DNA of 63,534 nucleotides, counting the filler, from Platydemus manokwari (Eukaryota): the NCBI GenBank assembly GCA_037951405.1. It is 6 parts of 6 records of this genome, joined end to end, with 100 filler letters (N's around TTAATTAATTAA, not from the genome) between each part and the next. Parts side by side here need not be neighbours in the genome. Positions count along the whole stretch, not along the records: positions 1 to 9,424 come from JBBMOY011251096.1; 5 more parts are not named here. One strand, written 5' to 3'. This document shows, piece after piece, positions 1 through 63,534 of this stretch. Numbering within the stretch: the first letter of the stretch is position 1; each line of letters opens with the position of its first letter. The position numbers and the translations under genes were made by a program. The notes beneath the pieces are model-generated. The model made no database searches, was not told the DNA's origin, and saw nothing but the letters and a program-made list of their open reading frames with translations.

Positions 1-55
<55 letters not shown>

Positions 56-77
56 TATTATTATTATTATTATTATT
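1..77. repeat. (TTA)n microsatellite, possibly the 3' end of an LTR
   Basis: Near-perfect TTA run followed by CTCATTACA (78-86), resembling the (TTA)n-TTTAATACA end at ~6760-6784. Confidence 0.95.
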
Positions 78-86
78 CTCATTACA

Positions 87-386
87 GTTCCGAATTACTA
101 TCGCCTCTTTACAATGAATCACTTTAAGAAAACATCAGAAAATGTGGCACGACAGATATGGGGACGATTTGCTGCATTCGGAACTTTCGTTACCGGATGT
201 ACAGACATATACGTTATATTTGTGATAATCAAAACAGTAGTACATCAAATAATGACTACTTATCAGTTGTATGAAGTTTTCGGATGTTCTACAAAACTAC
301 TTTTTGGAATTTGTCCGATGATAGTCAACCAGGTAATGCACAAAAGGCATAGAACCGAGGTCGAAACTGGTAATGCAATTACTTAA
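87..386 (+). pseudogene. env: C-terminal membrane-proximal/TM region of a chuvirus-type class III fusion glycoprotein (env-like)
   Basis: Frame open from 87: VPNYYRLFTMNHFKKTSENVARQIWGRFAAFGTFVTGCTDIYVIFVIIKTVVHQIMTTYQLYEVFGCSTKLLFGICPMIVNQVMHK. It fits the recalled chuvirus G tail pattern W-G-x-F-x-x-FG..G..I..I..IK......Y-x-L-x-x-x-(Y/F)G-x-S-x-x-L. Confidence 0.78.
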
Positions 387-697
387 GGAGAGGCATCAAC
401 CTGACAGACAGCCTTCTTCACAATGGGGAAATGGACTTTATTATAAAACAAGGAGACTGTCAAACTCTCCAAATAATTCAGACAATGAATCAGAATTCAA
501 CTCGGAGATAAAAGTCATGAAGAAACCAATGTAAACCTAATTCAAATATTTAAAGGACCCAACGATTTTATCAAGGAAAAGTGTCTGTACCCACAGATAA
601 GTCTGCATTGCAACAGGATCAATAGGAATACCCATCAAGTACTGATGAGGCCACGTTACATCGACAAAACCTTTTAGGATACACGGAATATCATTAC

Positions 698-1010
698 ATG
701 ATGCGGGATGACCGAAATCCTCATAAATTATTTCCGATGAAACTTAATCGACACACAGTCATGGCATTAATCGAGACCGGAGCTGGCTCAACTAGTATCC
801 ACCCAAGGGTGCTTAATATGAATGAATTACAAGGCATCGAGAAAACGGATATCAATATTACAGGAATCAATGGAAGCACTTTTTATTACTCGGGGCATTA
901 ACGTGCAAGATGAAAATATGTGGTCAAACCCTAACAGCCTCTGACACAGTATCAAACCTCTGTCCATGCCACTGCGTAGTAGGAAAAGATGTCCTCAGAC
1001 AGCTAAAAGG
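698..1010 (+). pseudogene. Retropepsin aspartic protease, degenerate
   Basis: ALIETGAGSTSI (DTGA motif with D>E), flap-like ITGINGS, and CVVGKDVL (I-L-G-x-D motif) in the next ORF. Confidence 0.88.
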
Positions 1011-1082
1011 CATTGTCTATGAGTGCACAACCGGAACCCTGCTCAAACTCACTAAGGACAAACATGAATGTGGGAATCAATT

Positions 1083-1320
1083 CTATATTGAGGAAGAAAT
1101 TTCAATTACATCTCGAACCGAAACCGTCTGTCTTGGTCAAACCAGCCATGCCAACACGAACCCAGCGTTGGTTTCATGGAAAGGGCATCCATGCCAGTCA
1201 GTGCATGTATTGCTAGAGTACAAGAAGGAAAAATTCCCATACAAATAGCAAATACATCATCAGAGCCGATAAAACTGTATCCATACACTAAATTAGGAGC
1301 AGTAACGGAATTCATAATGG
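1083..1320 (+). pseudogene. dUTPase-like linker domain between PR and RT
   Basis: EEEISITSRTETV...VSACIARVQEGKIPIQIANTSSEPIKLYPYTKLG resembles the degenerate dUTPase-like beta domain of many Ty3/gypsy pol proteins. Confidence 0.55.
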
Positions 1321-1429
1321 AATCTCAAGAGAAATTACCCAGAAAATACTACGGACCAATCGAAGTACACAGTTCGGATATCACTTCACAACAATGTACG
1401 CAGCTCACTAAACTTCTCAACTATTATCG

Positions 1430-2320
1430 AGAAGCTTTTGCGAAGCACGAGCATGATCTAGGAAAGTGTAATCTCATCGAATATAGGATTGAATTACTAA
1501 ACCATCCAATTTGCCAACGAGGATACCTCACACCGATTGCTATAGAAGCAGAGGTACAGAAGCAAATTTACGAATTACTCGAGCAAAAACGGATCAGACT
1601 AAGCTACTCTCCCTGGAGATTGCCTATTGTCATGGTGAAGAAAAAGGAGGGAATTATGTGCATGTGCATCAATTGTCGAAAAGTTAATGAACAAACGCGG
1701 AAGGATAATTATCCGTTACAACTAATAGATGAAATGGTCAACCGAGTTCGTGGAGCAAATTTATTCTTTACTCTCGATTTACTGACCGGGTACAACAACA
1801 TTTTGATGCATGAAGTTTTGATATCCATCACGGCCTTTACCGACAGCAAAGGTTTATGTGAATACACAGTCATACCATTTGTACTAACTGGTGCTCCAGC
1901 CACATTTCAAAGGGCCATGAATCTAATGTTAATGGATGTACATCACGCAATGGTATATATATATATATGACATTATCCTCTACTCAAATGGCTACGAGGA
2001 GCACGAACGAAGTATAGAAGAGGTATTGAAAAAAGTAATTGTAAAGCTGAAACTTATCAAGTGCGAATGGTCATGAAAAGAAGTCAAATATTTAGGCCAT
2101 ATCGTGTCTGGACAAGCAAAGAAGCCTGACCGCGCGTAAACAATACCCTCAACTTTGAACAATCAAAAATGTCCAAGAGTTCCTGGGATTAGTGAACTAT
2201 TTTCGAAAATTTATCCGAAATTGTGCTGCATCGCATAGCCACTTATTAAACTATTACAAAAGAATAAATTATTCCAATGGGAGGAAGCACAGGAAAAGGC
2301 TTTCAATTCTCTAAAACAAT
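1430..2320 (+). pseudogene. pol: Ty3/gypsy reverse transcriptase, frameshifted
   Basis: SPWRLPIVMVKKKEG, MCINCRKVN, DNYPLQLID, TLDLLTGY, TAF, PFVLTGAPATFQRAM, a disrupted YIDD near 1953-1971, KYLGHIVS and FLGLVNYFRKFI. Confidence 0.95.
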
Positions 2321-2322
2321 CA

Positions 2323-2730
2323 TTGATCGCCGAACCAATCCTTAGACACCCAGACATGAGCAAACCCTTCATCATTATGACAGATGCAAGGGGTTACATC
2401 ATTGGTGCAGTTCTGGGACAAATAGACAATGAAGGAAATGAATACGCCATCGCGTATGTCAGTCGCAGATTAAAAAGTCACGAACGAAACTATGCAGTCA
2501 TTGAATTAGAGGTATTTTCCACCGTATACGGTGTAGAAAGGTTTCGAATTTTCATTTATGATCCCCAAATATATGTACTCACCGACCATTGACCCTTACA
2601 GTGGTTGCTACAGCATCGAGACACCGCATCTAGACTCATCCGCCTTGCATTCAAACTACAGCAATACAATACTAAGATATGTTACCACAAGGGAAAGCGA
2701 ATGGCAATGCTGATGCTCTCTCACGTGCAG
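2323..2730 (+). pseudogene. pol: Ty3/gypsy RNase H
   Basis: PFIIMTDARGYIIGAVLGQ, IAYVSRRL..HERNY..IELE, LTDH*PL and GKANGNADALSR. Confidence 0.95.
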
Positions 2731-2989
2731 ACCCGAACACATACGAAATAGATACGGAGAACGTTTTCGCAGTGGTACACACACTGACTCAAAATATCGA
2801 AGTGAGCAAATTACAAAAGGATGATGAAGAAATTCAGGGGTTGTTTATTACAACTGGATCACATTCCTCCGGAATGGGAAACTAATAGGATTATTCATTT
2901 GTCCGCAGAGCCATCGTGCACGAAGTTTATGAAAAAGCACCAAGGGGAAATGGTGTTTGATAAAAATCTGTTGAAGATAGAAGATGACG

Positions 2990-4075
2990 ACAAGAAGCTT
3001 ATCATCGTGCCCAAGGCACTCCAAGAAACGCTTATTCTACAATACCCCGATGGAACACTAGGAACAAATCTTGTCCCGCCTTCAACAAAAATATATATTG
3101 AGAAATATGAAGAATAATGTCAGACAATGGTGCGTATCATGCTAGATATGCCAGACCCGCAGGAATACAGGCAACAAATGTCGAGTCCCTTTACGACCTA
3201 TGCAGATTCCTACTGCTTCCATGGGGATTGTCGTAATGGATCTCGATGGTTTTTTACCACTCAGTAAACTGGGCAATCGCTACATATTAGTTTTTGGCGA
3301 ATATATGACCCGGTGGCCAGAGGCTTATGCAATTCCGGACAAGCAAGCAAACATGGTTGCCAAAATCTTTGTGAAAGAAATTGTCTACCAATACAGGGTA
3401 CCGAAAAAGTTATTAACATATCGCGGGACGGAATTCCTCAACAATACCCTGGATTGTATCAACAAGATGTTTAAAATAACTAAGCTTAACACTACGCCCT
3501 ACCACCCACAAACCGATGGGCTGGTTGAGAAGTTCAATGGAACACTAACAAACATGCTGGCATCCTACACAAGCACCGCTCAGACCGACTGGGATGTCCA
3601 TATAGCTTCCTGTTTATTTGCGTACCGAAATGCTGCTCAAGCCAGCACAGGATACACACATTTCTATTCGATGTATCTGAGACATAGCCATATGCCAATA
3701 GACCTGGAAATAGAACCCAAGCTCTTGCAATATATGGAGAGAGAAGACAACGTGACCGTTATGAAAGAACGGCTCACTGAGGCATGGCAACGAATACGAC
3801 TCTCACTAAAACATCAACAGGAACAAATGAAGGATAAATACGATAAAAATAAGCAGGCTCACACTCAACAGGTTGTATACAAGATTATGTTGGAGACTAA
3901 GGCCTGCAAGAAGGGTATATCACTCAAATTAAGTCGACCTTATAATGGTCCTTACATTATAGAGAAAGCAACCGAGACAAATTTTATAATACGTCCAATA
4001 GAAAAGAGTGATGCCGAACCTATATGGATACATGATAAGACGTCGTTCACACTGAAGCAAAAACAACTCAACTAA
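2990..4075 (+). pseudogene. pol: Retroviral-type DDE integrase with zinc-binding remnant and GPY motif
   Basis: IIVPKALQETLILQY, WCVSC*IC, MDLDG, LLTYRGTEF (second D>Y), TTPYHPQTDGLVEKFNGTL and YNGPYII. Confidence 0.96.
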
Positions 4076-4119
4076 CGAAAAAACCCCACGAACCGGATAA
4101 AGAGAAAGGAACAACTATA

Positions 4120-5287
4120 ATGACAAGTCTGATCACAAAGCAGGGGCACAGATATCCCCTGCTATCAAAACAAATGCCACTACTGATGTTCATGAGCATC
4201 ATTGCATGTTGCCCAGCACACGTGGAGAAATACCCACCGGTAATAGGACCAGTATGGACGTGTAATTGGAAAGCATACTGGCTAACTATCAATGCTCACC
4301 AAGAGCCAAGATATTACTATAGTGCCACATTAATTCGGCGGAACCAGACTGATAAAAAGGTAGAGTTTACCCACCAACAATTGTACGAAAATTTAATCCA
4401 AATGAGACTGTTTTAAACATCATCAGTACTTCTGTTCCTGAGTATTGCTATAACGTAACTGATGAATTTATCAATAGATATCTCTCCTTTACTCGGCAAG
4501 CACACGAGAAGGACGAATTGAGAAAGAGGACACTATTTATAGCCACCAGAACGATGGGTACAGCAAGAAATCTAACCGGTAGCGTGGTTACGCCAGCTAT
4601 CGCTGTCCTCACCATTCTCGATTATCAAGGGAAAGTGATTATAAATTTCCGAGTATCACCTCGCCACTATGTAAAACATTTCAGAAACGACTATATTGAC
4701 AAAGTAAATGAAGCTGATATACTCAATCAATGGGACGAGATATCCTGTATCAAGCAAGTAAACAGGATCGTGGATCAACATATCCTTGTAGGATACAAAG
4801 TAGCAGACATTTTTGAAGTGCTACAAATACCGCCTGATCGCCTTCTAGACATAAGAGACCTAGCAAGAGCGAAATGTATGGCGGTACATGAGCTTGTCAG
4901 TCTCAATCAATGAAGATGTACAAAATCTTGAAAAAGATTGTACCAGAATACGAAATGACAAAGCGTCATGAACTAAGGACCACTAATGCTACGGAAAAAA
5001 TCCGACAAACATATCTCAAACTAGAAGAAAAATCGGAAGATAAATTTACCCCAACAAAAGTGGCACCAACCATACATAAAGAAACAATGATAGATGTACC
5101 CCAGTGCGACATAGATGAAGAAGCCGCGGCGATAGCACTGGATCAACTTATGAATAGCGAGGACATTACTGATGTAACAGATATCAAGATAGAAGATATC
5201 TCCATCGAAGAGGCAGAAGCTAACCTCGGAGAAAATGAGATAAATGCGAATGAGAAATCCTTCCTTCCCAAGCAAATCCACAAATAG
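4120..5287 (+). pseudogene. Post-integrase accessory region: hydrophobic segment, ISG20/REXO4-like DEDDh exonuclease fold lacking catalytic acids (~4518-5045), acidic tail
   Basis: LFIATRTMG, AIAVLTILDYQGKVIINFRVSPRHYVKHFR, KQVNRIVDQHILVGYKVADIFEVL, IRDLA and HELRTTNATEKIRQTY parallel the REX4-family blocks ALDCEMVG, LARVSIVNYxGxVVxDxYVxPxxxVxDYR, VxxxLxGxILVGHAxxNDLxxL, IRDT and HSSVEDARATMxLY in order and spacing. Confidence 0.72.
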
Positions 5288-5642
5288 ATAGTTTTCGAAA
5301 AGAAACGCTGGCATATCACAGCCTTTTAATATACATGTGAAGATACGGAAGAGGAGATGAATCTCGACTTTAGAAACAAAGCCCTGAAAGAACATCAGTA
5401 AAAGAAAGCCATCCGATAGAAGACTCGGATAACAATTATCCTAAACGAGGAGTCGGCAGAACAATGCAGTTCAGTTCAAGGAAAACATTAATCATTGATT
5501 TCGTTTTAGACATTGATATTATTCCTAACTTGATATTATTGTGATCACCTTGAACACTTTCCTTTAATTGCTATATATTCTCTCATGTTTGCTTATGTAT
5601 GATTTATTTTTTATGTATGGATTTTTCGTGACGAAAAAACTT

Positions 5643-5656
5643 AAAAGAGGAGGAGA
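5643..5656 (+). promoter_or_regulatory. Polypurine tract (plus-strand primer)
   Basis: AAAAGAGGAGGAGA immediately followed by TGTTGTGGGG. Confidence 0.88.
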
Positions 5657-6784
5657 TGTTGTGGGGAACTAATCAGGCCATTTTGACCCAACCAAATTAA
5701 CTAAAAAATAAAAATAAATTGATATAAATTTTATTTTCAAATTAAGCTTCAAATTAAGAAAATAATAATGCCAGAAATTACAAAATATTAATAAAATTTT
5801 TAAATTTGTTTTATTGCATTAAAACTAATTGACATTAAGGTCATTAGGAAAATCCGCATCGAAATCTAAAAATAGAACCTCCGATGAACTGAAAACATAA
5901 GTAACAACACTAGTTGCTATAAATAGACAAGGACTAAAAATAGTAATCTATGCTGTACATATGCTAAAATTAGCAACATATGCTACAAAGCATAGAATGT
6001 TACCAAAATAGCAACAAGATGCATGACTCACAATGACAGAATAGCATAAATACTGGCAGAAAACCATAGCACTTCGCATTTCGACTACCTACAGTTATAA
6101 AATTTTCGCCATCTCAATTCCGTAGCTATTTATTTTTCAATTGTATGCAAATTTGAATTATCAAACTACAAAGAAGTCAACTTTGATTGTATGCTCATAT
6201 GGATCAGCAGATTTTAAAGAAGCTTGTTTTTTATTATATGCCCATTTGGTTCATCAATTTTCGAAGAATTTCATCATGAGTAATTTTATTATTTGTGTAA
6301 CAAATTTCCGACCCACGGCTAATTTTAGTCTTGTGGTCTATTAAAATCTCATAAGCACTTCTGACCGTTCCCCACCTTCACTTTTGTCAAGAGAGGCTTA
6401 TCCGAGAACCTAAGCGGGACGCCCTTTACTGTTTACTTGACTGCACAACTCTTTCCTCCTACAATAGAGTACAATGTCTTGAATATTTTAAACTATTGTT
6501 ATCAGATTTTCGATTGTTACTTAATATATTTTATTTTGTCTTATTTTGTTTTATTCATTATATTTTATTATCATTTATATTTTAAATATTATTTTTACTA
6601 CACCTCCCGAGAGATAAAGCAACAACAACCTCTTATCTGTTTGGAGTCCAGATAAGTTGAAGATCTAAGGCAAGTATTATTTACTCTATTTAAATCCTTC
6701 TGATAAAGTTTCGAGTATTATCTATATCTTTTTTCAAATTGCGCATTTGAAATTTGAACTTATTATTATTATTATTTTAATACA
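5657..6784 (+). repeat. 3' LTR, ~1.13 kb; right end inferred
   Basis: Starts TGT right after the PPT. AT-rich non-coding sequence ends ...TTTAATACA where composition switches to the inverted coding fragment. There is no second LTR copy in the window to confirm the end. Confidence 0.7.
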
Positions 6785-7273
6785 GCCCGACAATCTTTAC
6801 ACTTTGACTCTTCCAACACACGTGCCATCAGGTTCGATTCGTCCATCGCGAGTTTTTGTTTTTGCCAGTCGTTTTACCACTTCTGCCATAAGAGTGACTT
6901 CGCTATCTAGCCTAAGTTTTCCTTGTACGAAGGCATCGTCACAGGCTTCGGGAGATATTTTCACATTTCGTGGTGTGAGTTTGGCATCGTGTACAGATGT
7001 GTGGATGAATTCTATGCAATACTACTCGAATGTCGCTTTAGTGACCCTGCATTGCCTTACTCTGGTCAGGTGAAATTCAATTTCTTGGTAGATATAATAT
7101 TGTTCCGGTTTTTCCTTGTACACCTTGTGAAGTTGTAAGGCCAGACATTCCAAGAGGTCGACCAATGAATAGATCTTGGACAGTTTCGGTTTTTCGCTGT
7201 CATAGGCCGTTAGAATATGTGTTTTTCCCACGAGATTCCAAATCAGTAGAATTTTGACGAGAGTGTTGAAGAA
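6785..7273 (-). pseudogene. env: Signal-peptide-like segment plus N-terminal ~140 aa of a chuvirus-type class III fusion glycoprotein, truncated at the LTR end
   Basis: FFNTLVKILLIWNLVGKTHILT-AYDS..YSLVDLLEC..YYIYQ..VRQCRV..*YCIEFIHTSVHD..ISPEACDDAFVQGKL..DGRIEPDGTCVG, reading through one stop at 7022-7024. It matches the recalled chuvirus G pattern AYDC..SLLDVGEC..QLLQ..QCKI..YCGMHSH..ISREAC...G...GxxxxDGxCxG. Confidence 0.82.
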
Positions 7274-8630
7274 TCCACTGTTTAAACCTCCTAGTCCCTC
7301 GGTAATTGTGGACTGATTTGATCCGAATTGATCCCATTCTCCATAGGTTTTAATCCATGGTCTCAATACATTATTTTCTAACTGTATCATATGATTGGCG
7401 ACTTATTTATACTGAGTTTCTTTGCTTCTGGATGTTGTCAGTATTCGATTGGTCAGGTATGTTAATGTCAATTTGACCCATGCGTTAGTTAGTCCGTCCT
7501 TTGTGAGCTCTCCTAACACTGATTCTGGTTCGGAGCTAGCATAATCTCTAATAGCATGCCGGAGTCAAGGGATAAGCTCCTCGTACCCCTCGGTATTGAT
7601 AGCAGAGAGTTCGCTGTTATAGATTGTCAATGCTCTTTTTTATGCGTTGCAAGCAGGTTTTTACATCCTTGTTGGCTCGTTTGTTTCATCCGCAATGTTC
7701 CTCAAGATTCTCCTTGGATTTGGCTGCTTGTATGTGTTTGTATAGTTGGCGGCAGTTCCTTTTTCTTTTTCTTCTTAGTGCTAGCCGGCAGTTCGTCGAT
7801 TCAGAGCTTGTTATGTGTAATTTTTTCGATAATGACTGAGGGTACATCAGGTTAGGGAATTTCCTCGATATGCATGGGCAATGCTTCCATTTGATTGTTA
7901 TGTTTCCGTATTTAGTGATTGGCGTCTCTATCAACAGTATATAGTGGTGGAATTTCTTCTTACAGTGGCTGAATTTCCGTTTGCAGATGTTCCTCAAGGT
8001 TCTCTTCTGCTTGTGGTTCCCTTATAACCGCGATTCTCCTGCATTGGTTGGAGTGGATAGGTACTTGTAAGACCTTGAATGTCATTTTATGTCCAGATAG
8101 ACATCCCACGTCCACTAGGTATTCGTCATCATCGACGGGGTTTTCCCAAATTTTGATGGCGAACGGTTTCTCTATAGATTTGTCGCGTTTGATATCTTGT
8201 CTTACTCGCCTTACCTGGGTAAAGCAGGGATCCTGTTTAAGCCAGTACCCATGTTCTGAGGTGCGAATACATAAATTGACGGGGTCTTGTCCCAAAGAGT
8301 TATTGCGTACAGCTAGCCCATATCTCTGTAGAAATAATTGAGCCTCACTTCATTATGTAGTCATGCGTTCCAATAGCCTCGCTAATATCGGGGCGATCTG
8401 TGTCAATACCTCGGTGGGTACAGGACATAAATGTGTTTGTAAATAAATGTTTTATTTTTTCATTCTCTATTTCCGGCTTTTGTACCTCGGCCAACAATCT
8501 GTTAGGAATTGCGACATTTGTTTGCTTTCCGCTTTCGTTAACTCGATTGTGGCTAACGCGTTTTCCGTCGTGAGGACTGTGGTTAACCGAAGAGCAGTGT
8601 TGTCTTTTGCTGCATCCCCTAAAGCAGCAA
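7274..8630 (-). pseudogene. Degenerate ~450-codon reading frame of unknown family leading into the glycoprotein
   Basis: ORFs 8467-8682 and 7960-8295 share one frame broken only by point stops, continuing to ~7740. After about two frameshifts the frame YNSELSAINTEGYEELIP*LRHAIRDYASSEPESVLGELTKDGLTNAWVKL runs into MIQLENN. GC content is clearly above the host background. Confidence 0.65.
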
Positions 8631-9424
8631 AATATATTAAAATATTTATTAAAATATATATTAAAATATTTTGATTATCCAAAAATAGTCAAATAATTGA
8701 ATGTCAAAATTCATTAATCTAATATCTAATAGCTTTTCATGAAATTGTTGTTATTATTATCAATGGTGTTGTTATTATCAGTTTATTTCAGAAAGTCGGG
8801 TTCACGTACTCATTCGTACTTAATGTAAATGTACTTGCGATTAAATAAAAATAAACATTAGCCTTAATAATAATATGCTTTGAATAAAAAACAATTAAAA
8901 AATTATTTAAAAATATACCTTGAACTAGTGAACAAGAACTTGTTTCATTATTTTTTAAGTTAAAAATTGTCATTGAAAAAAATGTATTTTCTAACTAATT
9001 GTACCGATACTTTGGATTTGAATAGCAGAATGGGTAACTGCAATTTTAAAATTTTTCGTAATTAAATCAATTATAATTTACCACATTGTTGGAATAATTA
9101 TCAAGAAATATTTAATTATGAATTAAATGAATGATGAACTGTAATCTTAAACCGATTCACTAAAATAAATAGATACATTTATAATTCGAATAATTTTTAC
9201 GAACATATATTATCTAAATAAACAGATTAAGATTGAATAATTACTAATATCTAATTTATTTATGAATTCTATTTGATGTTATATAAGAATTTATGATATA
9301 TTTATATTGGATTAAATTTTAAAAGCTGTATAAGGATACAAAATTTTCATATTACATAAAACAAGTTTTGAAAACACTTTGTTTAAATTCCTAAACAAGG
9401 TTTTGTTTGTGATTCATTCAAATT

Positions 9425-9524
9425 NNNNNNNNNNNNNNNNNNNNNNNNNNNNNNNNNNNNNNNNNNNNTTAATTAATTAANNNNNNNNNNNNNNNNNNNN
9501 NNNNNNNNNNNNNNNNNNNNNNNN
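9425..9524. other. Assembly gap with artificial TTAATTAATTAA linker
   Basis: 44 N + 12 nt + 44 N; identical structure occurs five times. Confidence 0.98.
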
Positions 9525-9595
9525 TTGTTATTATTATTATTACCATTATTATTATTACTATTATTATTATTGTTGTTATTATTATTATTATTATA
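9525..9595. repeat. Imperfect (TTA)n microsatellite at a contig end
   Basis: Seen directly. Confidence 0.9.
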
Positions 9596-12500
9596 ACTAA
9601 TAATAGTATTATTAATTATGTTTATCGCAATCTTATTAAATTTATTTATCTTATTAATAATAATATTTTCAATTTATAAATACATAAATAAACATCATGC
9701 AATTCATTCTATTATTAAAGTACTGAAACTGCAAGAAAACTCTCTCCATATATATTGTGGACAAACTTTCTACTTTTACTATGTCGGTAGATATTTCTAA
9801 ACTTTGCAGAACATTATTCAAAATAAATATCCAAGAAATCACTGCCTTGGGATAAAAATTGATGAAGAAACCAATTAATTAAATTCTGCTCTTTTTTTGT
9901 CTGCTGCATATTTTTTGGCAGAAAATTTCAAGTTTCAGTGTCACAACAAAATCGATCGACACTGATAAAGAGCTCATTTTTTCAAAATAATGAAAGATCC
10001 ACCGTTCAAAGTTATTAAAACGTATCGCAGATTGTGGAGAGATTCTTTGTTGTTATAAAGATATGCAAAAATAAAACAAAATTCTGTTTTTCGTAGTAGG
10101 ACGATAAACGATTGGAATCAATGCTTATAGAATTATAAATAAGTGTTGTCACGATTGACAATAGGAAACAAAAAATACAATAAAAACCGACTCATATGGC
10201 CAAGCAATAACTGTTAAGTGGGGGCCCATGTGAATAAAATGTTCATGACCTCGAATTCACCAATGAATGAATTATTAAATGGTTGATTCTCTATTCAACA
10301 CTATACTAATAATGAGAATAACCGATCGAAATTTGTCTATATTTTGACTACCTGCTTGGAGTGCCTATGGTGCAATCAGCAAATTCATTATAAAACACAA
10401 TTAACTGCTAAAACGTTATAAAACAGACATTGATTTTTAACAAGTCAGCACCAACACTGTATTTAACCACTGTATTTAAACAAATTACCGCTTTTGTTAT
10501 AAAATTTTATATTTTATTTGAGTTGATTATTTAAAAAAATTGAACGGCAAAACTTTATAATCTTCACACTTACTCTACTACTTACAAATAATAAGCAAAT
10601 ATTATTATCATTGTTAATAACTCAAATTATATTATATTTATAAATAAATTATATTGAAAATAAATGAGATTATTTGCTTTATCACGTGTTTCAAATGAAC
10701 AAAAAATCGCGACGTCTCACACCTATGCTTTATTCACAATATATGTCATTCAAAAAACAAATTCACCAACACACCTCATGAACACCAATTCATTCAAAAG
10801 TCAGTCACATATATCATTTTATTTGTTGAGTGGATATTTTATATTGTATTTGTTGAAGAGTGTTCCGCTTCTCATTACATTGTCATTATCACCACAAGTA
10901 TCTTCCTAGCGTAAAGATTAATGAGTTTTTATTATGTTTTGCACTTCCTATTTTGAATGGTCCGAGCTGTTCTAATGTAGTAATCATAATAAAACAGTTT
11001 TATCAGCGCAATAGCACTACAGGTGGTGCGATGAACCCGTAAACTGTCGCTGCGAAACAAAATTGGTTATAAAATAGAAATTAAAGAATAAATATCTCGT
11101 GAATATCAATCTCGATCATTTTGAAATTTATTAATTTTCTCGGTTTATTTCTTTTTCTCATTTAATCATTATTAAGATCTAACCAGTAATTTAATTAATG
11201 ATTAAGCGTGTAACGACCGAGATAAAATTTATTTCGAATAAATTTCTTTGTTGTTTAAAAACTTCCATCTTTAGTCATTGATTATAATCAATGTTTTCCG
11301 TATAGTTTCGATTGAAAATCTTTAATAATATTTTAGAATGATTTCCTATTTTGAGAAGTAAATTAATTACTGGATAATTATCGAGGTTCAAATGTAATAA
11401 CGGATATCATCGAAACTGTAACCTTTTCGTATTTAATCCTTCAAACAAACAACCGTGTTTTGAATTGAAATTTTATCTTTGTCTTTTAATTTAGACAGTG
11501 AAATCTCCAGCGCAAGCTGAGGGCTATATGAGTAAAAAGGGTCATTTTTGAGCTGCAGCTAATGCGATATGTATTTATGTAACTACGACATGTGAGTAAT
11601 GCATATCGAAAATGATGGCACATCTGTATACTGGTTCCATGTATTTCCACACTTGCATACTATCTGCACTCATATATCAAGCGTTTCGTGATTTGATAAT
11701 GTTCTGTATCCTGATAAAAATTATTTATGTGTGTGTATGTGTGTGCGTATTCTAGATGATAGTGCTCGCGTATACCCTTATATAATTTACATGAATGTTG
11801 TGATAAAAGGTAGTTTTGGGGTTGAACTTCTTACGTTTGTTTCAATAATAATTATTATTATCTAAAATAGAAGTTTCAGCCACGAATTTGAAATAAGTTC
11901 TGTCAGAAAAATCAGGCAAGAGTAGAATTTTAACAGGACACCATAGAATTGAATGATGACAAATTTGCACATATCGCTCCTATGTCTAGAGAATGAGTTT
12001 TAACGAGGTGTTGAGTTATTTATAAAAATATCCACAGAACATAATGATAAAAAAACAGAGTATTCGATAAAATATGTATAGAATAAAAAGAAAATGAGGT
12101 ATGAGAGGAAAATTTAAAAATTTGAAAGAAAAGTGGATTTGATGATTTTTACATAAGCGATATAAATAAAAGATTTTCAATGTTAAAAATTCCTTTGATT
12201 TTTGTCTATTTTTTCGGTTGAACTTTTACAATTTGTATTTAATGAAAAAGCAGCAACTGACATATTTTATTTCCTCATTAAAGTTTTTTGGAATTTTTAT
12301 AAATGCATCTTTTTCGAAATTTTGTTTTGTATTCATAATGCAGTCAAAATCTGGACTAACAATGACCTTTATTCGATTGGTTAATGAAATATCCAATGAA
12401 ATACTAAAGTGAATTTAAATCGATAATTAACACAATTTTTTTCATGATGGCTCTTCTGAATAAAATTATCAGCTAAACAGCTAACAATCTGCAACCCAAG

Positions 12501-14974
12501 ACAACGTTTACAGAAAATCGGTGTTAAAACGGAATCCCCATTTATATCCAACTTGTATTCTTATCGTTTTAGAATTTCTGATTTCGCTTGGGATTAAATA
12601 TTTTCTTCAAAATATAAAGGACGTTTTGAATTTTATTACATTTAGCTACCTAGTAAGCTTTAAATAGTTTATCAGAATGAAATTATAACAAACAAAATAA
12701 ATAAAGAGGAAGTTATTACCGATAGCGATAAGCAAAGCGAGCAATATAACTATAGAATTTCACACATGACTATATGTGATAAAATAAAATATAATATAAA
12801 AAGATAAACCAGTTGTTTTCGCAAAAAAGTCGATTAAAAAAATAACAAGTAATAAAATATTATTGAAAATAATCTCGGGTAATTATATAACGATATTAGT
12901 TTGTGCATACAGTTCCTTAAGCCGCTACTATTTAATAAAACACGTATTGAAAGCTACCTGAAAAGTCATGACACCAAGTTATTTTATTTAATTCTCTAGA
13001 TATTTATATTTGTAAATATTCCCATCTCCATATCTTCTTTTATAGCTTCTATTATCGTCATTATATCTGTTGTACATTTTCTCTATATCTTTCTCCTTCT
13101 CTCTTATAATGTCCTGCCATATACCTTCTCAGGTTCGAACCCGAAAGCCACTAATAATTTATAAACCACTTAGTGGAAACCAACATAAAAATAACCACAC
13201 CAAATTATATATCCTTTAAATTTTAAAATCATCCTTAGTCCTATAGCAGTGAATTCGTATGGCTCCTCGTGATTGAAAACTTAATTCATAGACTGTGTGT
13301 GAATAAATGATAAGCTTCAAATCCAACTGTTAAATTTGCTTTTTAAAACCAATAATCTAATTATGTGATTTACGGTGTATTTTGCACGGCATTCTGTAAC
13401 CATATGAAACTGATTACTGGAAATATCTCCTTTGACATTCTAAAATCGATTCGTTTAAACGACAAGGAACAAACAAAGTGAACAATTAGAAATTGAAAAC
13501 GATTTCCAAGCCAAAAGTAAACAACCGAAAAATTGCCCATGGTTTTTTGACAGGTAATTAATGAGATTATAATTACATTAACCAAACCAATGGATTGCTG
13601 GCTAAAAAACTATTTTCTTCACTCAATAATTGAGGCATTTTGTATTTCGTGTAAAATTTAGTCGGGTTTTCAAAACTGCTCACAATACTAGCAATAATTC
13701 AAATCAATCAATCCCGAATGTTGATTTAGAATGACACTATCGAACAATCAATTAAAACAAAAATGTGATTTTTTAAAATTTTTTTTTGATGTATTTAATA
13801 TTAATTATTAAATTTTTAAAATTATAATTTCTGTGAATAATTGAAAAAAAACAAAATCCAAATAATCTCTGCAATCATTAAGTTATCATTTAGAATTATT
13901 GTTGTTATTATTGGGATAAATATGTTGATATGGAAACAAAATCCTATTTATAGTAGATGCAATTACCGATTGTAAATTATTATGACTCAATTAATTTACG
14001 GATCAATGTTAGAAAATCAATACAGTTTCCTGGTTGATTATAAATTATCGAGCCATTTAAAACAAACTGTTAACTACAAGTATGTCAATAAAACTGGTTG
14101 AAAACATATCTAGGAAAGTCAGCTGAAGGCAATTTTTCCTAAATCATAAATATTCAAACAAATTATTAAATGATATTTTTGATTATTTGTTGTATTAAAA
14201 ATTATTTATATAAACTTTAAAAAAATACTTTTTGCTTTTGTTCTTTTTATTTTCCATATTTTCTATACTTCCATCTTTTATACTTCTTGTATCTTATCTA
14301 TATATTATTGGGAACACTGGTAAACATTGTTAGATAACTAATCATATAATAATCATATAATATTGATAGAAAACATGAACTTATCTCGACACAATAAATA
14401 TGAACACAATAACATAGAAACAATAGTGAATATTGATAAATAAATAGAGATCCTTTAATAATCAAATAAATATCAATTATATTAATTAAGCACAGAATTT
14501 TTCATCCAGAATTTTCAGAATTTCCTAAAATAACCCTAAAAATAAATAAATAACAAGAACAGTTGTAAAGAAATCAAAAAATAGAAACACGGTTTAAAAA
14601 TAGAAAAATGAAGAATTTCAAAACAGAAATAGTAACAATAAAAACTGAAAATAGAAGAAGAGATCGAAGAAGAAATTAAGCTAATATAAAAAGACAAAAA
14701 AGAAAGTCAATGACACTAATAAACTAAAACAAAAGAAGTATGACAATTTACTAGCAAAAATTTCACTTATCAAGTTGAAAATTACTGAAACAAATCAAGA
14801 TAATTGCTTATTTCTGCTGCAACAAATCAAGGATAATTAATTCACTATTCACAAGTTACTCAAATAATTTTCTCAATTCATTTGGATAATTGTTAATCCC
14901 GTCACTGGCAGGAACAGATTCAGTTTTCCAACTATAAAAAGGAGCATTCTATTGTCGCTCAAAAAAGGAGAATC

Positions 14975-15078
14975 GACGAAAATGAGCAAGAAAACTAAAC
15001 GACGAAAAGGAGCTAGAAAACTAAACGACGAAAAGAAGATAGAACTCTAAAAGACGAAAAGGAGCTGATAAACTAAAA
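14975..15078. repeat. Minisatellite, 4 x 26 bp (GACGAAAAGGAGCTAGAAAACTAAAC)
   Basis: Units start at 14975, 15001, 15027 and 15053. Confidence 0.9.
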
Positions 15079-16146
15079 GAAGAGGACCAACAGGGAAAAT
15101 AACAGAAGTTACCAAACGAAGAGATACAGAAAAGAGCTTACCACAGGACAGTCACTATCAGGATAACTGTAAGACATCATTAGTATTTGTCGTAAAGCAT
15201 TTATTTGGTACATTATTTACTTTGATTTTAATTATAATCAATCATATTTTGTAATAACTCACAAGTAAACACCAACAACGAATATCGTTGTACTGGTACT
15301 TTCCTGTTTAATTATATTCAATTTAAATATCTTATTAAACCGATAATTAATCTTTGATTAGTAATTCAACTTTATAAAAAAAAGAAATATTATAAAAAAT
15401 ACTTGTATAAATAACGATTGAGCATCCATAAATAAAAAATCTAGATTGAACCCGGTTCAATTAGACATAATTGAAATAAAAAACAAAAATTAAAACAAAT
15501 CTGGTTCAAGGGATTACGGTGCCAGGGACATCCATAAGAGATCAAGAAAAATCTTAACACTCTATCTGTATAGAGTCAGCAAAATCACATAATTAAGCGT
15601 AAACTCTTCACTCTTGTGCCCGGTTATTTGTTAATCAACATAACTAGTATCTATCATCATTATTCTCATAAATCAATTTGTTTATATTGTACTTGATATT
15701 TAGACCTCAATATATTTATAAACGAATTTAGTTTTTATTTATATAAGTATTGTAATAGTTATTATACACAGCACCTTTGAAGTCAGGTGTTGCAAAATAG
15801 TCAATAAATAAGGAGAACACGCTCATACGTTGCGAGATTAAATAACTCACTTATAAATTATATTCAACATCTTATAAAACCCCAACAAATTTAATAAAAA
15901 ATCAAAAAATGGAAAGTATTCTATTTACGTAAATATTCTATTTACTTAAAGAATTAGATAAAATATATAAAATTAATTTATTTATAGGTAATATGTTTCC
16001 CGATAGACCATCAAAGAGTAATCTATTGTAATTTATATTGAATGATGATCTTATATTAATTCAAGAATAAATCATGATCGTAAATTTATTTTCAGAAAAT
16101 TATCCTGACTTGACGTATTATTAAATTTCTTATTTAATTTAATAAA

Positions 16147-18460
16147 ATGGAGGATCAAAAACTTTATCCAATCCTTGATAATTTTAATAATCCAAGTGCT
16201 CCAACAGATTCTCAGAATATGAGTCCAGCCATTCTGGGTTATAAAAATAATACATTAAAAGTAAATATTAATAAACTTAGAATTGAAAATTTTATGAATG
16301 AAAAAAGAGTTTTAGAAGAATAATTATTTTGGGTACACCTCCAGCCTATCAGCCTAAATACATTTTTTTTGCACAACACTTTGTACATATATATTTTTGC
16401 ACAACATTTTGTACAGATACATATCCCGAAGAAAAACATTCATAACTGAGTATATAACCCTATCAAATAACCGCAAAGCATTAAGTAAAAAAAACCTTGA
16501 TTATGGATTTGCGACTAAAGGAATCGTGCCTGAGGACGCCAGTTATTCAGTACAGAGGTCGATGCATCGAACGCCAAACAATCAGCCTCAAGAATCAGCC
16601 CTCAGCTCTCCAGTTATGGCATAAACAATTATCTGATAACTGTGTACTCAACATGAATGTTAACAATTTATTTTTGCTTCTTATTATTATGTACGATTTA
16701 AAAACAATTGTTTTATTATTAGTGTTTTGCTAAAAAGAAACAAATATTTAGCATGTGTATACAATTTGTGTATTCCGACGGAGCAAGTAGCAGATTGGGG
16801 AATGTGGTCCGACAAAATGACAAAATAAAATATATTAATAATTATAAAGAGTAAGCACATAAATAAATAGAGCGGAATAAATTAAGCTATCAGAATAAAT
16901 AAATAAATAACAAAAAAACAGTTAAATGAAATGAAATAAATAAATTAATTAAGATAAATAAGAAAAATATTTAAATATATATAAATATATAAATAAATGG
17001 AAAAAAATTAATCAGTTAGATTAGATCAAAATTAATTAATTAAAATAATAAGCGTGTAAATATACCAGATGACAGCAGTAATTGAGCGATAAGCAGGTGA
17101 CGATACGGGAACCGACACCTATAAATGCGGATGTTAGTTTTGAGCACCACACAATAAAAAATAAACACAATTCTTACAGTTCGGACGAAGCTAAGAAGAT
17201 TACAACTATTGCTGTTTCGAAACAAATTAATTAAAGGATATTATCACGCTCAACCTTGGTACGCTATCGGAGAAGCATTTTGCACATTGGCAATTCGTTT
17301 ATCATTGTTGGAGTAATAAGCAAATTCTGGAATTCAAACCTAGTAAGAGCTTTTCCAATAGTCATTTATCATTTTCTTCAAACGCTTACTCTTTAAAACT
17401 AACTTATAACTAATCATTAATTTTATGATCATCAATTTTATGATATTATTTCATTTTGTCGGTAAATAATGTCCCCCATTTTGCGCAATTATAATTAGCT
17501 TCGTCCGTTCCACGTATTTACCTGTTAATCGCTAAGGCGAGTTACGGGGTATTTGATAAAATTTTGTGTTCTCTTTTTATACTAATTGTTATACTTCCAT
17601 TTCTTAATTAATAAATATTTTTACTTTAAATTCGATATTTTGATTTCAGAACTAGTTAGCATTGCACATAATCGATACGGTCATCGTTTTACCATAAAGC
17701 GTTCATTTGTGACGTTGTTTATATTATCATAAGTTAATAACTAAGTTTACGAGACTATAGTTGCATTGTTATAATATTGGTCATTGAAACACTAACTCGC
17801 TTATCTTATTATAAGTTGCTAATTAAATCCGGGTTTATGAACTTCTCATTATTTTCAGGCTAGAGCAACTTCAGTTCCTCTGCGCTCAATTATTAATTTT
17901 AAGCTTGAATCATTTTCCAGTAATTCGGTCATCATACCGGTTACTGAAGCCCCTAGAATCAGTAAAATAAAAAGTCAATCGCAACCGAAAAAATCACTTT
18001 TTATTTAATAATTAGATCATTATAATAAGTTAAAAAAATAAATGGACTTTTTAGTATATTAACAACTATTTTACCAACTGTTTCGGGTATTGGAATTTTA
18101 CCCACAATTACTTTATATTGTGGTGTAGTAGTTAGTTTATTTACAATAGTATAATCTGTTATGGGGGAATTATTTCATGTTGGATTAAGTAGTAAAAAGA
18201 AAAAGATTTAAATGAAGGTTTGAAAAGCGATTAAATTATATCGATAAATTATATTTATTTCAAGTAAAAGCTTTGGAGGATAGTATATTAACTGATGAAG
18301 AAATTATTAAAGCTAAAGATATAATCAAAGATTTGCGTAAAGAAATTTTGAAAATTAAGGAAAATAATATAAAATTAGAAAATAAAATACAAGAAGCAAA
18401 TAAAGAACATAAAAAAGAATTAAAAGAAAAATATCGTGAAGAGTTAAAACATGAAATAAA
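16147..18460 (+). pseudogene. Polinton PW-type (GasderminX-like) membrane protein gene split by a 1.68-kb insertion
   Basis: MEDQKLYPILDNFNNPSAP...RVLEE*L, then the insertion, then DHYNKLKK..ILPTVSGIGILPTITLYCGVVVSLFTIV..KALEDSILTDEEI. The LYP/PSAP start, hydrophobic hairpin and KALxDxxIxxEE motif are typical of this Polinton ORF. Confidence 0.6.
16327..18006. mobile_element. Unclassified 1680-bp insertion flanked by an AATAATTA direct repeat
   Basis: AATAATTA at 16319-16326 and 18007-18014; removing the insert rejoins the Polinton reading frame. Confidence 0.6.
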
Positions 18461-18900
18461 ATGGAAGAAAATTTATATCTATAATGTTCATTTTGTTTTC
18501 GTATCAAAAATATTAAATGTTTTTATGAAAATAGAAATCAATGTAAAGTATGTCTTCATAAGAAACAGGTTAAATATCGAAATCAAAAATATCAAACAGA
18601 TTCACAACATAGATTTAGAAAAAGTATTTCTGATAATATAAAAAATTCTTTGAAAGGAACAAAATCTGAAAATACTGTAAACTACCTTGGTTTATCGATT
18701 GAGATATTCAAAAGACGGATTGAATTTCAATTTAAAAGTGATATGTCATGGGATAATCAAGGTACATATTGGCATCTGGATCATGTAATTCCCGTGTCAT
18801 CGTTTAATTTTGATAACTAGGAAGATAAGTGTAATAATTGGATTATTTAAGACCTTTAGAAGCTAGTGAAAATTTATCAAAAAGAAATAAAATTGATGAT
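18461..18900 (+). pseudogene. CxxC zinc ribbon plus HNH-type endonuclease of the kind found in large DNA viruses
   Basis: CSFC..CKVC..NYLGLSIEIFKRRIEFQFKSDMSWDNQGTYWHLDHVIPVSSFNF..CNNW..LRPLEASENLSK, with 2 stops and 1 frameshift. Not in the supplied ORF track. Confidence 0.85.
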
Positions 18901-19027
18901 AATTTATTTGTATTTCGAATGGTTAAAGTTGAGAAATTTAAATTAGTAAATAATATTGGTAAAGATTATTATTTAAGTTTAAGCGAAGAATGAAATATAA
19001 ATGTAGTTAAAAATTGAAAATTTTTGT

Positions 19028-20990
19028 TTATATTACGTTTTCAAAAGGTGTAATATTAATACCATTCCCACAAATAAGTCCCTTTTTGTCAAAATTATGT
19101 AAAGCTAATTTATTTGTTTTTGATGATTGAATATCATGTTTATCAGAATATATTATAATAACATTTTGATAATTATCTTTGTTATTAAATAGGCAATCTT
19201 TAAATAAGTCCATATTCATATTTTTATTAATTACGGCTTTTTTAATTACCTTATCCTTTATTTTTGGTTTAATCATAACATCTAATTGCTATCCATTCTG
19301 TTAAAATCTTTCCATTTAATTCATCTTTAAATTTCCCCGGTACTTTTTTATTTATTGTGTTATATAATGAATTATCTTTATTATAATCTGAGAAATCAAA
19401 TTCAATCATTATTTAAATCTTTATAAATATCCTCTGTTTTAATATTTAATATGTATGAATCTGTATCCATATATAATATTTCAATATTTTTTTATATTTA
19501 GGTTTTAAAATACTATAATAAAATTCATATATTAATAATTTGCTTAATTATAGTATAAAAAATTCTAAATAAATTGTTTTACTTAATTTTACCTGTTACT
19601 TTTGATAATGTGTTGCAAATAAATCATCACTGAATTTTGCGAATCTTTTATAAGTTGGTTTTGTATTATGTTTTCTTGCTTTAAGTGGATCGCTAAATAA
19701 TTTTATATTTTCATGTTTTCTAATATTGTCGATAGTTTCACCAAAAAAGCATTGTTCATTAGTTTCCAGATATCTTTTTCAAAATCACTTGTTCCTCTTG
19801 TTCTCAGATTTGTGTCTGATTGAATGTATTCTTTCAACCATTCTTTTTGAAAACACATTATTATTCGATTTACCCTTTTTAATTTCATTCCTGTTTTTAA
19901 ATAGAATTTTAGATTTCTATAGTGAACAACATAATTAGTTTTATCTATTTAGTCACTAATTAATAATTCAGATAGAGGTATTTTTTCTTTTTTAATTTAT
20001 TCTTTTGGAGTGTTACTAAATATTTCAAAATTTACTTTCTTTTTTGTATATTCAAGATCAACTTCTAACACCATTGCCTATTTTGAATTTGGGGGTGTTT
20101 GATTTAATGTTGATGTAAATTCTTCTAAATTATTATTTATTTCAATTGAGTCTTCTTGATGAACCGATTCAAATTTTTCATAGGGTAATGGTTGTCTGAT
20201 AGCCCAACCCTATAAACTATTTGCATCGATACACATTAAGTAATTCTTATCAAATATTTCTGGTGATATTATTTCTTTGTAATTCATAATTTCTAATAAT
20301 TTCTTTGCTTCATATTTATCACTTATTTTATAATTTTCACAATCGGGATTAGTAAATTTACTATTCGCTCTAACATATCTTTTTCCCATTACTGATGATA
20401 ATCCTCCTCTTATTCCTTGTTCGCACATTTCACACATTGTTTGATCTGTAAACAATTCTAAATTTATACTAGTTTCTTTTAATCCTGATTCCCATGTTAA
20501 TGATGGTGATGAAACATAATGAACTGGATCTAAATTTCTTTGGGTCATATTATTAGTTCAAAAAGATTCGATTGAATCAGCTAATATGTCTACATCTTGT
20601 TTTAAATATAGAATTGTATAATCCCATAATGTTCTACATTTGAATATATTCCTCGTTTGTTATCCCACTTAAAATTAATTTAGAATAAAAGCATTCTATT
20701 GGTAGTAAATTTGTTTCAATTATTATTTCTCGATTTCTATTAAATCTGGATCTCTTGAAATTAATTTTAAATAAATACAAGAAGGTATTCGATTAGTTAA
20801 AGCCTTTGTTACTTTACCTTTTGATTTATTGGTTGTCTAATAACACATTCGATATCAGCAACAATTATAAAAGGAACTGGTATTTGATGGTTATAATTAT
20901 TAAAATTTAAGATATTGCTATAGGCAGAACTTCGTTCATTATTATGTTTACTTGGCATAACTACTCTTGAGATTTCCCTTCCATCTTTTC
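19028..20990 (-). pseudogene. polB: Protein-primed family B DNA polymerase (pPolB), fragmented with internal deletions
   Basis: VPFIIVADIEC (~20850-20885), LDPVHYVSSPSLTW, GIRGGLS, IDANSL*GWAIRQPLP, KLMNNAF, ILYMDTDSY (~19455-19480) and VPGKFKDE. Confidence 0.93.
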
Positions 20991-21249
20991 CACATATTCT
21001 TAGATGATTTTCAAAACTGGTTTCTTTTACAAAGTAAGAACAACATTTATCACAAATATTCCGCCTTTTCTTAGATTTTTATTTGATTTCTATTTTTGTT
21101 TTTTCTTAGATTTCTTTTTTTTGTTTCTTCTATTTCTATTTTTTAATTTTCTTATATTTCCACTTTTGTTTTTTCATAAATTTTTATTTTATAAAGTGTA
21201 TAGTAGTAGCATTTGAAGATTACCCTGTCAAAAGTCTGGAATTCACTAC

Positions 21250-22062
21250 TACTTACAACCTCCTTTTTCTGAAACATATTGAACAAGAAAAACTAAATCT
21301 CTCTAATTTACATCCCCTGCCCGCCTCTCGAGGAAATTTAGATTCATAAGTAAAATTACCACCAACTCCAATATTATTTTTTTGTTATTATAAAATTCTC
21401 AGAAACAATACCATTTATATACAGAGTTTATTACCTAACTTAAGATATTTTTCAAATTTTTAGGTAGATTATCATTAAAAATCAAATCTCTTCTATTTCT
21501 ATAGCAGTTAATATTCTCCTCTCCCTTCATTCAACAGATATGTTTTTGTGTTCCCCACCTCTCATTAACTTAAATATTAGTTGGTTTTCTTAGATTAATG
21601 AGAGATTCTGACAATTGTTTTATATAATTACACTTTTAAGAAGATTATTACATTTTCTTCTAATCGTCCTCCAGATTGAACGCACATTTATTTTCTGCAT
21701 CAACTATATAAATTCTGCTTCTGTCTTTCATTTTATTAACTTCACATTTTTAATCATTGTTTCATTCATATTTTTTTATCATTTATCATGAAAACCATTC
21801 ATTTGCATAAAAAACCGAGTTTATTAATGTTTTCTTTATTTTTAATAATATTTTCATTGTTTTTAATAATGCTCTGTTTATTTTTTCTAATTAATTCCAA
21901 GCTTTTACTTAATATAGGATTTAAAATATTATACTTTTATTAATTTAACTAATTTTATTTTCAAAATAATTTTTAATTTCTTCGACGTAACGTTTATTAA
22001 CAGCATCAAAATCATTTTCTGGATTTCCTAAATTTGTTATTCTGTAACTATTTAATCTTAAA
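21250..22062 (-). pseudogene. Fibre-like Polinton ORF remnant
   Basis: LNSYRITNLGNPENDFDAVNKRYVEE (~21978-22055) fits the I-x-N-L-x-x-P-x4-DA-x-NK-x-YV stalk motif of viral fibres and YadA-type proteins. Confidence 0.6.
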
Positions 22063-22149
22063 TTGACTATCATACGAGGACAGGTTGAGGAAGGCGTTTG
22101 GCCAAAAGAAATCCTTCGCTCAGGATTGGATGGAGGCTCTAAGCTTCAG

Positions 22150-22249
22150 NNNNNNNNNNNNNNNNNNNNNNNNNNNNNNNNNNNNNNNNNNNNTTAATTA
22201 ATTAANNNNNNNNNNNNNNNNNNNNNNNNNNNNNNNNNNNNNNNNNNNN
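22150..22249. other. Assembly gap with linker
   Basis: N44-TTAATTAATTAA-N44. Confidence 0.98.
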
Positions 22250-25200
22250 AGGTTTTGCTCGTCAACTATCGGGATTTGTTCGTTGTCAATTTGTAGGTCT
22301 ATCCTATTGTTTATAATATTGGTATATATCATGGCAGATGAGAAAATTTATATCCTACAGAAATATTTTATAAAAATTTACCAGAGAACTTTTGTGCTTT
22401 TGGAATAAGAAAAGTAATGAATGGATATTGAAATATATAAAATTAAAGAGAGAAATATATAAGAAATCCTTTGAGAAATTCTAGTTTTAATATTGGTTTT
22501 GGATAAATATTAAATAGGTTTAAAAGTTTGAGTGAAACAGTCGAACAGCAATAAATAATGTGATTATAAAACATGATGGAACAATAATAAAAATAAAGAT
22601 GTTATACACCAAATCAAAATTCAAGAAAATATGATATTGACAACTAAATTTTGTATTATAACTTTAAAAATAAAATTCTAACATATTCTTCGTCGGCCTA
22701 GCTCGATTCGCCACTCACAAAAAATTTATTTTGTAAATTTAAACTTTCTTATAAATCGTATTGTTTCCATTTCTAATTTTAGAGTGAGGAGAAAATTAAT
22801 TTAATTATTAATTTAGGTTGGAAATACTAAAGAATAAAAACATTTTACACCTTCAGACAAAATACAACACTTATTAGAAACAATTGTCTCGATAGATACA
22901 GTTTTCAAATAGATAACTTTCCTCACAAACCATTCCGCCATTGGAAACTATTATAATAGACAACTACAAACAAGATCCCATGAGTCTAAAACCGTTCATT
23001 TAATGTTCGAATAGAAAATTTGGGTTTTATGAAATCGATATAAGATGCCCATCATCGATTGAACTTTCTTATTTTGGTAAATCTATCCAATCATTTCCTG
23101 TGGTTTGAAATGTTTCTTGGATTTGTAATTAAATAATCCAGATATTTTATTACCTTCAGAGCTTGCCATTATTATAAAATGATGAGAATAATAATTGGTT
23201 AACATTTCTCATCAAACAAAATCAAAATTTCCCATCATTAAATTTGACGAAATTATAAATGCCTTGATTTATTTTGAAAAATTATTTGGATAATCGATAT
23301 GTTATATTTGAATATTTCAAAGTTAAATTCGATTATTATTTTATGAAAATGGTTTTATTTAACGCTTTTATAATATTATAAACAAATGAGTATTAAAAGC
23401 TGTAATTAATTCTCAATTTTTTCACTTACAATGTTTCGCTAATGTTTTGCAGTCTTAAATAAATGATTTCATTGAAATACTGGATTATTAATTAAAATTT
23501 GCAGACTGATTTGAACTTTAACAAAAACACAATATAAAATTTTTAAATGGAAAATTTTTATTTGTTTTTTCAAAAAAAGAAAATTTTAAAAATGAAAATC
23601 TGTCAAATAAACTTGTAAACAGTTAAATAAAGGAAATACATTTAAAATACAAATATCTTTAAGATTTTTAATTTCATGTTTTGAAAAAACAAACCAATTG
23701 AATTTTATAAATTTTTTCAATCTGAATTTTGGAGAAGTCACGTTAAATTTTTTAAGAATTTTTGGATCAGAAGTCACAAAGTAATTAATTCCCTTACACT
23801 GATAGTGACAATGAATTTCTATATAAGTAAATATCAGCTATTGTAAAGAAAGCTTGAACTCAGTTATTGAGAATGATTTCGTTGAGATTTATTGTGTATA
23901 TTAATCAACCATTAAATCTGAAAACTGTACCAAATATCACAACTGTGATCTCGATAACTACCTGTAAACCATTTTACAACTCACAATCATAAATCACACA
24001 AGATGGGATCAGCACCCGAAAGTCAAAAACAAAATGGAAAGTAATCAAAAAGACTGATCACTAAAAATCACACGAATATAAGTTTAACACGCGAATTATC
24101 GACCAAAACTATGGAACTCAGCCTCTTTTATAGACTTATCGGATGTGTCTACTTGTTGTCACAGATTTTTGCTTTCCATTTGCTGAATTTGTTCGTATCA
24201 TTGGCGGATATTGGAGCTTGCAGCAATCTGTAGGTATGAGCCTGTCAATTCTTAGCTTCTAAATATGGATTAATATTAAAACGAATCCGATTGGCTGACG
24301 GCACATGTGCTTATCAAATATGTGTGTGTCGATCTTTTTTTAAGGTTCTTTCCCTGGTTCTTGTAACCATTTTGATTGATCTGTGATCTACCCAACAGAT
24401 TATACGGTAATTTTTAACATTTATTCTGAATGTATTATTATTATTATTAACATTTATTAATCTGTTTTAAATACGATTCCAATAAGTTATAAATCTTAAT
24501 TACTAAAAAATAATATTCTATTTATTTCTATGCCTAAAATATAAATCGGATCAATTTGTTGTCATGAAATGAAGCTTGATGAATCAGGTGAAATCCCTAC
24601 CAATGAAATATTGAATTAATTTTTGCTTGTATAAAACAAACCTCTTACACAACAATTCATGTTAACTCGTAATTTGCGTAAAAAAGCATATTTAGATTTT
24701 ATTTAAAAAATTTTTCTAATTCATTTTTATCATGTTTTAATAAATTTTCGCAAGGTATTAATTATAGTTTCAATGATAACGGGATTTGAACAACATAACC
24801 GAAGTCGAGAAAAGAAATGACATTTGAATAATTCGATAATTTATTGATTTTTTTATTGATAATTTCAAAAAAAGGTTTACCAGTTGACTGGCTTCATAGT
24901 AATTTTAATATGTTCTACCAAACATTTCAGTTTACTTATTGATCAAAGCAAAAGTAAACAGAATATTGGGTTTTATTCCCAGGAACTTTTATAATCTATA
25001 TGTGCTTTATCTACTCAGGATTTAGAAGTTCCTTTTATTGATATTTTTCTACACAACCCTACAGCCCTATTTACAATTAATATAATTTTATTTTAAATGA
25101 AAAAATTAAAGTAAAATATGCTATCAAATATTAAACATTACAAAATTAAATAAATTGTTTTAAGTGGGAAGTGGATCGTGACAAAAATCATTAGCCCATT

Positions 25201-28200
25201 GTTTATGTCGCAATATGAGTAATCTCTAACTATGATCGAAGAAGCGTGATTTAACAAGCAATATAATTATACATATACCAATTCAAAATCAACCCTTTAT
25301 TGTATTATGGACATAGCAGCAGTCAAAGCTAGGCGATGAATAAAATTGATTGTTATGATGCAAGCTTGGCAAAATTATACCTTTTTGAAACATTTATCAT
25401 TCGACGTTTGATTTGAAACATTAGTTATAAACATTTTTCTGATGATATAAATTAACATTTTCAGAGTTCCACTTGACAGTGAATTGAAATATTTTTGTGA
25501 CTTGTAGTTTATTTAAATGTTACACAAATTAATGAGAAATTTGGTTATAAATACAATTCTTTAATGTTAAATCATGTAATAATGGACGTAATAATAGTTT
25601 TCAAAGTTGCCGTTCGACAATAACTTGACGAAATATAAAAAATCTCAAAAACTTATTCAATAAACAATCATAAACAATTATCAATCATACTAATAATATC
25701 AATAATACTTATAGGAAATTATTCCCTGTTAAGACGAAAACGACCAAGAGATCCACATGTTGCATCTAGTGGGATCTGGATAGTGTGTAAATAGTTATTA
25801 TTTGTTATCTATAAACAATATAGCTGTTATTTATAAACCATAATAAATATTATCTATAAACAATAATGATTATATATAACTACGATTAAAATAAAATATA
25901 GGATAAGAGAAAACGAAAAACAATAATAACAAATGATAAAAAAGATGGAATATAATAAAAACAATGGCACGGTAGAGATCTCAACATTCAACATTCAATG
26001 GAATCGATCAAAGATATCAAAACCAAACAATTATAAAAGCATCATATCACGAATTCATAATGTCATCAATTATGCAATAAGTCGATATAATCTGGAAATA
26101 TTTTATAATTACAGGTAATGGACATCAAGGAAACACAAAAGCCAACTATTATAAGAGGTTTTACAATGCCCTTCAACAATCCATAGTTAAAGGCACAATC
26201 AACAGAATAAGGATTAAAGAATATCCTAAAGTGGACTATATCTCTAATAAATTAAAAGTCCACACAGAAATTAATCCACAGGTAACCCACGGTATAACAA
26301 AGACAATATTCAGGTTTGATAATGTATGATAACCAACCTTTTAGAAACATACCAAAATTATCAGTGAAAGTTGGAGCCGCGGAGTTCAAAATAAAAGCTC
26401 TGTTCTCATTAAAAATCAAATCAAATCATGAATCGTCCAGGAAATGGAGACTAATATCAGAGAGCTGTTTTAATTCTACCAAAAATCCGTGGGACCTATA
26501 TTATGTATTGTAATTTTTAAATTTTAATTGTTTGTGTTTTTGTTATTGTCAAATAAACTTGTACTTTTTACAGAGTTTAATTTATCGGCTGAAACCCAAC
26601 AAATTAATCTTAATTTTATAATAATAAATTCATCATTTTACAAATAAATGTGAAATAGTATATTATCATAGTATATTCAAAACGATTAGTTTATTTATTC
26701 ACAATTGTCCATTTATTTATTTTATCATCAACAGTTTTTTGTTGAAAATATATATTTATAATTTAATAAAATAATTAATTATTCATTTTTATTAATGGTC
26801 GATCCTTAATCAAACATTTTATTTTTTTATTATATTGCAAAATTAACTGTTGCATGTTTTGAAATTTAAAAAGTTTTATTCAAGAATTTTAAAATCAAAT
26901 TAAAACATTGTTTTAATATCGTATTTCCTAGGTCACGCAAATGAATATTACTTTATTTAATCTTTTGAAAAAATTATTTTTGTTATTATGTACATTTATG
27001 AGAATATAAATTGTGTTGCATTTCCATTGTTGTTTTGAAAATGTTTTAAAATTTTTCTGCAAATTTTTAAGTTGTTTACTGATTACGTTTAATTGTAAGC
27101 AGATTAATTTATACATTTTTAAAGATTATCTCAAACAATGATAGACGATATGATTTTGTATATTCATCCTGTTGAGATGGATATTGATTGATTCTAAGAT
27201 CAGAAGGTAATTAAAAAAATTCCTTCTGATTGCTCTAAATTAATGAAAATAAATATAAATATGATAACCACATTAATAGAACATCTTCAAACATTTTTGC
27301 AACATTTCCTGGATAGAATTATGAAAACTATATAATATGTTGAAATAGAATTAGAATAATTAAATAAATTGTTGGCAAGAATCTCGTAAAGAGAATTACG
27401 TTAACGGAATCAAAATTAAAAATGAAGTGCATTTATAATGCCTGTTAAAATATTTCAGAAATTTTGTCGTTTAATAAACTTAACCTAAACTGATTAAAAA
27501 CACTTGGTTACTTGAATATTAGGCCCAATCACCTTTAATCTTCCAGTGGTACAAGAGGTCTCCTACAGCATAAGAGTCGACCATGAAATCATCCTTACCT
27601 GAATAGAGTCCATCACAGTAAACCTCTCATTAATAATTAGACTAAATTTAATCATACTGTGGTTATGTTTTGTTTTCGTGGTTTTTATTATTTTTCCCAT
27701 AGATTTAATAATCTAAAGTAGCTCTATACTAATTCATGACTTACCACAATTTAGTATTTATTGATGATTATATTTCAATTATAAAATTATAGTTTTTATT
27801 GAAATCCGACTCCAGTACGTGTGGGTTTTTTTAGAGAATTAAAATAAATATCAAATATTACAATAAAATATAATTTTCAAATCAAAATCAAATACAATAT
27901 TGATTAGAGACAATACAATAATTAATAGCAGAAATTATGGCTGATTAATAGCAGCTAATAATCGAGGATTTGATTTAAATAATTAATTTGATTTATTATT
28001 GTGTCAGAGGAATTGTTAAGGATGAAACATAATGTATTGAAAACAATATTTGTTTACAAATTGAATTTTCTTTCGTTAGTCGTTTAACACTTAGATGTGC
28101 TTCTGAATTTTTTTAAGGCGTTCTAAACTGGTTTGATCAGCTATTTATACTGGGTTTGATTTTCCTTGTTTTCATATCTTATTATTATTTTTCTATTTTA

Positions 28201-29610
28201 GTATTTTTAGCAATACTATTTTTAGGTTTTATTAATGACGGCTGCCATGTTTTGGTCTTTTAAAATATCTAATCTATTGATAGATTTAATTGAATCGATT
28301 TTTAGGTTTTGATCTAATTTTAGATAAATTAGTCATTATTTATGAAAAGTTTTGGAAAAATTGAAAAAAAATTGGCTTTGTAAATAACAGTTATTTAAAT
28401 TATTTATTCGAATTTTTGATATTTAGTTGTAATTATTGAACTTGATCAATTATAATTGTAGATTGTGTATATCAATTATATTTTATTACTAATATTATTT
28501 ATTAACCCATAATAATTTATATTAAAAAGAGTTATTTCTCAAAACCACAACTGTTGGAGTCAGATTGTTCATTGATTATTATAGCTGACAAATAAATGTA
28601 TTCACACTTGGAAATTAAGCTTTCAATAAATCCTAAATCACTACTACTCCCATTACGTGAGCTTCTTTAAATTATTAAATCTATCGTAATCAATATTAAA
28701 ACCTATTAAAACAACAGTAAATGATAACTCCACTCCTGTTAGGCGGATAACAATGGCTGGGTTGCCATTTAATCTTTTATTTAACAAATTGAAAACCATG
28801 CTCATTTTGTTGGTTTTCATCATTTTTACGGATGGCTCCCATAGAACGATAAACAAACTCAGAAACATTAAACAGTACCTTCTCAAGTCATTTAATTTAT
28901 TAGCTGAGTTTAAATATTTGGAACCAAGCACATATGTAATAAAAATTTCTTTTCAAATTCTTATTATTCATGTAATCAAAACTAATTTACCGAAACATGG
29001 CTGATGTTCTAATATTTTGTCTCGAGTAACCATAATCAGATGATAAGAAACGATTTTCGAAGAATTGAATATCCTATTGTACAGGATCTATGAAAATCGT
29101 TGAAAATCTGTGGAAGAAAATAATGGGAGCTATTGAAATATTGGTGAGCAGCACCCATCAACAAAATACCAGCAAGCAACAGTATTCTTATCATAACTTC
29201 TCATTAACAACAATGTAGCAATTTCCCCAGTAACAACACCACATAACAATATTTCCCCAATATTCAATACTGATGTCAGTATTTTCTGATAAATAGTAGA
29301 CAACAATAGCAGACACTCAACAATCGGTTCAATATTCCCAAATCCTTGACATCTTATTCAAACAACAAAGCGATGACTTCTCCAACAATTCAAATCCCAG
29401 ATTAATCCTGTCCATCATCAAAATAACATTTCTAACATTTGACGGATTGACGCATTAGAAGCAATGTTAACGTAGCTATAATGATTGCAACAATGATTTA
29501 TAAATTAAGGACAGCCGATAATCGCTGTTTTTGTATCGGACAAACTAGCAGCTAATAAACTTTTTATTTAACAGGATTGGTTTTTTAAAAATATAACAAG
29601 AAGAATGATC

Positions 29611-29655
29611 ATATGGAATGATTATATGGAATGATTATATGGAATGATTATATGG
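29611..29655. repeat. Tandem repeat, 3.5 x 13 bp (ATATGGAATGATT)
   Basis: Seen directly. Confidence 0.9.
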
Positions 29656-32600
29656 TAAGGTGGAAACTATATCGGGATGATTGAGAATCACAAAGGCTGT
29701 GAAAACTGTTAAAGATTTATCGATAGTGCTAAAATCTGTAACTGAAATGCATCGATATTATCTATGCATTTTATATTTTTTAGATTATATTACAGTGGCA
29801 TCAGTAACAGAAGTAATGAGATAATATCTCTTAACTTTCAAATCAAACGTTATCGAACAATGAATACATTTTAAAGCCATTTTTCGTTATTAAATGAATC
29901 GACAAAGAAAATATCAAATTGACTCTTAGAGTGATCTACGAAACATATTTGAAAAGGATGATATGGCTTATGAGATCTAATTTACGGAAAAAGAACCATC
30001 ACTGAAAGAACAATGGCATTTATTAATTTTGAGAGTAAACAAAATAAGGATGATGATAAAAATCGAATAATTATGGATAATTTTTCGAAACCATCAAAAA
30101 TTGAAACACATCATTGGAATGTTTTATCGACAATTCGATAAACACTAAAAATGAACAGATTTCCTCATTTATTAACAAATTCAATGCCACGTGGCCAACG
30201 CGAATGAGCGGTTTAACTGTGAAGGTACGTATTATGTCTAAAATTGTATTTATTCGTTTTTTTTGTAATTTCTAGATAAATGATGATAACTAGATAGAAG
30301 GATGTTGTGAGCCTTTTCGGGGTAAGAAATGCTCGGGGTTTTTAATTGAAATAGCAGCGTTTGAAGCAAATCATGTATTTCGAAATTCTCAAGGATCCTC
30401 GAGAAATGGGAAACTTTGGTATGAAGAACATCACATTATATTATACATTTATTTATAACATGACAGAATAACACAAAGCCCTTGCATGAAAAAATTCGTT
30501 TAAAATTATTGTGTTTGTATACGGCTACAACAACAATTATTTTTGATAAAAATATATCGATGTCTGTAGCAGTGCATTGAGCTAATAGATCTTTATAATT
30601 TATTGACCGAAAAGCTGACTCATCATTTTCATCACACACAATCATGGTATTGATTGAACCATTAATAATTCCTACAACTAGTTCACCGAAAGACCGGTAA
30701 TATACGATTTCAAATCCATAATTAAATAATCGGTGAATTGACACCCACTCTGTCACTTACTACATAGCAGTGAGAATCTGTTAAATGCATTTTTGGATCG
30801 ATATCAGCATTTCCCTCACAAACATTATCAAATATATTTGTTAAATTCAAACACAAAATATTCGATAAACCTTCTGAATTTATGCTCTCTATTTTATTAA
30901 AAAAACACATCACTTCAAATTCTATTGAAAAGAAGGCTTTCAAAGATATTCGAGAGATGAATTTCTAAATCATTAACAATTTGGCATCCGATATCCATTA
31001 TTCCAAATCGATCGATTCATAGACGTGATAAATGATCACAATAAAATCGATATCAATTATGGATTACTTATATCATATTCAATATAATTTTACTTTTTTG
31101 AATAAAATGTCTTTGGACTTTTATAAATGCGTTAAATTCCAATCATCCATTATAACCCATCCATCAATTCTGAAAATCAGATATTACTTGGTCAGATTTG
31201 GCAGAATTGTTTCGTAATTATTGAGCATCTACTAAAAGTTCTCATAAAAAATGAAAGCAACAGACAATTTATCAAATTGTAGAATCGGTGTGTCCCATTG
31301 AGATATTCGATCATGAATATTGATATTGCAGTGGAATCATGACATTTTGAAAAGGAGAAAAATCCCAAGATCAAAATGAGCCCATTCCAATAACTGGGCT
31401 AATGGATCCATGACAGAATGGTAATCAGTTCTGTAACAGCAGTATTGAAAATCGAATGGTAATTCCTGTCAGGATTCCACTGTTAATTCTTGATTTTCCA
31501 TCAAATTTTCTCATCTGTGAAATTGATCCAGTCAACCATGGCATCAATTAGATAAGTGAGAAACAAAACACCACTGATGTGACAAAATGTCAAGAGTCCT
31601 CGTTCGGATGTATTTGACAACCATATTAAAATGAATTTGAATAAAGTATTTAGAAAAATTACGATCGATTGGAAAGAGGTCATATCAAGTTGATTTTATC
31701 GATTTTTTCATCCGATATTATTCGATCAATAATTAATGCGATACGGATAATGTTTCGTCGATTCAGAATCTTTCAACTGTTCAACTTATCGAATCTTTGA
31801 AAATCCTTAACAAACAAAGATTTGGCTTTATTATTCCCGTTGTTTGGTTTGCAAGTAACTTTTTATTATCGATTTAAAAATTATTTATTTCTACTACTTT
31901 CATCATTTGATCCAAAACAATATCTCAGTTTAATATTAGTTTAAGAAGTAAATTGACAGAAATGATATTTTGCCATATCTCCAATATCATCAAACGTTCA
32001 ATAAAAGGAATGATTACAAATTATCATCTATCAAACGATATATGCCAGGCCGTCGGGGAATAGAAATTGTAAGCGAATGGAAATTATGCGTTATTAATAT
32101 CAAAAATTATTGCTATGAAATTGCCATTGAAATAGTGCAACAAATACTGGTTATTGGTGCCCTAAAATCGATTTCTATGCCATTTGGGCATTCATTAAAA
32201 CATCGACATTACAGCATCCATCAATCCATCAGCAGTTTTCTCGTTTTATTCAAATGCAATTATCACGCTTATTAAACCCACCGATTCCGCTCAATCGATC
32301 ATCAAACCTCATTGATCGAGTATTGAACAAGAACAAAGGCGTAATTACAAAGGCTCCTAGAAAAAATCTAGTAATTAAAAGACCTAGAGTAACTTACACA
32401 AAAATTAGAGCACAAAAATCGCCTTTATATTTATCAATTAGGTTAGATTTCGTGTCGAATTAATTCTACCATCAAAGAAATGTGATCCGCTCAACCATTA
32501 TCGATCATGAGAGATAATACAGTTTAATAAATGAAATGAAGTTTTACAATGTCACTATGGGATAAGGATGGAAGTCTTGGAAATTATTCCTATATTTTCA

Positions 32601-32718
32601 AAGTCAATTTTGTAATTATTATTTCTGTACTAGGATAGTTAGCAATATAAATTAAAACAAAGAAATATTATTCAATGAAATAATTCGATATTTGAGTAAT
32701 GAATGATATGCTCAGAGA

Positions 32719-32818
32719 NNNNNNNNNNNNNNNNNNNNNNNNNNNNNNNNNNNNNNNNNNNNTTAATTAATTAANNNNNNNNNNNNNNNNNNNNNNNNNN
32801 NNNNNNNNNNNNNNNNNN
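32719..32818. other. Assembly gap with linker
   Basis: N44-TTAATTAATTAA-N44. Confidence 0.98.
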
Positions 32819-33724
32819 AATTTTGTTTTGTTTGTGTTTTGTTTTTTTTTGTTTAGCGAAAAAACCGGAAAGGAATTACCGACACACCTGGTATTTATAG
32901 GTTTTCGATAACTATCTGATATTTTTAATTTCAAGAAGAGTTTATTCTTTAATGTACTTTCTTTTTATTATTGTTAAGGACTCCGTATGTTACTGATATA
33001 CAATCATAAATGCAAAACTGTATAACGACTCGAATTTTATAACACACCATAAGAATCTGAAAAATATAATAAAATATAGTTAAAATTGAGATCGAATAAT
33101 CCCTTGTATATATCATATTTTTTCGATATGCGTAACCAATTCTATTTATACAGTTCAAAAATATAGATACTCCAATTTGTTAAAACTTAGTATATAATGT
33201 TAACTATATTGCAATTTTTAGATATTACATAAATTCTTGTAATCATGTAAGTATTCATAAAATCATCAAACCCCTTGGATATTTGGAAAAATTCACAAAA
33301 GAATCGTAATTTGTACTCAGTGTATATTATTATCACAATTCACAAAATCACTGGTACAACTTCACCGGTAAATATGTCATTGTAATACAAACTAATTGTA
33401 CAATTTTTAAGCTTAGATATTATTTGTATACTTCAGTTAAAGAAGATCCACCACGTTGCAATAGAGAAAATTGATAATAATTAGCGCATTTAAATTATAA
33501 TTGCAACTGACCAAAGTGAAAAACTCAGATGGTTTGGTTCTAGCGTAATTCTTATTATGAAAGAGATTGAAAAATTGAAAACAATCGTAAAAAGAACTGC
33601 TTTTTATTGACTCTATTTTTTACTAAGTTAATAGAAATCATTCAAATTGATAGCTGGTTTATATCATAATCATTTCAAACTGGCGCACTCTGCTCAATAA
33701 TAATAGTAATTAACAATTTATTTG

Positions 33725-36700
33725 CTAGTGGTTCACAGAGTGGCTTGTCTGTTGCCTGGAAAATAGTTGAGGATCGTTACCGCTGACATTTGTAGGCGCG
33801 CACTGTACACTTTGAACTCGCATTGGCATCATATTGAAATTACCTTGGAAATTACCTAGAAAAACATATTTCGATGCTGTTATAATTTTTCATGAAATAG
33901 AAAAAAAATCGATGAAATTTGTAACAATTCAGCTGCAGTGGAACAAGATAACTAATAATAATTTAATATTCAGTTTATATCAATGGAATTTCAATAAAAA
34001 AATAACCACAATTTTACCAAATAATACAATTAAATACGTCAATATTTACAATCACGAATAAATACCATTTCGAAATAATTGTTGAATAATTAAGAAAACG
34101 AAAAAATATTAGAAAATAATGAAAGAAAAATCAAAGCCTACAGAAATCGAAACTGATTGTCAAAACACAATCAATGTGAATTTATCCATATCCTAAGTTG
34201 ATAAAGAAATGAATGCTCTCTTCAAAAATTCAGAGTCTCAATAAAATATGCTATAATTCAATTCCACTTCCAGAAAACAATTATAATTCTAAGAGTGCTT
34301 ATAAATTATTTATAATTATAATTATATACATATATTGGTATGGAGCTATGTAATTTGATATTATATTCTCACATTGGTGAGAAACGATAACATATCTCGC
34401 TTAACATATATTATATTAAATATAAATTAATATATTCGACCAACGGTGAAGACATCGATTTTATACGGTTATATTTCTAATTAATCAAGACAAAAACTGA
34501 GGCTGGAGCAGCTAATATCTGTTTCAAATCTCACACACTCGAATATTAAAAGAGTCATTTATTACTCAGATGTGAATCATTTGGACTGGTATAACTGGAA
34601 AAACCATTCCATTCTGAATTTCTAATTCCTGCTACAAAAGAGAAAATATTTTTCTAAAAATCCTTACGGACGAAATTACCTGAATTCTCGTTCATTGAAT
34701 GAGATCTGTTATAACCAGATGAACGTATACCAGTGTGTGAGATATCAGACGGGCCGTCACAGAATGCAGACTGAGCATTCTTCCAAGAATGTGATCCATG
34801 CAGTGACTGAGAATTTATATCATTGAACATTAAACCACCATTTGAGTAATTGAATTCGTTATGATAATTGCTTCCAGAGGAAATCTTAATTAGAAAAATA
34901 CCATTTTATATTGTTTGGAATGATTTTATTTTAATTTCATATGGTAAAATTCTACTCAAAGATATATATTAAAAATTGAATATAAAAAACCATATGAATT
35001 ATCCGATAATAAACAAATGAAATATTCTAGCTGGTATAGAGGATAATAATCAATAAAAATGAATCTATGGTTGCAAATATTATTATTAAAGCCTCTTGAA
35101 GCGAAAAACTCGCATAAATTATCAAATATTCGTAATTGACAAATTGTCTTGAAGACAAATAATAAACATATTTTTTTCAAAATTGAATAATGTATATGTA
35201 TAATATCAATTAAAATATCATGAAACCATTTGCTTAATTTATATTTAATTGATGCGATTGATTGAAAAAAAGATATTATTTGTCTTCTATTGTTTTATTT
35301 GATAAGATTGATTTATATAAAGTGTGAATAATCAATAATGATAATTTATCAAAAATGGGATATTTTCTATAATATATCCTTCACAATATCATTTCTAATA
35401 ATGGATGAACGTGAGAGAATTGATTTAATACAGAACATATAAAAAGCTTTAAAATTTAAACAAATAATGTTAACATTATAATTCTGGAGAAAATCAAGAC
35501 AAGTTGAATGAATCTAGTTGAATGTTAGATAATTGAACAGATTTTATATCAACAATTAATGATAGCGCGCGCGCACGAGTCAGAATCAATGGAATATTAT
35601 TGATAAAATTGAAAAATATAAATGAAGAACAAAATATTGAATGGATAGATAATAGATTTGTGTCGATTGATTATATAAAATATCAAATATAAGAATAATA
35701 TTAAATATATCCAGATATCAATATTTACAAGCTCATAGAGAGAAATGAATTCAATGATAAGCCTCAATGAAACCATTAATCAATCAAATATTGGATTTGA
35801 TAAGAGATTATATGAGACCAAATCAAGCTTTAGTCAAGCAAATATATTGAAATAATGATTTAACATAAAATTACCTGATTTTGACAGTTATAATTGATAG
35901 GAAACTGATTATTAAATTGATTATGATTGATTCCCATTTGTAGATCTGGGCTTGAATGCTGATTCTGGTACCTGGGATACATATCCACATTAGTTTGATT
36001 TAATAACATAGTCATTATATCATTTGATGATGGGTCACCAATACAATTATTATTGCTAGTGGACTCAAATCCGGGAGGAGGAGATGGAAAACCGGAAGAG
36101 ATTGATTGTACTGCAGTTGAAGTGCTAGGAATAATATTGTTTGAATTTCCCATCAGATTCAAACTGCTCATTTGCTGATTAAGTCTGGTTTCACTCGGTG
36201 ACGGTTTATCATGAATGAATGGTTGTCCCGGCGCACGCGAATTTAAAGTGAAAAAGTCATTATTTGATTGCATCATATACTCGTGAGGATTCTGTCGTAG
36301 CATATTACGTTGTGGAGGTGCATATAAAGAATCGCTGGAGATTAATTTATTTGGCATGTAATTATTAATTCCTGGGGTCATTTTCTGACGGTTTTCTGAT
36401 GCGATGATTTCTGCTAAAGCTTGTCGAGAAACATTGATTGGATCAAAGTCAATATCAGCCGTATCTTTGAATTTTTGTTCATAATTTAAATTGTTTTTGT
36501 CAGATCCAAATATTCTATTGAAATCCATATCTGGTCGGTACTGATATTGATTATAATTTAATACCCCATTGTTATTTGCTTGTTGATTGATATTATGATC
36601 GTATTGCTGATTGATAGGTATATTATTCTGCGAATTCAGTTGATAAAAACTTTCTAACAGAGAATTGGTAGTATCTGGATTCATACAATTTAAGAATGAC

Positions 36701-39700
36701 GATTCTGATACACGACAGAGAGGCGAACTGGAATTTAGTGAACTTGTAAGAATTTCACTGTTGTGTGAAACATTGGATTGAGAATTATCCATTAAATCGT
36801 GGGGGTAATTATCTTTCGAAACGCTTGATAATATTTGATTTGAGTTTGCTTTACTGATTGACGCTTTTGAATTATTGATGTCACCTGAAACCATATATAC
36901 TTTACTAGCGTCATTTGGATCAGTTCCAATAGGAGTCATTTGACCTGCACCAGGCCGCTGAGATTTGGTAGTCGTTGTTAATATGCTGGTAACAGTTGTT
37001 GATGTGCTAGTCAAACTGGGCTTTCTTTGAGTAGGTGTTACGCAATCGGTATTGGTTACAGATGTCGTTGTCGATGTGCCAGTAGTGGTACAAACATTGA
37101 CAATAATAAGTTTTAAAATTTCATGATACTCTTGAATTAACTGATTCTCATATTCAGTATGCTTTCCATTTGCCATATCTTCTTTTGTAAAACTAGCGGC
37201 TTGATCACCCATCTCATGTAAGTACATACAATCTATCTTAGTGCATTTTCGATTGCGCAAGAATTGGCTGCAGTACTTTGTTGTTCCTAATGATAATTTG
37301 ACCGCACGACCATCAATTTCTAATTTTTTCAAGTCCACAAGAGTCTTAAGCGCATCTTCGTTTCGGTGGTATGTAACATAAGCACTTAAACATGATGTTC
37401 CCTAATAAACATAATATTGATATGATATTATGCATCAATTTGACAATATATCTCAATAAATTTATTAATAAAAACAAATATAATAATTATCCAAAAATAT
37501 TCATTATGTAGGAAAGATTGTAAAAATTAAGAAAAAATCCAAACAATATGTCACAAATTTCATTCATATTAATATACTAGAAAACAATCAATGAATGAAA
37601 ATAGAACAAATTCAATATAATTTGCTGAAATGAAATCCATTCTTAATGAGATATGAAACATGATATATATTGTTCAAGAAAATATGTAAACTATTTTCTA
37701 AACACGAACATAATTAATAGTTTGATTGTGAAATTTCAAAAATCCACTCAAGTTATTTTAGGAGAATTTTCATATCCATTCAACCTACTACAATGAAAAC
37801 CCTTTTAGGGTATGGAATTGATGATTTATGGACTAAAAAAATTTAATTTTCAATAGCTTTTGAAATGACATGAAATGGAAATCTACAAATATAATTAATT
37901 ACAAATTTTCATCCTATAGTTGATATGGGAAAAAACGTGTCAAACAAAAATTGTCTCGATAATTCCATTTGATTATTATTAATGATATTATAGTTATCAT
38001 ATTAGCAATCTTGGCTTTTATTCAATTATTAAAATGCCTTCAAAATTAAATGGGATATTCCCAAAAATTGATCATAAATCATAGGGATAACAATCTTTTC
38101 CCATTTGATTTGCTGACGATTTCTTATAAAAAGAAAAATTTATACAAATGAAAGATAATGAGTGATTTTTAATGAAAGCAAATATAAATCTAGAAAATCA
38201 AGCTTTATCGGATAATATTTTTATATATTAATAAATTAACACGAGAAACAATATAAAATTGAAATAATAGATTATTCATTCCGTTATTGTTGTTCCAATA
38301 AAACATTATTATAATGAAACTATAAAATATTATTTATAAAAAATTTATTAATTAAATGAATGATAATACATTTTTGATTATTTATTATCAATTTATATTT
38401 TATTAATTATTAAATAATTTTAAAAATGATAATAAATTTAATAAAATAATATCATAAACAATTTAAAATTAATAAAATCAGACTCATAGAAACAGATTAA
38501 ACATATCTACAATATAAATGGGTAGAGAAACAATGAAATCATTTGTCCTTAACTCACCTGCGGGCCTGGAAAGGTCTGATTTTGATTGATAACGATTTTA
38601 TAAACTTTTCCACATTTCCCGAAATAATCCGATCCCTTCAATAGTTCCACTTCTTCAGCCATACGCATCGGGAGACCAACAACGAATATCAAATTCTTCT
38701 GCAATACCCGATATTCTGATAGATATTCTTTACCTTCTGGTGTGGGTTTACCTTTTTTCGGGCAAACTTTTTTGGAACTTTTTAATTTATTCTTAATTCT
38801 GAAATAAAACCAAATTTAATAGTAAATCCCATCACAGAGCATTGTTGTTTCTGGTCTTTAAAGTTAATTGTTTTGGTGAGAATATCACTCAATAAACCTA
38901 CTATATGCATAATGTTGTTTTTTTGTTTAATATTTCCAAAGAAATGAACACAGAAGACACACATGGATATTAATATATGTATATCCCAACAATAAATTCA
39001 ATAATTTCTACTTCAATACCATTGAAACAATACCGACGTAACAACAAACATTGCATACACTTTGCTCAAGAAATAAACATGTTAGTTATTAAAAATAAAA
39101 AATTTCCCATCAACTTTGTCGGGGACCAAAAAAAACATTTCAATTTTCCATTTCGATGCGAAATTCTCAACAATAAAAACCATTTCAAGACTATGAGAGA
39201 ATTGATAAATGTAAATTAATATTTACTCATTTAATAAACTATTTAGGTGACAAAAGTACAAACAAAGATATACAAAACGTCGGTTAATTATTGTTAATAA
39301 TTAATGTTAAAATACATTTTATGAGTAGTATCGAAATGAATTTCAATTTAATATCAATCGTACATAACATTATTATTAGAAAAATGGATAATAATAATCC
39401 TTAAATAGGTTATTTAAATATAGAAAAATTTTTAAAAAATAAATCCTTACTCTTCTTCTGTACGAGGTTTATATGAAGCCGGATGCTCAGAGTTGTATGG
39501 CTTAAATCATATATTACATATTTTGTTAAATGAGATTTGAAAAACAATACTTTTCGGCAAGCAGGACACAAACCATTTTCTTCATTAATAATTTTATACC
39601 AACAAAATCTACAAATCTGTTTTGGTAGGAAATGAAAAATTTCAAAACTAATATTATTTCCATAAAAATCAACTAACTTGATATCGGCAAGGACATGGAT

Positions 39701-39817
39701 AAAAGTCCACATCATCAAAATCCATGGGCTCCATACATAATGGACACTGAATATCAAGTTAATTAAAAACTAATATTTCACTTAATAATTTTCTACTTCG
39801 ACTGATTCACTGCTCAT
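33725..39817 (-). CDS. CNOT4: CCR4-NOT subunit 4 (RING E3 ligase). Coding exons: 39817-39797, 39746-39678, 39616-39551, 39500-39451, 38798-38558, 37401-35875, 34884-34680, 34631(or 34628)-34566, 33855-33725
   Basis: C4C4 RING CPLCMEPMDFDDVDFYPCPCRYQICRFCW..CPACRKPY; RRM RVLQKNLIFVVGL..YFGKCGKVYKIVIN..SAYVTY; CCCH finger LGTTKYCSQFLRNRKCTKIDCMYLHE. All introns are GT-AG with consistent phases. The first exon and the last three are supported only by splice sites and phase. Confidence 0.95.
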
Positions 39818-40092
39818 TTTGTATTAATCTAAAAATAGAATTCATAGTAAATAACATTGCAATATACGACAATTGAAAATAAATATCAATTCGAAATATG
39901 TATCAAATTAGAAATTAAATGTGAATTTGACAAAATTTTAAAAATATTAATAAAATAAATTAATTCATGGTGTTTATTTTTTTTAGTGTTTAACAAAACA
40001 AAATAAAATGTTGTCATGTGATAATAAGTAATTTTTGTAAAATAAATAATTTAATTTTATATTGTATTGTTTTCTAAAGGATTGGTAAAATT

Positions 40093-40625
40093 ATGAATGC
40101 TTTTCCCAAAGAAATTATTTATGAGATATGTAAGAATAATAAAAATTTTAACTACTGGAATATAAATAAACATTAAAATGGTAACATTAGAAATTTTAAA
40201 ATTAAATTTAGAAATTTTACAAAGAATTTACTAGAACAAATAGAGATTTTAACATTTCATTTTGGATCAAAAAATTAAAATTTAGAAATTATACTTAAAG
40301 ACAAGTTAATGATAGGTTATTAGTGAATAAAATTCATTTAATAAGTTGACGGATATTTAGTCCTTAATTTTTATTTATTTTACACAAATATGTAATTTAA
40401 TGTTAACAAACTAACCAAAAGTTATTTGTTTTTCGGCAAATAATTAAAAAAACTAATTCCAGAATTTAAAACTTATAACCACTATAACCACGTTTTCTAT
40501 TAACATATTTTTAAACTTAAATAATTTAAAATAAATAAAATCATGAAAAACCACTACTTTCATTTAGGTTTTGATTACATCGATGATAAAGGAACAATGT
40601 CCGGGATGCGTTTATAATGTACAGT
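40093..40625 (+). pseudogene. Possible F-box gene fragment, divergent from CNOT4
   Basis: MNAFPKEIIYEI followed by a GTAAG donor; a candidate next exon FDYIDDKGT near 40568 soon hits a stop. Confidence 0.3.
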
Positions 40626-41247
40626 GAGTATGAAATAAATGCGTAAAAATTTCATTAATAGCAAAAAAAGGTTATAATTATCGTAATTTGATTTTGATTT
40701 GTTTAAAATTTTTTTACAGAATTACTACTTTTAAAATTTATGTAATAAAAAGCGAATACAAATAGTTTTTTCTTGAACTTTCTAACAAAAACTTGAAATA
40801 TATATGTGCAACAATTATGATGGAATATGTGTTGTAAATGTTAACTAAAAAGATGATAATTTGAAATAATAGTACACATGTGTACACGTGTTGTGTTCAG
40901 AGAAAACGACAGATGAACAGCAGGTGGAAATCCCAAAATTGCAAAGCTATTTCGTTTTTCAGAATACGACATCCATAACTAAATACAATAAGCCATATTG
41001 GATCATTTGATCAAAATACCCATTACCGTGATAGATGAAAAACTATGGCAGCCAACATTGACCCAGGTGGAATTAATATATAAATTTAATATTTAAGTAT
41101 TATGAGATTTTTAATCTAAATTATAAAGTATATCTCTATGGAATTATATTACAAATTTAACTTAAAATTGGCTAATGTGTATCAAAAAAATTAATTAAAA
41201 AGGTTAAATAAAAAAGGTATTTTCAAATAAAAAATAGTAACTTCTTA

Positions 41248-41904
41248 TCAAAATTGAGACTTCTTCATTAATAAATTTACTAAATTTTCGTGATCAATGG
41301 TATAAAATGACATCATTAAATATCGGACCTTTTCACTTGGTAATAATATGATATTTGATGAAGATATTTCTTTATGATATTTATTATTTAATTGTAAATT
41401 CCAAATGTTGGCATTGGGTATAGAGTAATTAATATGTGTACTTTTGATTACATCCTTAGGGTCGATAAAAACTGACTGAAAAATTTCTTTCTGAATTAAT
41501 ACTCTCACAATTGATGAGTCTGTGGAATCATATTCAAAAGAATGGACATTCGTCCCGATATAATCACCACATAGAAAATGATTACATATCAGCACTTTGT
41601 GTTGGTTACTGTTGCACCATGAAACTTCAGTTGTTATATCAATTGAATCATCATAAAAATCTGTATATTTATAGCTCTGAAATGGCTGCCTATCCAATGG
41701 GCACTTAGCTGTTGGGCTTTGCATGATCATTGAAATCATACATAGATTATGGTAAAAATGTTTATTACAACTTGATGGAGAAACAATATTAGATGATTCG
41801 GTTAGTCGATCATAACATATTGCGCAAATGTTTTCATTCTGATTTACTTTTTCACTATTTGATAAAGACCAATCATAATCTTCTGCATCACATTTATTAT
41901 TCAT
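41248..41904 (-). CDS. Intronless RING-finger protein, putative E3 ligase, 218 aa
   Basis: CAIC..PSSCNKHFYHNLC..CPLDRQPF; the last ligand is Asp, as in SCAF11/PHRF1-type RINGs. Clean ATG-to-stop ORF. Confidence 0.8.
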   Translation of the reverse strand: MNNKCDAEDYDWSLSNSEKVNQNENICAICYDRLTESSNIVSPSSCNKHFYHNLCMISMIMQSPTAKCPLDRQPFQSYKYTDFYDDSIDITTEVSWCNSNQHKVLICNHFLCGDYIGTNVHSFEYDSTDSSIVRVLIQKEIFQSVFIDPKDVIKSTHINYSIPNANIWNLQLNNKYHKEISSSNIILLPSEKVRYLMMSFYTIDHENLVNLLMKKSQF

Positions 41905-44900
41905 TAGTGCGTTTTAAAAAATAATAATATTTTCGCATTATTTATATCCATATTTTACATAATCACGGAGTTGGAAAATTTCCGTACAAAATTTTAAGGA
42001 AAATAATTGCAAAGAATAGTGCAAATTTAACTTTTGCATGAAGATAACTTGGTTTAGTAAGAACAGTAGTTGGTTTTCGGATAGATTTTTTAGAAATTTC
42101 GTGAAAAAACCAAAAAAATATGTTAAAATTCATTTAATTTAATAAGTCATTGAAATAATTATTCAAAAACTTGCTTTTTCTCAATTTCAAGAATTTTCAA
42201 CATAGCAAAGTTTCTGAAATGTTTTGTGACCTACATTATATACTTTTGTGGAGCAGCATTCTGTCACAAGTCTTTATAAATCTCTGAAATTCTTATTTCA
42301 TAAATTATTTCTATTTCATTTTAAATTGTTGACACTCATGAATCACAACAATTTATTCTTTTAAAAATTGAACTTTATTTTCATAAATTAGAGATTTTAC
42401 TTATGCTTGTTTGAATACATTAATAATTGAGATTTATTTTCAAAAAATTTCAAAATTTTCAAACCGATAGTAATAATTTACTAGTTAACAATCATTTGAG
42501 TTCTGTTATCCAGAAATCTTAATTATCTCTTAGTTGACTTTATTTTTGTTTAATTTTATATTTTATTATTTTAAAAATACAACGAATTTGGTTAGTAAGT
42601 TAGTAAATTTGATCACGTAAGAGTCAACCATAACTACGAATCCAACCGACCAGTCAATTGATGAATTTTACGAAAAGTTTAAACATAGCATCTATTGGAT
42701 TGTGTTTCATCAATTAGCTTGTTGTTTGATATTGTCTATTTTGAGCAGATTTCTGAGAATTGAATATGTAATATATAATTTATTTAATTATATATAATGA
42801 ATAAAAACTTGTTTATCTGTCTGTAAAAGTATAAAAACAGTTAAGTAGCTAATAAGTGAAAATTTTATGAAATTTTAATTTAATGTGGATATACATGATT
42901 CTGATGTCCCGATAATTATTTTATCATTTTTTAACTAAATTATCCGCACAATCAAGAATAAAGATGATTAGATAAATACTCTTTTTTTTTACCTATGAGA
43001 ATCGCATAAATTCTTTCCAGTTTGGTCAATTAATTTTAATTTATTTCATCTTAAATTAAAATTTCGTACTTTTCTCTTAATTTATTTTCTAGAATTTTCC
43101 ATGAATTTGTGCTTAGATATGGCAATTGATTTTCCCAATAATTGAATAAGTAAAATTTATGTTTCTTGTTTAAATAGTCAGCGCCTTAACTAAAAAATCA
43201 GTGACTTAATTAAAGTTGATTTTTGATTTTTTATATATTACTTATTTTGAAATATTTTTTATTTTCGGCATGGAGTTCACACATTTTCTGCATTTTATAT
43301 ATTAATACATTTACCACTGAAATACCTGTTTTCAATTGATAATTTAGCTTACGTTGGAATTCTTACAAGGAATATAATTACAATATATTATAAATTGTTT
43401 GGAGATATTACACGTAATATGATAACATTATATTATGATATTAGGGATATAATCATTTAAGGAATCACTATAAGGAATATTATTATGGGATAAATTGTTT
43501 ATGTTTGATATTCCTTAAACGGATTTTACAAATTATATTATTACAAATCTCGATCCACTTCCCGACTAAACCTAAATGAACAATTGGGAGTTTTAGAATC
43601 TGGAACTGTTTTTTGGGAAATATAATTGATCGAATTATTAGTGAACGTTATTGAGCTATTCGTAAATTAATATTGTTGATTTGTTGTCACATTATTCGAC
43701 AACTAACTGGTGAAACAAGACTAAATTGAAAAGCTAATTTTAGCATTAATGATAGAGAAGCTATATTTCTGAAAAATAAATTTCAATTAATCGAAAAATC
43801 ATGACAAATATTTTTTAAAAACAATTAAGCTTCAGAAATGAGAAATGACGAGACAGGTGTTTTAGTGAAGATGATAATAATAATAAATTAAATATAAAAT
43901 GAAAATAAAAATAATAGCTGAAATTAATTTAATGAAAAGTTAATTTCGAAATTCAAAAATAATAATTTTAGAAATTTTCACAATGAAAGAGAAGAAAAAA
44001 TTATCTTCAGAAATTATAACAACTTTTGCAGTTTGTTTAAATTTTCTGATTATTGACTGATAAGCTCTTGAGTATCTATTTATATATAATATCTATCTAT
44101 TATATATATTAAAGCTTTATTAGGAGAAAATGGCAAGGTGAATCCAAGTAACATCCAAGAAGGAAGAATTACTTAAATGATTTATTTCATCCAATGCCTC
44201 AGAAATTCGTTAGAAATAAGGATGAAATAATGGGAATAATAATATCAAATATAATGATCACAGATCATAAAATTGGCATTTCGAAAATAAATTAATTCAT
44301 GTAGGATTTGAAATATTGATTTTATTGTGTACTATGACAGCCTTAATTTCAGTATCTGAAATCATTCTGGTGTAATAATTCCTATTTTAAGTATTTAACT
44401 GCTGATTACTATTACTGCCAACCATTATTATGATGTAGAGAGCGATATTGATATTTAATCAATAAATTGAACACATGCACGCACATTGATTAAATATCAG
44501 AATTCGCTCTCTACACACACACATATATATATATATAGCACCGAAAATTCGAAAGAATAAATTTATTCACACTGATGACAAAATCACAACTAATGCCATG
44601 TTTAGGAATATTGTGTAATTTGTGGGAAGTATATATATATGTTTACTGGATTTATGATCATTTTATTCTAGACATGATCATCTTTGCAATGCATGAAATC
44701 ATTCCGTATCGTAATTTGTAGCAATTACTGTCACTTAATGTGAGGAATTTCTCAATTTAACAAAGTTGCTTCCTGTGGAATCTATTTAATAACTATCTCT
44801 TCTGTTTAATATCTAATGGAAATAGAAATAGAGTATAAATATATTAACATATACAAAATATTGTGGTTTGAGATGGAAATGTCAGTGATAATGACAATAA

Positions 44901-44972
44901 ATATGTTGAGAACACAGCTGAATATATTTTATTTTATATTTTTATTTAATAATTAATTATGTTTAATATTAA

Positions 44973-45072
44973 NNNNNNNNNNNNNNNNNNNNNNNNNNNN
45001 NNNNNNNNNNNNNNNNTTAATTAATTAANNNNNNNNNNNNNNNNNNNNNNNNNNNNNNNNNNNNNNNNNNNN
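44973..45072. other. Assembly gap with linker
   Basis: N44-TTAATTAATTAA-N44. Confidence 0.98.
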
Positions 45073-46899
45073 ATGAAGTTAATTATTATTTAAAATTATG
45101 AAGAAATCTTTATAATTTTGATTAAATATAAAATAATATTTTTAATATAAAATTATATTTATTCATACTGAAACTTTTATAATACATTATTATTATTTAA
45201 AATTTTGTTTAAACATTGTTTTATTTATGATTGTGATTTATTATTTTTTTAATAAATGCTATAAATAATTATTTTCAATTTTCGTGATTTTATTTCATTT
45301 TAAAAAGTCATCATATTTATTAGAAGCATTTAATAATAAAAAGTCAAATTTGTAGACTGCTTAAAAAATTGTTCATTCAATTAATAATTCAAGTTCGAAA
45401 ATTCTTTAAACAATTTTAATTAGCTCAATTAAATTGAAATCTTAAATAAAGAAACCTCTGTATATCTATGCTGGGGTTTTGACCCAGCAATTAATTCACA
45501 TTAAAAAAAAAACTGCGTAACATTGTACACATTTTTATAACTATGCATGACGATATGTATAAAGTGTGTATTAATTTTTATGGTATTAATTTTTATTTAA
45601 TCAGAATGTATTTTTTATATTTTAATAACTCTAGAAATATTTGATTGAAAACCGGCCTCAAATATTGATATTTATAATTATTATATATCCATGTGTAAAA
45701 TAATATATTAGTAAAACCCACCTAGAGCAAATCCGTCAAAATTCCCTAAATAATAAATTAATTTGTAAAATATTAACGCTCAACAAGATATCTCTCAATA
45801 ATATCGACAAGTGAATTACCATCTATTATCGCGTATGTAAATTATGTTATAGAATAAAATTATCACACTATTAAATTTAAACATTAGAATTTTTCTGTGA
45901 AATAAATTCATTTAGAGAGAATTTCTCTCACAAGTGAATAAATTCAAGCGAAAATAATAAATTCACTGACATTAAAATTAAAGGCAGCAGTCACAATTAA
46001 CACTGCCACTACCACAATTATTTCATTACTGAAGTCGCAGTTACACGTCAGCCAATTATTATATACAGGAGAAGCCATTAATTCACAATTCAATCAGCGC
46101 ACAATAGATGACCAGTCAGTTTAAAGGGACAGGATTTTTTATATATCCAGTATCTTCCTGGAAGACTCCAAAGTAAGATCCATTCGTGTAAATACTGATT
46201 GATATTATATATTGTATCATTTATTTCCAATTATCGAGTTTTTATCTGAAAAATCTTGAAAGGTAATTGGTTCTGCTCCATTAGTGGGAATAAGTTACCG
46301 TTACTTTACCTAGGAGTAGTGAAGGTCCGTTATAAGTATAAGTTGATGTATAGTGTATTTTTAAAATCCATTTGTAATTTTTATTTAATTATTATTAATT
46401 AGCCTTGTACTGGTGTCAATTATTGATAAATATTTGTAGTAACAAATTGTAGTTATCATTCATATAGGAATCGTAAAATTGTTATTCATTTTCTTTGGCA
46501 TAAACATGGTTAATAGTTTAAGTAGTTTTTATATAATTTGAGACTGATACTTAAGTTGATAAAAATATATCACTATTGTCACACCTATTGTCTTCACGTA
46601 ATTAGGCTGTACAAGGTGAAGGAAAATCAAAGTAATGTAGATTACACTTGTACCCTTAATCATGAGCTCATAGAGACTGATTAAGACAGTAGTGGTATCA
46701 AATAGGATTAAGCTTAGTAAAACAATGAAATAGACAAGGCTGAATGTAACACACACACACATATATATATGTACAAAATCTGAAATTAAAATAAAATATA
46801 AATGTGAAACTTTAAGTTTTTATACAAGCACAACAAAAATGTCACCTCGATCCGTATTACTGTAATTACTGCACTTTTAAAAGTATTTCACGGCTTTAA

Positions 46900-47760
46900 T
46901 TCTTTCTTCTGGTGATAGTCCGTTCTCAATTATCGACGAAATATACGCCAAAAGTTTGTTTTCAAGTCCAATTTATGCTTAACATAGCAATGAATTGATA
47001 AATCAAATTTGAAATTCAAATCAATTATGGATTCTGAACGATCTTTAAAAGTATGATTGCAACCATGAAATAATAGTTCAAAGATTTTGGTTTACTTTTG
47101 TTACTACCCGTACAATAAACTCTGCAGTTTAATATTCATATTATTGAGTAATTTAATCTTGTCTTAATTTCTCCGATGGCTTCATTCATGCATTTGTGTA
47201 ACAAAATCCCTAGATACAACTACTTAAAGGTTTCCGGTAAGTGTTCGTAGTATTGAGCCCATGAAAACCGATGCACAAAACTCCATGGATCTTACCACTG
47301 GTGACAATGATTTCAATGAAATTGTCTTTTTATCTTCGTGTGCTTCTTCTCATGGAACATAATGTACATTACATAGACCTTTGCTCTACGCAACTTTCAT
47401 TGTTTATTTATGTGCACCACTGGCTTTTTTTATCGAAATTCTTTTCGATCCTGTAAACTATCTCTATGTAAGATCACTGTGTAATTTTAATGTCGATTTG
47501 ATTAATCTGATTAATATGCTTATATTTAATGAGAATTTCAAGTGATTTATGATAATATTTTAGAATAATTTCCAGTCCATAAAAATATTATCGAAATTCC
47601 TTAAGTGGAATTTTTATAGTTGAACATTATCATTATATTGTGGAATAATTTCGCTTATCTCCTTCTTATGCTATTGTGCAATAGGATTTCCTTTTATCTT
47701 CTTGTCACGAGCCTGCTCCTAATGCTCCTCACTGGTTTCAGTTATTATGATAACTGGTTT
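46900..47760 (-). mobile_element. Possible highly decayed non-LTR retrotransposon RT remnant
   Basis: GVEQ (GVRQG-like, ~47385) and ETFK*LYLGI (FKYLG-like, ~47205-47235) occur in the expected order; otherwise unreadable. Confidence 0.3.
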
Positions 47761-50700
47761 AACTATATCTGGGTATCTTAACTCTCCTTGTATTAAATTC
47801 ATCTTTAATATTTCATGTCTGTCATTGTGCTTGACTTCACTGAACTTTTTGGTAAATTTTAGGTTTTATTACATTTACTATGGGCTCTATCTTTTTCTGA
47901 TTCAATACTCTTTTTGTGTTTCCTGTTTATCCTCAATCATATTCCCCAATTGCTCGCTGGTTTATTTTGTGGCATCACAGATTTTTAAAGAAATATTATA
48001 ATAACTAATTCTATAGAGTTACAATATATAAAACATTATAAGTTAATTTAAAATTTTTCTATTATTATTTTTACTTTAATATCAATTAATGCTACTGAAG
48101 AATCAGATGTATTCGAATTCTGGAGCGAACAGATTATTTAGTAGATTCGTGTTAATTTAATTTACTAATGGAAAAGCTTCTTATTTTCAAATGTTCCAGT
48201 GATTCTATTTATACATAGTCGCTGAATTAGAAAAAAGAACAATTCTTGAAACATAAATAACCAAAACCTACAAAGTAAAACTAAAAAGAAATCAAACCAA
48301 ATGTGGGGATTCAAAATGAACAGCAACAACAATAAAAACGGAAAACTTGGAAAGAAAATTTGAACACCATTCAATGTATGTAAAAGCAATTTTAAAAGCT
48401 TATACGTTTAACAAATTATCATAAAACGTCATTGATAAAATTCAACATGAAAATTAATGATTGTACTATATATGTTGTTCAGTTCAAAAATTATTAAGCA
48501 ACTGACAAGTTATTGAATTAAACAAACAAGCAAATTATTATTTTTCTAAAAGTCACGAAACAAACCAGATTTTTCTGACATAAAAATGGATATTTTTTTG
48601 AATATAAACCCATAAAATTTATCTTTTACACTGAATTATTAAACATGAATCTTTCCCATAACAATTCTAATATTGTTTTATCAAATTTTATTTTAGTAAA
48701 TGTATTTTTTTTAAATATAATTGTTTCACAAATTAATCTATTTATTATGAAAAATTACATTGAGTTCTTGTAACGTGTATTTTCAATTAATATAACAATT
48801 TTACCAGTTCTAATAAGTCGAATTTCTTATATGAATCATTAAACAAAATGGCCGTATGAAAACGTGAATCCATATTGTTTTGTGGATTTGGAAATTATAA
48901 GTCAATTTTATTCAATATTAAAGCCAGATTTTTGGTCAGTATTTATTTATATTTTGAAACAACATTTACAATCATGGAAGCATCTCAAGAAGAAGACCAA
49001 TAGTCAATGATTTATTATCCATAAGAAAGTGAAAATTGGGCTAAAGTTAAAAAAAGGAGTCCTAAAATAAAATTTTTAATTTGTTGAGTATTGCAAAATT
49101 CTATATAGTTTATTTAATTATATTCTTCAAAAACATTTTGAATTTTTGATTAAAGTATTTCAGAAGGATTTTAGTTGTTTGAAATCAAATATTAAATAGA
49201 CTAGAGCTTCAAAATCTCCGAAAATTTGATGATATCAAATTAGATAGAATTGTAATTTATTGAAAATCACATAGGACCCATAGGAGCTACTCTAAATTTT
49301 AACAATTATTTGATAAAAACATATAATATTAGACAATTAACCGTGTTAAGAGTTTCTTAAGTTCATTTATAATTTTAAAATTTTTAATTTACAATTTCAA
49401 AACATCAGGGAGTATTGTGATTAGAATAGGAACTTGGTTTAAAAACTATGTTTTGTCCTTGTTCGACAAACTAAAAAGTGAAATATTAACCGAAATTATA
49501 CGAATTAACATTGAAAAACTGTAAGAAATCTAATAAAATAACTAAATATAAAAAATATTGTATAAAATTTGATGATAACTTCATTTATTTTTATTTGTAT
49601 TCCAAAACTGATGCTTGGGAATCCAAGAGAAAAAAGTTACAATATAAATATAAAATGAACAGCGGAGAAAATTAAATATGAAATTAAATTATAAAATTAC
49701 CTAATGCGCGAAAATTCATAATTACGAACGTAGGCCAAAGAACCCCTTTTCAAAACTTAAGATGATATTTATTATAATATTATATTATAATCGGAAAAAT
49801 TTTAATTATCACTGGCCCTTAACATTATATTTATAATGAATATTAAAACACATTACATTTAGAGTGGATATCCAACAATATCCAAGTAAAATCCTCAAAA
49901 ATTTATTGAATAATTAAAATGGTATTCGTTGTATCGCAATGAATTTCAAAAATATCATGACGTAATCGATAAAAGAGCCTAGTCATTTTTGTAATAAATT
50001 TTTATAAAATAGGAAACTGTCGCAAAGTGGCTGGAATTTATGAAGATTTAAGCGAAAGATCAATTGATTTCAAGCCAATTTTTTCTGTAATTGAGAGATT
50101 TAAATCAATGACAAGTGTTGATGAAAAACCAATCAGAAAGCGTTGTGATGATGATTATAAGATTGGTACAATTGAGAATACTGTGGATAAAATGGATGAT
50201 ACTTTCTCCATTGTAAAGACATAAAAATGTGAGCATTTGAAAAATAAAATTTAGAAGTACAAGTTTTCCTTTTTATCGAAATAAAAATTCACAAAATGAG
50301 GTTCCTAGATTGACAGATTACGACAAGCGAGGATTGCTTAGTCAGTTATTCGTGAAATTTTAAATTCAGTGATGTAGCGAAATTCTATTTTTATGTACCA
50401 GTCAGAAATTATCAATCTCAAACCAATTCTATCTACAAAACAACATGCAGAAACTCAACGAAAAATTGTACTGTTAATTCCGATAATTTCTCCAAATCTA
50501 TTTGTCCGTGCTTCAATGACAAATCAATAGTTAAGCTCTGCCTCGACATCTTGCGAGTGAATTAACTCGAAATTATTTTGACAAGGCTTTAATACTTAAT
50601 TTAAATTAACAAAAAAATATTCCATTCAATGCACATCAGTTGTGTGAGTACGTATCCATGGAAGCGACTGAAATATATTCACTAGAACCCCAAAACACAC

Positions 50701-51506
50701 TGGGGATTTGTTATTCTTTTATATTGATTTATGGTCGATAAGGTTTTGTGAAATTAAATTACAAGTAAACAAAAGTCATTGAGAGATTTGGAAAATATAT
50801 TACAAAACAAACTAAAATACAATTATCATTTTCCATACGAAAGTCACATGACGTTTTGCATTTATTAAATTCTTTGGCAAAAAAATTTTGGAAGCATTTA
50901 ACCTAGTTGTATATATTTTAACATCATTAATAAATACATTTTTTTAAATATATACAAATAGTACGGATCACCACAAAATACCTTTTTCTTTTCATCAGCA
51001 GTTGTCATTTTGTAAAAAAAAACGAATCACTTTGAATAATCCAATGCAACAACAAAAAAAACTTCACATTGCAAAAAACCATGATTTTCACAATTCAATT
51101 ACTTATTATAGACAGTAGATAATAATAATAAATAAAATTTCTACAAAATAAACTATTTGGATATTATTATAAATACAGCATTGGAATGATGATGTATTCT
51201 GACAATAATAATAGAAAATTAAATTATCAAACCATATAATACACATAACCAACGATCAATAGACACATTCATGAGGTATTAACACTAAAAATTATTAATA
51301 AATCTATATACAAACGATATATAATAAAACAATATTACTAGAAACTGACTGTCGATCGATTTTTTGCGATTTTTTATCAACTACCTTAATTGACACAAAA
51401 AAATAATTTTATTTACAATGAAAAGAAAAACAAAAAAAACAAAAAAATAAAATATATCGATGGGGTAAATGCGCCATTTGACACGTATTTTATTTCCAAT
51501 AAAATT

Positions 51507-51535
51507 ACACACACACACACAGACACACACACACA
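51507..51535. repeat. (CA)n microsatellite in the probable 3' UTR of the zinc-finger gene
   Basis: Seen directly. Confidence 0.85.
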
Positions 51536-51690
51536 TGATATTCCATGGATTTACAGATATATATAACATAGATATTGTGGAGATTTTTCCCTTTTTTTAA
51601 AATTTCTCTAATAAAGCGCGACTATGATAAACACAGACTAGAAACGATTTTTTTTCTTCTTTTTCAAAAAGGATCTTCTCTTCACAAGTT

Positions 51691-53184
51691 TCAATTGGTG
51701 AGATTCGTCGTTATCATTGGCTTCATCATACACTTCTTTTTGTGGTAATTATACGATGCATTCCAAAAATAACCCTTTCCACATTTTTCACAACAGTATT
51801 TTGCTTGATCGGAATGCTTGCCATCCAAATGCTGTTTGAGGCTGATCTTTGTCATGAATCGACTTTCACAGAAATCACATTCAAAAGGCTTTTCTTCGTG
51901 CAATGTTGTCGTTTGAGACGGCGGCGCTACACCGCCAGTTGGAAGAGTTGGTGGTGGCAGGCCGATATTGTCTGCATTGGATAGAACTGGAAAATTCGGC
52001 AAACTGGGAGCGTTGGTTGAATTCGGGATGAAGTTTTGAATGACAGAATGTACTGATGGATTCGTTATTCCACTACCATTGACGGATTGCATATTTGATA
52101 TTAATGGTGGATTCTGCATTGATTTATAATCGATAATTTTCTGTAAAATCATTGCTCGTGCTGATGCAATACATGTGCGTTTGTGTTCGTACATATCTGT
52201 CATATTGGTGGTTTTGAAGCCACACAGACATTGATCGGTAATTGGATGATGAGAGAACACTTTTGGTGACTGCGGAATTCGAGATTCAGTGTGGTTGAAT
52301 GACGTACTGATGGCTGAATAATTGAAATTGCCTTTTTTGGTGTTGTTTGAGTCTTGAGAATCGTTCAAAGCAAGTTTCCGTTTACTGCACTGCTGTTTGT
52401 GAGTATAGAATTGTGGTGGCCAACGAAATCGTCGGCCGCAATATTCACACTCATGCCTGGGAGGAAAGTGCAAATGTTTGTGTTGATCGAGAAGACCTTT
52501 TGACTTGAAATTCTTTTCACAATGTTCGCATTCGTATACTTTGCCTGTTCTTTTGGGTTGATCTTGACTGTTTGGAGAAGACGTATTAATGGAAATTGGA
52601 AGACATGGTTTTTCAGAATGGGAAGAATAATCCATATTGATACCGGTTATTGAATAATCTGCTACTCCTATGGGTTCTTTGCTTTCACTCTTTACGAGAT
52701 TGATTGGATTTCCATAATCCAATGGCAAATCGTCTGAGTCTTCATTTTGAATCGGTGTCTGTTCTGTTGAATGAGTTAATGGACTGCGAGACTCAAAGAT
52801 AGGTTCTGTTGGTTCCATTTCCTCATCTTGGATGCTTTCATCTTCTGGAACTTGTTCATCACCGAAGCCATTTTGCTGCAAATCGGTTGCAGCTATAGGG
52901 CATATGATATAATGAGCCAAAAACTGGGACATGCTATTAAAACACTGATTGCAAGTACATGGAAAAGTTCCACTGAGGTCGTGACATTCGTCGAAATGAT
53001 TTTCAATTTCTTGCTGACTTGAAGATGCGTATTTGCATTCTGGACAAACGAATCTGTTCGTACAATTAAGAGTAGGTGTGTTTTCTTGATTCACAGTAAT
53101 AGAGGAAGAACTAGAATTTGAATGTTTATCTATTGAGTGTTGCATAGCAGCTGAATTTAGTTCGATATTTGATTCTTCATTGAC
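51691..53184 (-). CDS. Multi-zinc-finger (C2H2/C2HC) transcription factor, main exon; 5' exon unresolved
   Basis: 484-aa ORF with seven fingers, e.g. YECEHCEKNFKSKGLLDQHKHLH and FECDFCESRFMTKISLKQHLDGKH. The frame stays open to an acceptor (TTTTCATCAG) ending at 53185. Confidence 0.92.
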   Translation of the reverse strand, partial: VNEESNIELNSAAMQHSIDKHSNSSSSSITVNQENTPTLNCTNRFVCPECKYASSSQQEIENHFDECHDLSGTFPCTCNQCFNSMSQFLAHYIICPIAATDLQQNGFGDEQVPEDESIQDEEMEPTEPIFESRSPLTHSTEQTPIQNEDSDDLPLDYGNPINLVKSESKEPIGVADYSITGINMDYSSHSEKPCLPISINTSSPNSQDQPKRTGKVYECEHCEKNFKSKGLLDQHKHLHFPPRHECEYCGRRFRWPPQFYTHKQQCSKRKLALNDSQDSNNTKKGNFNYSAISTSFNHTESRIPQSPKVFSHHPITDQCLCGFKTTNMTDMYEHKRTCIASARAMILQKIIDYKSMQNPPLISNMQSVNGSGITNPSVHSVIQNFIPNSTNAPSLPNFPVLSNADNIGLPPPTLPTGGVAPPSQTTTLHEEKPFECDFCESRFMTKISLKQHLDGKHSDQAKYCCEKCGKGYFWNASYNYHKKKCMMKPMITTNLTN

Positions 53185-54447
53185 CTGATGAAAAGAAAAG
53201 ATTTTACCAATTATATTTTTATAATAATAATTTTATAAAAAAAAATGATTCCACTAGCAAACGATTCGGAATGATTCATTTCAAATATGACTGTCATTCC
53301 GCAAATATTTTCTACATACGTTTCACAATTACTTGTCATGTTCACAAATTGTGTGAAATATATCACTTTTAAATTGAAAGTAGATTATAAACAATTGTAC
53401 AAAATGTTTTGCTTTTACTGATATTTTCCATCTTTGTCATAGACTTCCCGTTGATCATCGCCAACCATTATTATTGTGTGAATGATTTGAAAGGAAATAT
53501 CGAAACATTATCATGTTTCACACATGGATTGAAATTTTTTCCAGCTTTTTTTCAACAAATCGAAAAACATCTCAAGCAAATCGGTAATTAATTTCAATAA
53601 AATAAAAAATAATTTATCGATATATTGATATAATAATGACATCGAATAAAATGTTCTCCAAATAAGTATACTCTTTCCAATCAAATCAAGGAATAAATCT
53701 GACTTAATAGCTGATGACATAATGAAAAACAAAGCACTTAAATGACCGTGATTAATTTAGAAATTATTGATATTAATTTGGTCCTAAGCTGATTGGTTAG
53801 CTAGGTCTCTAATAAAAAAGGAAAGCTACAAGTAACAATAGAAGCTTTCACACTGAACTGTTAATATTTCCTGTTATTTGAGGTACGTTTTCTTGGCCAT
53901 TCTAAGAAATTTCTCGATGAAAACATGTACTTAAAACTCTGACAAATTACAATTATAGATTTTCATTGATTATATAGCTACAAGACCACTTTAATTTAAT
54001 ATTTATTTAATGACGCTCAATTAATTACAATTTTAAATGACAATTCATGTATACAATTTGCCGTATGTTCAATAATAATATTAGCACCATTTGTACTAGA
54101 GAAAATCAATAGAATGAGATTATTTTCAATAAGTCAATATCAGATCTATTATGGTTAAAACTCTGCAACTTTATTAAGCCCAATTCTCTGTTGCTTGACA
54201 AGTAGTAAAATGAGTTAGTGGAGAAGATTTAAAAATCCAATAAAATTCATAAAATCGATTATTGGATTTCGTCAATTTACATCTGAATTTATAAATAAAT
54301 TATCTTGAAGGGATATCATTTTACAGATATAATTTAATCTGATTGACTTTAATTATTTCACGTTTATAATTAAATTCGAAACCACAACAATGGTAAAACG
54401 GTAAACAAAATAGCAATAATATTAATACAATAATAATAATCAATAAT

Positions 54448-54547
54448 NNNNNNNNNNNNNNNNNNNNNNNNNNNNNNNNNNNNNNNNNNNNTTAATTAAT
54501 TAANNNNNNNNNNNNNNNNNNNNNNNNNNNNNNNNNNNNNNNNNNNN
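54448..54547. other. Assembly gap with linker
   Basis: N44-TTAATTAATTAA-N44. Confidence 0.98.

Positions 54548-54617
<70 letters not shown>
54548..54617. repeat. (AAT)n microsatellite
   Basis: Seen directly. Confidence 0.95.
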
Positions 54618-54619
<2 letters not shown>

Positions 54620-57600
54620 TTGTTATCATAAAACGCTGAAAATAATCAATTGATTGAAATTTAGCATTGATATTAATTTTAATAATAATAAAATAATTAT
54701 TAATAAAAAAATAAAAATAAAAATAAGATATAAATATAAATAAAAATAAAGCAAAGATATATAAATGGTAATTATATAATCAAATAATAAAAATAATAAT
54801 ATTGGTAAGATACAAATAAAATATAATTAATAATTATAAATTGTCGAAATTAATAAAAATAATGAAAATAATGATAAATAATAATCGAATTAAAATAAAA
54901 TTATAATAAAATATAATAATAATAATAACATCAATAATAATAATAACAATAATAATAATAATATCCTTAATTGATCATTGTTGAAAGATGTTTTCAATTC
55001 AGTTTTTAAAAATATTATTTTACATCAGCACGCACCGTACGACATGTAATAAGAAAGGATTATATTGTACGATAACCAATAGATTTTCAATTTCTCTTGA
55101 TTATCCAATCATTGACAATAATAATAATAACAAATAACAATAGAAATAATATTGACATTAGTTTGTGCTTTCTGTTGAGCATGTTTTATTTGCTGATTCA
55201 ATGATAGTAAAGACCAAACATTATCGTTTGAAAATAGTCTCCATATTGTACATTGAAAAATCCATTTGACACATTCTGTAAAACTTCGTGCACGCAAGTA
55301 TAATCTCAACAATTAATCCAGGAACACTTTCCATATCTGGTAAAATTCAGATTGTTAAGAAATTTTTAATTAAAACGGATAAATATGGAGGTTCTAATTT
55401 AATAGAAAACTAACTCATACGTTATAAAATCCTTTAAATCAAAACTTTTTTATTAAATCACCCAAAGCATTATTTTTACTGAAGAATATTTAATACTCTC
55501 TCTTTTATATTTAATAGAGCTTTTAGGGATTTCTGTCTTCGATTTGTACTTTTTTTTATCATCATAAGTGAATAATGAAACATAAATATGTTTTCATCAG
55601 TCAGCGTACATATTCAAAATTATTTTTATCTTATTCAGATAATGTGGTTAGGGTCGATTGAAAAATATTTTGTTAAAATATTTGATATACTATTAATCAG
55701 AACAGCTTGGAAATTAATTATTTTAAGTATTAATCTGACTTCAATGAATGAATAATAAAATATGAACAGATAAAATAAAAATATTATTATTACAATGTAT
55801 ACAAATTCAAATACAATTATTTATTATGACACAATAACCTAGTGGAATTAGTGATTCTATTGTTATGATAAAGCAAATTATGCCTTCTACACTTTAGCGA
55901 TAAGAGCCTTATTTATTGAATAGGTTACTGATGGTTGAGCATATTATTTCAAGCAACCACTCTTAGTTGTTCATTATTTTTCGTTGATAGATTTTTTAAA
56001 CTTTATTTTGAAGAATGATTGAGCCCAGTCCAACCCATTTAAATTGATTACTAGCAACATCAGTTGCATCATAACAGAATGTTAAAATTAAATTAAGAAA
56101 TTCCCCGCAGATAAAAATTCTAAATAACTGTTTAAATGGTATAATAAGTTGTTTTTCTTCTCAATAGTTGATTGCTATTTCCACAGGATTAAGAAGATAT
56201 TGATTATTAATTATTCCAACATTAATTATCGATTTGGAAATATAATTCGATATAATATCGATAATGACTGCAGGTGTATCGGGCATTTAAATGTCTTGTC
56301 GTTAATTTATAGTGTAATGTGTTATCGTTGGTCTTATTTATATTGCCACTTTTACATTGCTATTTTTCACTTTTTTATAATTTTTATCTTTTCTCTCTTT
56401 TTATTTATCGTTTCTATTTTTAGATCTTATTATTTCGTTGTTATATTTTCATGTTTTCAATAGTATTTCTATCTTTTGTTCTACTTTTCGGTAACTTCTA
56501 AAATTTTTTTTCTATTGATGAGATGAGGTCCAGTACCCAAAAATGTATTAAAACTCAAACCCATCAAGAATATGATTTTTGATAGCAATTTTTCTAAATT
56601 AATAATTCTTTTGTCGAATTCAAGTTATAAATAAATCATTGTTGTACAAAACTCTCCTATTTAAAGATTCGTATAAAAGAAAGAAATTAATGTGTTATAT
56701 CGTTCGATTCATACGTCTCCTTCTCTAAAACTAAAATAAAAAAAGAATATTTGAAAGGTTTAATTTTCTTCCTTGAGATAGAAGTTTGTGAAACCATATG
56801 CACTTCTGCAGTTTTTATTTATTTGTGCCATCATTCTCTTTTACAAAATTTACCAACTTTTCCAGTCATCAGACTATCTTCTTGATGGATAAATTTCCAG
56901 TTTCTTTAAACTTCTGTTTCCAGTATTGCACTATTATCCTAGCTAGCGGTGCACGATTGAAATGTTGTTGAAATTCTTGGCAAGCTGGTACATTATTGTA
57001 TAAAATTATAAACACTCTATCCACAGGCGAAAATTTAACATCATAGCTACTTATACCATATAAGGGCCTATCAAAAGAAAGTGTTCACATAAAGTAATGA
57101 AAAATTCAATATTAACAGCTACATCATGAAAATCCAATAAAAATCCAATAAAAAAAATTCGGAAATCACTAATTTAATGACTTGAATCTCATGCACACTC
57201 ACATGATTACTATTTCTAAATTTGAATTTGTGCGAATTGGTAGTTATTGTCGATTAAAAGTGATAATGGTAATTCTGTAACCGCTATTATCATCGATAAA
57301 GGTAAGTGAATAGTTTCTCTATTACTTTGTAACGGTATATTCCATTGTAATAATAAAAATAGATGAGAATCGTTTGTATCATTCACTCATTTATAAATTA
57401 TTAAAGTAAGAACATTGTAAAATTTCTATATGATTTTATAACAAAACAAAACCAAAATTCCAGTGATAAATATGAAAATCGAACTATTAATCAAAGATCA
57501 CCAATCATCGCTTTAGCAGTTGTTATAAGTAGAATATTGAAATAATATTCATCTATTATTCTTACAGTGTTTATTATGAATTTTATGGTATTTGGTTTTA

Positions 57601-58100
57601 TAATCTGTTCTATTACCAAATGACCTACTTTATTATACTATTACTATGTTGTCTCTTAGCTGTTATTTTAGAGTATTTTATTGTTTTTTAAGTATTTATA
57701 AGTTGTCAAGAAAAAGATTCTGAAAGAAATTTATAGATTTTAAATTTACATTTAACATATTCAAACATTTCAACTTACAGCTTTTATTGGCACTGACTTT
57801 ATAGTTTGATATCAATGAAGAAATTTTATTGATTTTCAATATCTATCTTACAATTGATTGGTTAAGATTATCCAATAAAAATCTTTTCATAAAGAATATT
57901 AACAATAAAATCAGTTGGAATCAACAATTTCGGTTTGGGATGATAAAATAAACGTCATTCAAATTACCCGAATAGAAAATAATAGATCAGAAATTTTATT
58001 CATAGCCATTTAGCTTCGATTCGATTTATACAAACAAAGCAAGTCTAAGAAAGAGTAAAAACAACAGTAACTCAGTACTTCTAAGAGAAAATAAAATTTT

Positions 58101-58637
58101 TCAAATAGTGATATTCGGTGCTGATGTCAGTATCACGGCCGATGACGTAATCGTGAACATGATGAAGCCTATTAGACAAAATCGATCAATAACTCTTGCC
58201 GCAAATTTCCATTCGTTAGATTTCTTATAATCAAAGTTTTCCTCGTGAATTTTATCGGTGATTTGTTTCAACTCATGAATTACGTCTTCTAATTCAACGA
58301 AAATTGAGCACTTCGTTGCTGAATGATTACAAATCATCGGTTTAATATAAGCATTTTTGTAAATGTTTTTCGTTCCAGTTGATGATTTCCTGGGTCCACT
58401 ATGAGTATTTGATGCCATCTTATTTCCCGTGATGGTTGCAATTGTGGGTCTTGCATTAGTGATTGTCGGATAAGGTTTGGGGGCTAGATTCTCATAAGTT
58501 AGAAATGAGTGGTTTAAGTTTGGTATTATGCTTTTTTTCGCCTGATTCTCTTTTCTGGTAGAATCATTGGTTACTTGAGGATTTCTCGGAGACATCAATA
58601 AACAATTGGCAAGCCATCGATTTACCAGGACTTTCAA
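58101..58637 (-). CDS. Nicotinic acetylcholine receptor subunit (alpha7/ACR-16-like), last exon: M3-M4 loop and M4
   Basis: EWKFAARVIDRFCLIGFIMFTITSSAVILTSAP is the alpha7-group M4 signature; AG acceptor at 58639-58638. Upstream exons were not found in the window. Confidence 0.9.
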   Translation of the reverse strand: MKVLVNRWLANCLLMSPRNPQVTNDSTRKENQAKKSIIPNLNHSFLTYENLAPKPYPTITNARPTIATITGNKMASNTHSGPRKSSTGTKNIYKNAYIKPMICNHSATKCSIFVELEDVIHELKQITDKIHEENFDYKKSNEWKFAARVIDRFCLIGFIMFTITSSAVILTSAPNITI

Positions 58638-60817
58638 CTAAATGAATTAAATAACAAAATAAAGAATAAAATAATTTAAATAAACTATCAATTGGTGAAA
58701 TTACATAAACCATGTGTTAAACGGTTCTCATTAAAAAATTCCTTAATCCTGAATATATATTCTAAAATCATGTTCATACCTAAATCGACTTACTAGACTT
58801 TCATAAATTTTTTTGCTTTAAGTTATCAAAAGTAAAACAAGATTTTTACCAAGACAATTGGTTATATACAAAATTGACTCAGAAGTTTTTGTAGCGACTT
58901 GACTATATTCAATGGAATCTTGTCTAGCATAAATCAATTTCCTCATCTCTATGGGTTATCGACAGTGATCATTGTACCTAAAAGTGATATGTACATTTTC
59001 TGTTGTGAAAGGCACTGCTGTATGGCCATTAGGTCATAGTGAACTTGGTTGGACCTTGTTGACCATTAAAGGTTGGATCTTAAATAATGGATCTTAAATA
59101 CAGTCATGTTTTGTCAAGCTTTGGTTTTTAAGACTCGCGTATTATTTATTGTTTATAGTTATTGGTTGATAATTTAATAACATATTGTTACACCTTTTCT
59201 AAGTCCATGGAATAATGGTATTGTATTTTAAAGTAATAAATATATAAAAATATTTTATAGTACATAACCATATTAAAAATCATAGAAAAATGTTTAATAA
59301 CCTTGTTAAAAGTGGAAAGGCATCCCATATTGTCAATGCTTTAAAATAAAACCAAGAAAATAAATCAACTATAAAAGAAACAAAGTAAAATAATTAAAAA
59401 ATTAATTGCTGTAGGTTCATAGATGTCAGCCAAATGTTTTTCTCGTGCTTGCGAACCAATATTGAAAACCATAGAGAGTGCTCTAAATATTTGGATCTCA
59501 ATGTTAATTAATAATATAGAATTTTTTCGAAAAATCTAATAAATTTATTGAAATCTTCCGTTTTAATCATTTTTTAAATCTTACCTAATTTCTTATAATG
59601 AGTTCTAATCTCTTTAAATCAAGGTGATTTATGAGAATATTATCTTATTATTAAATTTATAAATATTTTTGGTAAAATTAATGAACTCAACATTGTGTAT
59701 AAAATAATGTTTATCATCGCTATAAATGGAGATAATCCACTTTTAAAATTAATGAAATAACTTTTCAAACTATTAAAAAATCTTGAATCCATGGAATAAA
59801 CAAATTTATGTCGAAATAAAAATAAACTTTGTAATAGTAGACTAATAGAATTTCATTATCAATTCTCATCACACATGTGACCCAACCATAATCGTGATAA
59901 AAAATATTAGGCATTAAGAGAAAATAAAATTATAAAAATTAAAAAACCCAATATTACATTACATACCTAGACATTAAAGTATAAATAGACACAAGAATAA
60001 AAAATATTTAAGAGAAATAAAAAATTAAATTAAAAAATTCCTACATAAAATAGAAAAAAGAAAATAAAAAAATCAAAATTTTTCACATAAAAGTTATTTG
60101 AAAAAAATAAATAAAACAAAAATGTTTTTTTGCTATAACAAATTCTTTTATTTAAATGACTCAAGGTCAACGAAATGAAAACCATGGTTAAAATCAAAAA
60201 ATTTATTCACTATTTCAAAATCTATTTTTAGTAACTAAAAACACTAAAAATAGTGTAGGTCAATTTAGCAACTCAAGTAGTTAAAAACAGTAGGAAGTAG
60301 TTGTTAAATTTAGACATGGCGTCTGAAGCTTTGCCAAAATAGCAACAAATAGAGACCAAAAATTTATATGCAACCAACAAAATTAGTATATAAGCGCAAT
60401 CAAATTCATTCTGCATGCACTTTATTTACATACTCAAAACATTGATTGTATTACAATTATTATTCTGAAACATTTTCTATTATTGTTACAGACCATTTTT
60501 AATTATTAATCGAAACATTTGCAACTATTGTTGCGAAGAATTTGGTTTTCAACAATTTATTAGCCACATAGTTGAGCACATCTGTATTTTGTCCTGAAGG
60601 TCTATCCTTCCACAATAATAAAGTTTATCTTTGAGTATTTTAAAATTCGATTTGCTTGTTTAAAAATTTTTATCCTATTATATAATTTTATTTGATTATT
60701 TATTATTGTTCACATTTTTTAGGATGGCTAATATTCACACTGACTATTTATATTTAAATATTATTCTTAATATGAGAGAGTTCTAACACTTCCTAGGTAT
60801 CTGAGAAGAGCATATTC

Positions 60818-60946
60818 TGTTGGGAATAAAATCGCAACCTAATTTCATAATTATAACACCAAAATCTGTCTCCGAGTGTATTAATTGTTATCGTATAACA
60901 CCAAAATTTTTAATCTAATTTCATTTACCATTATAAAATCCCAACA
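60818..60946. repeat. 129-bp segment with 8-bp terminal inverted repeats, solo-LTR-like
   Basis: TGTTGGGA...TCCCAACA; no target-site duplication visible. Confidence 0.45.
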
Positions 60947-63534
60947 CACCGTTAATCTTTCTTATTTGCTTGATATTGTTAATATGAGATATTGAATTAC
61001 TTTTTATTACTTGAAAAATCAACATCTGAACTAATCGAACATTATTACTTTATAATAAATGCTCTCATAATCATGTTGTTAAAATAATAATACAGTTATA
61101 AAATAGTGCTTAGGTTGGTAGTGCTGTCCATGACATGAGTTTCGAATTTCAATTAAATATCTTCATTCAATAAAAAGTTGTATGTGTGTATATAAAATAT
61201 ATGACGTTATTTTTATGCCATTATTTTATATAATTTTTGACTCTTCAAATTTTTTCACATATAAGACAATAAAATATTTCAATTAAGGATCCTTTTGAAA
61301 ATATGGTTCCTGATAAAATCTTAATAATAATTCACATTTTGAAAATTTTTAATATAAGTATTAACAAAAATTACAAAATTTTGTTATCGATTCAAATTTT
61401 TTGAAGTTATAAAGATTGATTAATTCTTCATAATAATGTTCGAGTAACCCTGCCAACCAGAATATAATTTCTAAAATCGATTTTCAATCAATAAATCTCT
61501 TTCAACAAATTTAGGGTAGTATTTTTCACCAAAATGCTTATTTTGCGTTCTTACTCTGTCTATAATAATATTTTAAAAATTGTACATAAATAGAGTAAGT
61601 TATCCATCCATCTACGTACATAAATGAAAATATAATATTTAATTACTAAAAATAGACATTACTAAAAATCTGCATGCAAATTATTCGAAGAGCTTAGTAA
61701 TCGATCAGCACACAGAGTAATTTCTTTTACACGGAATTCATTATTTGAGGAAAAAAAGTTGTAACCAAACAACTGTTTGCTAAAATTTTAATCTTTTGTT
61801 TCTAAATCTTATCATTAAAGTAATACTTTGACTTTTTTGTCAATAACTTGAAGGCATTTATTTTAACTCAATTGGCTTATAAATGATCCAAATCAAGTCA
61901 TAAAGTTAACCAAAATAATCACAGAATTAATTGCATAAAATAAGACACAGTTTGTGGCTAAGAACACTTTAGATTTAGCTAGATTCAAAGCTTTTAGCAA
62001 AATTAGAACCAATTACGCATTCGCATGAGATATTAGTTCCAAGAGGAATTTAATTGTTCCAGATAACATGGGACCCATAATGATAAAATTAATAAACAAA
62101 GTAAAACGTTTATTCAACAGTTGACAATGAAATTTCATTGCAGTATTTGTTTATTAAATCCATAGTGTTGACATATCAAGTAGAAGAATGTTTGCTGAAA
62201 TCAAGTAAATTGAAAGAGGTCAATGGTGCTAATTTTCTAGTAAAATATATTTTACTTTTAATCATGTTCGCATGGAACATATTATTATCATTCGTTATAT
62301 AAACATTTATCAGAATATATTGGCTTTATTATTTCCCAGATTGGAAATTATTTCATTTCTGCTAACTGTTTTTCCTGTTTGCTACATGATCATGAGTGGG
62401 CGTGATATATTTTCTAATTTACAGTTAACCTGTACCATTTCATTCTCATCATTCATTTTCATATCGATACACTATCATTACTTAACAGATTATTCTGCCT
62501 TGTTTTGAAATACTTAGTACGAGATATTAAAAATAATAAGCAAACATTTTGTGTATGAGTCGAGATAAACTTTCCCATGATATAGAAATATATTTCAGCG
62601 TTTTATATTATTTTTTATAAAGCTATTCAATATTATTAACAAGCTGCTGAACATCATATTAGTGATAATATGTCATGGTGTATATCTGAAATAGTAAATA
62701 AATTTATTTAAATATTATTTTCAGATGGACTTATTACATATGTGAGCACAAGTTTATAAATTACTTTTATGTTGTAAACATAACCAATCGACATATATTA
62801 AGGCTTGTAGGTTTTTTTTTTTTCTTTTATTTAAATTATATTATTAATAACAAAAATTATAAAATTGTTGGGCTTCCAACAAACTGGTTGTCCAAATCTG
62901 ATTCCAATTCTCTATTGGGCTCGCAATGATAAGTCGGTTATATGTGAAGAAATTATATTTTTATGCCAATAGCTACAATGGGTCTGGCACAAAATATCCA
63001 AATAAGAGGACAGAATCATGGAACGAATTTATTTTTTACATCCAAGACTCCCATTCTAGCAGAATGCATTTTATACCATTTGAATATATTTTAACTAAAC
63101 CAGTAATAATACTACAAGCTGGCTATTTACTTTTAATGACATGACAAATATACAGTATCTGGCTCATTTAATGAGGTTTATGTGGATATTTGTGAGGTTT
63201 TGAGGTATCTGGCAACCTTGATTTGCCCTACAGCTGCCACAGTGTTCTGTTTGTTGTGTACCGGTTTATATGCCTGCCATATAATAACATGCTCTTTTTT
63301 TTTTCTCTTAACAGACTTCTGGAAGCTGACTCTACATGTCTGCTTTACATGGCATCTCTTATGGAATTAGTGCATAACCCAATAAATAATCCCCAAACGA
63401 CACAACTTTCTTTTTTCTTATTCTTTTTGATCGTTGGGTTTGTCATTTTATCTATTGTAAAATCTATTTTTAAAATTCCAGCCAGCAGTTTTGAAAAATT
63501 ACTGAAGCTGATTGTGCTTATGATCTCCAGCACC

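Follow-up and report, generated by a model that had tools for sequence, protein, structure and literature searches.

A Decayed env-Carrying Ty3/Gypsy Element of Platydemus manokwari Bears a Predicted ISG20L2/ISG20-Type Pseudo-exonuclease Whose Catalytic Residues Were Probably Lost in a Distant Ancestor

Introduction

What is the gene that lies behind the integrase of a retroelement from Platydemus manokwari, having the features of a DEDDh exonuclease and none of its catalytic acids, and did it lose these acids before or after this copy was inserted? The question arises from a stretch of 63,534 nucleotides (filler included; assembly GCA_037951405.1), joined from parts of six records and referred to here as the window, which is AT-rich, eukaryotic and interrupted by scaffold gaps. 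A preliminary description, made from the sequence alone, had placed a catalytically dead ISG20/REXO4-like domain at 4518..5045 and had proposed that it is an ancestral pseudo-enzyme. Most accessory genes carried by invertebrate retrovirus-like elements have yet to be characterised, and such genes hint at host countermeasures. The window copy is a fossil, and its value lies in its intact homologues, in which one two-domain protein comes in two branches, one active-looking and one dead but long conserved, so that enzyme and binder can be tested against each other.

Results

Detection of the domain. The gene, here called ORF3, is read on the plus strand in two frames. ORF A (4356-4913, 185 amino acids, stop codon at 4911-4913) contains the first part of the pseudo-exonuclease at 4407..4913, comprising a linker and the Exo I and Exo II regions, and was matched over residues 18-175 with E 2.9e-49 by a profile of 44 homologues, built without the window and run against 2779 six-frame segments of the window. 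ORF B (4892..5287), in a different frame, continues with the Exo III region to about 5045 and then an acidic tail, and was matched by the same profile with E 0.0015 and by a dead-branch profile with E 9e-5. In a shuffle control the score of ORF A was reached in 0 of 500 cases, as was that of ORF B, taken over its first 52 residues. The domain is thus present at 4518..5045 as had been described, in two frames, with its homology starting upstream of 4518, near 4407.

The homologues came from a full HMMER scan of 1,835,955,588 proteins with ORF A, which gave 44 matches at E≤1e-3 and seven at ≤1e-10, all 26-37% identical to ORF A, the best being P0090 (E 4e-22, 31% identical); the six top-scoring homologues of the window all belong to the dead set described below. 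A word-indexed homologue search yielded none among 36 candidates and, with the dead-branch alignment, only P0090 among 5524 candidates; locus scans of viral contigs and GTDB genomes gave no relatives, and ORF A or ORF B alone, searched against Pfam and PDB sequences, gave nothing relevant. Seven loci were obtained, all from the active branch. Elsewhere in the window, the stretch 26081-26326 (plus strand) weakly matches the start of the N-terminal barrel found in the family (E 0.38 and 0.05); tblastn with 72 homologues returned nothing there, and the match is probably due to chance.

Family and fold. Pfam RNase_T (PF00929) is matched at E≤0.1 by 22 of the 44 homologues. When compared with the PDB, the profile of 45 rows (the window and its 44 homologues) finds ISG20L2 with E 2.7e-33, ISG20 with 1.5e-20 and SDN1 with 1.8e-18, and a profile built from 14 dead rows alone still finds ISG20L2 with E 2.5e-16. 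The fold itself was predicted for P0090 (mean pLDDT 78.8), and that of the window follows by homology to P0090; single-sequence folding of ORF A gave a pLDDT of 35 and was left unused. Foldseek ranks ISG20L2 and ISG20 at the top for the P0090 model, which superimposes on ISG20 (VIA) with Z 17.1 and rmsd 2.9 over 161 of 168 residues. As judged from these alignments, the window domain is a homologue of the DEDDh ISG20/ISG20L2/REXO4 branch and not an active member of it, and the ISG20/REXO4-type fold proposed for an ORF behind a retroelement integrase is borne out.

Lost catalytic sites. In ISG20L2, Asp183, Glu185, Asp267, His322 and Asp327 are each described as essential in the available text of PMC10899777. 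At the former Exo I D-x-E the window now reads A-T-R (4542..4550, plus strand), with Ala63 (4542-4544) at the Asp site and Arg65 (4548-4550) at the Glu site in alignment A1, and the former Exo II Asp is Ile152 (4809..4811, plus strand) in the alignment columns, Asp151, one residue ahead, being the sole acid near register; both replacements are as had been read before. The former Exo III H-x4-D is now L-x4-A in ORF B (4973..4990, plus strand), with Leu (4973-4975) at the His and Ala (4988-4990) at the Asp, so that the Exo III Asp noted earlier as missing is joined by the His. The alignment of ORF B is weak, and its L-x-T motif agrees with other dead homologues, 6 of the 12 that cover the Exo III His site also having Leu there. 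Catalysis by the DEDDh mechanism is, from these residues, very unlikely for the window protein.

The host element. The window begins inside the env gene, the 5′ end of the element lying outside, and at 87..386 (plus strand, as are all features of the element given here) a viral fusion glycoprotein is represented by a C-terminal fragment (Pfam PF24664, Monjiviricetes_fusion, E 2.6e-14 / 5e-14, profile positions 522-609). This is followed by an aspartic protease region in two frames at 737..1149 (PF13650/PF13975, E 1e-4 to 3e-4, and tblastn of P0002), by reverse transcriptase and RNase H at 1158..3072, interrupted by stops and frame changes (RVT_1, E 1.8e-10; RT_RNaseH_2, E 1e-31; seven stops in the 1984-3072 piece), and by an integrase at 3071..4033 (rve, E 7e-5; one stop) with 44-53% identity to 14 of 89 pol polyproteins. 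Behind ORF3, a polypurine tract at 5643..5656, read from the sequence and like the purine-then-TG boundary 3′ of ORF3 in one of the seven loci (L001), leads into a 3′ LTR at 5657..6790, which starts with TG at 5657 and whose end is approximate. The Ty3/Gypsy order of protease, reverse transcriptase, RNase H and integrase is thereby present, as is the succession of polypurine tract and TG-LTR; a second LTR copy was not found within the window. The domain had been said to lie where env normally sits, which is right as to position; the element's own env lies upstream of the protease, and ORF3 is therefore not an env replacement.

This copy is decayed. Its pol falls into five frame pieces with eight stops in total (P0002 rows), and a search for dUTPase (Pfam, E≤1) on ORFs 826-1245 and 1092-1967, where the copy is decayed, gave no match. 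Summed contig depth in one public run amounts to 130-1,370 in the internal region versus up to 23,500 in the LTR, single listed contigs having 12-25; such depth does not equal copy number, and its pattern fits a multi-copy family with solo LTRs. Adjoining the LTR in opposite orientation is a second decayed multi-copy fragment (6790-8620, minus strand), which holds the N-terminal part of the same fusion glycoprotein type (PF24664, E 2.3e-9, profile positions 5-155) behind an unidentified coding stretch and may be the 5′ part of the same or a related element. Within it, 7022-7402 on the minus strand was considered as a second DEDD copy and rejected, the sequence being env (PF24664).

Between integrase and ORF3, the ORF list contains an open frame with a hydrophobic stretch (4039..4416), which by eye is like the tails of relatives and may form the beginning of the membrane-protein tail found behind their integrase; a profile built from seven relatives' tails gave no match to it. 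In the pol relatives P0001-P0014, the in-frame cargo after the integrase is varied and includes additional aspartic-protease domains, in P0008 ankyrin repeats, and a beta-rich ectodomain between a signal-like stretch and a membrane anchor. The ectodomain is fibronectin-III-like by eye, with Pfam giving only fn3_2 at E 0.69, and it seems out of the ordinary for pol to be fused to a surface protein. The best integrase relative, P0001, is labelled as coming from a Turicibacter metagenome-assembled genome and is likely mis-binned eukaryotic DNA. A fusion of the exonuclease domain to pol was also considered and rejected, with no match in the tails of the best 17 pol relatives (15 of them long enough to search) nor in 89 whole proteins, and with ORF3 being separate in locus L003.

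Further along the window, the stretch 18216-18820 resembles by eye part of an HNH-type endonuclease and 19654-20557 part of a protein-primed DNA polymerase, both known from Polinton-like elements. Host exons at 35860-37401, 51691-53232 and 58101-58637 (minus strand) by eye resemble, respectively, an RRM gene of CNOT4 type, a zinc-finger gene of C2H2 type and a gene for a nicotinic acetylcholine receptor subunit.

Architecture of intact relatives. In 28 of the 44 homologues, about 150 residues stand N-terminal to the nuclease, and hhalign finds this part homologous across the two branches, dead and active (probability 100 over 335 columns). The barrel fold was read from the whole P0090 model, of which the N-terminal part (range 6-150) matches ALKBH6 with Z 10.0 and rmsd 3.5 over 138 aligned residues, ALKBH7 with Z 9.1 and OsALKBH1 with Z 8.8; Foldseek on the same part also finds prolyl hydroxylases, cupins and viral oxygenase domains. 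The model thus predicts an AlkB-like double-stranded beta-helix as the N-terminal domain of the relatives. The metal motif of AlkB and the 2OG-Fe(II) oxygenases is H-x-D/E...H; the 28 rows show no conserved H-x-D/E pair, and what they do conserve is a single His (25 of 28) and, well away from it, a single Glu (24 of 28).

In the window copy the family's N-terminal barrel is missing, and three frames of 4001-4482 hold no remnant of it. One contig from another copy fits the window up to 4396 and another fits it from 4409, each with about 65 unaligned letters beyond, so that a deletion in the window copy at 4396..4409 is likely; the same positions are bridged by a contig identical to the window. 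Locus L003 gives the context of an ORF3 of active type: the last 22 residues of P0010, a protein whose integrase is 50% identical to that of the window, are followed by a tail of hydrophobic stretch, ectodomain and membrane segment (1-1245) and then by a separate ORF3 of active type, and in L005 a comparable tail (2-973) stands ahead of ORF3. Through the layout of L003, ORF3 is tied directly to a related pol in one of seven loci, the others being too short or uninformative. Given the frameshift, the missing N-terminal domain and the stops in pol, we are confident that the window copy makes no working protein.

Age of the loss. Among the 45 rows, 28 keep D-x-E and 17 (the window and 16 homologues) are without it, each of the latter retaining at most two of the five sites; where a D-x-E row covers all five columns, all five are kept (25 of 25), with Asp or Glu at the third. 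Judged by these residues, the family has both active-looking and dead branches. One homologue, P0097, has gaps at Exo I and was placed among the dead rows on account of its Exo II column and where it falls in the tree. In a tree calculated without the catalytic columns, 14 dead rows, window included, fall on one side of a branch (support 80/86, and 84% of 200 bootstrap trees); this 14-row dead branch is not starred, the root is the host-like P0113, and the trees without catalytic columns omit three of the 45 rows (P0114, P0115 and P0126, which have long branches, one being apparently out of frame). A quick tree requires two changes and places the window within an 11-row dead group with SH-aLRT 93; a first tree, which included the catalytic columns, was not relied on.

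The dead rows are only 18-67% identical to one another (median 26% over 91 pairs), and long open frames of 435-609 amino acids are kept in 8 of the 16 dead homologues. Their scaffold is retained, with P-R in 17 of 17, R-D in 15 of 17 and D-E in 15-16 of 17 dead rows, in contrast to free variation at the former catalytic columns. Because the dead homologues are divergent, have long open frames and keep the scaffold fixed while their catalytic columns vary, we strongly favor a single old loss, after which the scaffold stayed under selection. Within the active branch, L001 compared with four other loci has saturated synonymous sites (pS 0.74-0.90) with pN of 0.23-0.48 in both domains. Two side observations concern the sequence set: the active branch (27 rows) has Glu at the third site in 13 of 27, resembling the rotifer DEED motif, and the clusters of P0096 and P0121 contain 24 and 7 members, respectively; many of these come from contigs 15-17 kb long that may represent whole recent elements.

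The explanation opposed to an old loss is ordinary decay, in which an active nuclease lost its acids by chance after the window copy had inserted. It would accord with the state of the copy elsewhere, namely eight pol stops and frame changes, and with the frameshift inside ORF3. However, the nearest homologues with long open frames are also without the same sites, the L-x-T motif at Exo III is common to the window and the dead homologues, and at the Exo II codon the read-table rows listed contain no difference, four well-covered differences being listed at most 100 bases away. Ordinary decay is by now largely refuted and we hold it to be extremely improbable. The proposal of an ancestral pseudo-enzyme is thereby strengthened, with 16 divergent homologues being without the same motif and grouping with the window when the catalytic columns are left out. 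Intact D-E-D-D copies, which the preliminary description had said would instead point to an active nuclease, do occur, in the sister branch (25 of 25 complete rows) and not in the branch of the window.

Discussion

The reading to which we incline, with moderate confidence, is that ORF3 is the broken accessory gene of an env-carrying Ty3/Gypsy element, that its catalytic residues were likely lost in a distant ancestor, and that its intact relatives are likely non-cutting RNA binders that shield or chaperone element RNA. The putative ligand would be RNA, held in the old 3′-end groove without metal, a step on which we consider the balance to be even; the purpose, which we propose more hesitantly and regard as rather doubtful, would be to keep host exonucleases away from the genomic RNA or its 3′ end. 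Conserved dead DEDD domains as a rule bind without cutting. PML PXL is one such RNA-binding pseudo-exonuclease (PMC13659232, available text). The available text of PMC5785220 describes Exuperantia and Egalitarian as binding RNA via inactive or dispensable Exo domains, and Maelstrom and EXD1 are cited as inactive DEDD proteins in that of PMC5408684. Antiviral models for ISG20 are reviewed in PMC9157404, the available text of which offers no direct support for a decoy role.

The sequence signs that bear on RNA are mixed. The pair His108 and Arg110 (4677..4685, plus strand) includes the column of ISG20L2 Arg226, a residue that holds the last nucleotide according to the available text on that enzyme. 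His is present at the first of these positions in 11 of 17 dead versus 0 of 27 active rows, and Arg or Lys at the second in 8 of 17 versus 0 of 27. The Arg226 column, being Arg in the window, is thus favorable, and it is not basic in 9 of 17 dead rows. Unfavorable is the contact made by ISG20L2 His262: the window has Tyr at this column, and His occurs in only 4 of 17 dead rows. The net charge also counts against the RNA reading, since dead and active rows show no difference in it when the catalytic columns are set aside (p=0.27, 12 versus 25 rows). An apparent gain of basic surface in the dead branch (median +7 versus +2) was discarded, as it vanished once the catalytic columns were removed.

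These mixed signs leave some room for a dead two-domain protein that binds protein and not RNA, acting as a scaffold or decoy for partners of REXO4/ISG20L2-type nucleases or for the element's own Gag/Pol. Such a role would sit well with the lack of a gain in basic charge and the patchiness of the RNA-contact residues, with conserved positions that are common to the dead and active branches, as expected for fold and domain packing, and with both domains being without catalytic motifs. It has no known partner, however, and does not account for Arg or Lys at the terminal-nucleotide column in the dead branch alone (8 of 17 versus 0 of 27), and we consider it unlikely. A small-RNA silencing suppressor, a role raised in the preliminary description, which would hold the 3′ ends of siRNA or piRNA or block their trimming, appears less likely again: the closest matches are the rRNA-processing ISG20L2 and ISG20, and nothing in the data points to small RNAs, against which stand the small-RNA-degrading nuclease SDN1 as third-best PDB match (E 1.8e-18) and the suggestion by Rodriguez et al. 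of a silencing role for rotifer ORF3s, where the inactive Maelstrom and EXD1 are noted as well (PMC5408684, available text).

A remodelled active site, in which the branch-specific His and the conserved D-E and R-D pairs support some other chemistry, could be read from His108 (11 of 17 dead versus 0 of 27 active rows) and from the persistence of D-E in 15-16 of the 17 dead rows. Either pair is also frequent in active rows, however, which suggests a structural role, none of the five catalytic residues is replaced by a conserved one, and six dead rows are without the His; this reading strikes us as improbable, more so than either of the preceding two. Protection or chaperoning of RNA is therefore ranked first, a protein scaffold second and a silencing suppressor third. 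Going beyond the RNA-binding reading, one may speculate that a clade of env-carrying invertebrate elements brought a nuclease of ISG20L2 type and a barrel of AlkB type together in one accessory protein, and that one branch became a double pseudo-enzyme, a counter-defence factor that caps element RNA against host exonucleases or RNA-modification surveillance. We think this scenario improbable as a whole; if true, Exuperantia would have a counterpart on a mobile element, one whose active and dead versions could be compared directly.

Comparison with Known Systems

Exonuclease ORF3s as such are known already. The rotifer LTR retrotransposons Juno and Vesta, and the Terminons, carry an ORF3 of DEDDy type, RNase D/Rrp6-like, with its invariant residues intact and the motif DEED (PMC5408684 and PMC5718144, available text). 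The window gene is like that of Juno and Vesta in being an ORF with a 3′-5′ exonuclease-type fold between pol and the 3′ LTR. It differs in that its family is of His type (24 of 24 active element-type rows that cover the site), has an AlkB-like barrel, and includes a branch without catalytic residues. The enzyme-or-binder question was left open for the rotifer DEDDy ORFs. No paper was found that reports a DEDDh, REX4-type or AlkB-plus-exonuclease ORF in Gypsy elements, and the available text of PMC3985635 shows no such exonuclease family; the DEDDh type and the dead clade are thus new to the literature that we searched, Repbase, subscription journals and supplements being places that may hold an earlier annotation.

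As to the element itself, the closest parallel is the planarian Burro/GYPSM1 Gypsy, in which an env related to mononegavirus fusion glycoproteins stands upstream of the protease (PMC6431247, available text), just as the window env (87-386) precedes the protease (from 737), and ankyrin repeats are present in the close pol relative P0008. Burro-like features include a giant polyprotein with gag, BIR, BCL2 and MATH, and a dUTPase-like segment that separates protease from reverse transcriptase; the comparison with the window covers env onward. In the available text of PMC6431247, no exonuclease ORF after the integrase is named for Burro/GYPSM1.

The best profile and fold matches are human ISG20L2 (7yw5), ISG20 (1wlj) and Arabidopsis SDN1 (5z9x), and the Arg226 column is kept in the window. 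Compared with these enzymes, the window gene is on a mobile element, has its five catalytic residues and His262 replaced, and has relatives that add an N-terminal barrel and an acidic tail. In having a DEDD fold without catalysis it is like Exuperantia, Egalitarian and PML PXL (PMC5785220 and PMC13659232, available text), and Exuperantia superimposes on the P0090 model with Z 10.1 and rmsd 3.2 over 157 aligned residues. These three, however, are host proteins from other DEDD branches, and the partner domain in Exuperantia and PXL is SAM-like, not AlkB-like. For the barrel, the nearest counterpart is the AlkB ORF of a Phalaenopsis Ty3/Gypsy element, which likewise represents a 2-oxoglutarate oxygenase-type fold as an extra Gypsy ORF (PMC9289625, available text). 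The orchid AlkB is reported there to be an active m6A demethylase in vitro, whereas the barrel of the window's relatives is without a conserved H-x-D/E and forms one protein with a nuclease fold, and the window copy does not have it.

Follow-up and report, generated by a model that had tools for sequence, protein, structure and literature searches.

A dead envelope fragment in the Platydemus manokwari genome, very probably derived from a Burro-like Ty3/gypsy retrotransposon

The window, by which we mean the whole analysed stretch of 63,534 nucleotides (filler included) from Platydemus manokwari, carries on its minus strand the head of an envelope (env) gene, which is very probably the dead remnant of a gag-env-pol Ty3/gypsy LTR retrotransposon (errantivirus) of the Burro-like kind. 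What is new here is a single decayed subfamily that differs by about 50% from the closest planarian element in print; the group to which it belongs has already been described. The features on which the argument is built are collected in Table 1.

Table 1. Positions of the retroelement features along the window
Feature	Position	Strand	Basis or remark
TAT microsatellite, 75 bases	1-75		Window start; directly before the env tail
env C-terminal part (membrane-proximal and transmembrane)	87-380	+	PF24664 positions 522-609, E 1e-14
Decayed Ty3/gypsy pol (protease, RT, RNase H, integrase)	734-4033	+	Pfam and relatives
Non-coding repeat of 506 bp adjoining the env breakpoint	6296-6801	-	Run-contig depth; LTR-like ends
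env head: N-terminal ~160 codons (leader and start of domain I)	6800-7273	-	Pseudogenised, 3′-truncated
In-frame TAG stop within env	7022-7024	-	Translation; also in an exactly matching sequencing-run contig
Ser of AYDS, conserved cysteine lost	7196-7198	-	Column Cys in 23/24 aligned relatives
Hydrophobic leader, putative internal signal sequence	7229-7273	-	Kyte-Doolittle 15-mer maximum 1.71; no start codon directly before
Bcl-2-like domain, BH1-to-BH2 half, in the env frame	7327-7531	-	Profile of five relatives, window row left out
Candidate ubiquitin/SUMO-like domain (weak)	8097-8340	-	P0008 458-539, E 1.7e-5; spacing to env matches

Results

The env head on the minus strand

Translation of the minus strand gave, after the leader, the motifs AYDS, EC, QC, the in-frame TAG, YC..HTS, ISPEAC, and DGTCVG in this order, with a closing TAA at 6799-6797. 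The leader and the cysteine motifs split by a stop codon, which had been reported in the initial annotation of this stretch, thus lie on the minus strand where they had been placed. With the stop written as X, minus strand 7261-6812 matched positions 5-155 of the 653 of the Pfam family PF24664 (Monjiviricetes_fusion) at E 2e-10, and the profile search that the annotation had suggested gave the read-through 39.7 bits, above the curated cut-off of 27 bits. In an alignment with 28 relatives, five of the six family cysteines were kept in the env head, in columns that are Cys in 25/25, 23/27, 22/23, 17/19, and 17/19 aligned rows. The serine of AYDS sits in a near-invariant cysteine column (Table 1), which bears out the proposed loss of a cysteine by a change from AYDC to AYDS. 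Together, the Pfam match and the alignment of the five cysteines to family columns support the assignment as the N-terminal ectodomain of a chuvirus-G-type glycoprotein. The env head lacks an intact ORF with an ectodomain and a transmembrane anchor, being broken by the internal stop and ending at about profile position 155-178 of approximately 650.

The leader corresponds to helix 42-57 in the predicted model of the fragment, and in the relatives the same hydrophobic segment precedes the first conserved Cys. The only in-frame Met upstream of the leader in this open stretch is found at 7390, within the Bcl-2-like segment described below. The contig bearing the TAG showed zero differences from 6953-7600, the sequencing run being possibly the window's own source and hence not independent. 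The stop is therefore present in the reads, and an assembly error as its source was rejected with the same reservation about the run. The candidate explanation that the env head is the opposite-strand shadow of a real gene, prompted by an overlapping plus-strand ORF (6669-7073), was also rejected, since the profile match and the cysteine conservation are both on the minus strand.

Relatives and fold of the glycoprotein

An exhaustive search of 1.84 billion representatives with a longer read-through (P0002) returned 37 matches at E <= 1e-3, the best at 2e-24, and word-index protein searches with the read-through gave nothing significant among 697 longer and 71 near-length candidates. Ten of the 37 relatives are at least 700 aa long, and all ten were scanned for Pfam domains. 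Seven of them carry a zinc knuckle, a protease, or an RT/integrase in the same chain as the glycoprotein; an aspartic protease follows env in six of the ten, and RT, RNase H, and integrase follow it in three. The other three long relatives (P0014, P0021, and P0027) gave no retroelement Pfam domain, and none of the ten has an informative protein name. P0008 and P0017 have zinc knuckles, and the former also aligns to the region upstream of the env head. When the relatives' polyproteins were mapped to the window, the minus-strand head, the plus-strand tail, and the plus-strand pol were matched in colinear order. Over the fragment, identity was 28%-34% to the env of polyproteins and up to 53% to unnamed fragments, and DNA scans of metagenome and viral sequence yielded no related loci.

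Several relatives have features of their own. P0020, P0008, P0018, and P0040 contain at least two aspartic-protease domains after env, with up to seven stretches in P0040, a cluster mate of 4,844 aa that also has ankyrin repeats and C2H2 domains. P0033, an env-pol polyprotein of 2,627 aa, entered the databases as a hypothetical protein from a metagenome-assembled Flavobacteriaceae genome and is probably mis-binned animal DNA.

The env-head tree comprised the window and the 24 of 37 relatives that were long enough, with no chuvirus sequence and no viral outgroup; four of its 22 branches were well supported, and the window branch was long. PDB sequence searches with the fragment and with a 29-row profile gave no meaningful match. 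The model of the fragment (pLDDT 70) found no structural match at E <= 1e-3, the nearest being the G of Wuhan tick virus 2 at E 7e-3 with 22% identity, followed by a gB fragment of a herpesvirus at E 0.09. The model of the full-length relative P0014 (pLDDT 73) matched chu-like and xinmo-like viral glycoproteins with a best E of 3e-38, at structural identities of 17%-22% to viral G in the top eight, and it matched HSV-1 gB at E 2e-12. The family therefore belongs to the class III fusogens and is distantly related to chuvirus G. An endogenised chuvirus-related fusogen had been proposed earlier for this locus; the class III family holds, but a chuvirus gene is not supported, as the nearest relatives are the env parts of Ty3/gypsy polyproteins.

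Domains upstream of env

The feature had been taken to start at the leader. The env frame, however, carries a Bcl-2-like domain upstream of it, and a candidate ubiquitin-like segment, out of that frame, is found further up (Table 1). The Bcl-2-like profile had a single significant match in the window, at 7531-7327 (E 6.5e-7, versus E 1.7 for the runner-up), which scored 29.8 bits against at most 10.7 in 1000 shuffles. Pfam Bcl-2 was matched by the corresponding segments of all five relatives (best 2e-5) and not by the window's own copy alone, and a six-row profile of the five relatives and the window matched Bcl-xL structures at E 1e-4. P0005 aligns in one continuous piece from 7519 through the Bcl-2-like domain and env (E 5e-28). 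In-frame stops were found inside the domain (7405-7403) and just upstream of it (7567-7565). A Bcl-2-like domain stands directly before env in the window and in six of 39 relatives, five of which are the profile's own rows, while P0030 was found independently. The canonical BH1 motif NWGR is kept in none of the six aligned rows.

The segment at 8340-8097 corresponds to the part of P0008 between the zinc knuckle and env. A four-row profile of it drew PDB matches that were all ubiquitin-like (15/15, including ISG15 and ubiquilin), with a best E of only 0.026, and the segment alone gave no Pfam match and no usable ESM Atlas match. In P0017, the order is zinc knuckle, weak ubiquitin, weak Bcl-2, and env. 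In the window, the ubiquitin-like segment is in a frame other than that of env, so at least one frameshift must lie between them. Since no Pfam family was found at E < 0.05 in three frames of 8650-7401, and GC falls from 42% to approximately 23% beyond 8600, the fragment is cut at its 5′ end too. Pfam scans of the frames revealed no gag or zinc knuckle for the minus-strand piece, and BLAST of 1-9424 against the window revealed no LTR pair.

The env tail and pol on the plus strand

A second piece of the same glycoprotein family is found near the start of the window. Its PF24664 match falls within plus-strand ORF 75-386, and this tail region of env was matched by 9 of the 10 long relatives. Head and tail had earlier been assigned to one protein family, and the two do match different parts of PF24664 (5-155 and 522-609, respectively). 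A decayed protease starts within about 350 bases after the tail and is followed by RT, RNase H, and integrase, with Pfam matches to Asp_protease_2 (E 1e-3), RVT_1 (2e-10), RT_RNaseH_2 (1e-31), and rve (7e-5). The whole piece is colinear with the env-pol polyproteins P0020, P0028, P0033, and P0040 at 30%-50% identity, and plus strand 889-1650 aligns to the same interval of P0033. The order of env before pol is seen directly in the plus-strand piece and in the relatives; for the truncated head itself we infer it. No BEL/Pao-specific family was found in the pol beside the tail or in the relatives, in which RVT_1, RT_RNaseH, RT_RNaseH_2, Integrase_H2C2, and rve were matched; we take this set to denote a gypsy-type rather than a BEL/Pao pol.

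The two pieces lie on opposite strands with the head facing the tail, and each has a retroelement context of its own. Consequently, they are probably two separate truncated insertions and not the halves of one gene.

Directly after the integrase, an open plus-strand frame of 185 codons (4356-4913) resembles DEDD 3′-5′ exonucleases. Its best Atlas matches were to RNase_T (score 0.91, with the family on 15%-74% of members), and it gave no Pfam match and no PDB match.

Breakpoint, intervening repeats, and copy family

In tblastn searches, the relatives that reach far enough end at 6794-6824, and a profile of nine long relatives scored 108.8 bits on the env head with a weaker extension to 6739. 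The 506-bp repeat adjoins this breakpoint, and summed contig depth was 7,000-10,900 in bins 6348-6915 versus 55-874 over 6916-8051. The repeat ends in TGTAA...TTACA and is flanked by CAAAG/CAAAT, a duplication at four of five positions, which arises by chance in about 4% of cases (5000 shuffles). It is possibly the solo LTR of another element. Resumption of env beyond the repeat was tested with translated frames and the profile, and env did not resume, which weakens the reading as a clean solo-LTR insertion. Profile positions 179-537 are absent from the window except for one weak match at 27.5 kb. This match, to profile positions 160-235 at 27448-27688 on the minus strand (10 bits, E 0.008; three reversed or shuffled controls at most 2.9 bits), is possibly another very old env remnant. 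A second non-coding repeat of very high depth, at 5496-6063, also lies between the two retroelement pieces.

At an identity of at least 80%, 1,866 contigs of one sequencing run fell on 100-8600 and covered all 30 bins, a figure that is not a copy count. By identity, 209 were at >=99%, 381 at 95%-99%, 606 at 90%-95%, and 670 below 90%, so that 1,276 of the 1,866 were less than 95% alike. Exactly matching contigs had a depth of 12-15, and single contigs on both pieces reached approximately 550-750, depth being no measure of copy number. This pattern points to repeat families. The GC content was 42% and 40% in the two retroelement pieces versus 26% in 9525-63534; planarian genomes are described as more than 70% A/T, and Burro as PIWI-silenced, in the accounts given in PMC11410931 and PMC8532177.

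Discussion

Proposed history of the fragment

As the relatives and published elements show, an intact member of the family carries, in one long frame, Gag with zinc knuckles, the accessory ubiquitin-like and Bcl-2-like domains, Env, protease, RT, RNase H, and integrase. The leader may serve as an internal signal sequence and direct Env into the ER, and, judging from the fold and from Drosophila errantiviruses, cleavage would release a trimeric fusogen by which virus-like particles could enter other cells. After insertion, the copy in the window would have shed the gag region at its 5′ end together with three quarters of env; a high-copy repeat would have broken it near 6800, and stops and a frameshift would have accumulated. 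The breaks are observed, and their sequence is our reconstruction. The piece at 87-4033 would be another insertion of this kind, likewise truncated and oriented toward the head. The window copy presumably encodes nothing functional and is inert.

Alternative explanations

It is highly improbable that the env head is instead a non-retroviral endogenous element, formed when a chuvirus glycoprotein mRNA was reverse-transcribed and integrated near a gypsy element, as has been reported for arthropods. Such an origin might be suggested by the naming of the Pfam family after Monjiviricetes, by Wuhan tick virus 2 G as the top viral fold match of the fragment model (E 7e-3, 22% identity), and by the chuvirus-glycoprotein elements near gypsy fragments that are reported for insects in Dezordi 2023 (PMC10084718). 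However, upstream the env frame takes in a Bcl-2-like domain that retroelement polyproteins also have, and this largely refutes such an origin; moreover, the nearest sequences are polyprotein env (28%-34%) and unnamed fragments (up to 53%), and no mononegaviral N or L family was detected in the ORFs and frames scanned within 75-8674. The chuvirus origin favored in the initial annotation also fits poorly with an identity of about 50%, counted by eye, to a planarian errantivirus env versus at most 22% to viral G in fold searches. Just as little credence can be given to a domesticated or restriction-factor fragment, in which the host would keep the Bcl-2-like domain with the leader or a short secreted piece of env. 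ORF 7402-7022 (126 codons) is indeed open, with a Met at 7390, but this Met is in the middle of the domain, and stops interrupt both the Bcl-2-like domain and env and also occur next to the former. In addition, a cysteine that is almost invariant has been lost, and many diverged copies make up the family to which the stretch belongs.

Derivation from a retrotransposon leaves two ways of accounting for the facing pieces, and we consider it unlikely that the head and the tail-plus-pol piece are one insertion that was rearranged by a local inversion or wrongly assembled in a contig rich in repeats. The pieces are non-overlapping and complementary parts of one layout (ubiquitin-like, Bcl-2-like, and env head in one; env tail and pol in the other), both lie in one gap-bounded contig (1-9424), P0005 and P0008 match both, and run contigs of similar depth (~550-750) fall on both, a contig depth not being a copy number. 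Nevertheless, a single inversion of a colinear element does not yield the facing order, profile positions 179-537 are missing between the pieces, and the DNA between them, at least 1.3 kb, is AT-rich and in part very high in copy number.

Comparison with known elements

Burro/GYPSM1 elements are giant Ty3/gypsy LTR retrotransposons of planarians (Arkhipova & Yushenova 2019, PMC6431247). As portrayed in the Burro section of that paper, they occur in Dugesiidae planarians, exceed 30 kb, and have a single ORF of ~4,900-5,100 aa, the polyprotein of which carries a Ubi2/SUMO-like motif, BCL2, an in-frame Env, and then the protease, with a dUTPase-like domain between protease and RT as well as MATH/BIR/ankyrin cargo. 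The same section describes the Env as similar to the glycoproteins of arthropod and fish mononegaviruses, and mentions decaying fragments with stops and frameshifts in one planarian species. The order of the ubiquitin-like, BCL2-like, and Env parts is the same in the window, where the ubiquitin-like part is weak. Unlike Burro, the window has only a broken fragment of 1.8 kb, with no MATH, BIR, ankyrin, gag, or LTR seen. The neighboring plus-strand element differs by its DEDD-exonuclease-like ORF after the integrase, which is unlisted in the Burro section of PMC6431247; the paper names DEDD exonucleases as known cargo of rotifer retroelements.

GAG-ENV-POL Ty3/gypsy elements with a gB-type ENV have been described in nematodes, bryozoans, and flatworms by Chary & Hayashi (2026, PMC13524379), whose account includes six such errantiviruses in Schmidtea with 1-215 copies. 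Like the window family, the Platyhelminthes C1a errantiviruses of that paper are multicopy with a gB-type env before pol; they are intact, whereas the window copy is a dead fragment. Bcl-2 is unmentioned in its main text. In gap-free comparisons counted by eye, the env head shared approximately 50 of 99 residues of domain I with the env of Smed_errantivirus_4 and approximately 35 of 96 with Smed_errantivirus_1. These comparisons covered 8 of the 16 host or virus categories of the supplement, with the insect rows outside, which may affect which element is called the closest; the nematode, bryozoan, branchiopod, cnidarian, and viral rows compared showed no likeness comparable to that of the Smed elements. 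The divergence of about 50% from Smed_errantivirus_4 indicates a separate subfamily.

The G protein of Chuviridae/Jingchuvirales shares its Pfam family, class III fold, and cysteine pattern with the window env, but identity to the window family is only 17%-22% in the top structural alignments. A chuvirus encodes G in a gene of its own next to N and L, whereas the window env is a domain within a longer chain and follows a Bcl-2-like module. The BEL/Pao elements of mosquitoes also are LTR retroelements carrying a chuvirus-like glycoprotein of this family (Dezordi 2020, as described in PMC13524379). In contrast to these captured glycoproteins, the window family has a pol that is gypsy-type by its Pfam domains and lies downstream of env.

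Possible roles and significance

In intact members, the leader might conceivably, though rather doubtfully, have two uses, as an internal signal sequence for Env and, once cleaved, as the C-terminal membrane anchor of the Bcl-2-like domain. In the window, about 20 residues separate the BH2-type Trp from the leader, a spacing close to that in cellular Bcl-xL. The loss of NWGR from all six rows counts against this dual use, which appears neither in the Burro section of PMC6431247 nor in the literature searched. If it were true, one cut would yield a fusogen and a membrane-tethered apoptosis regulator and, with the DEDD-exonuclease-like gene that follows the integrase of the neighboring copy, the element would be a retrotransposon with virus-style counter-defence cargo.

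A Pfam match to "Monjiviricetes fusion" in animal DNA calls for a check for a surrounding retroelement polyprotein before it is labelled a chuvirus fossil. The family also bears on whether retroelements gave class III fusogens to RNA viruses or received them from there, and on whether Burro-type Bcl-2-like cargo alters host cell death.

Other features of the window

The gaps at 9425-9524, 22150-22249, 32719-32818, 44973-45072, and 54448-54547 each consist of N44, a 12-base spacer, and N44. These gaps give rise to long false repeats. The wording of the minus-strand ORF 20210-20557 recalls, presumably, a B-type DNA polymerase of Maverick/Polinton elements. Host genes were recognized at 35860-37401, 39410-39769, 41248-41913, 51691-53232, and 58101-58637, all on the minus strand. 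The CNOT4 exon among them, with a probable RING exon lying upstream, had 114 matches spread over many animal phyla at only about 65%, none of them to a named flatworm. The others are ORFs encoding a RING finger and a C2H2 zinc finger, and one exon of a ligand-gated ion channel.
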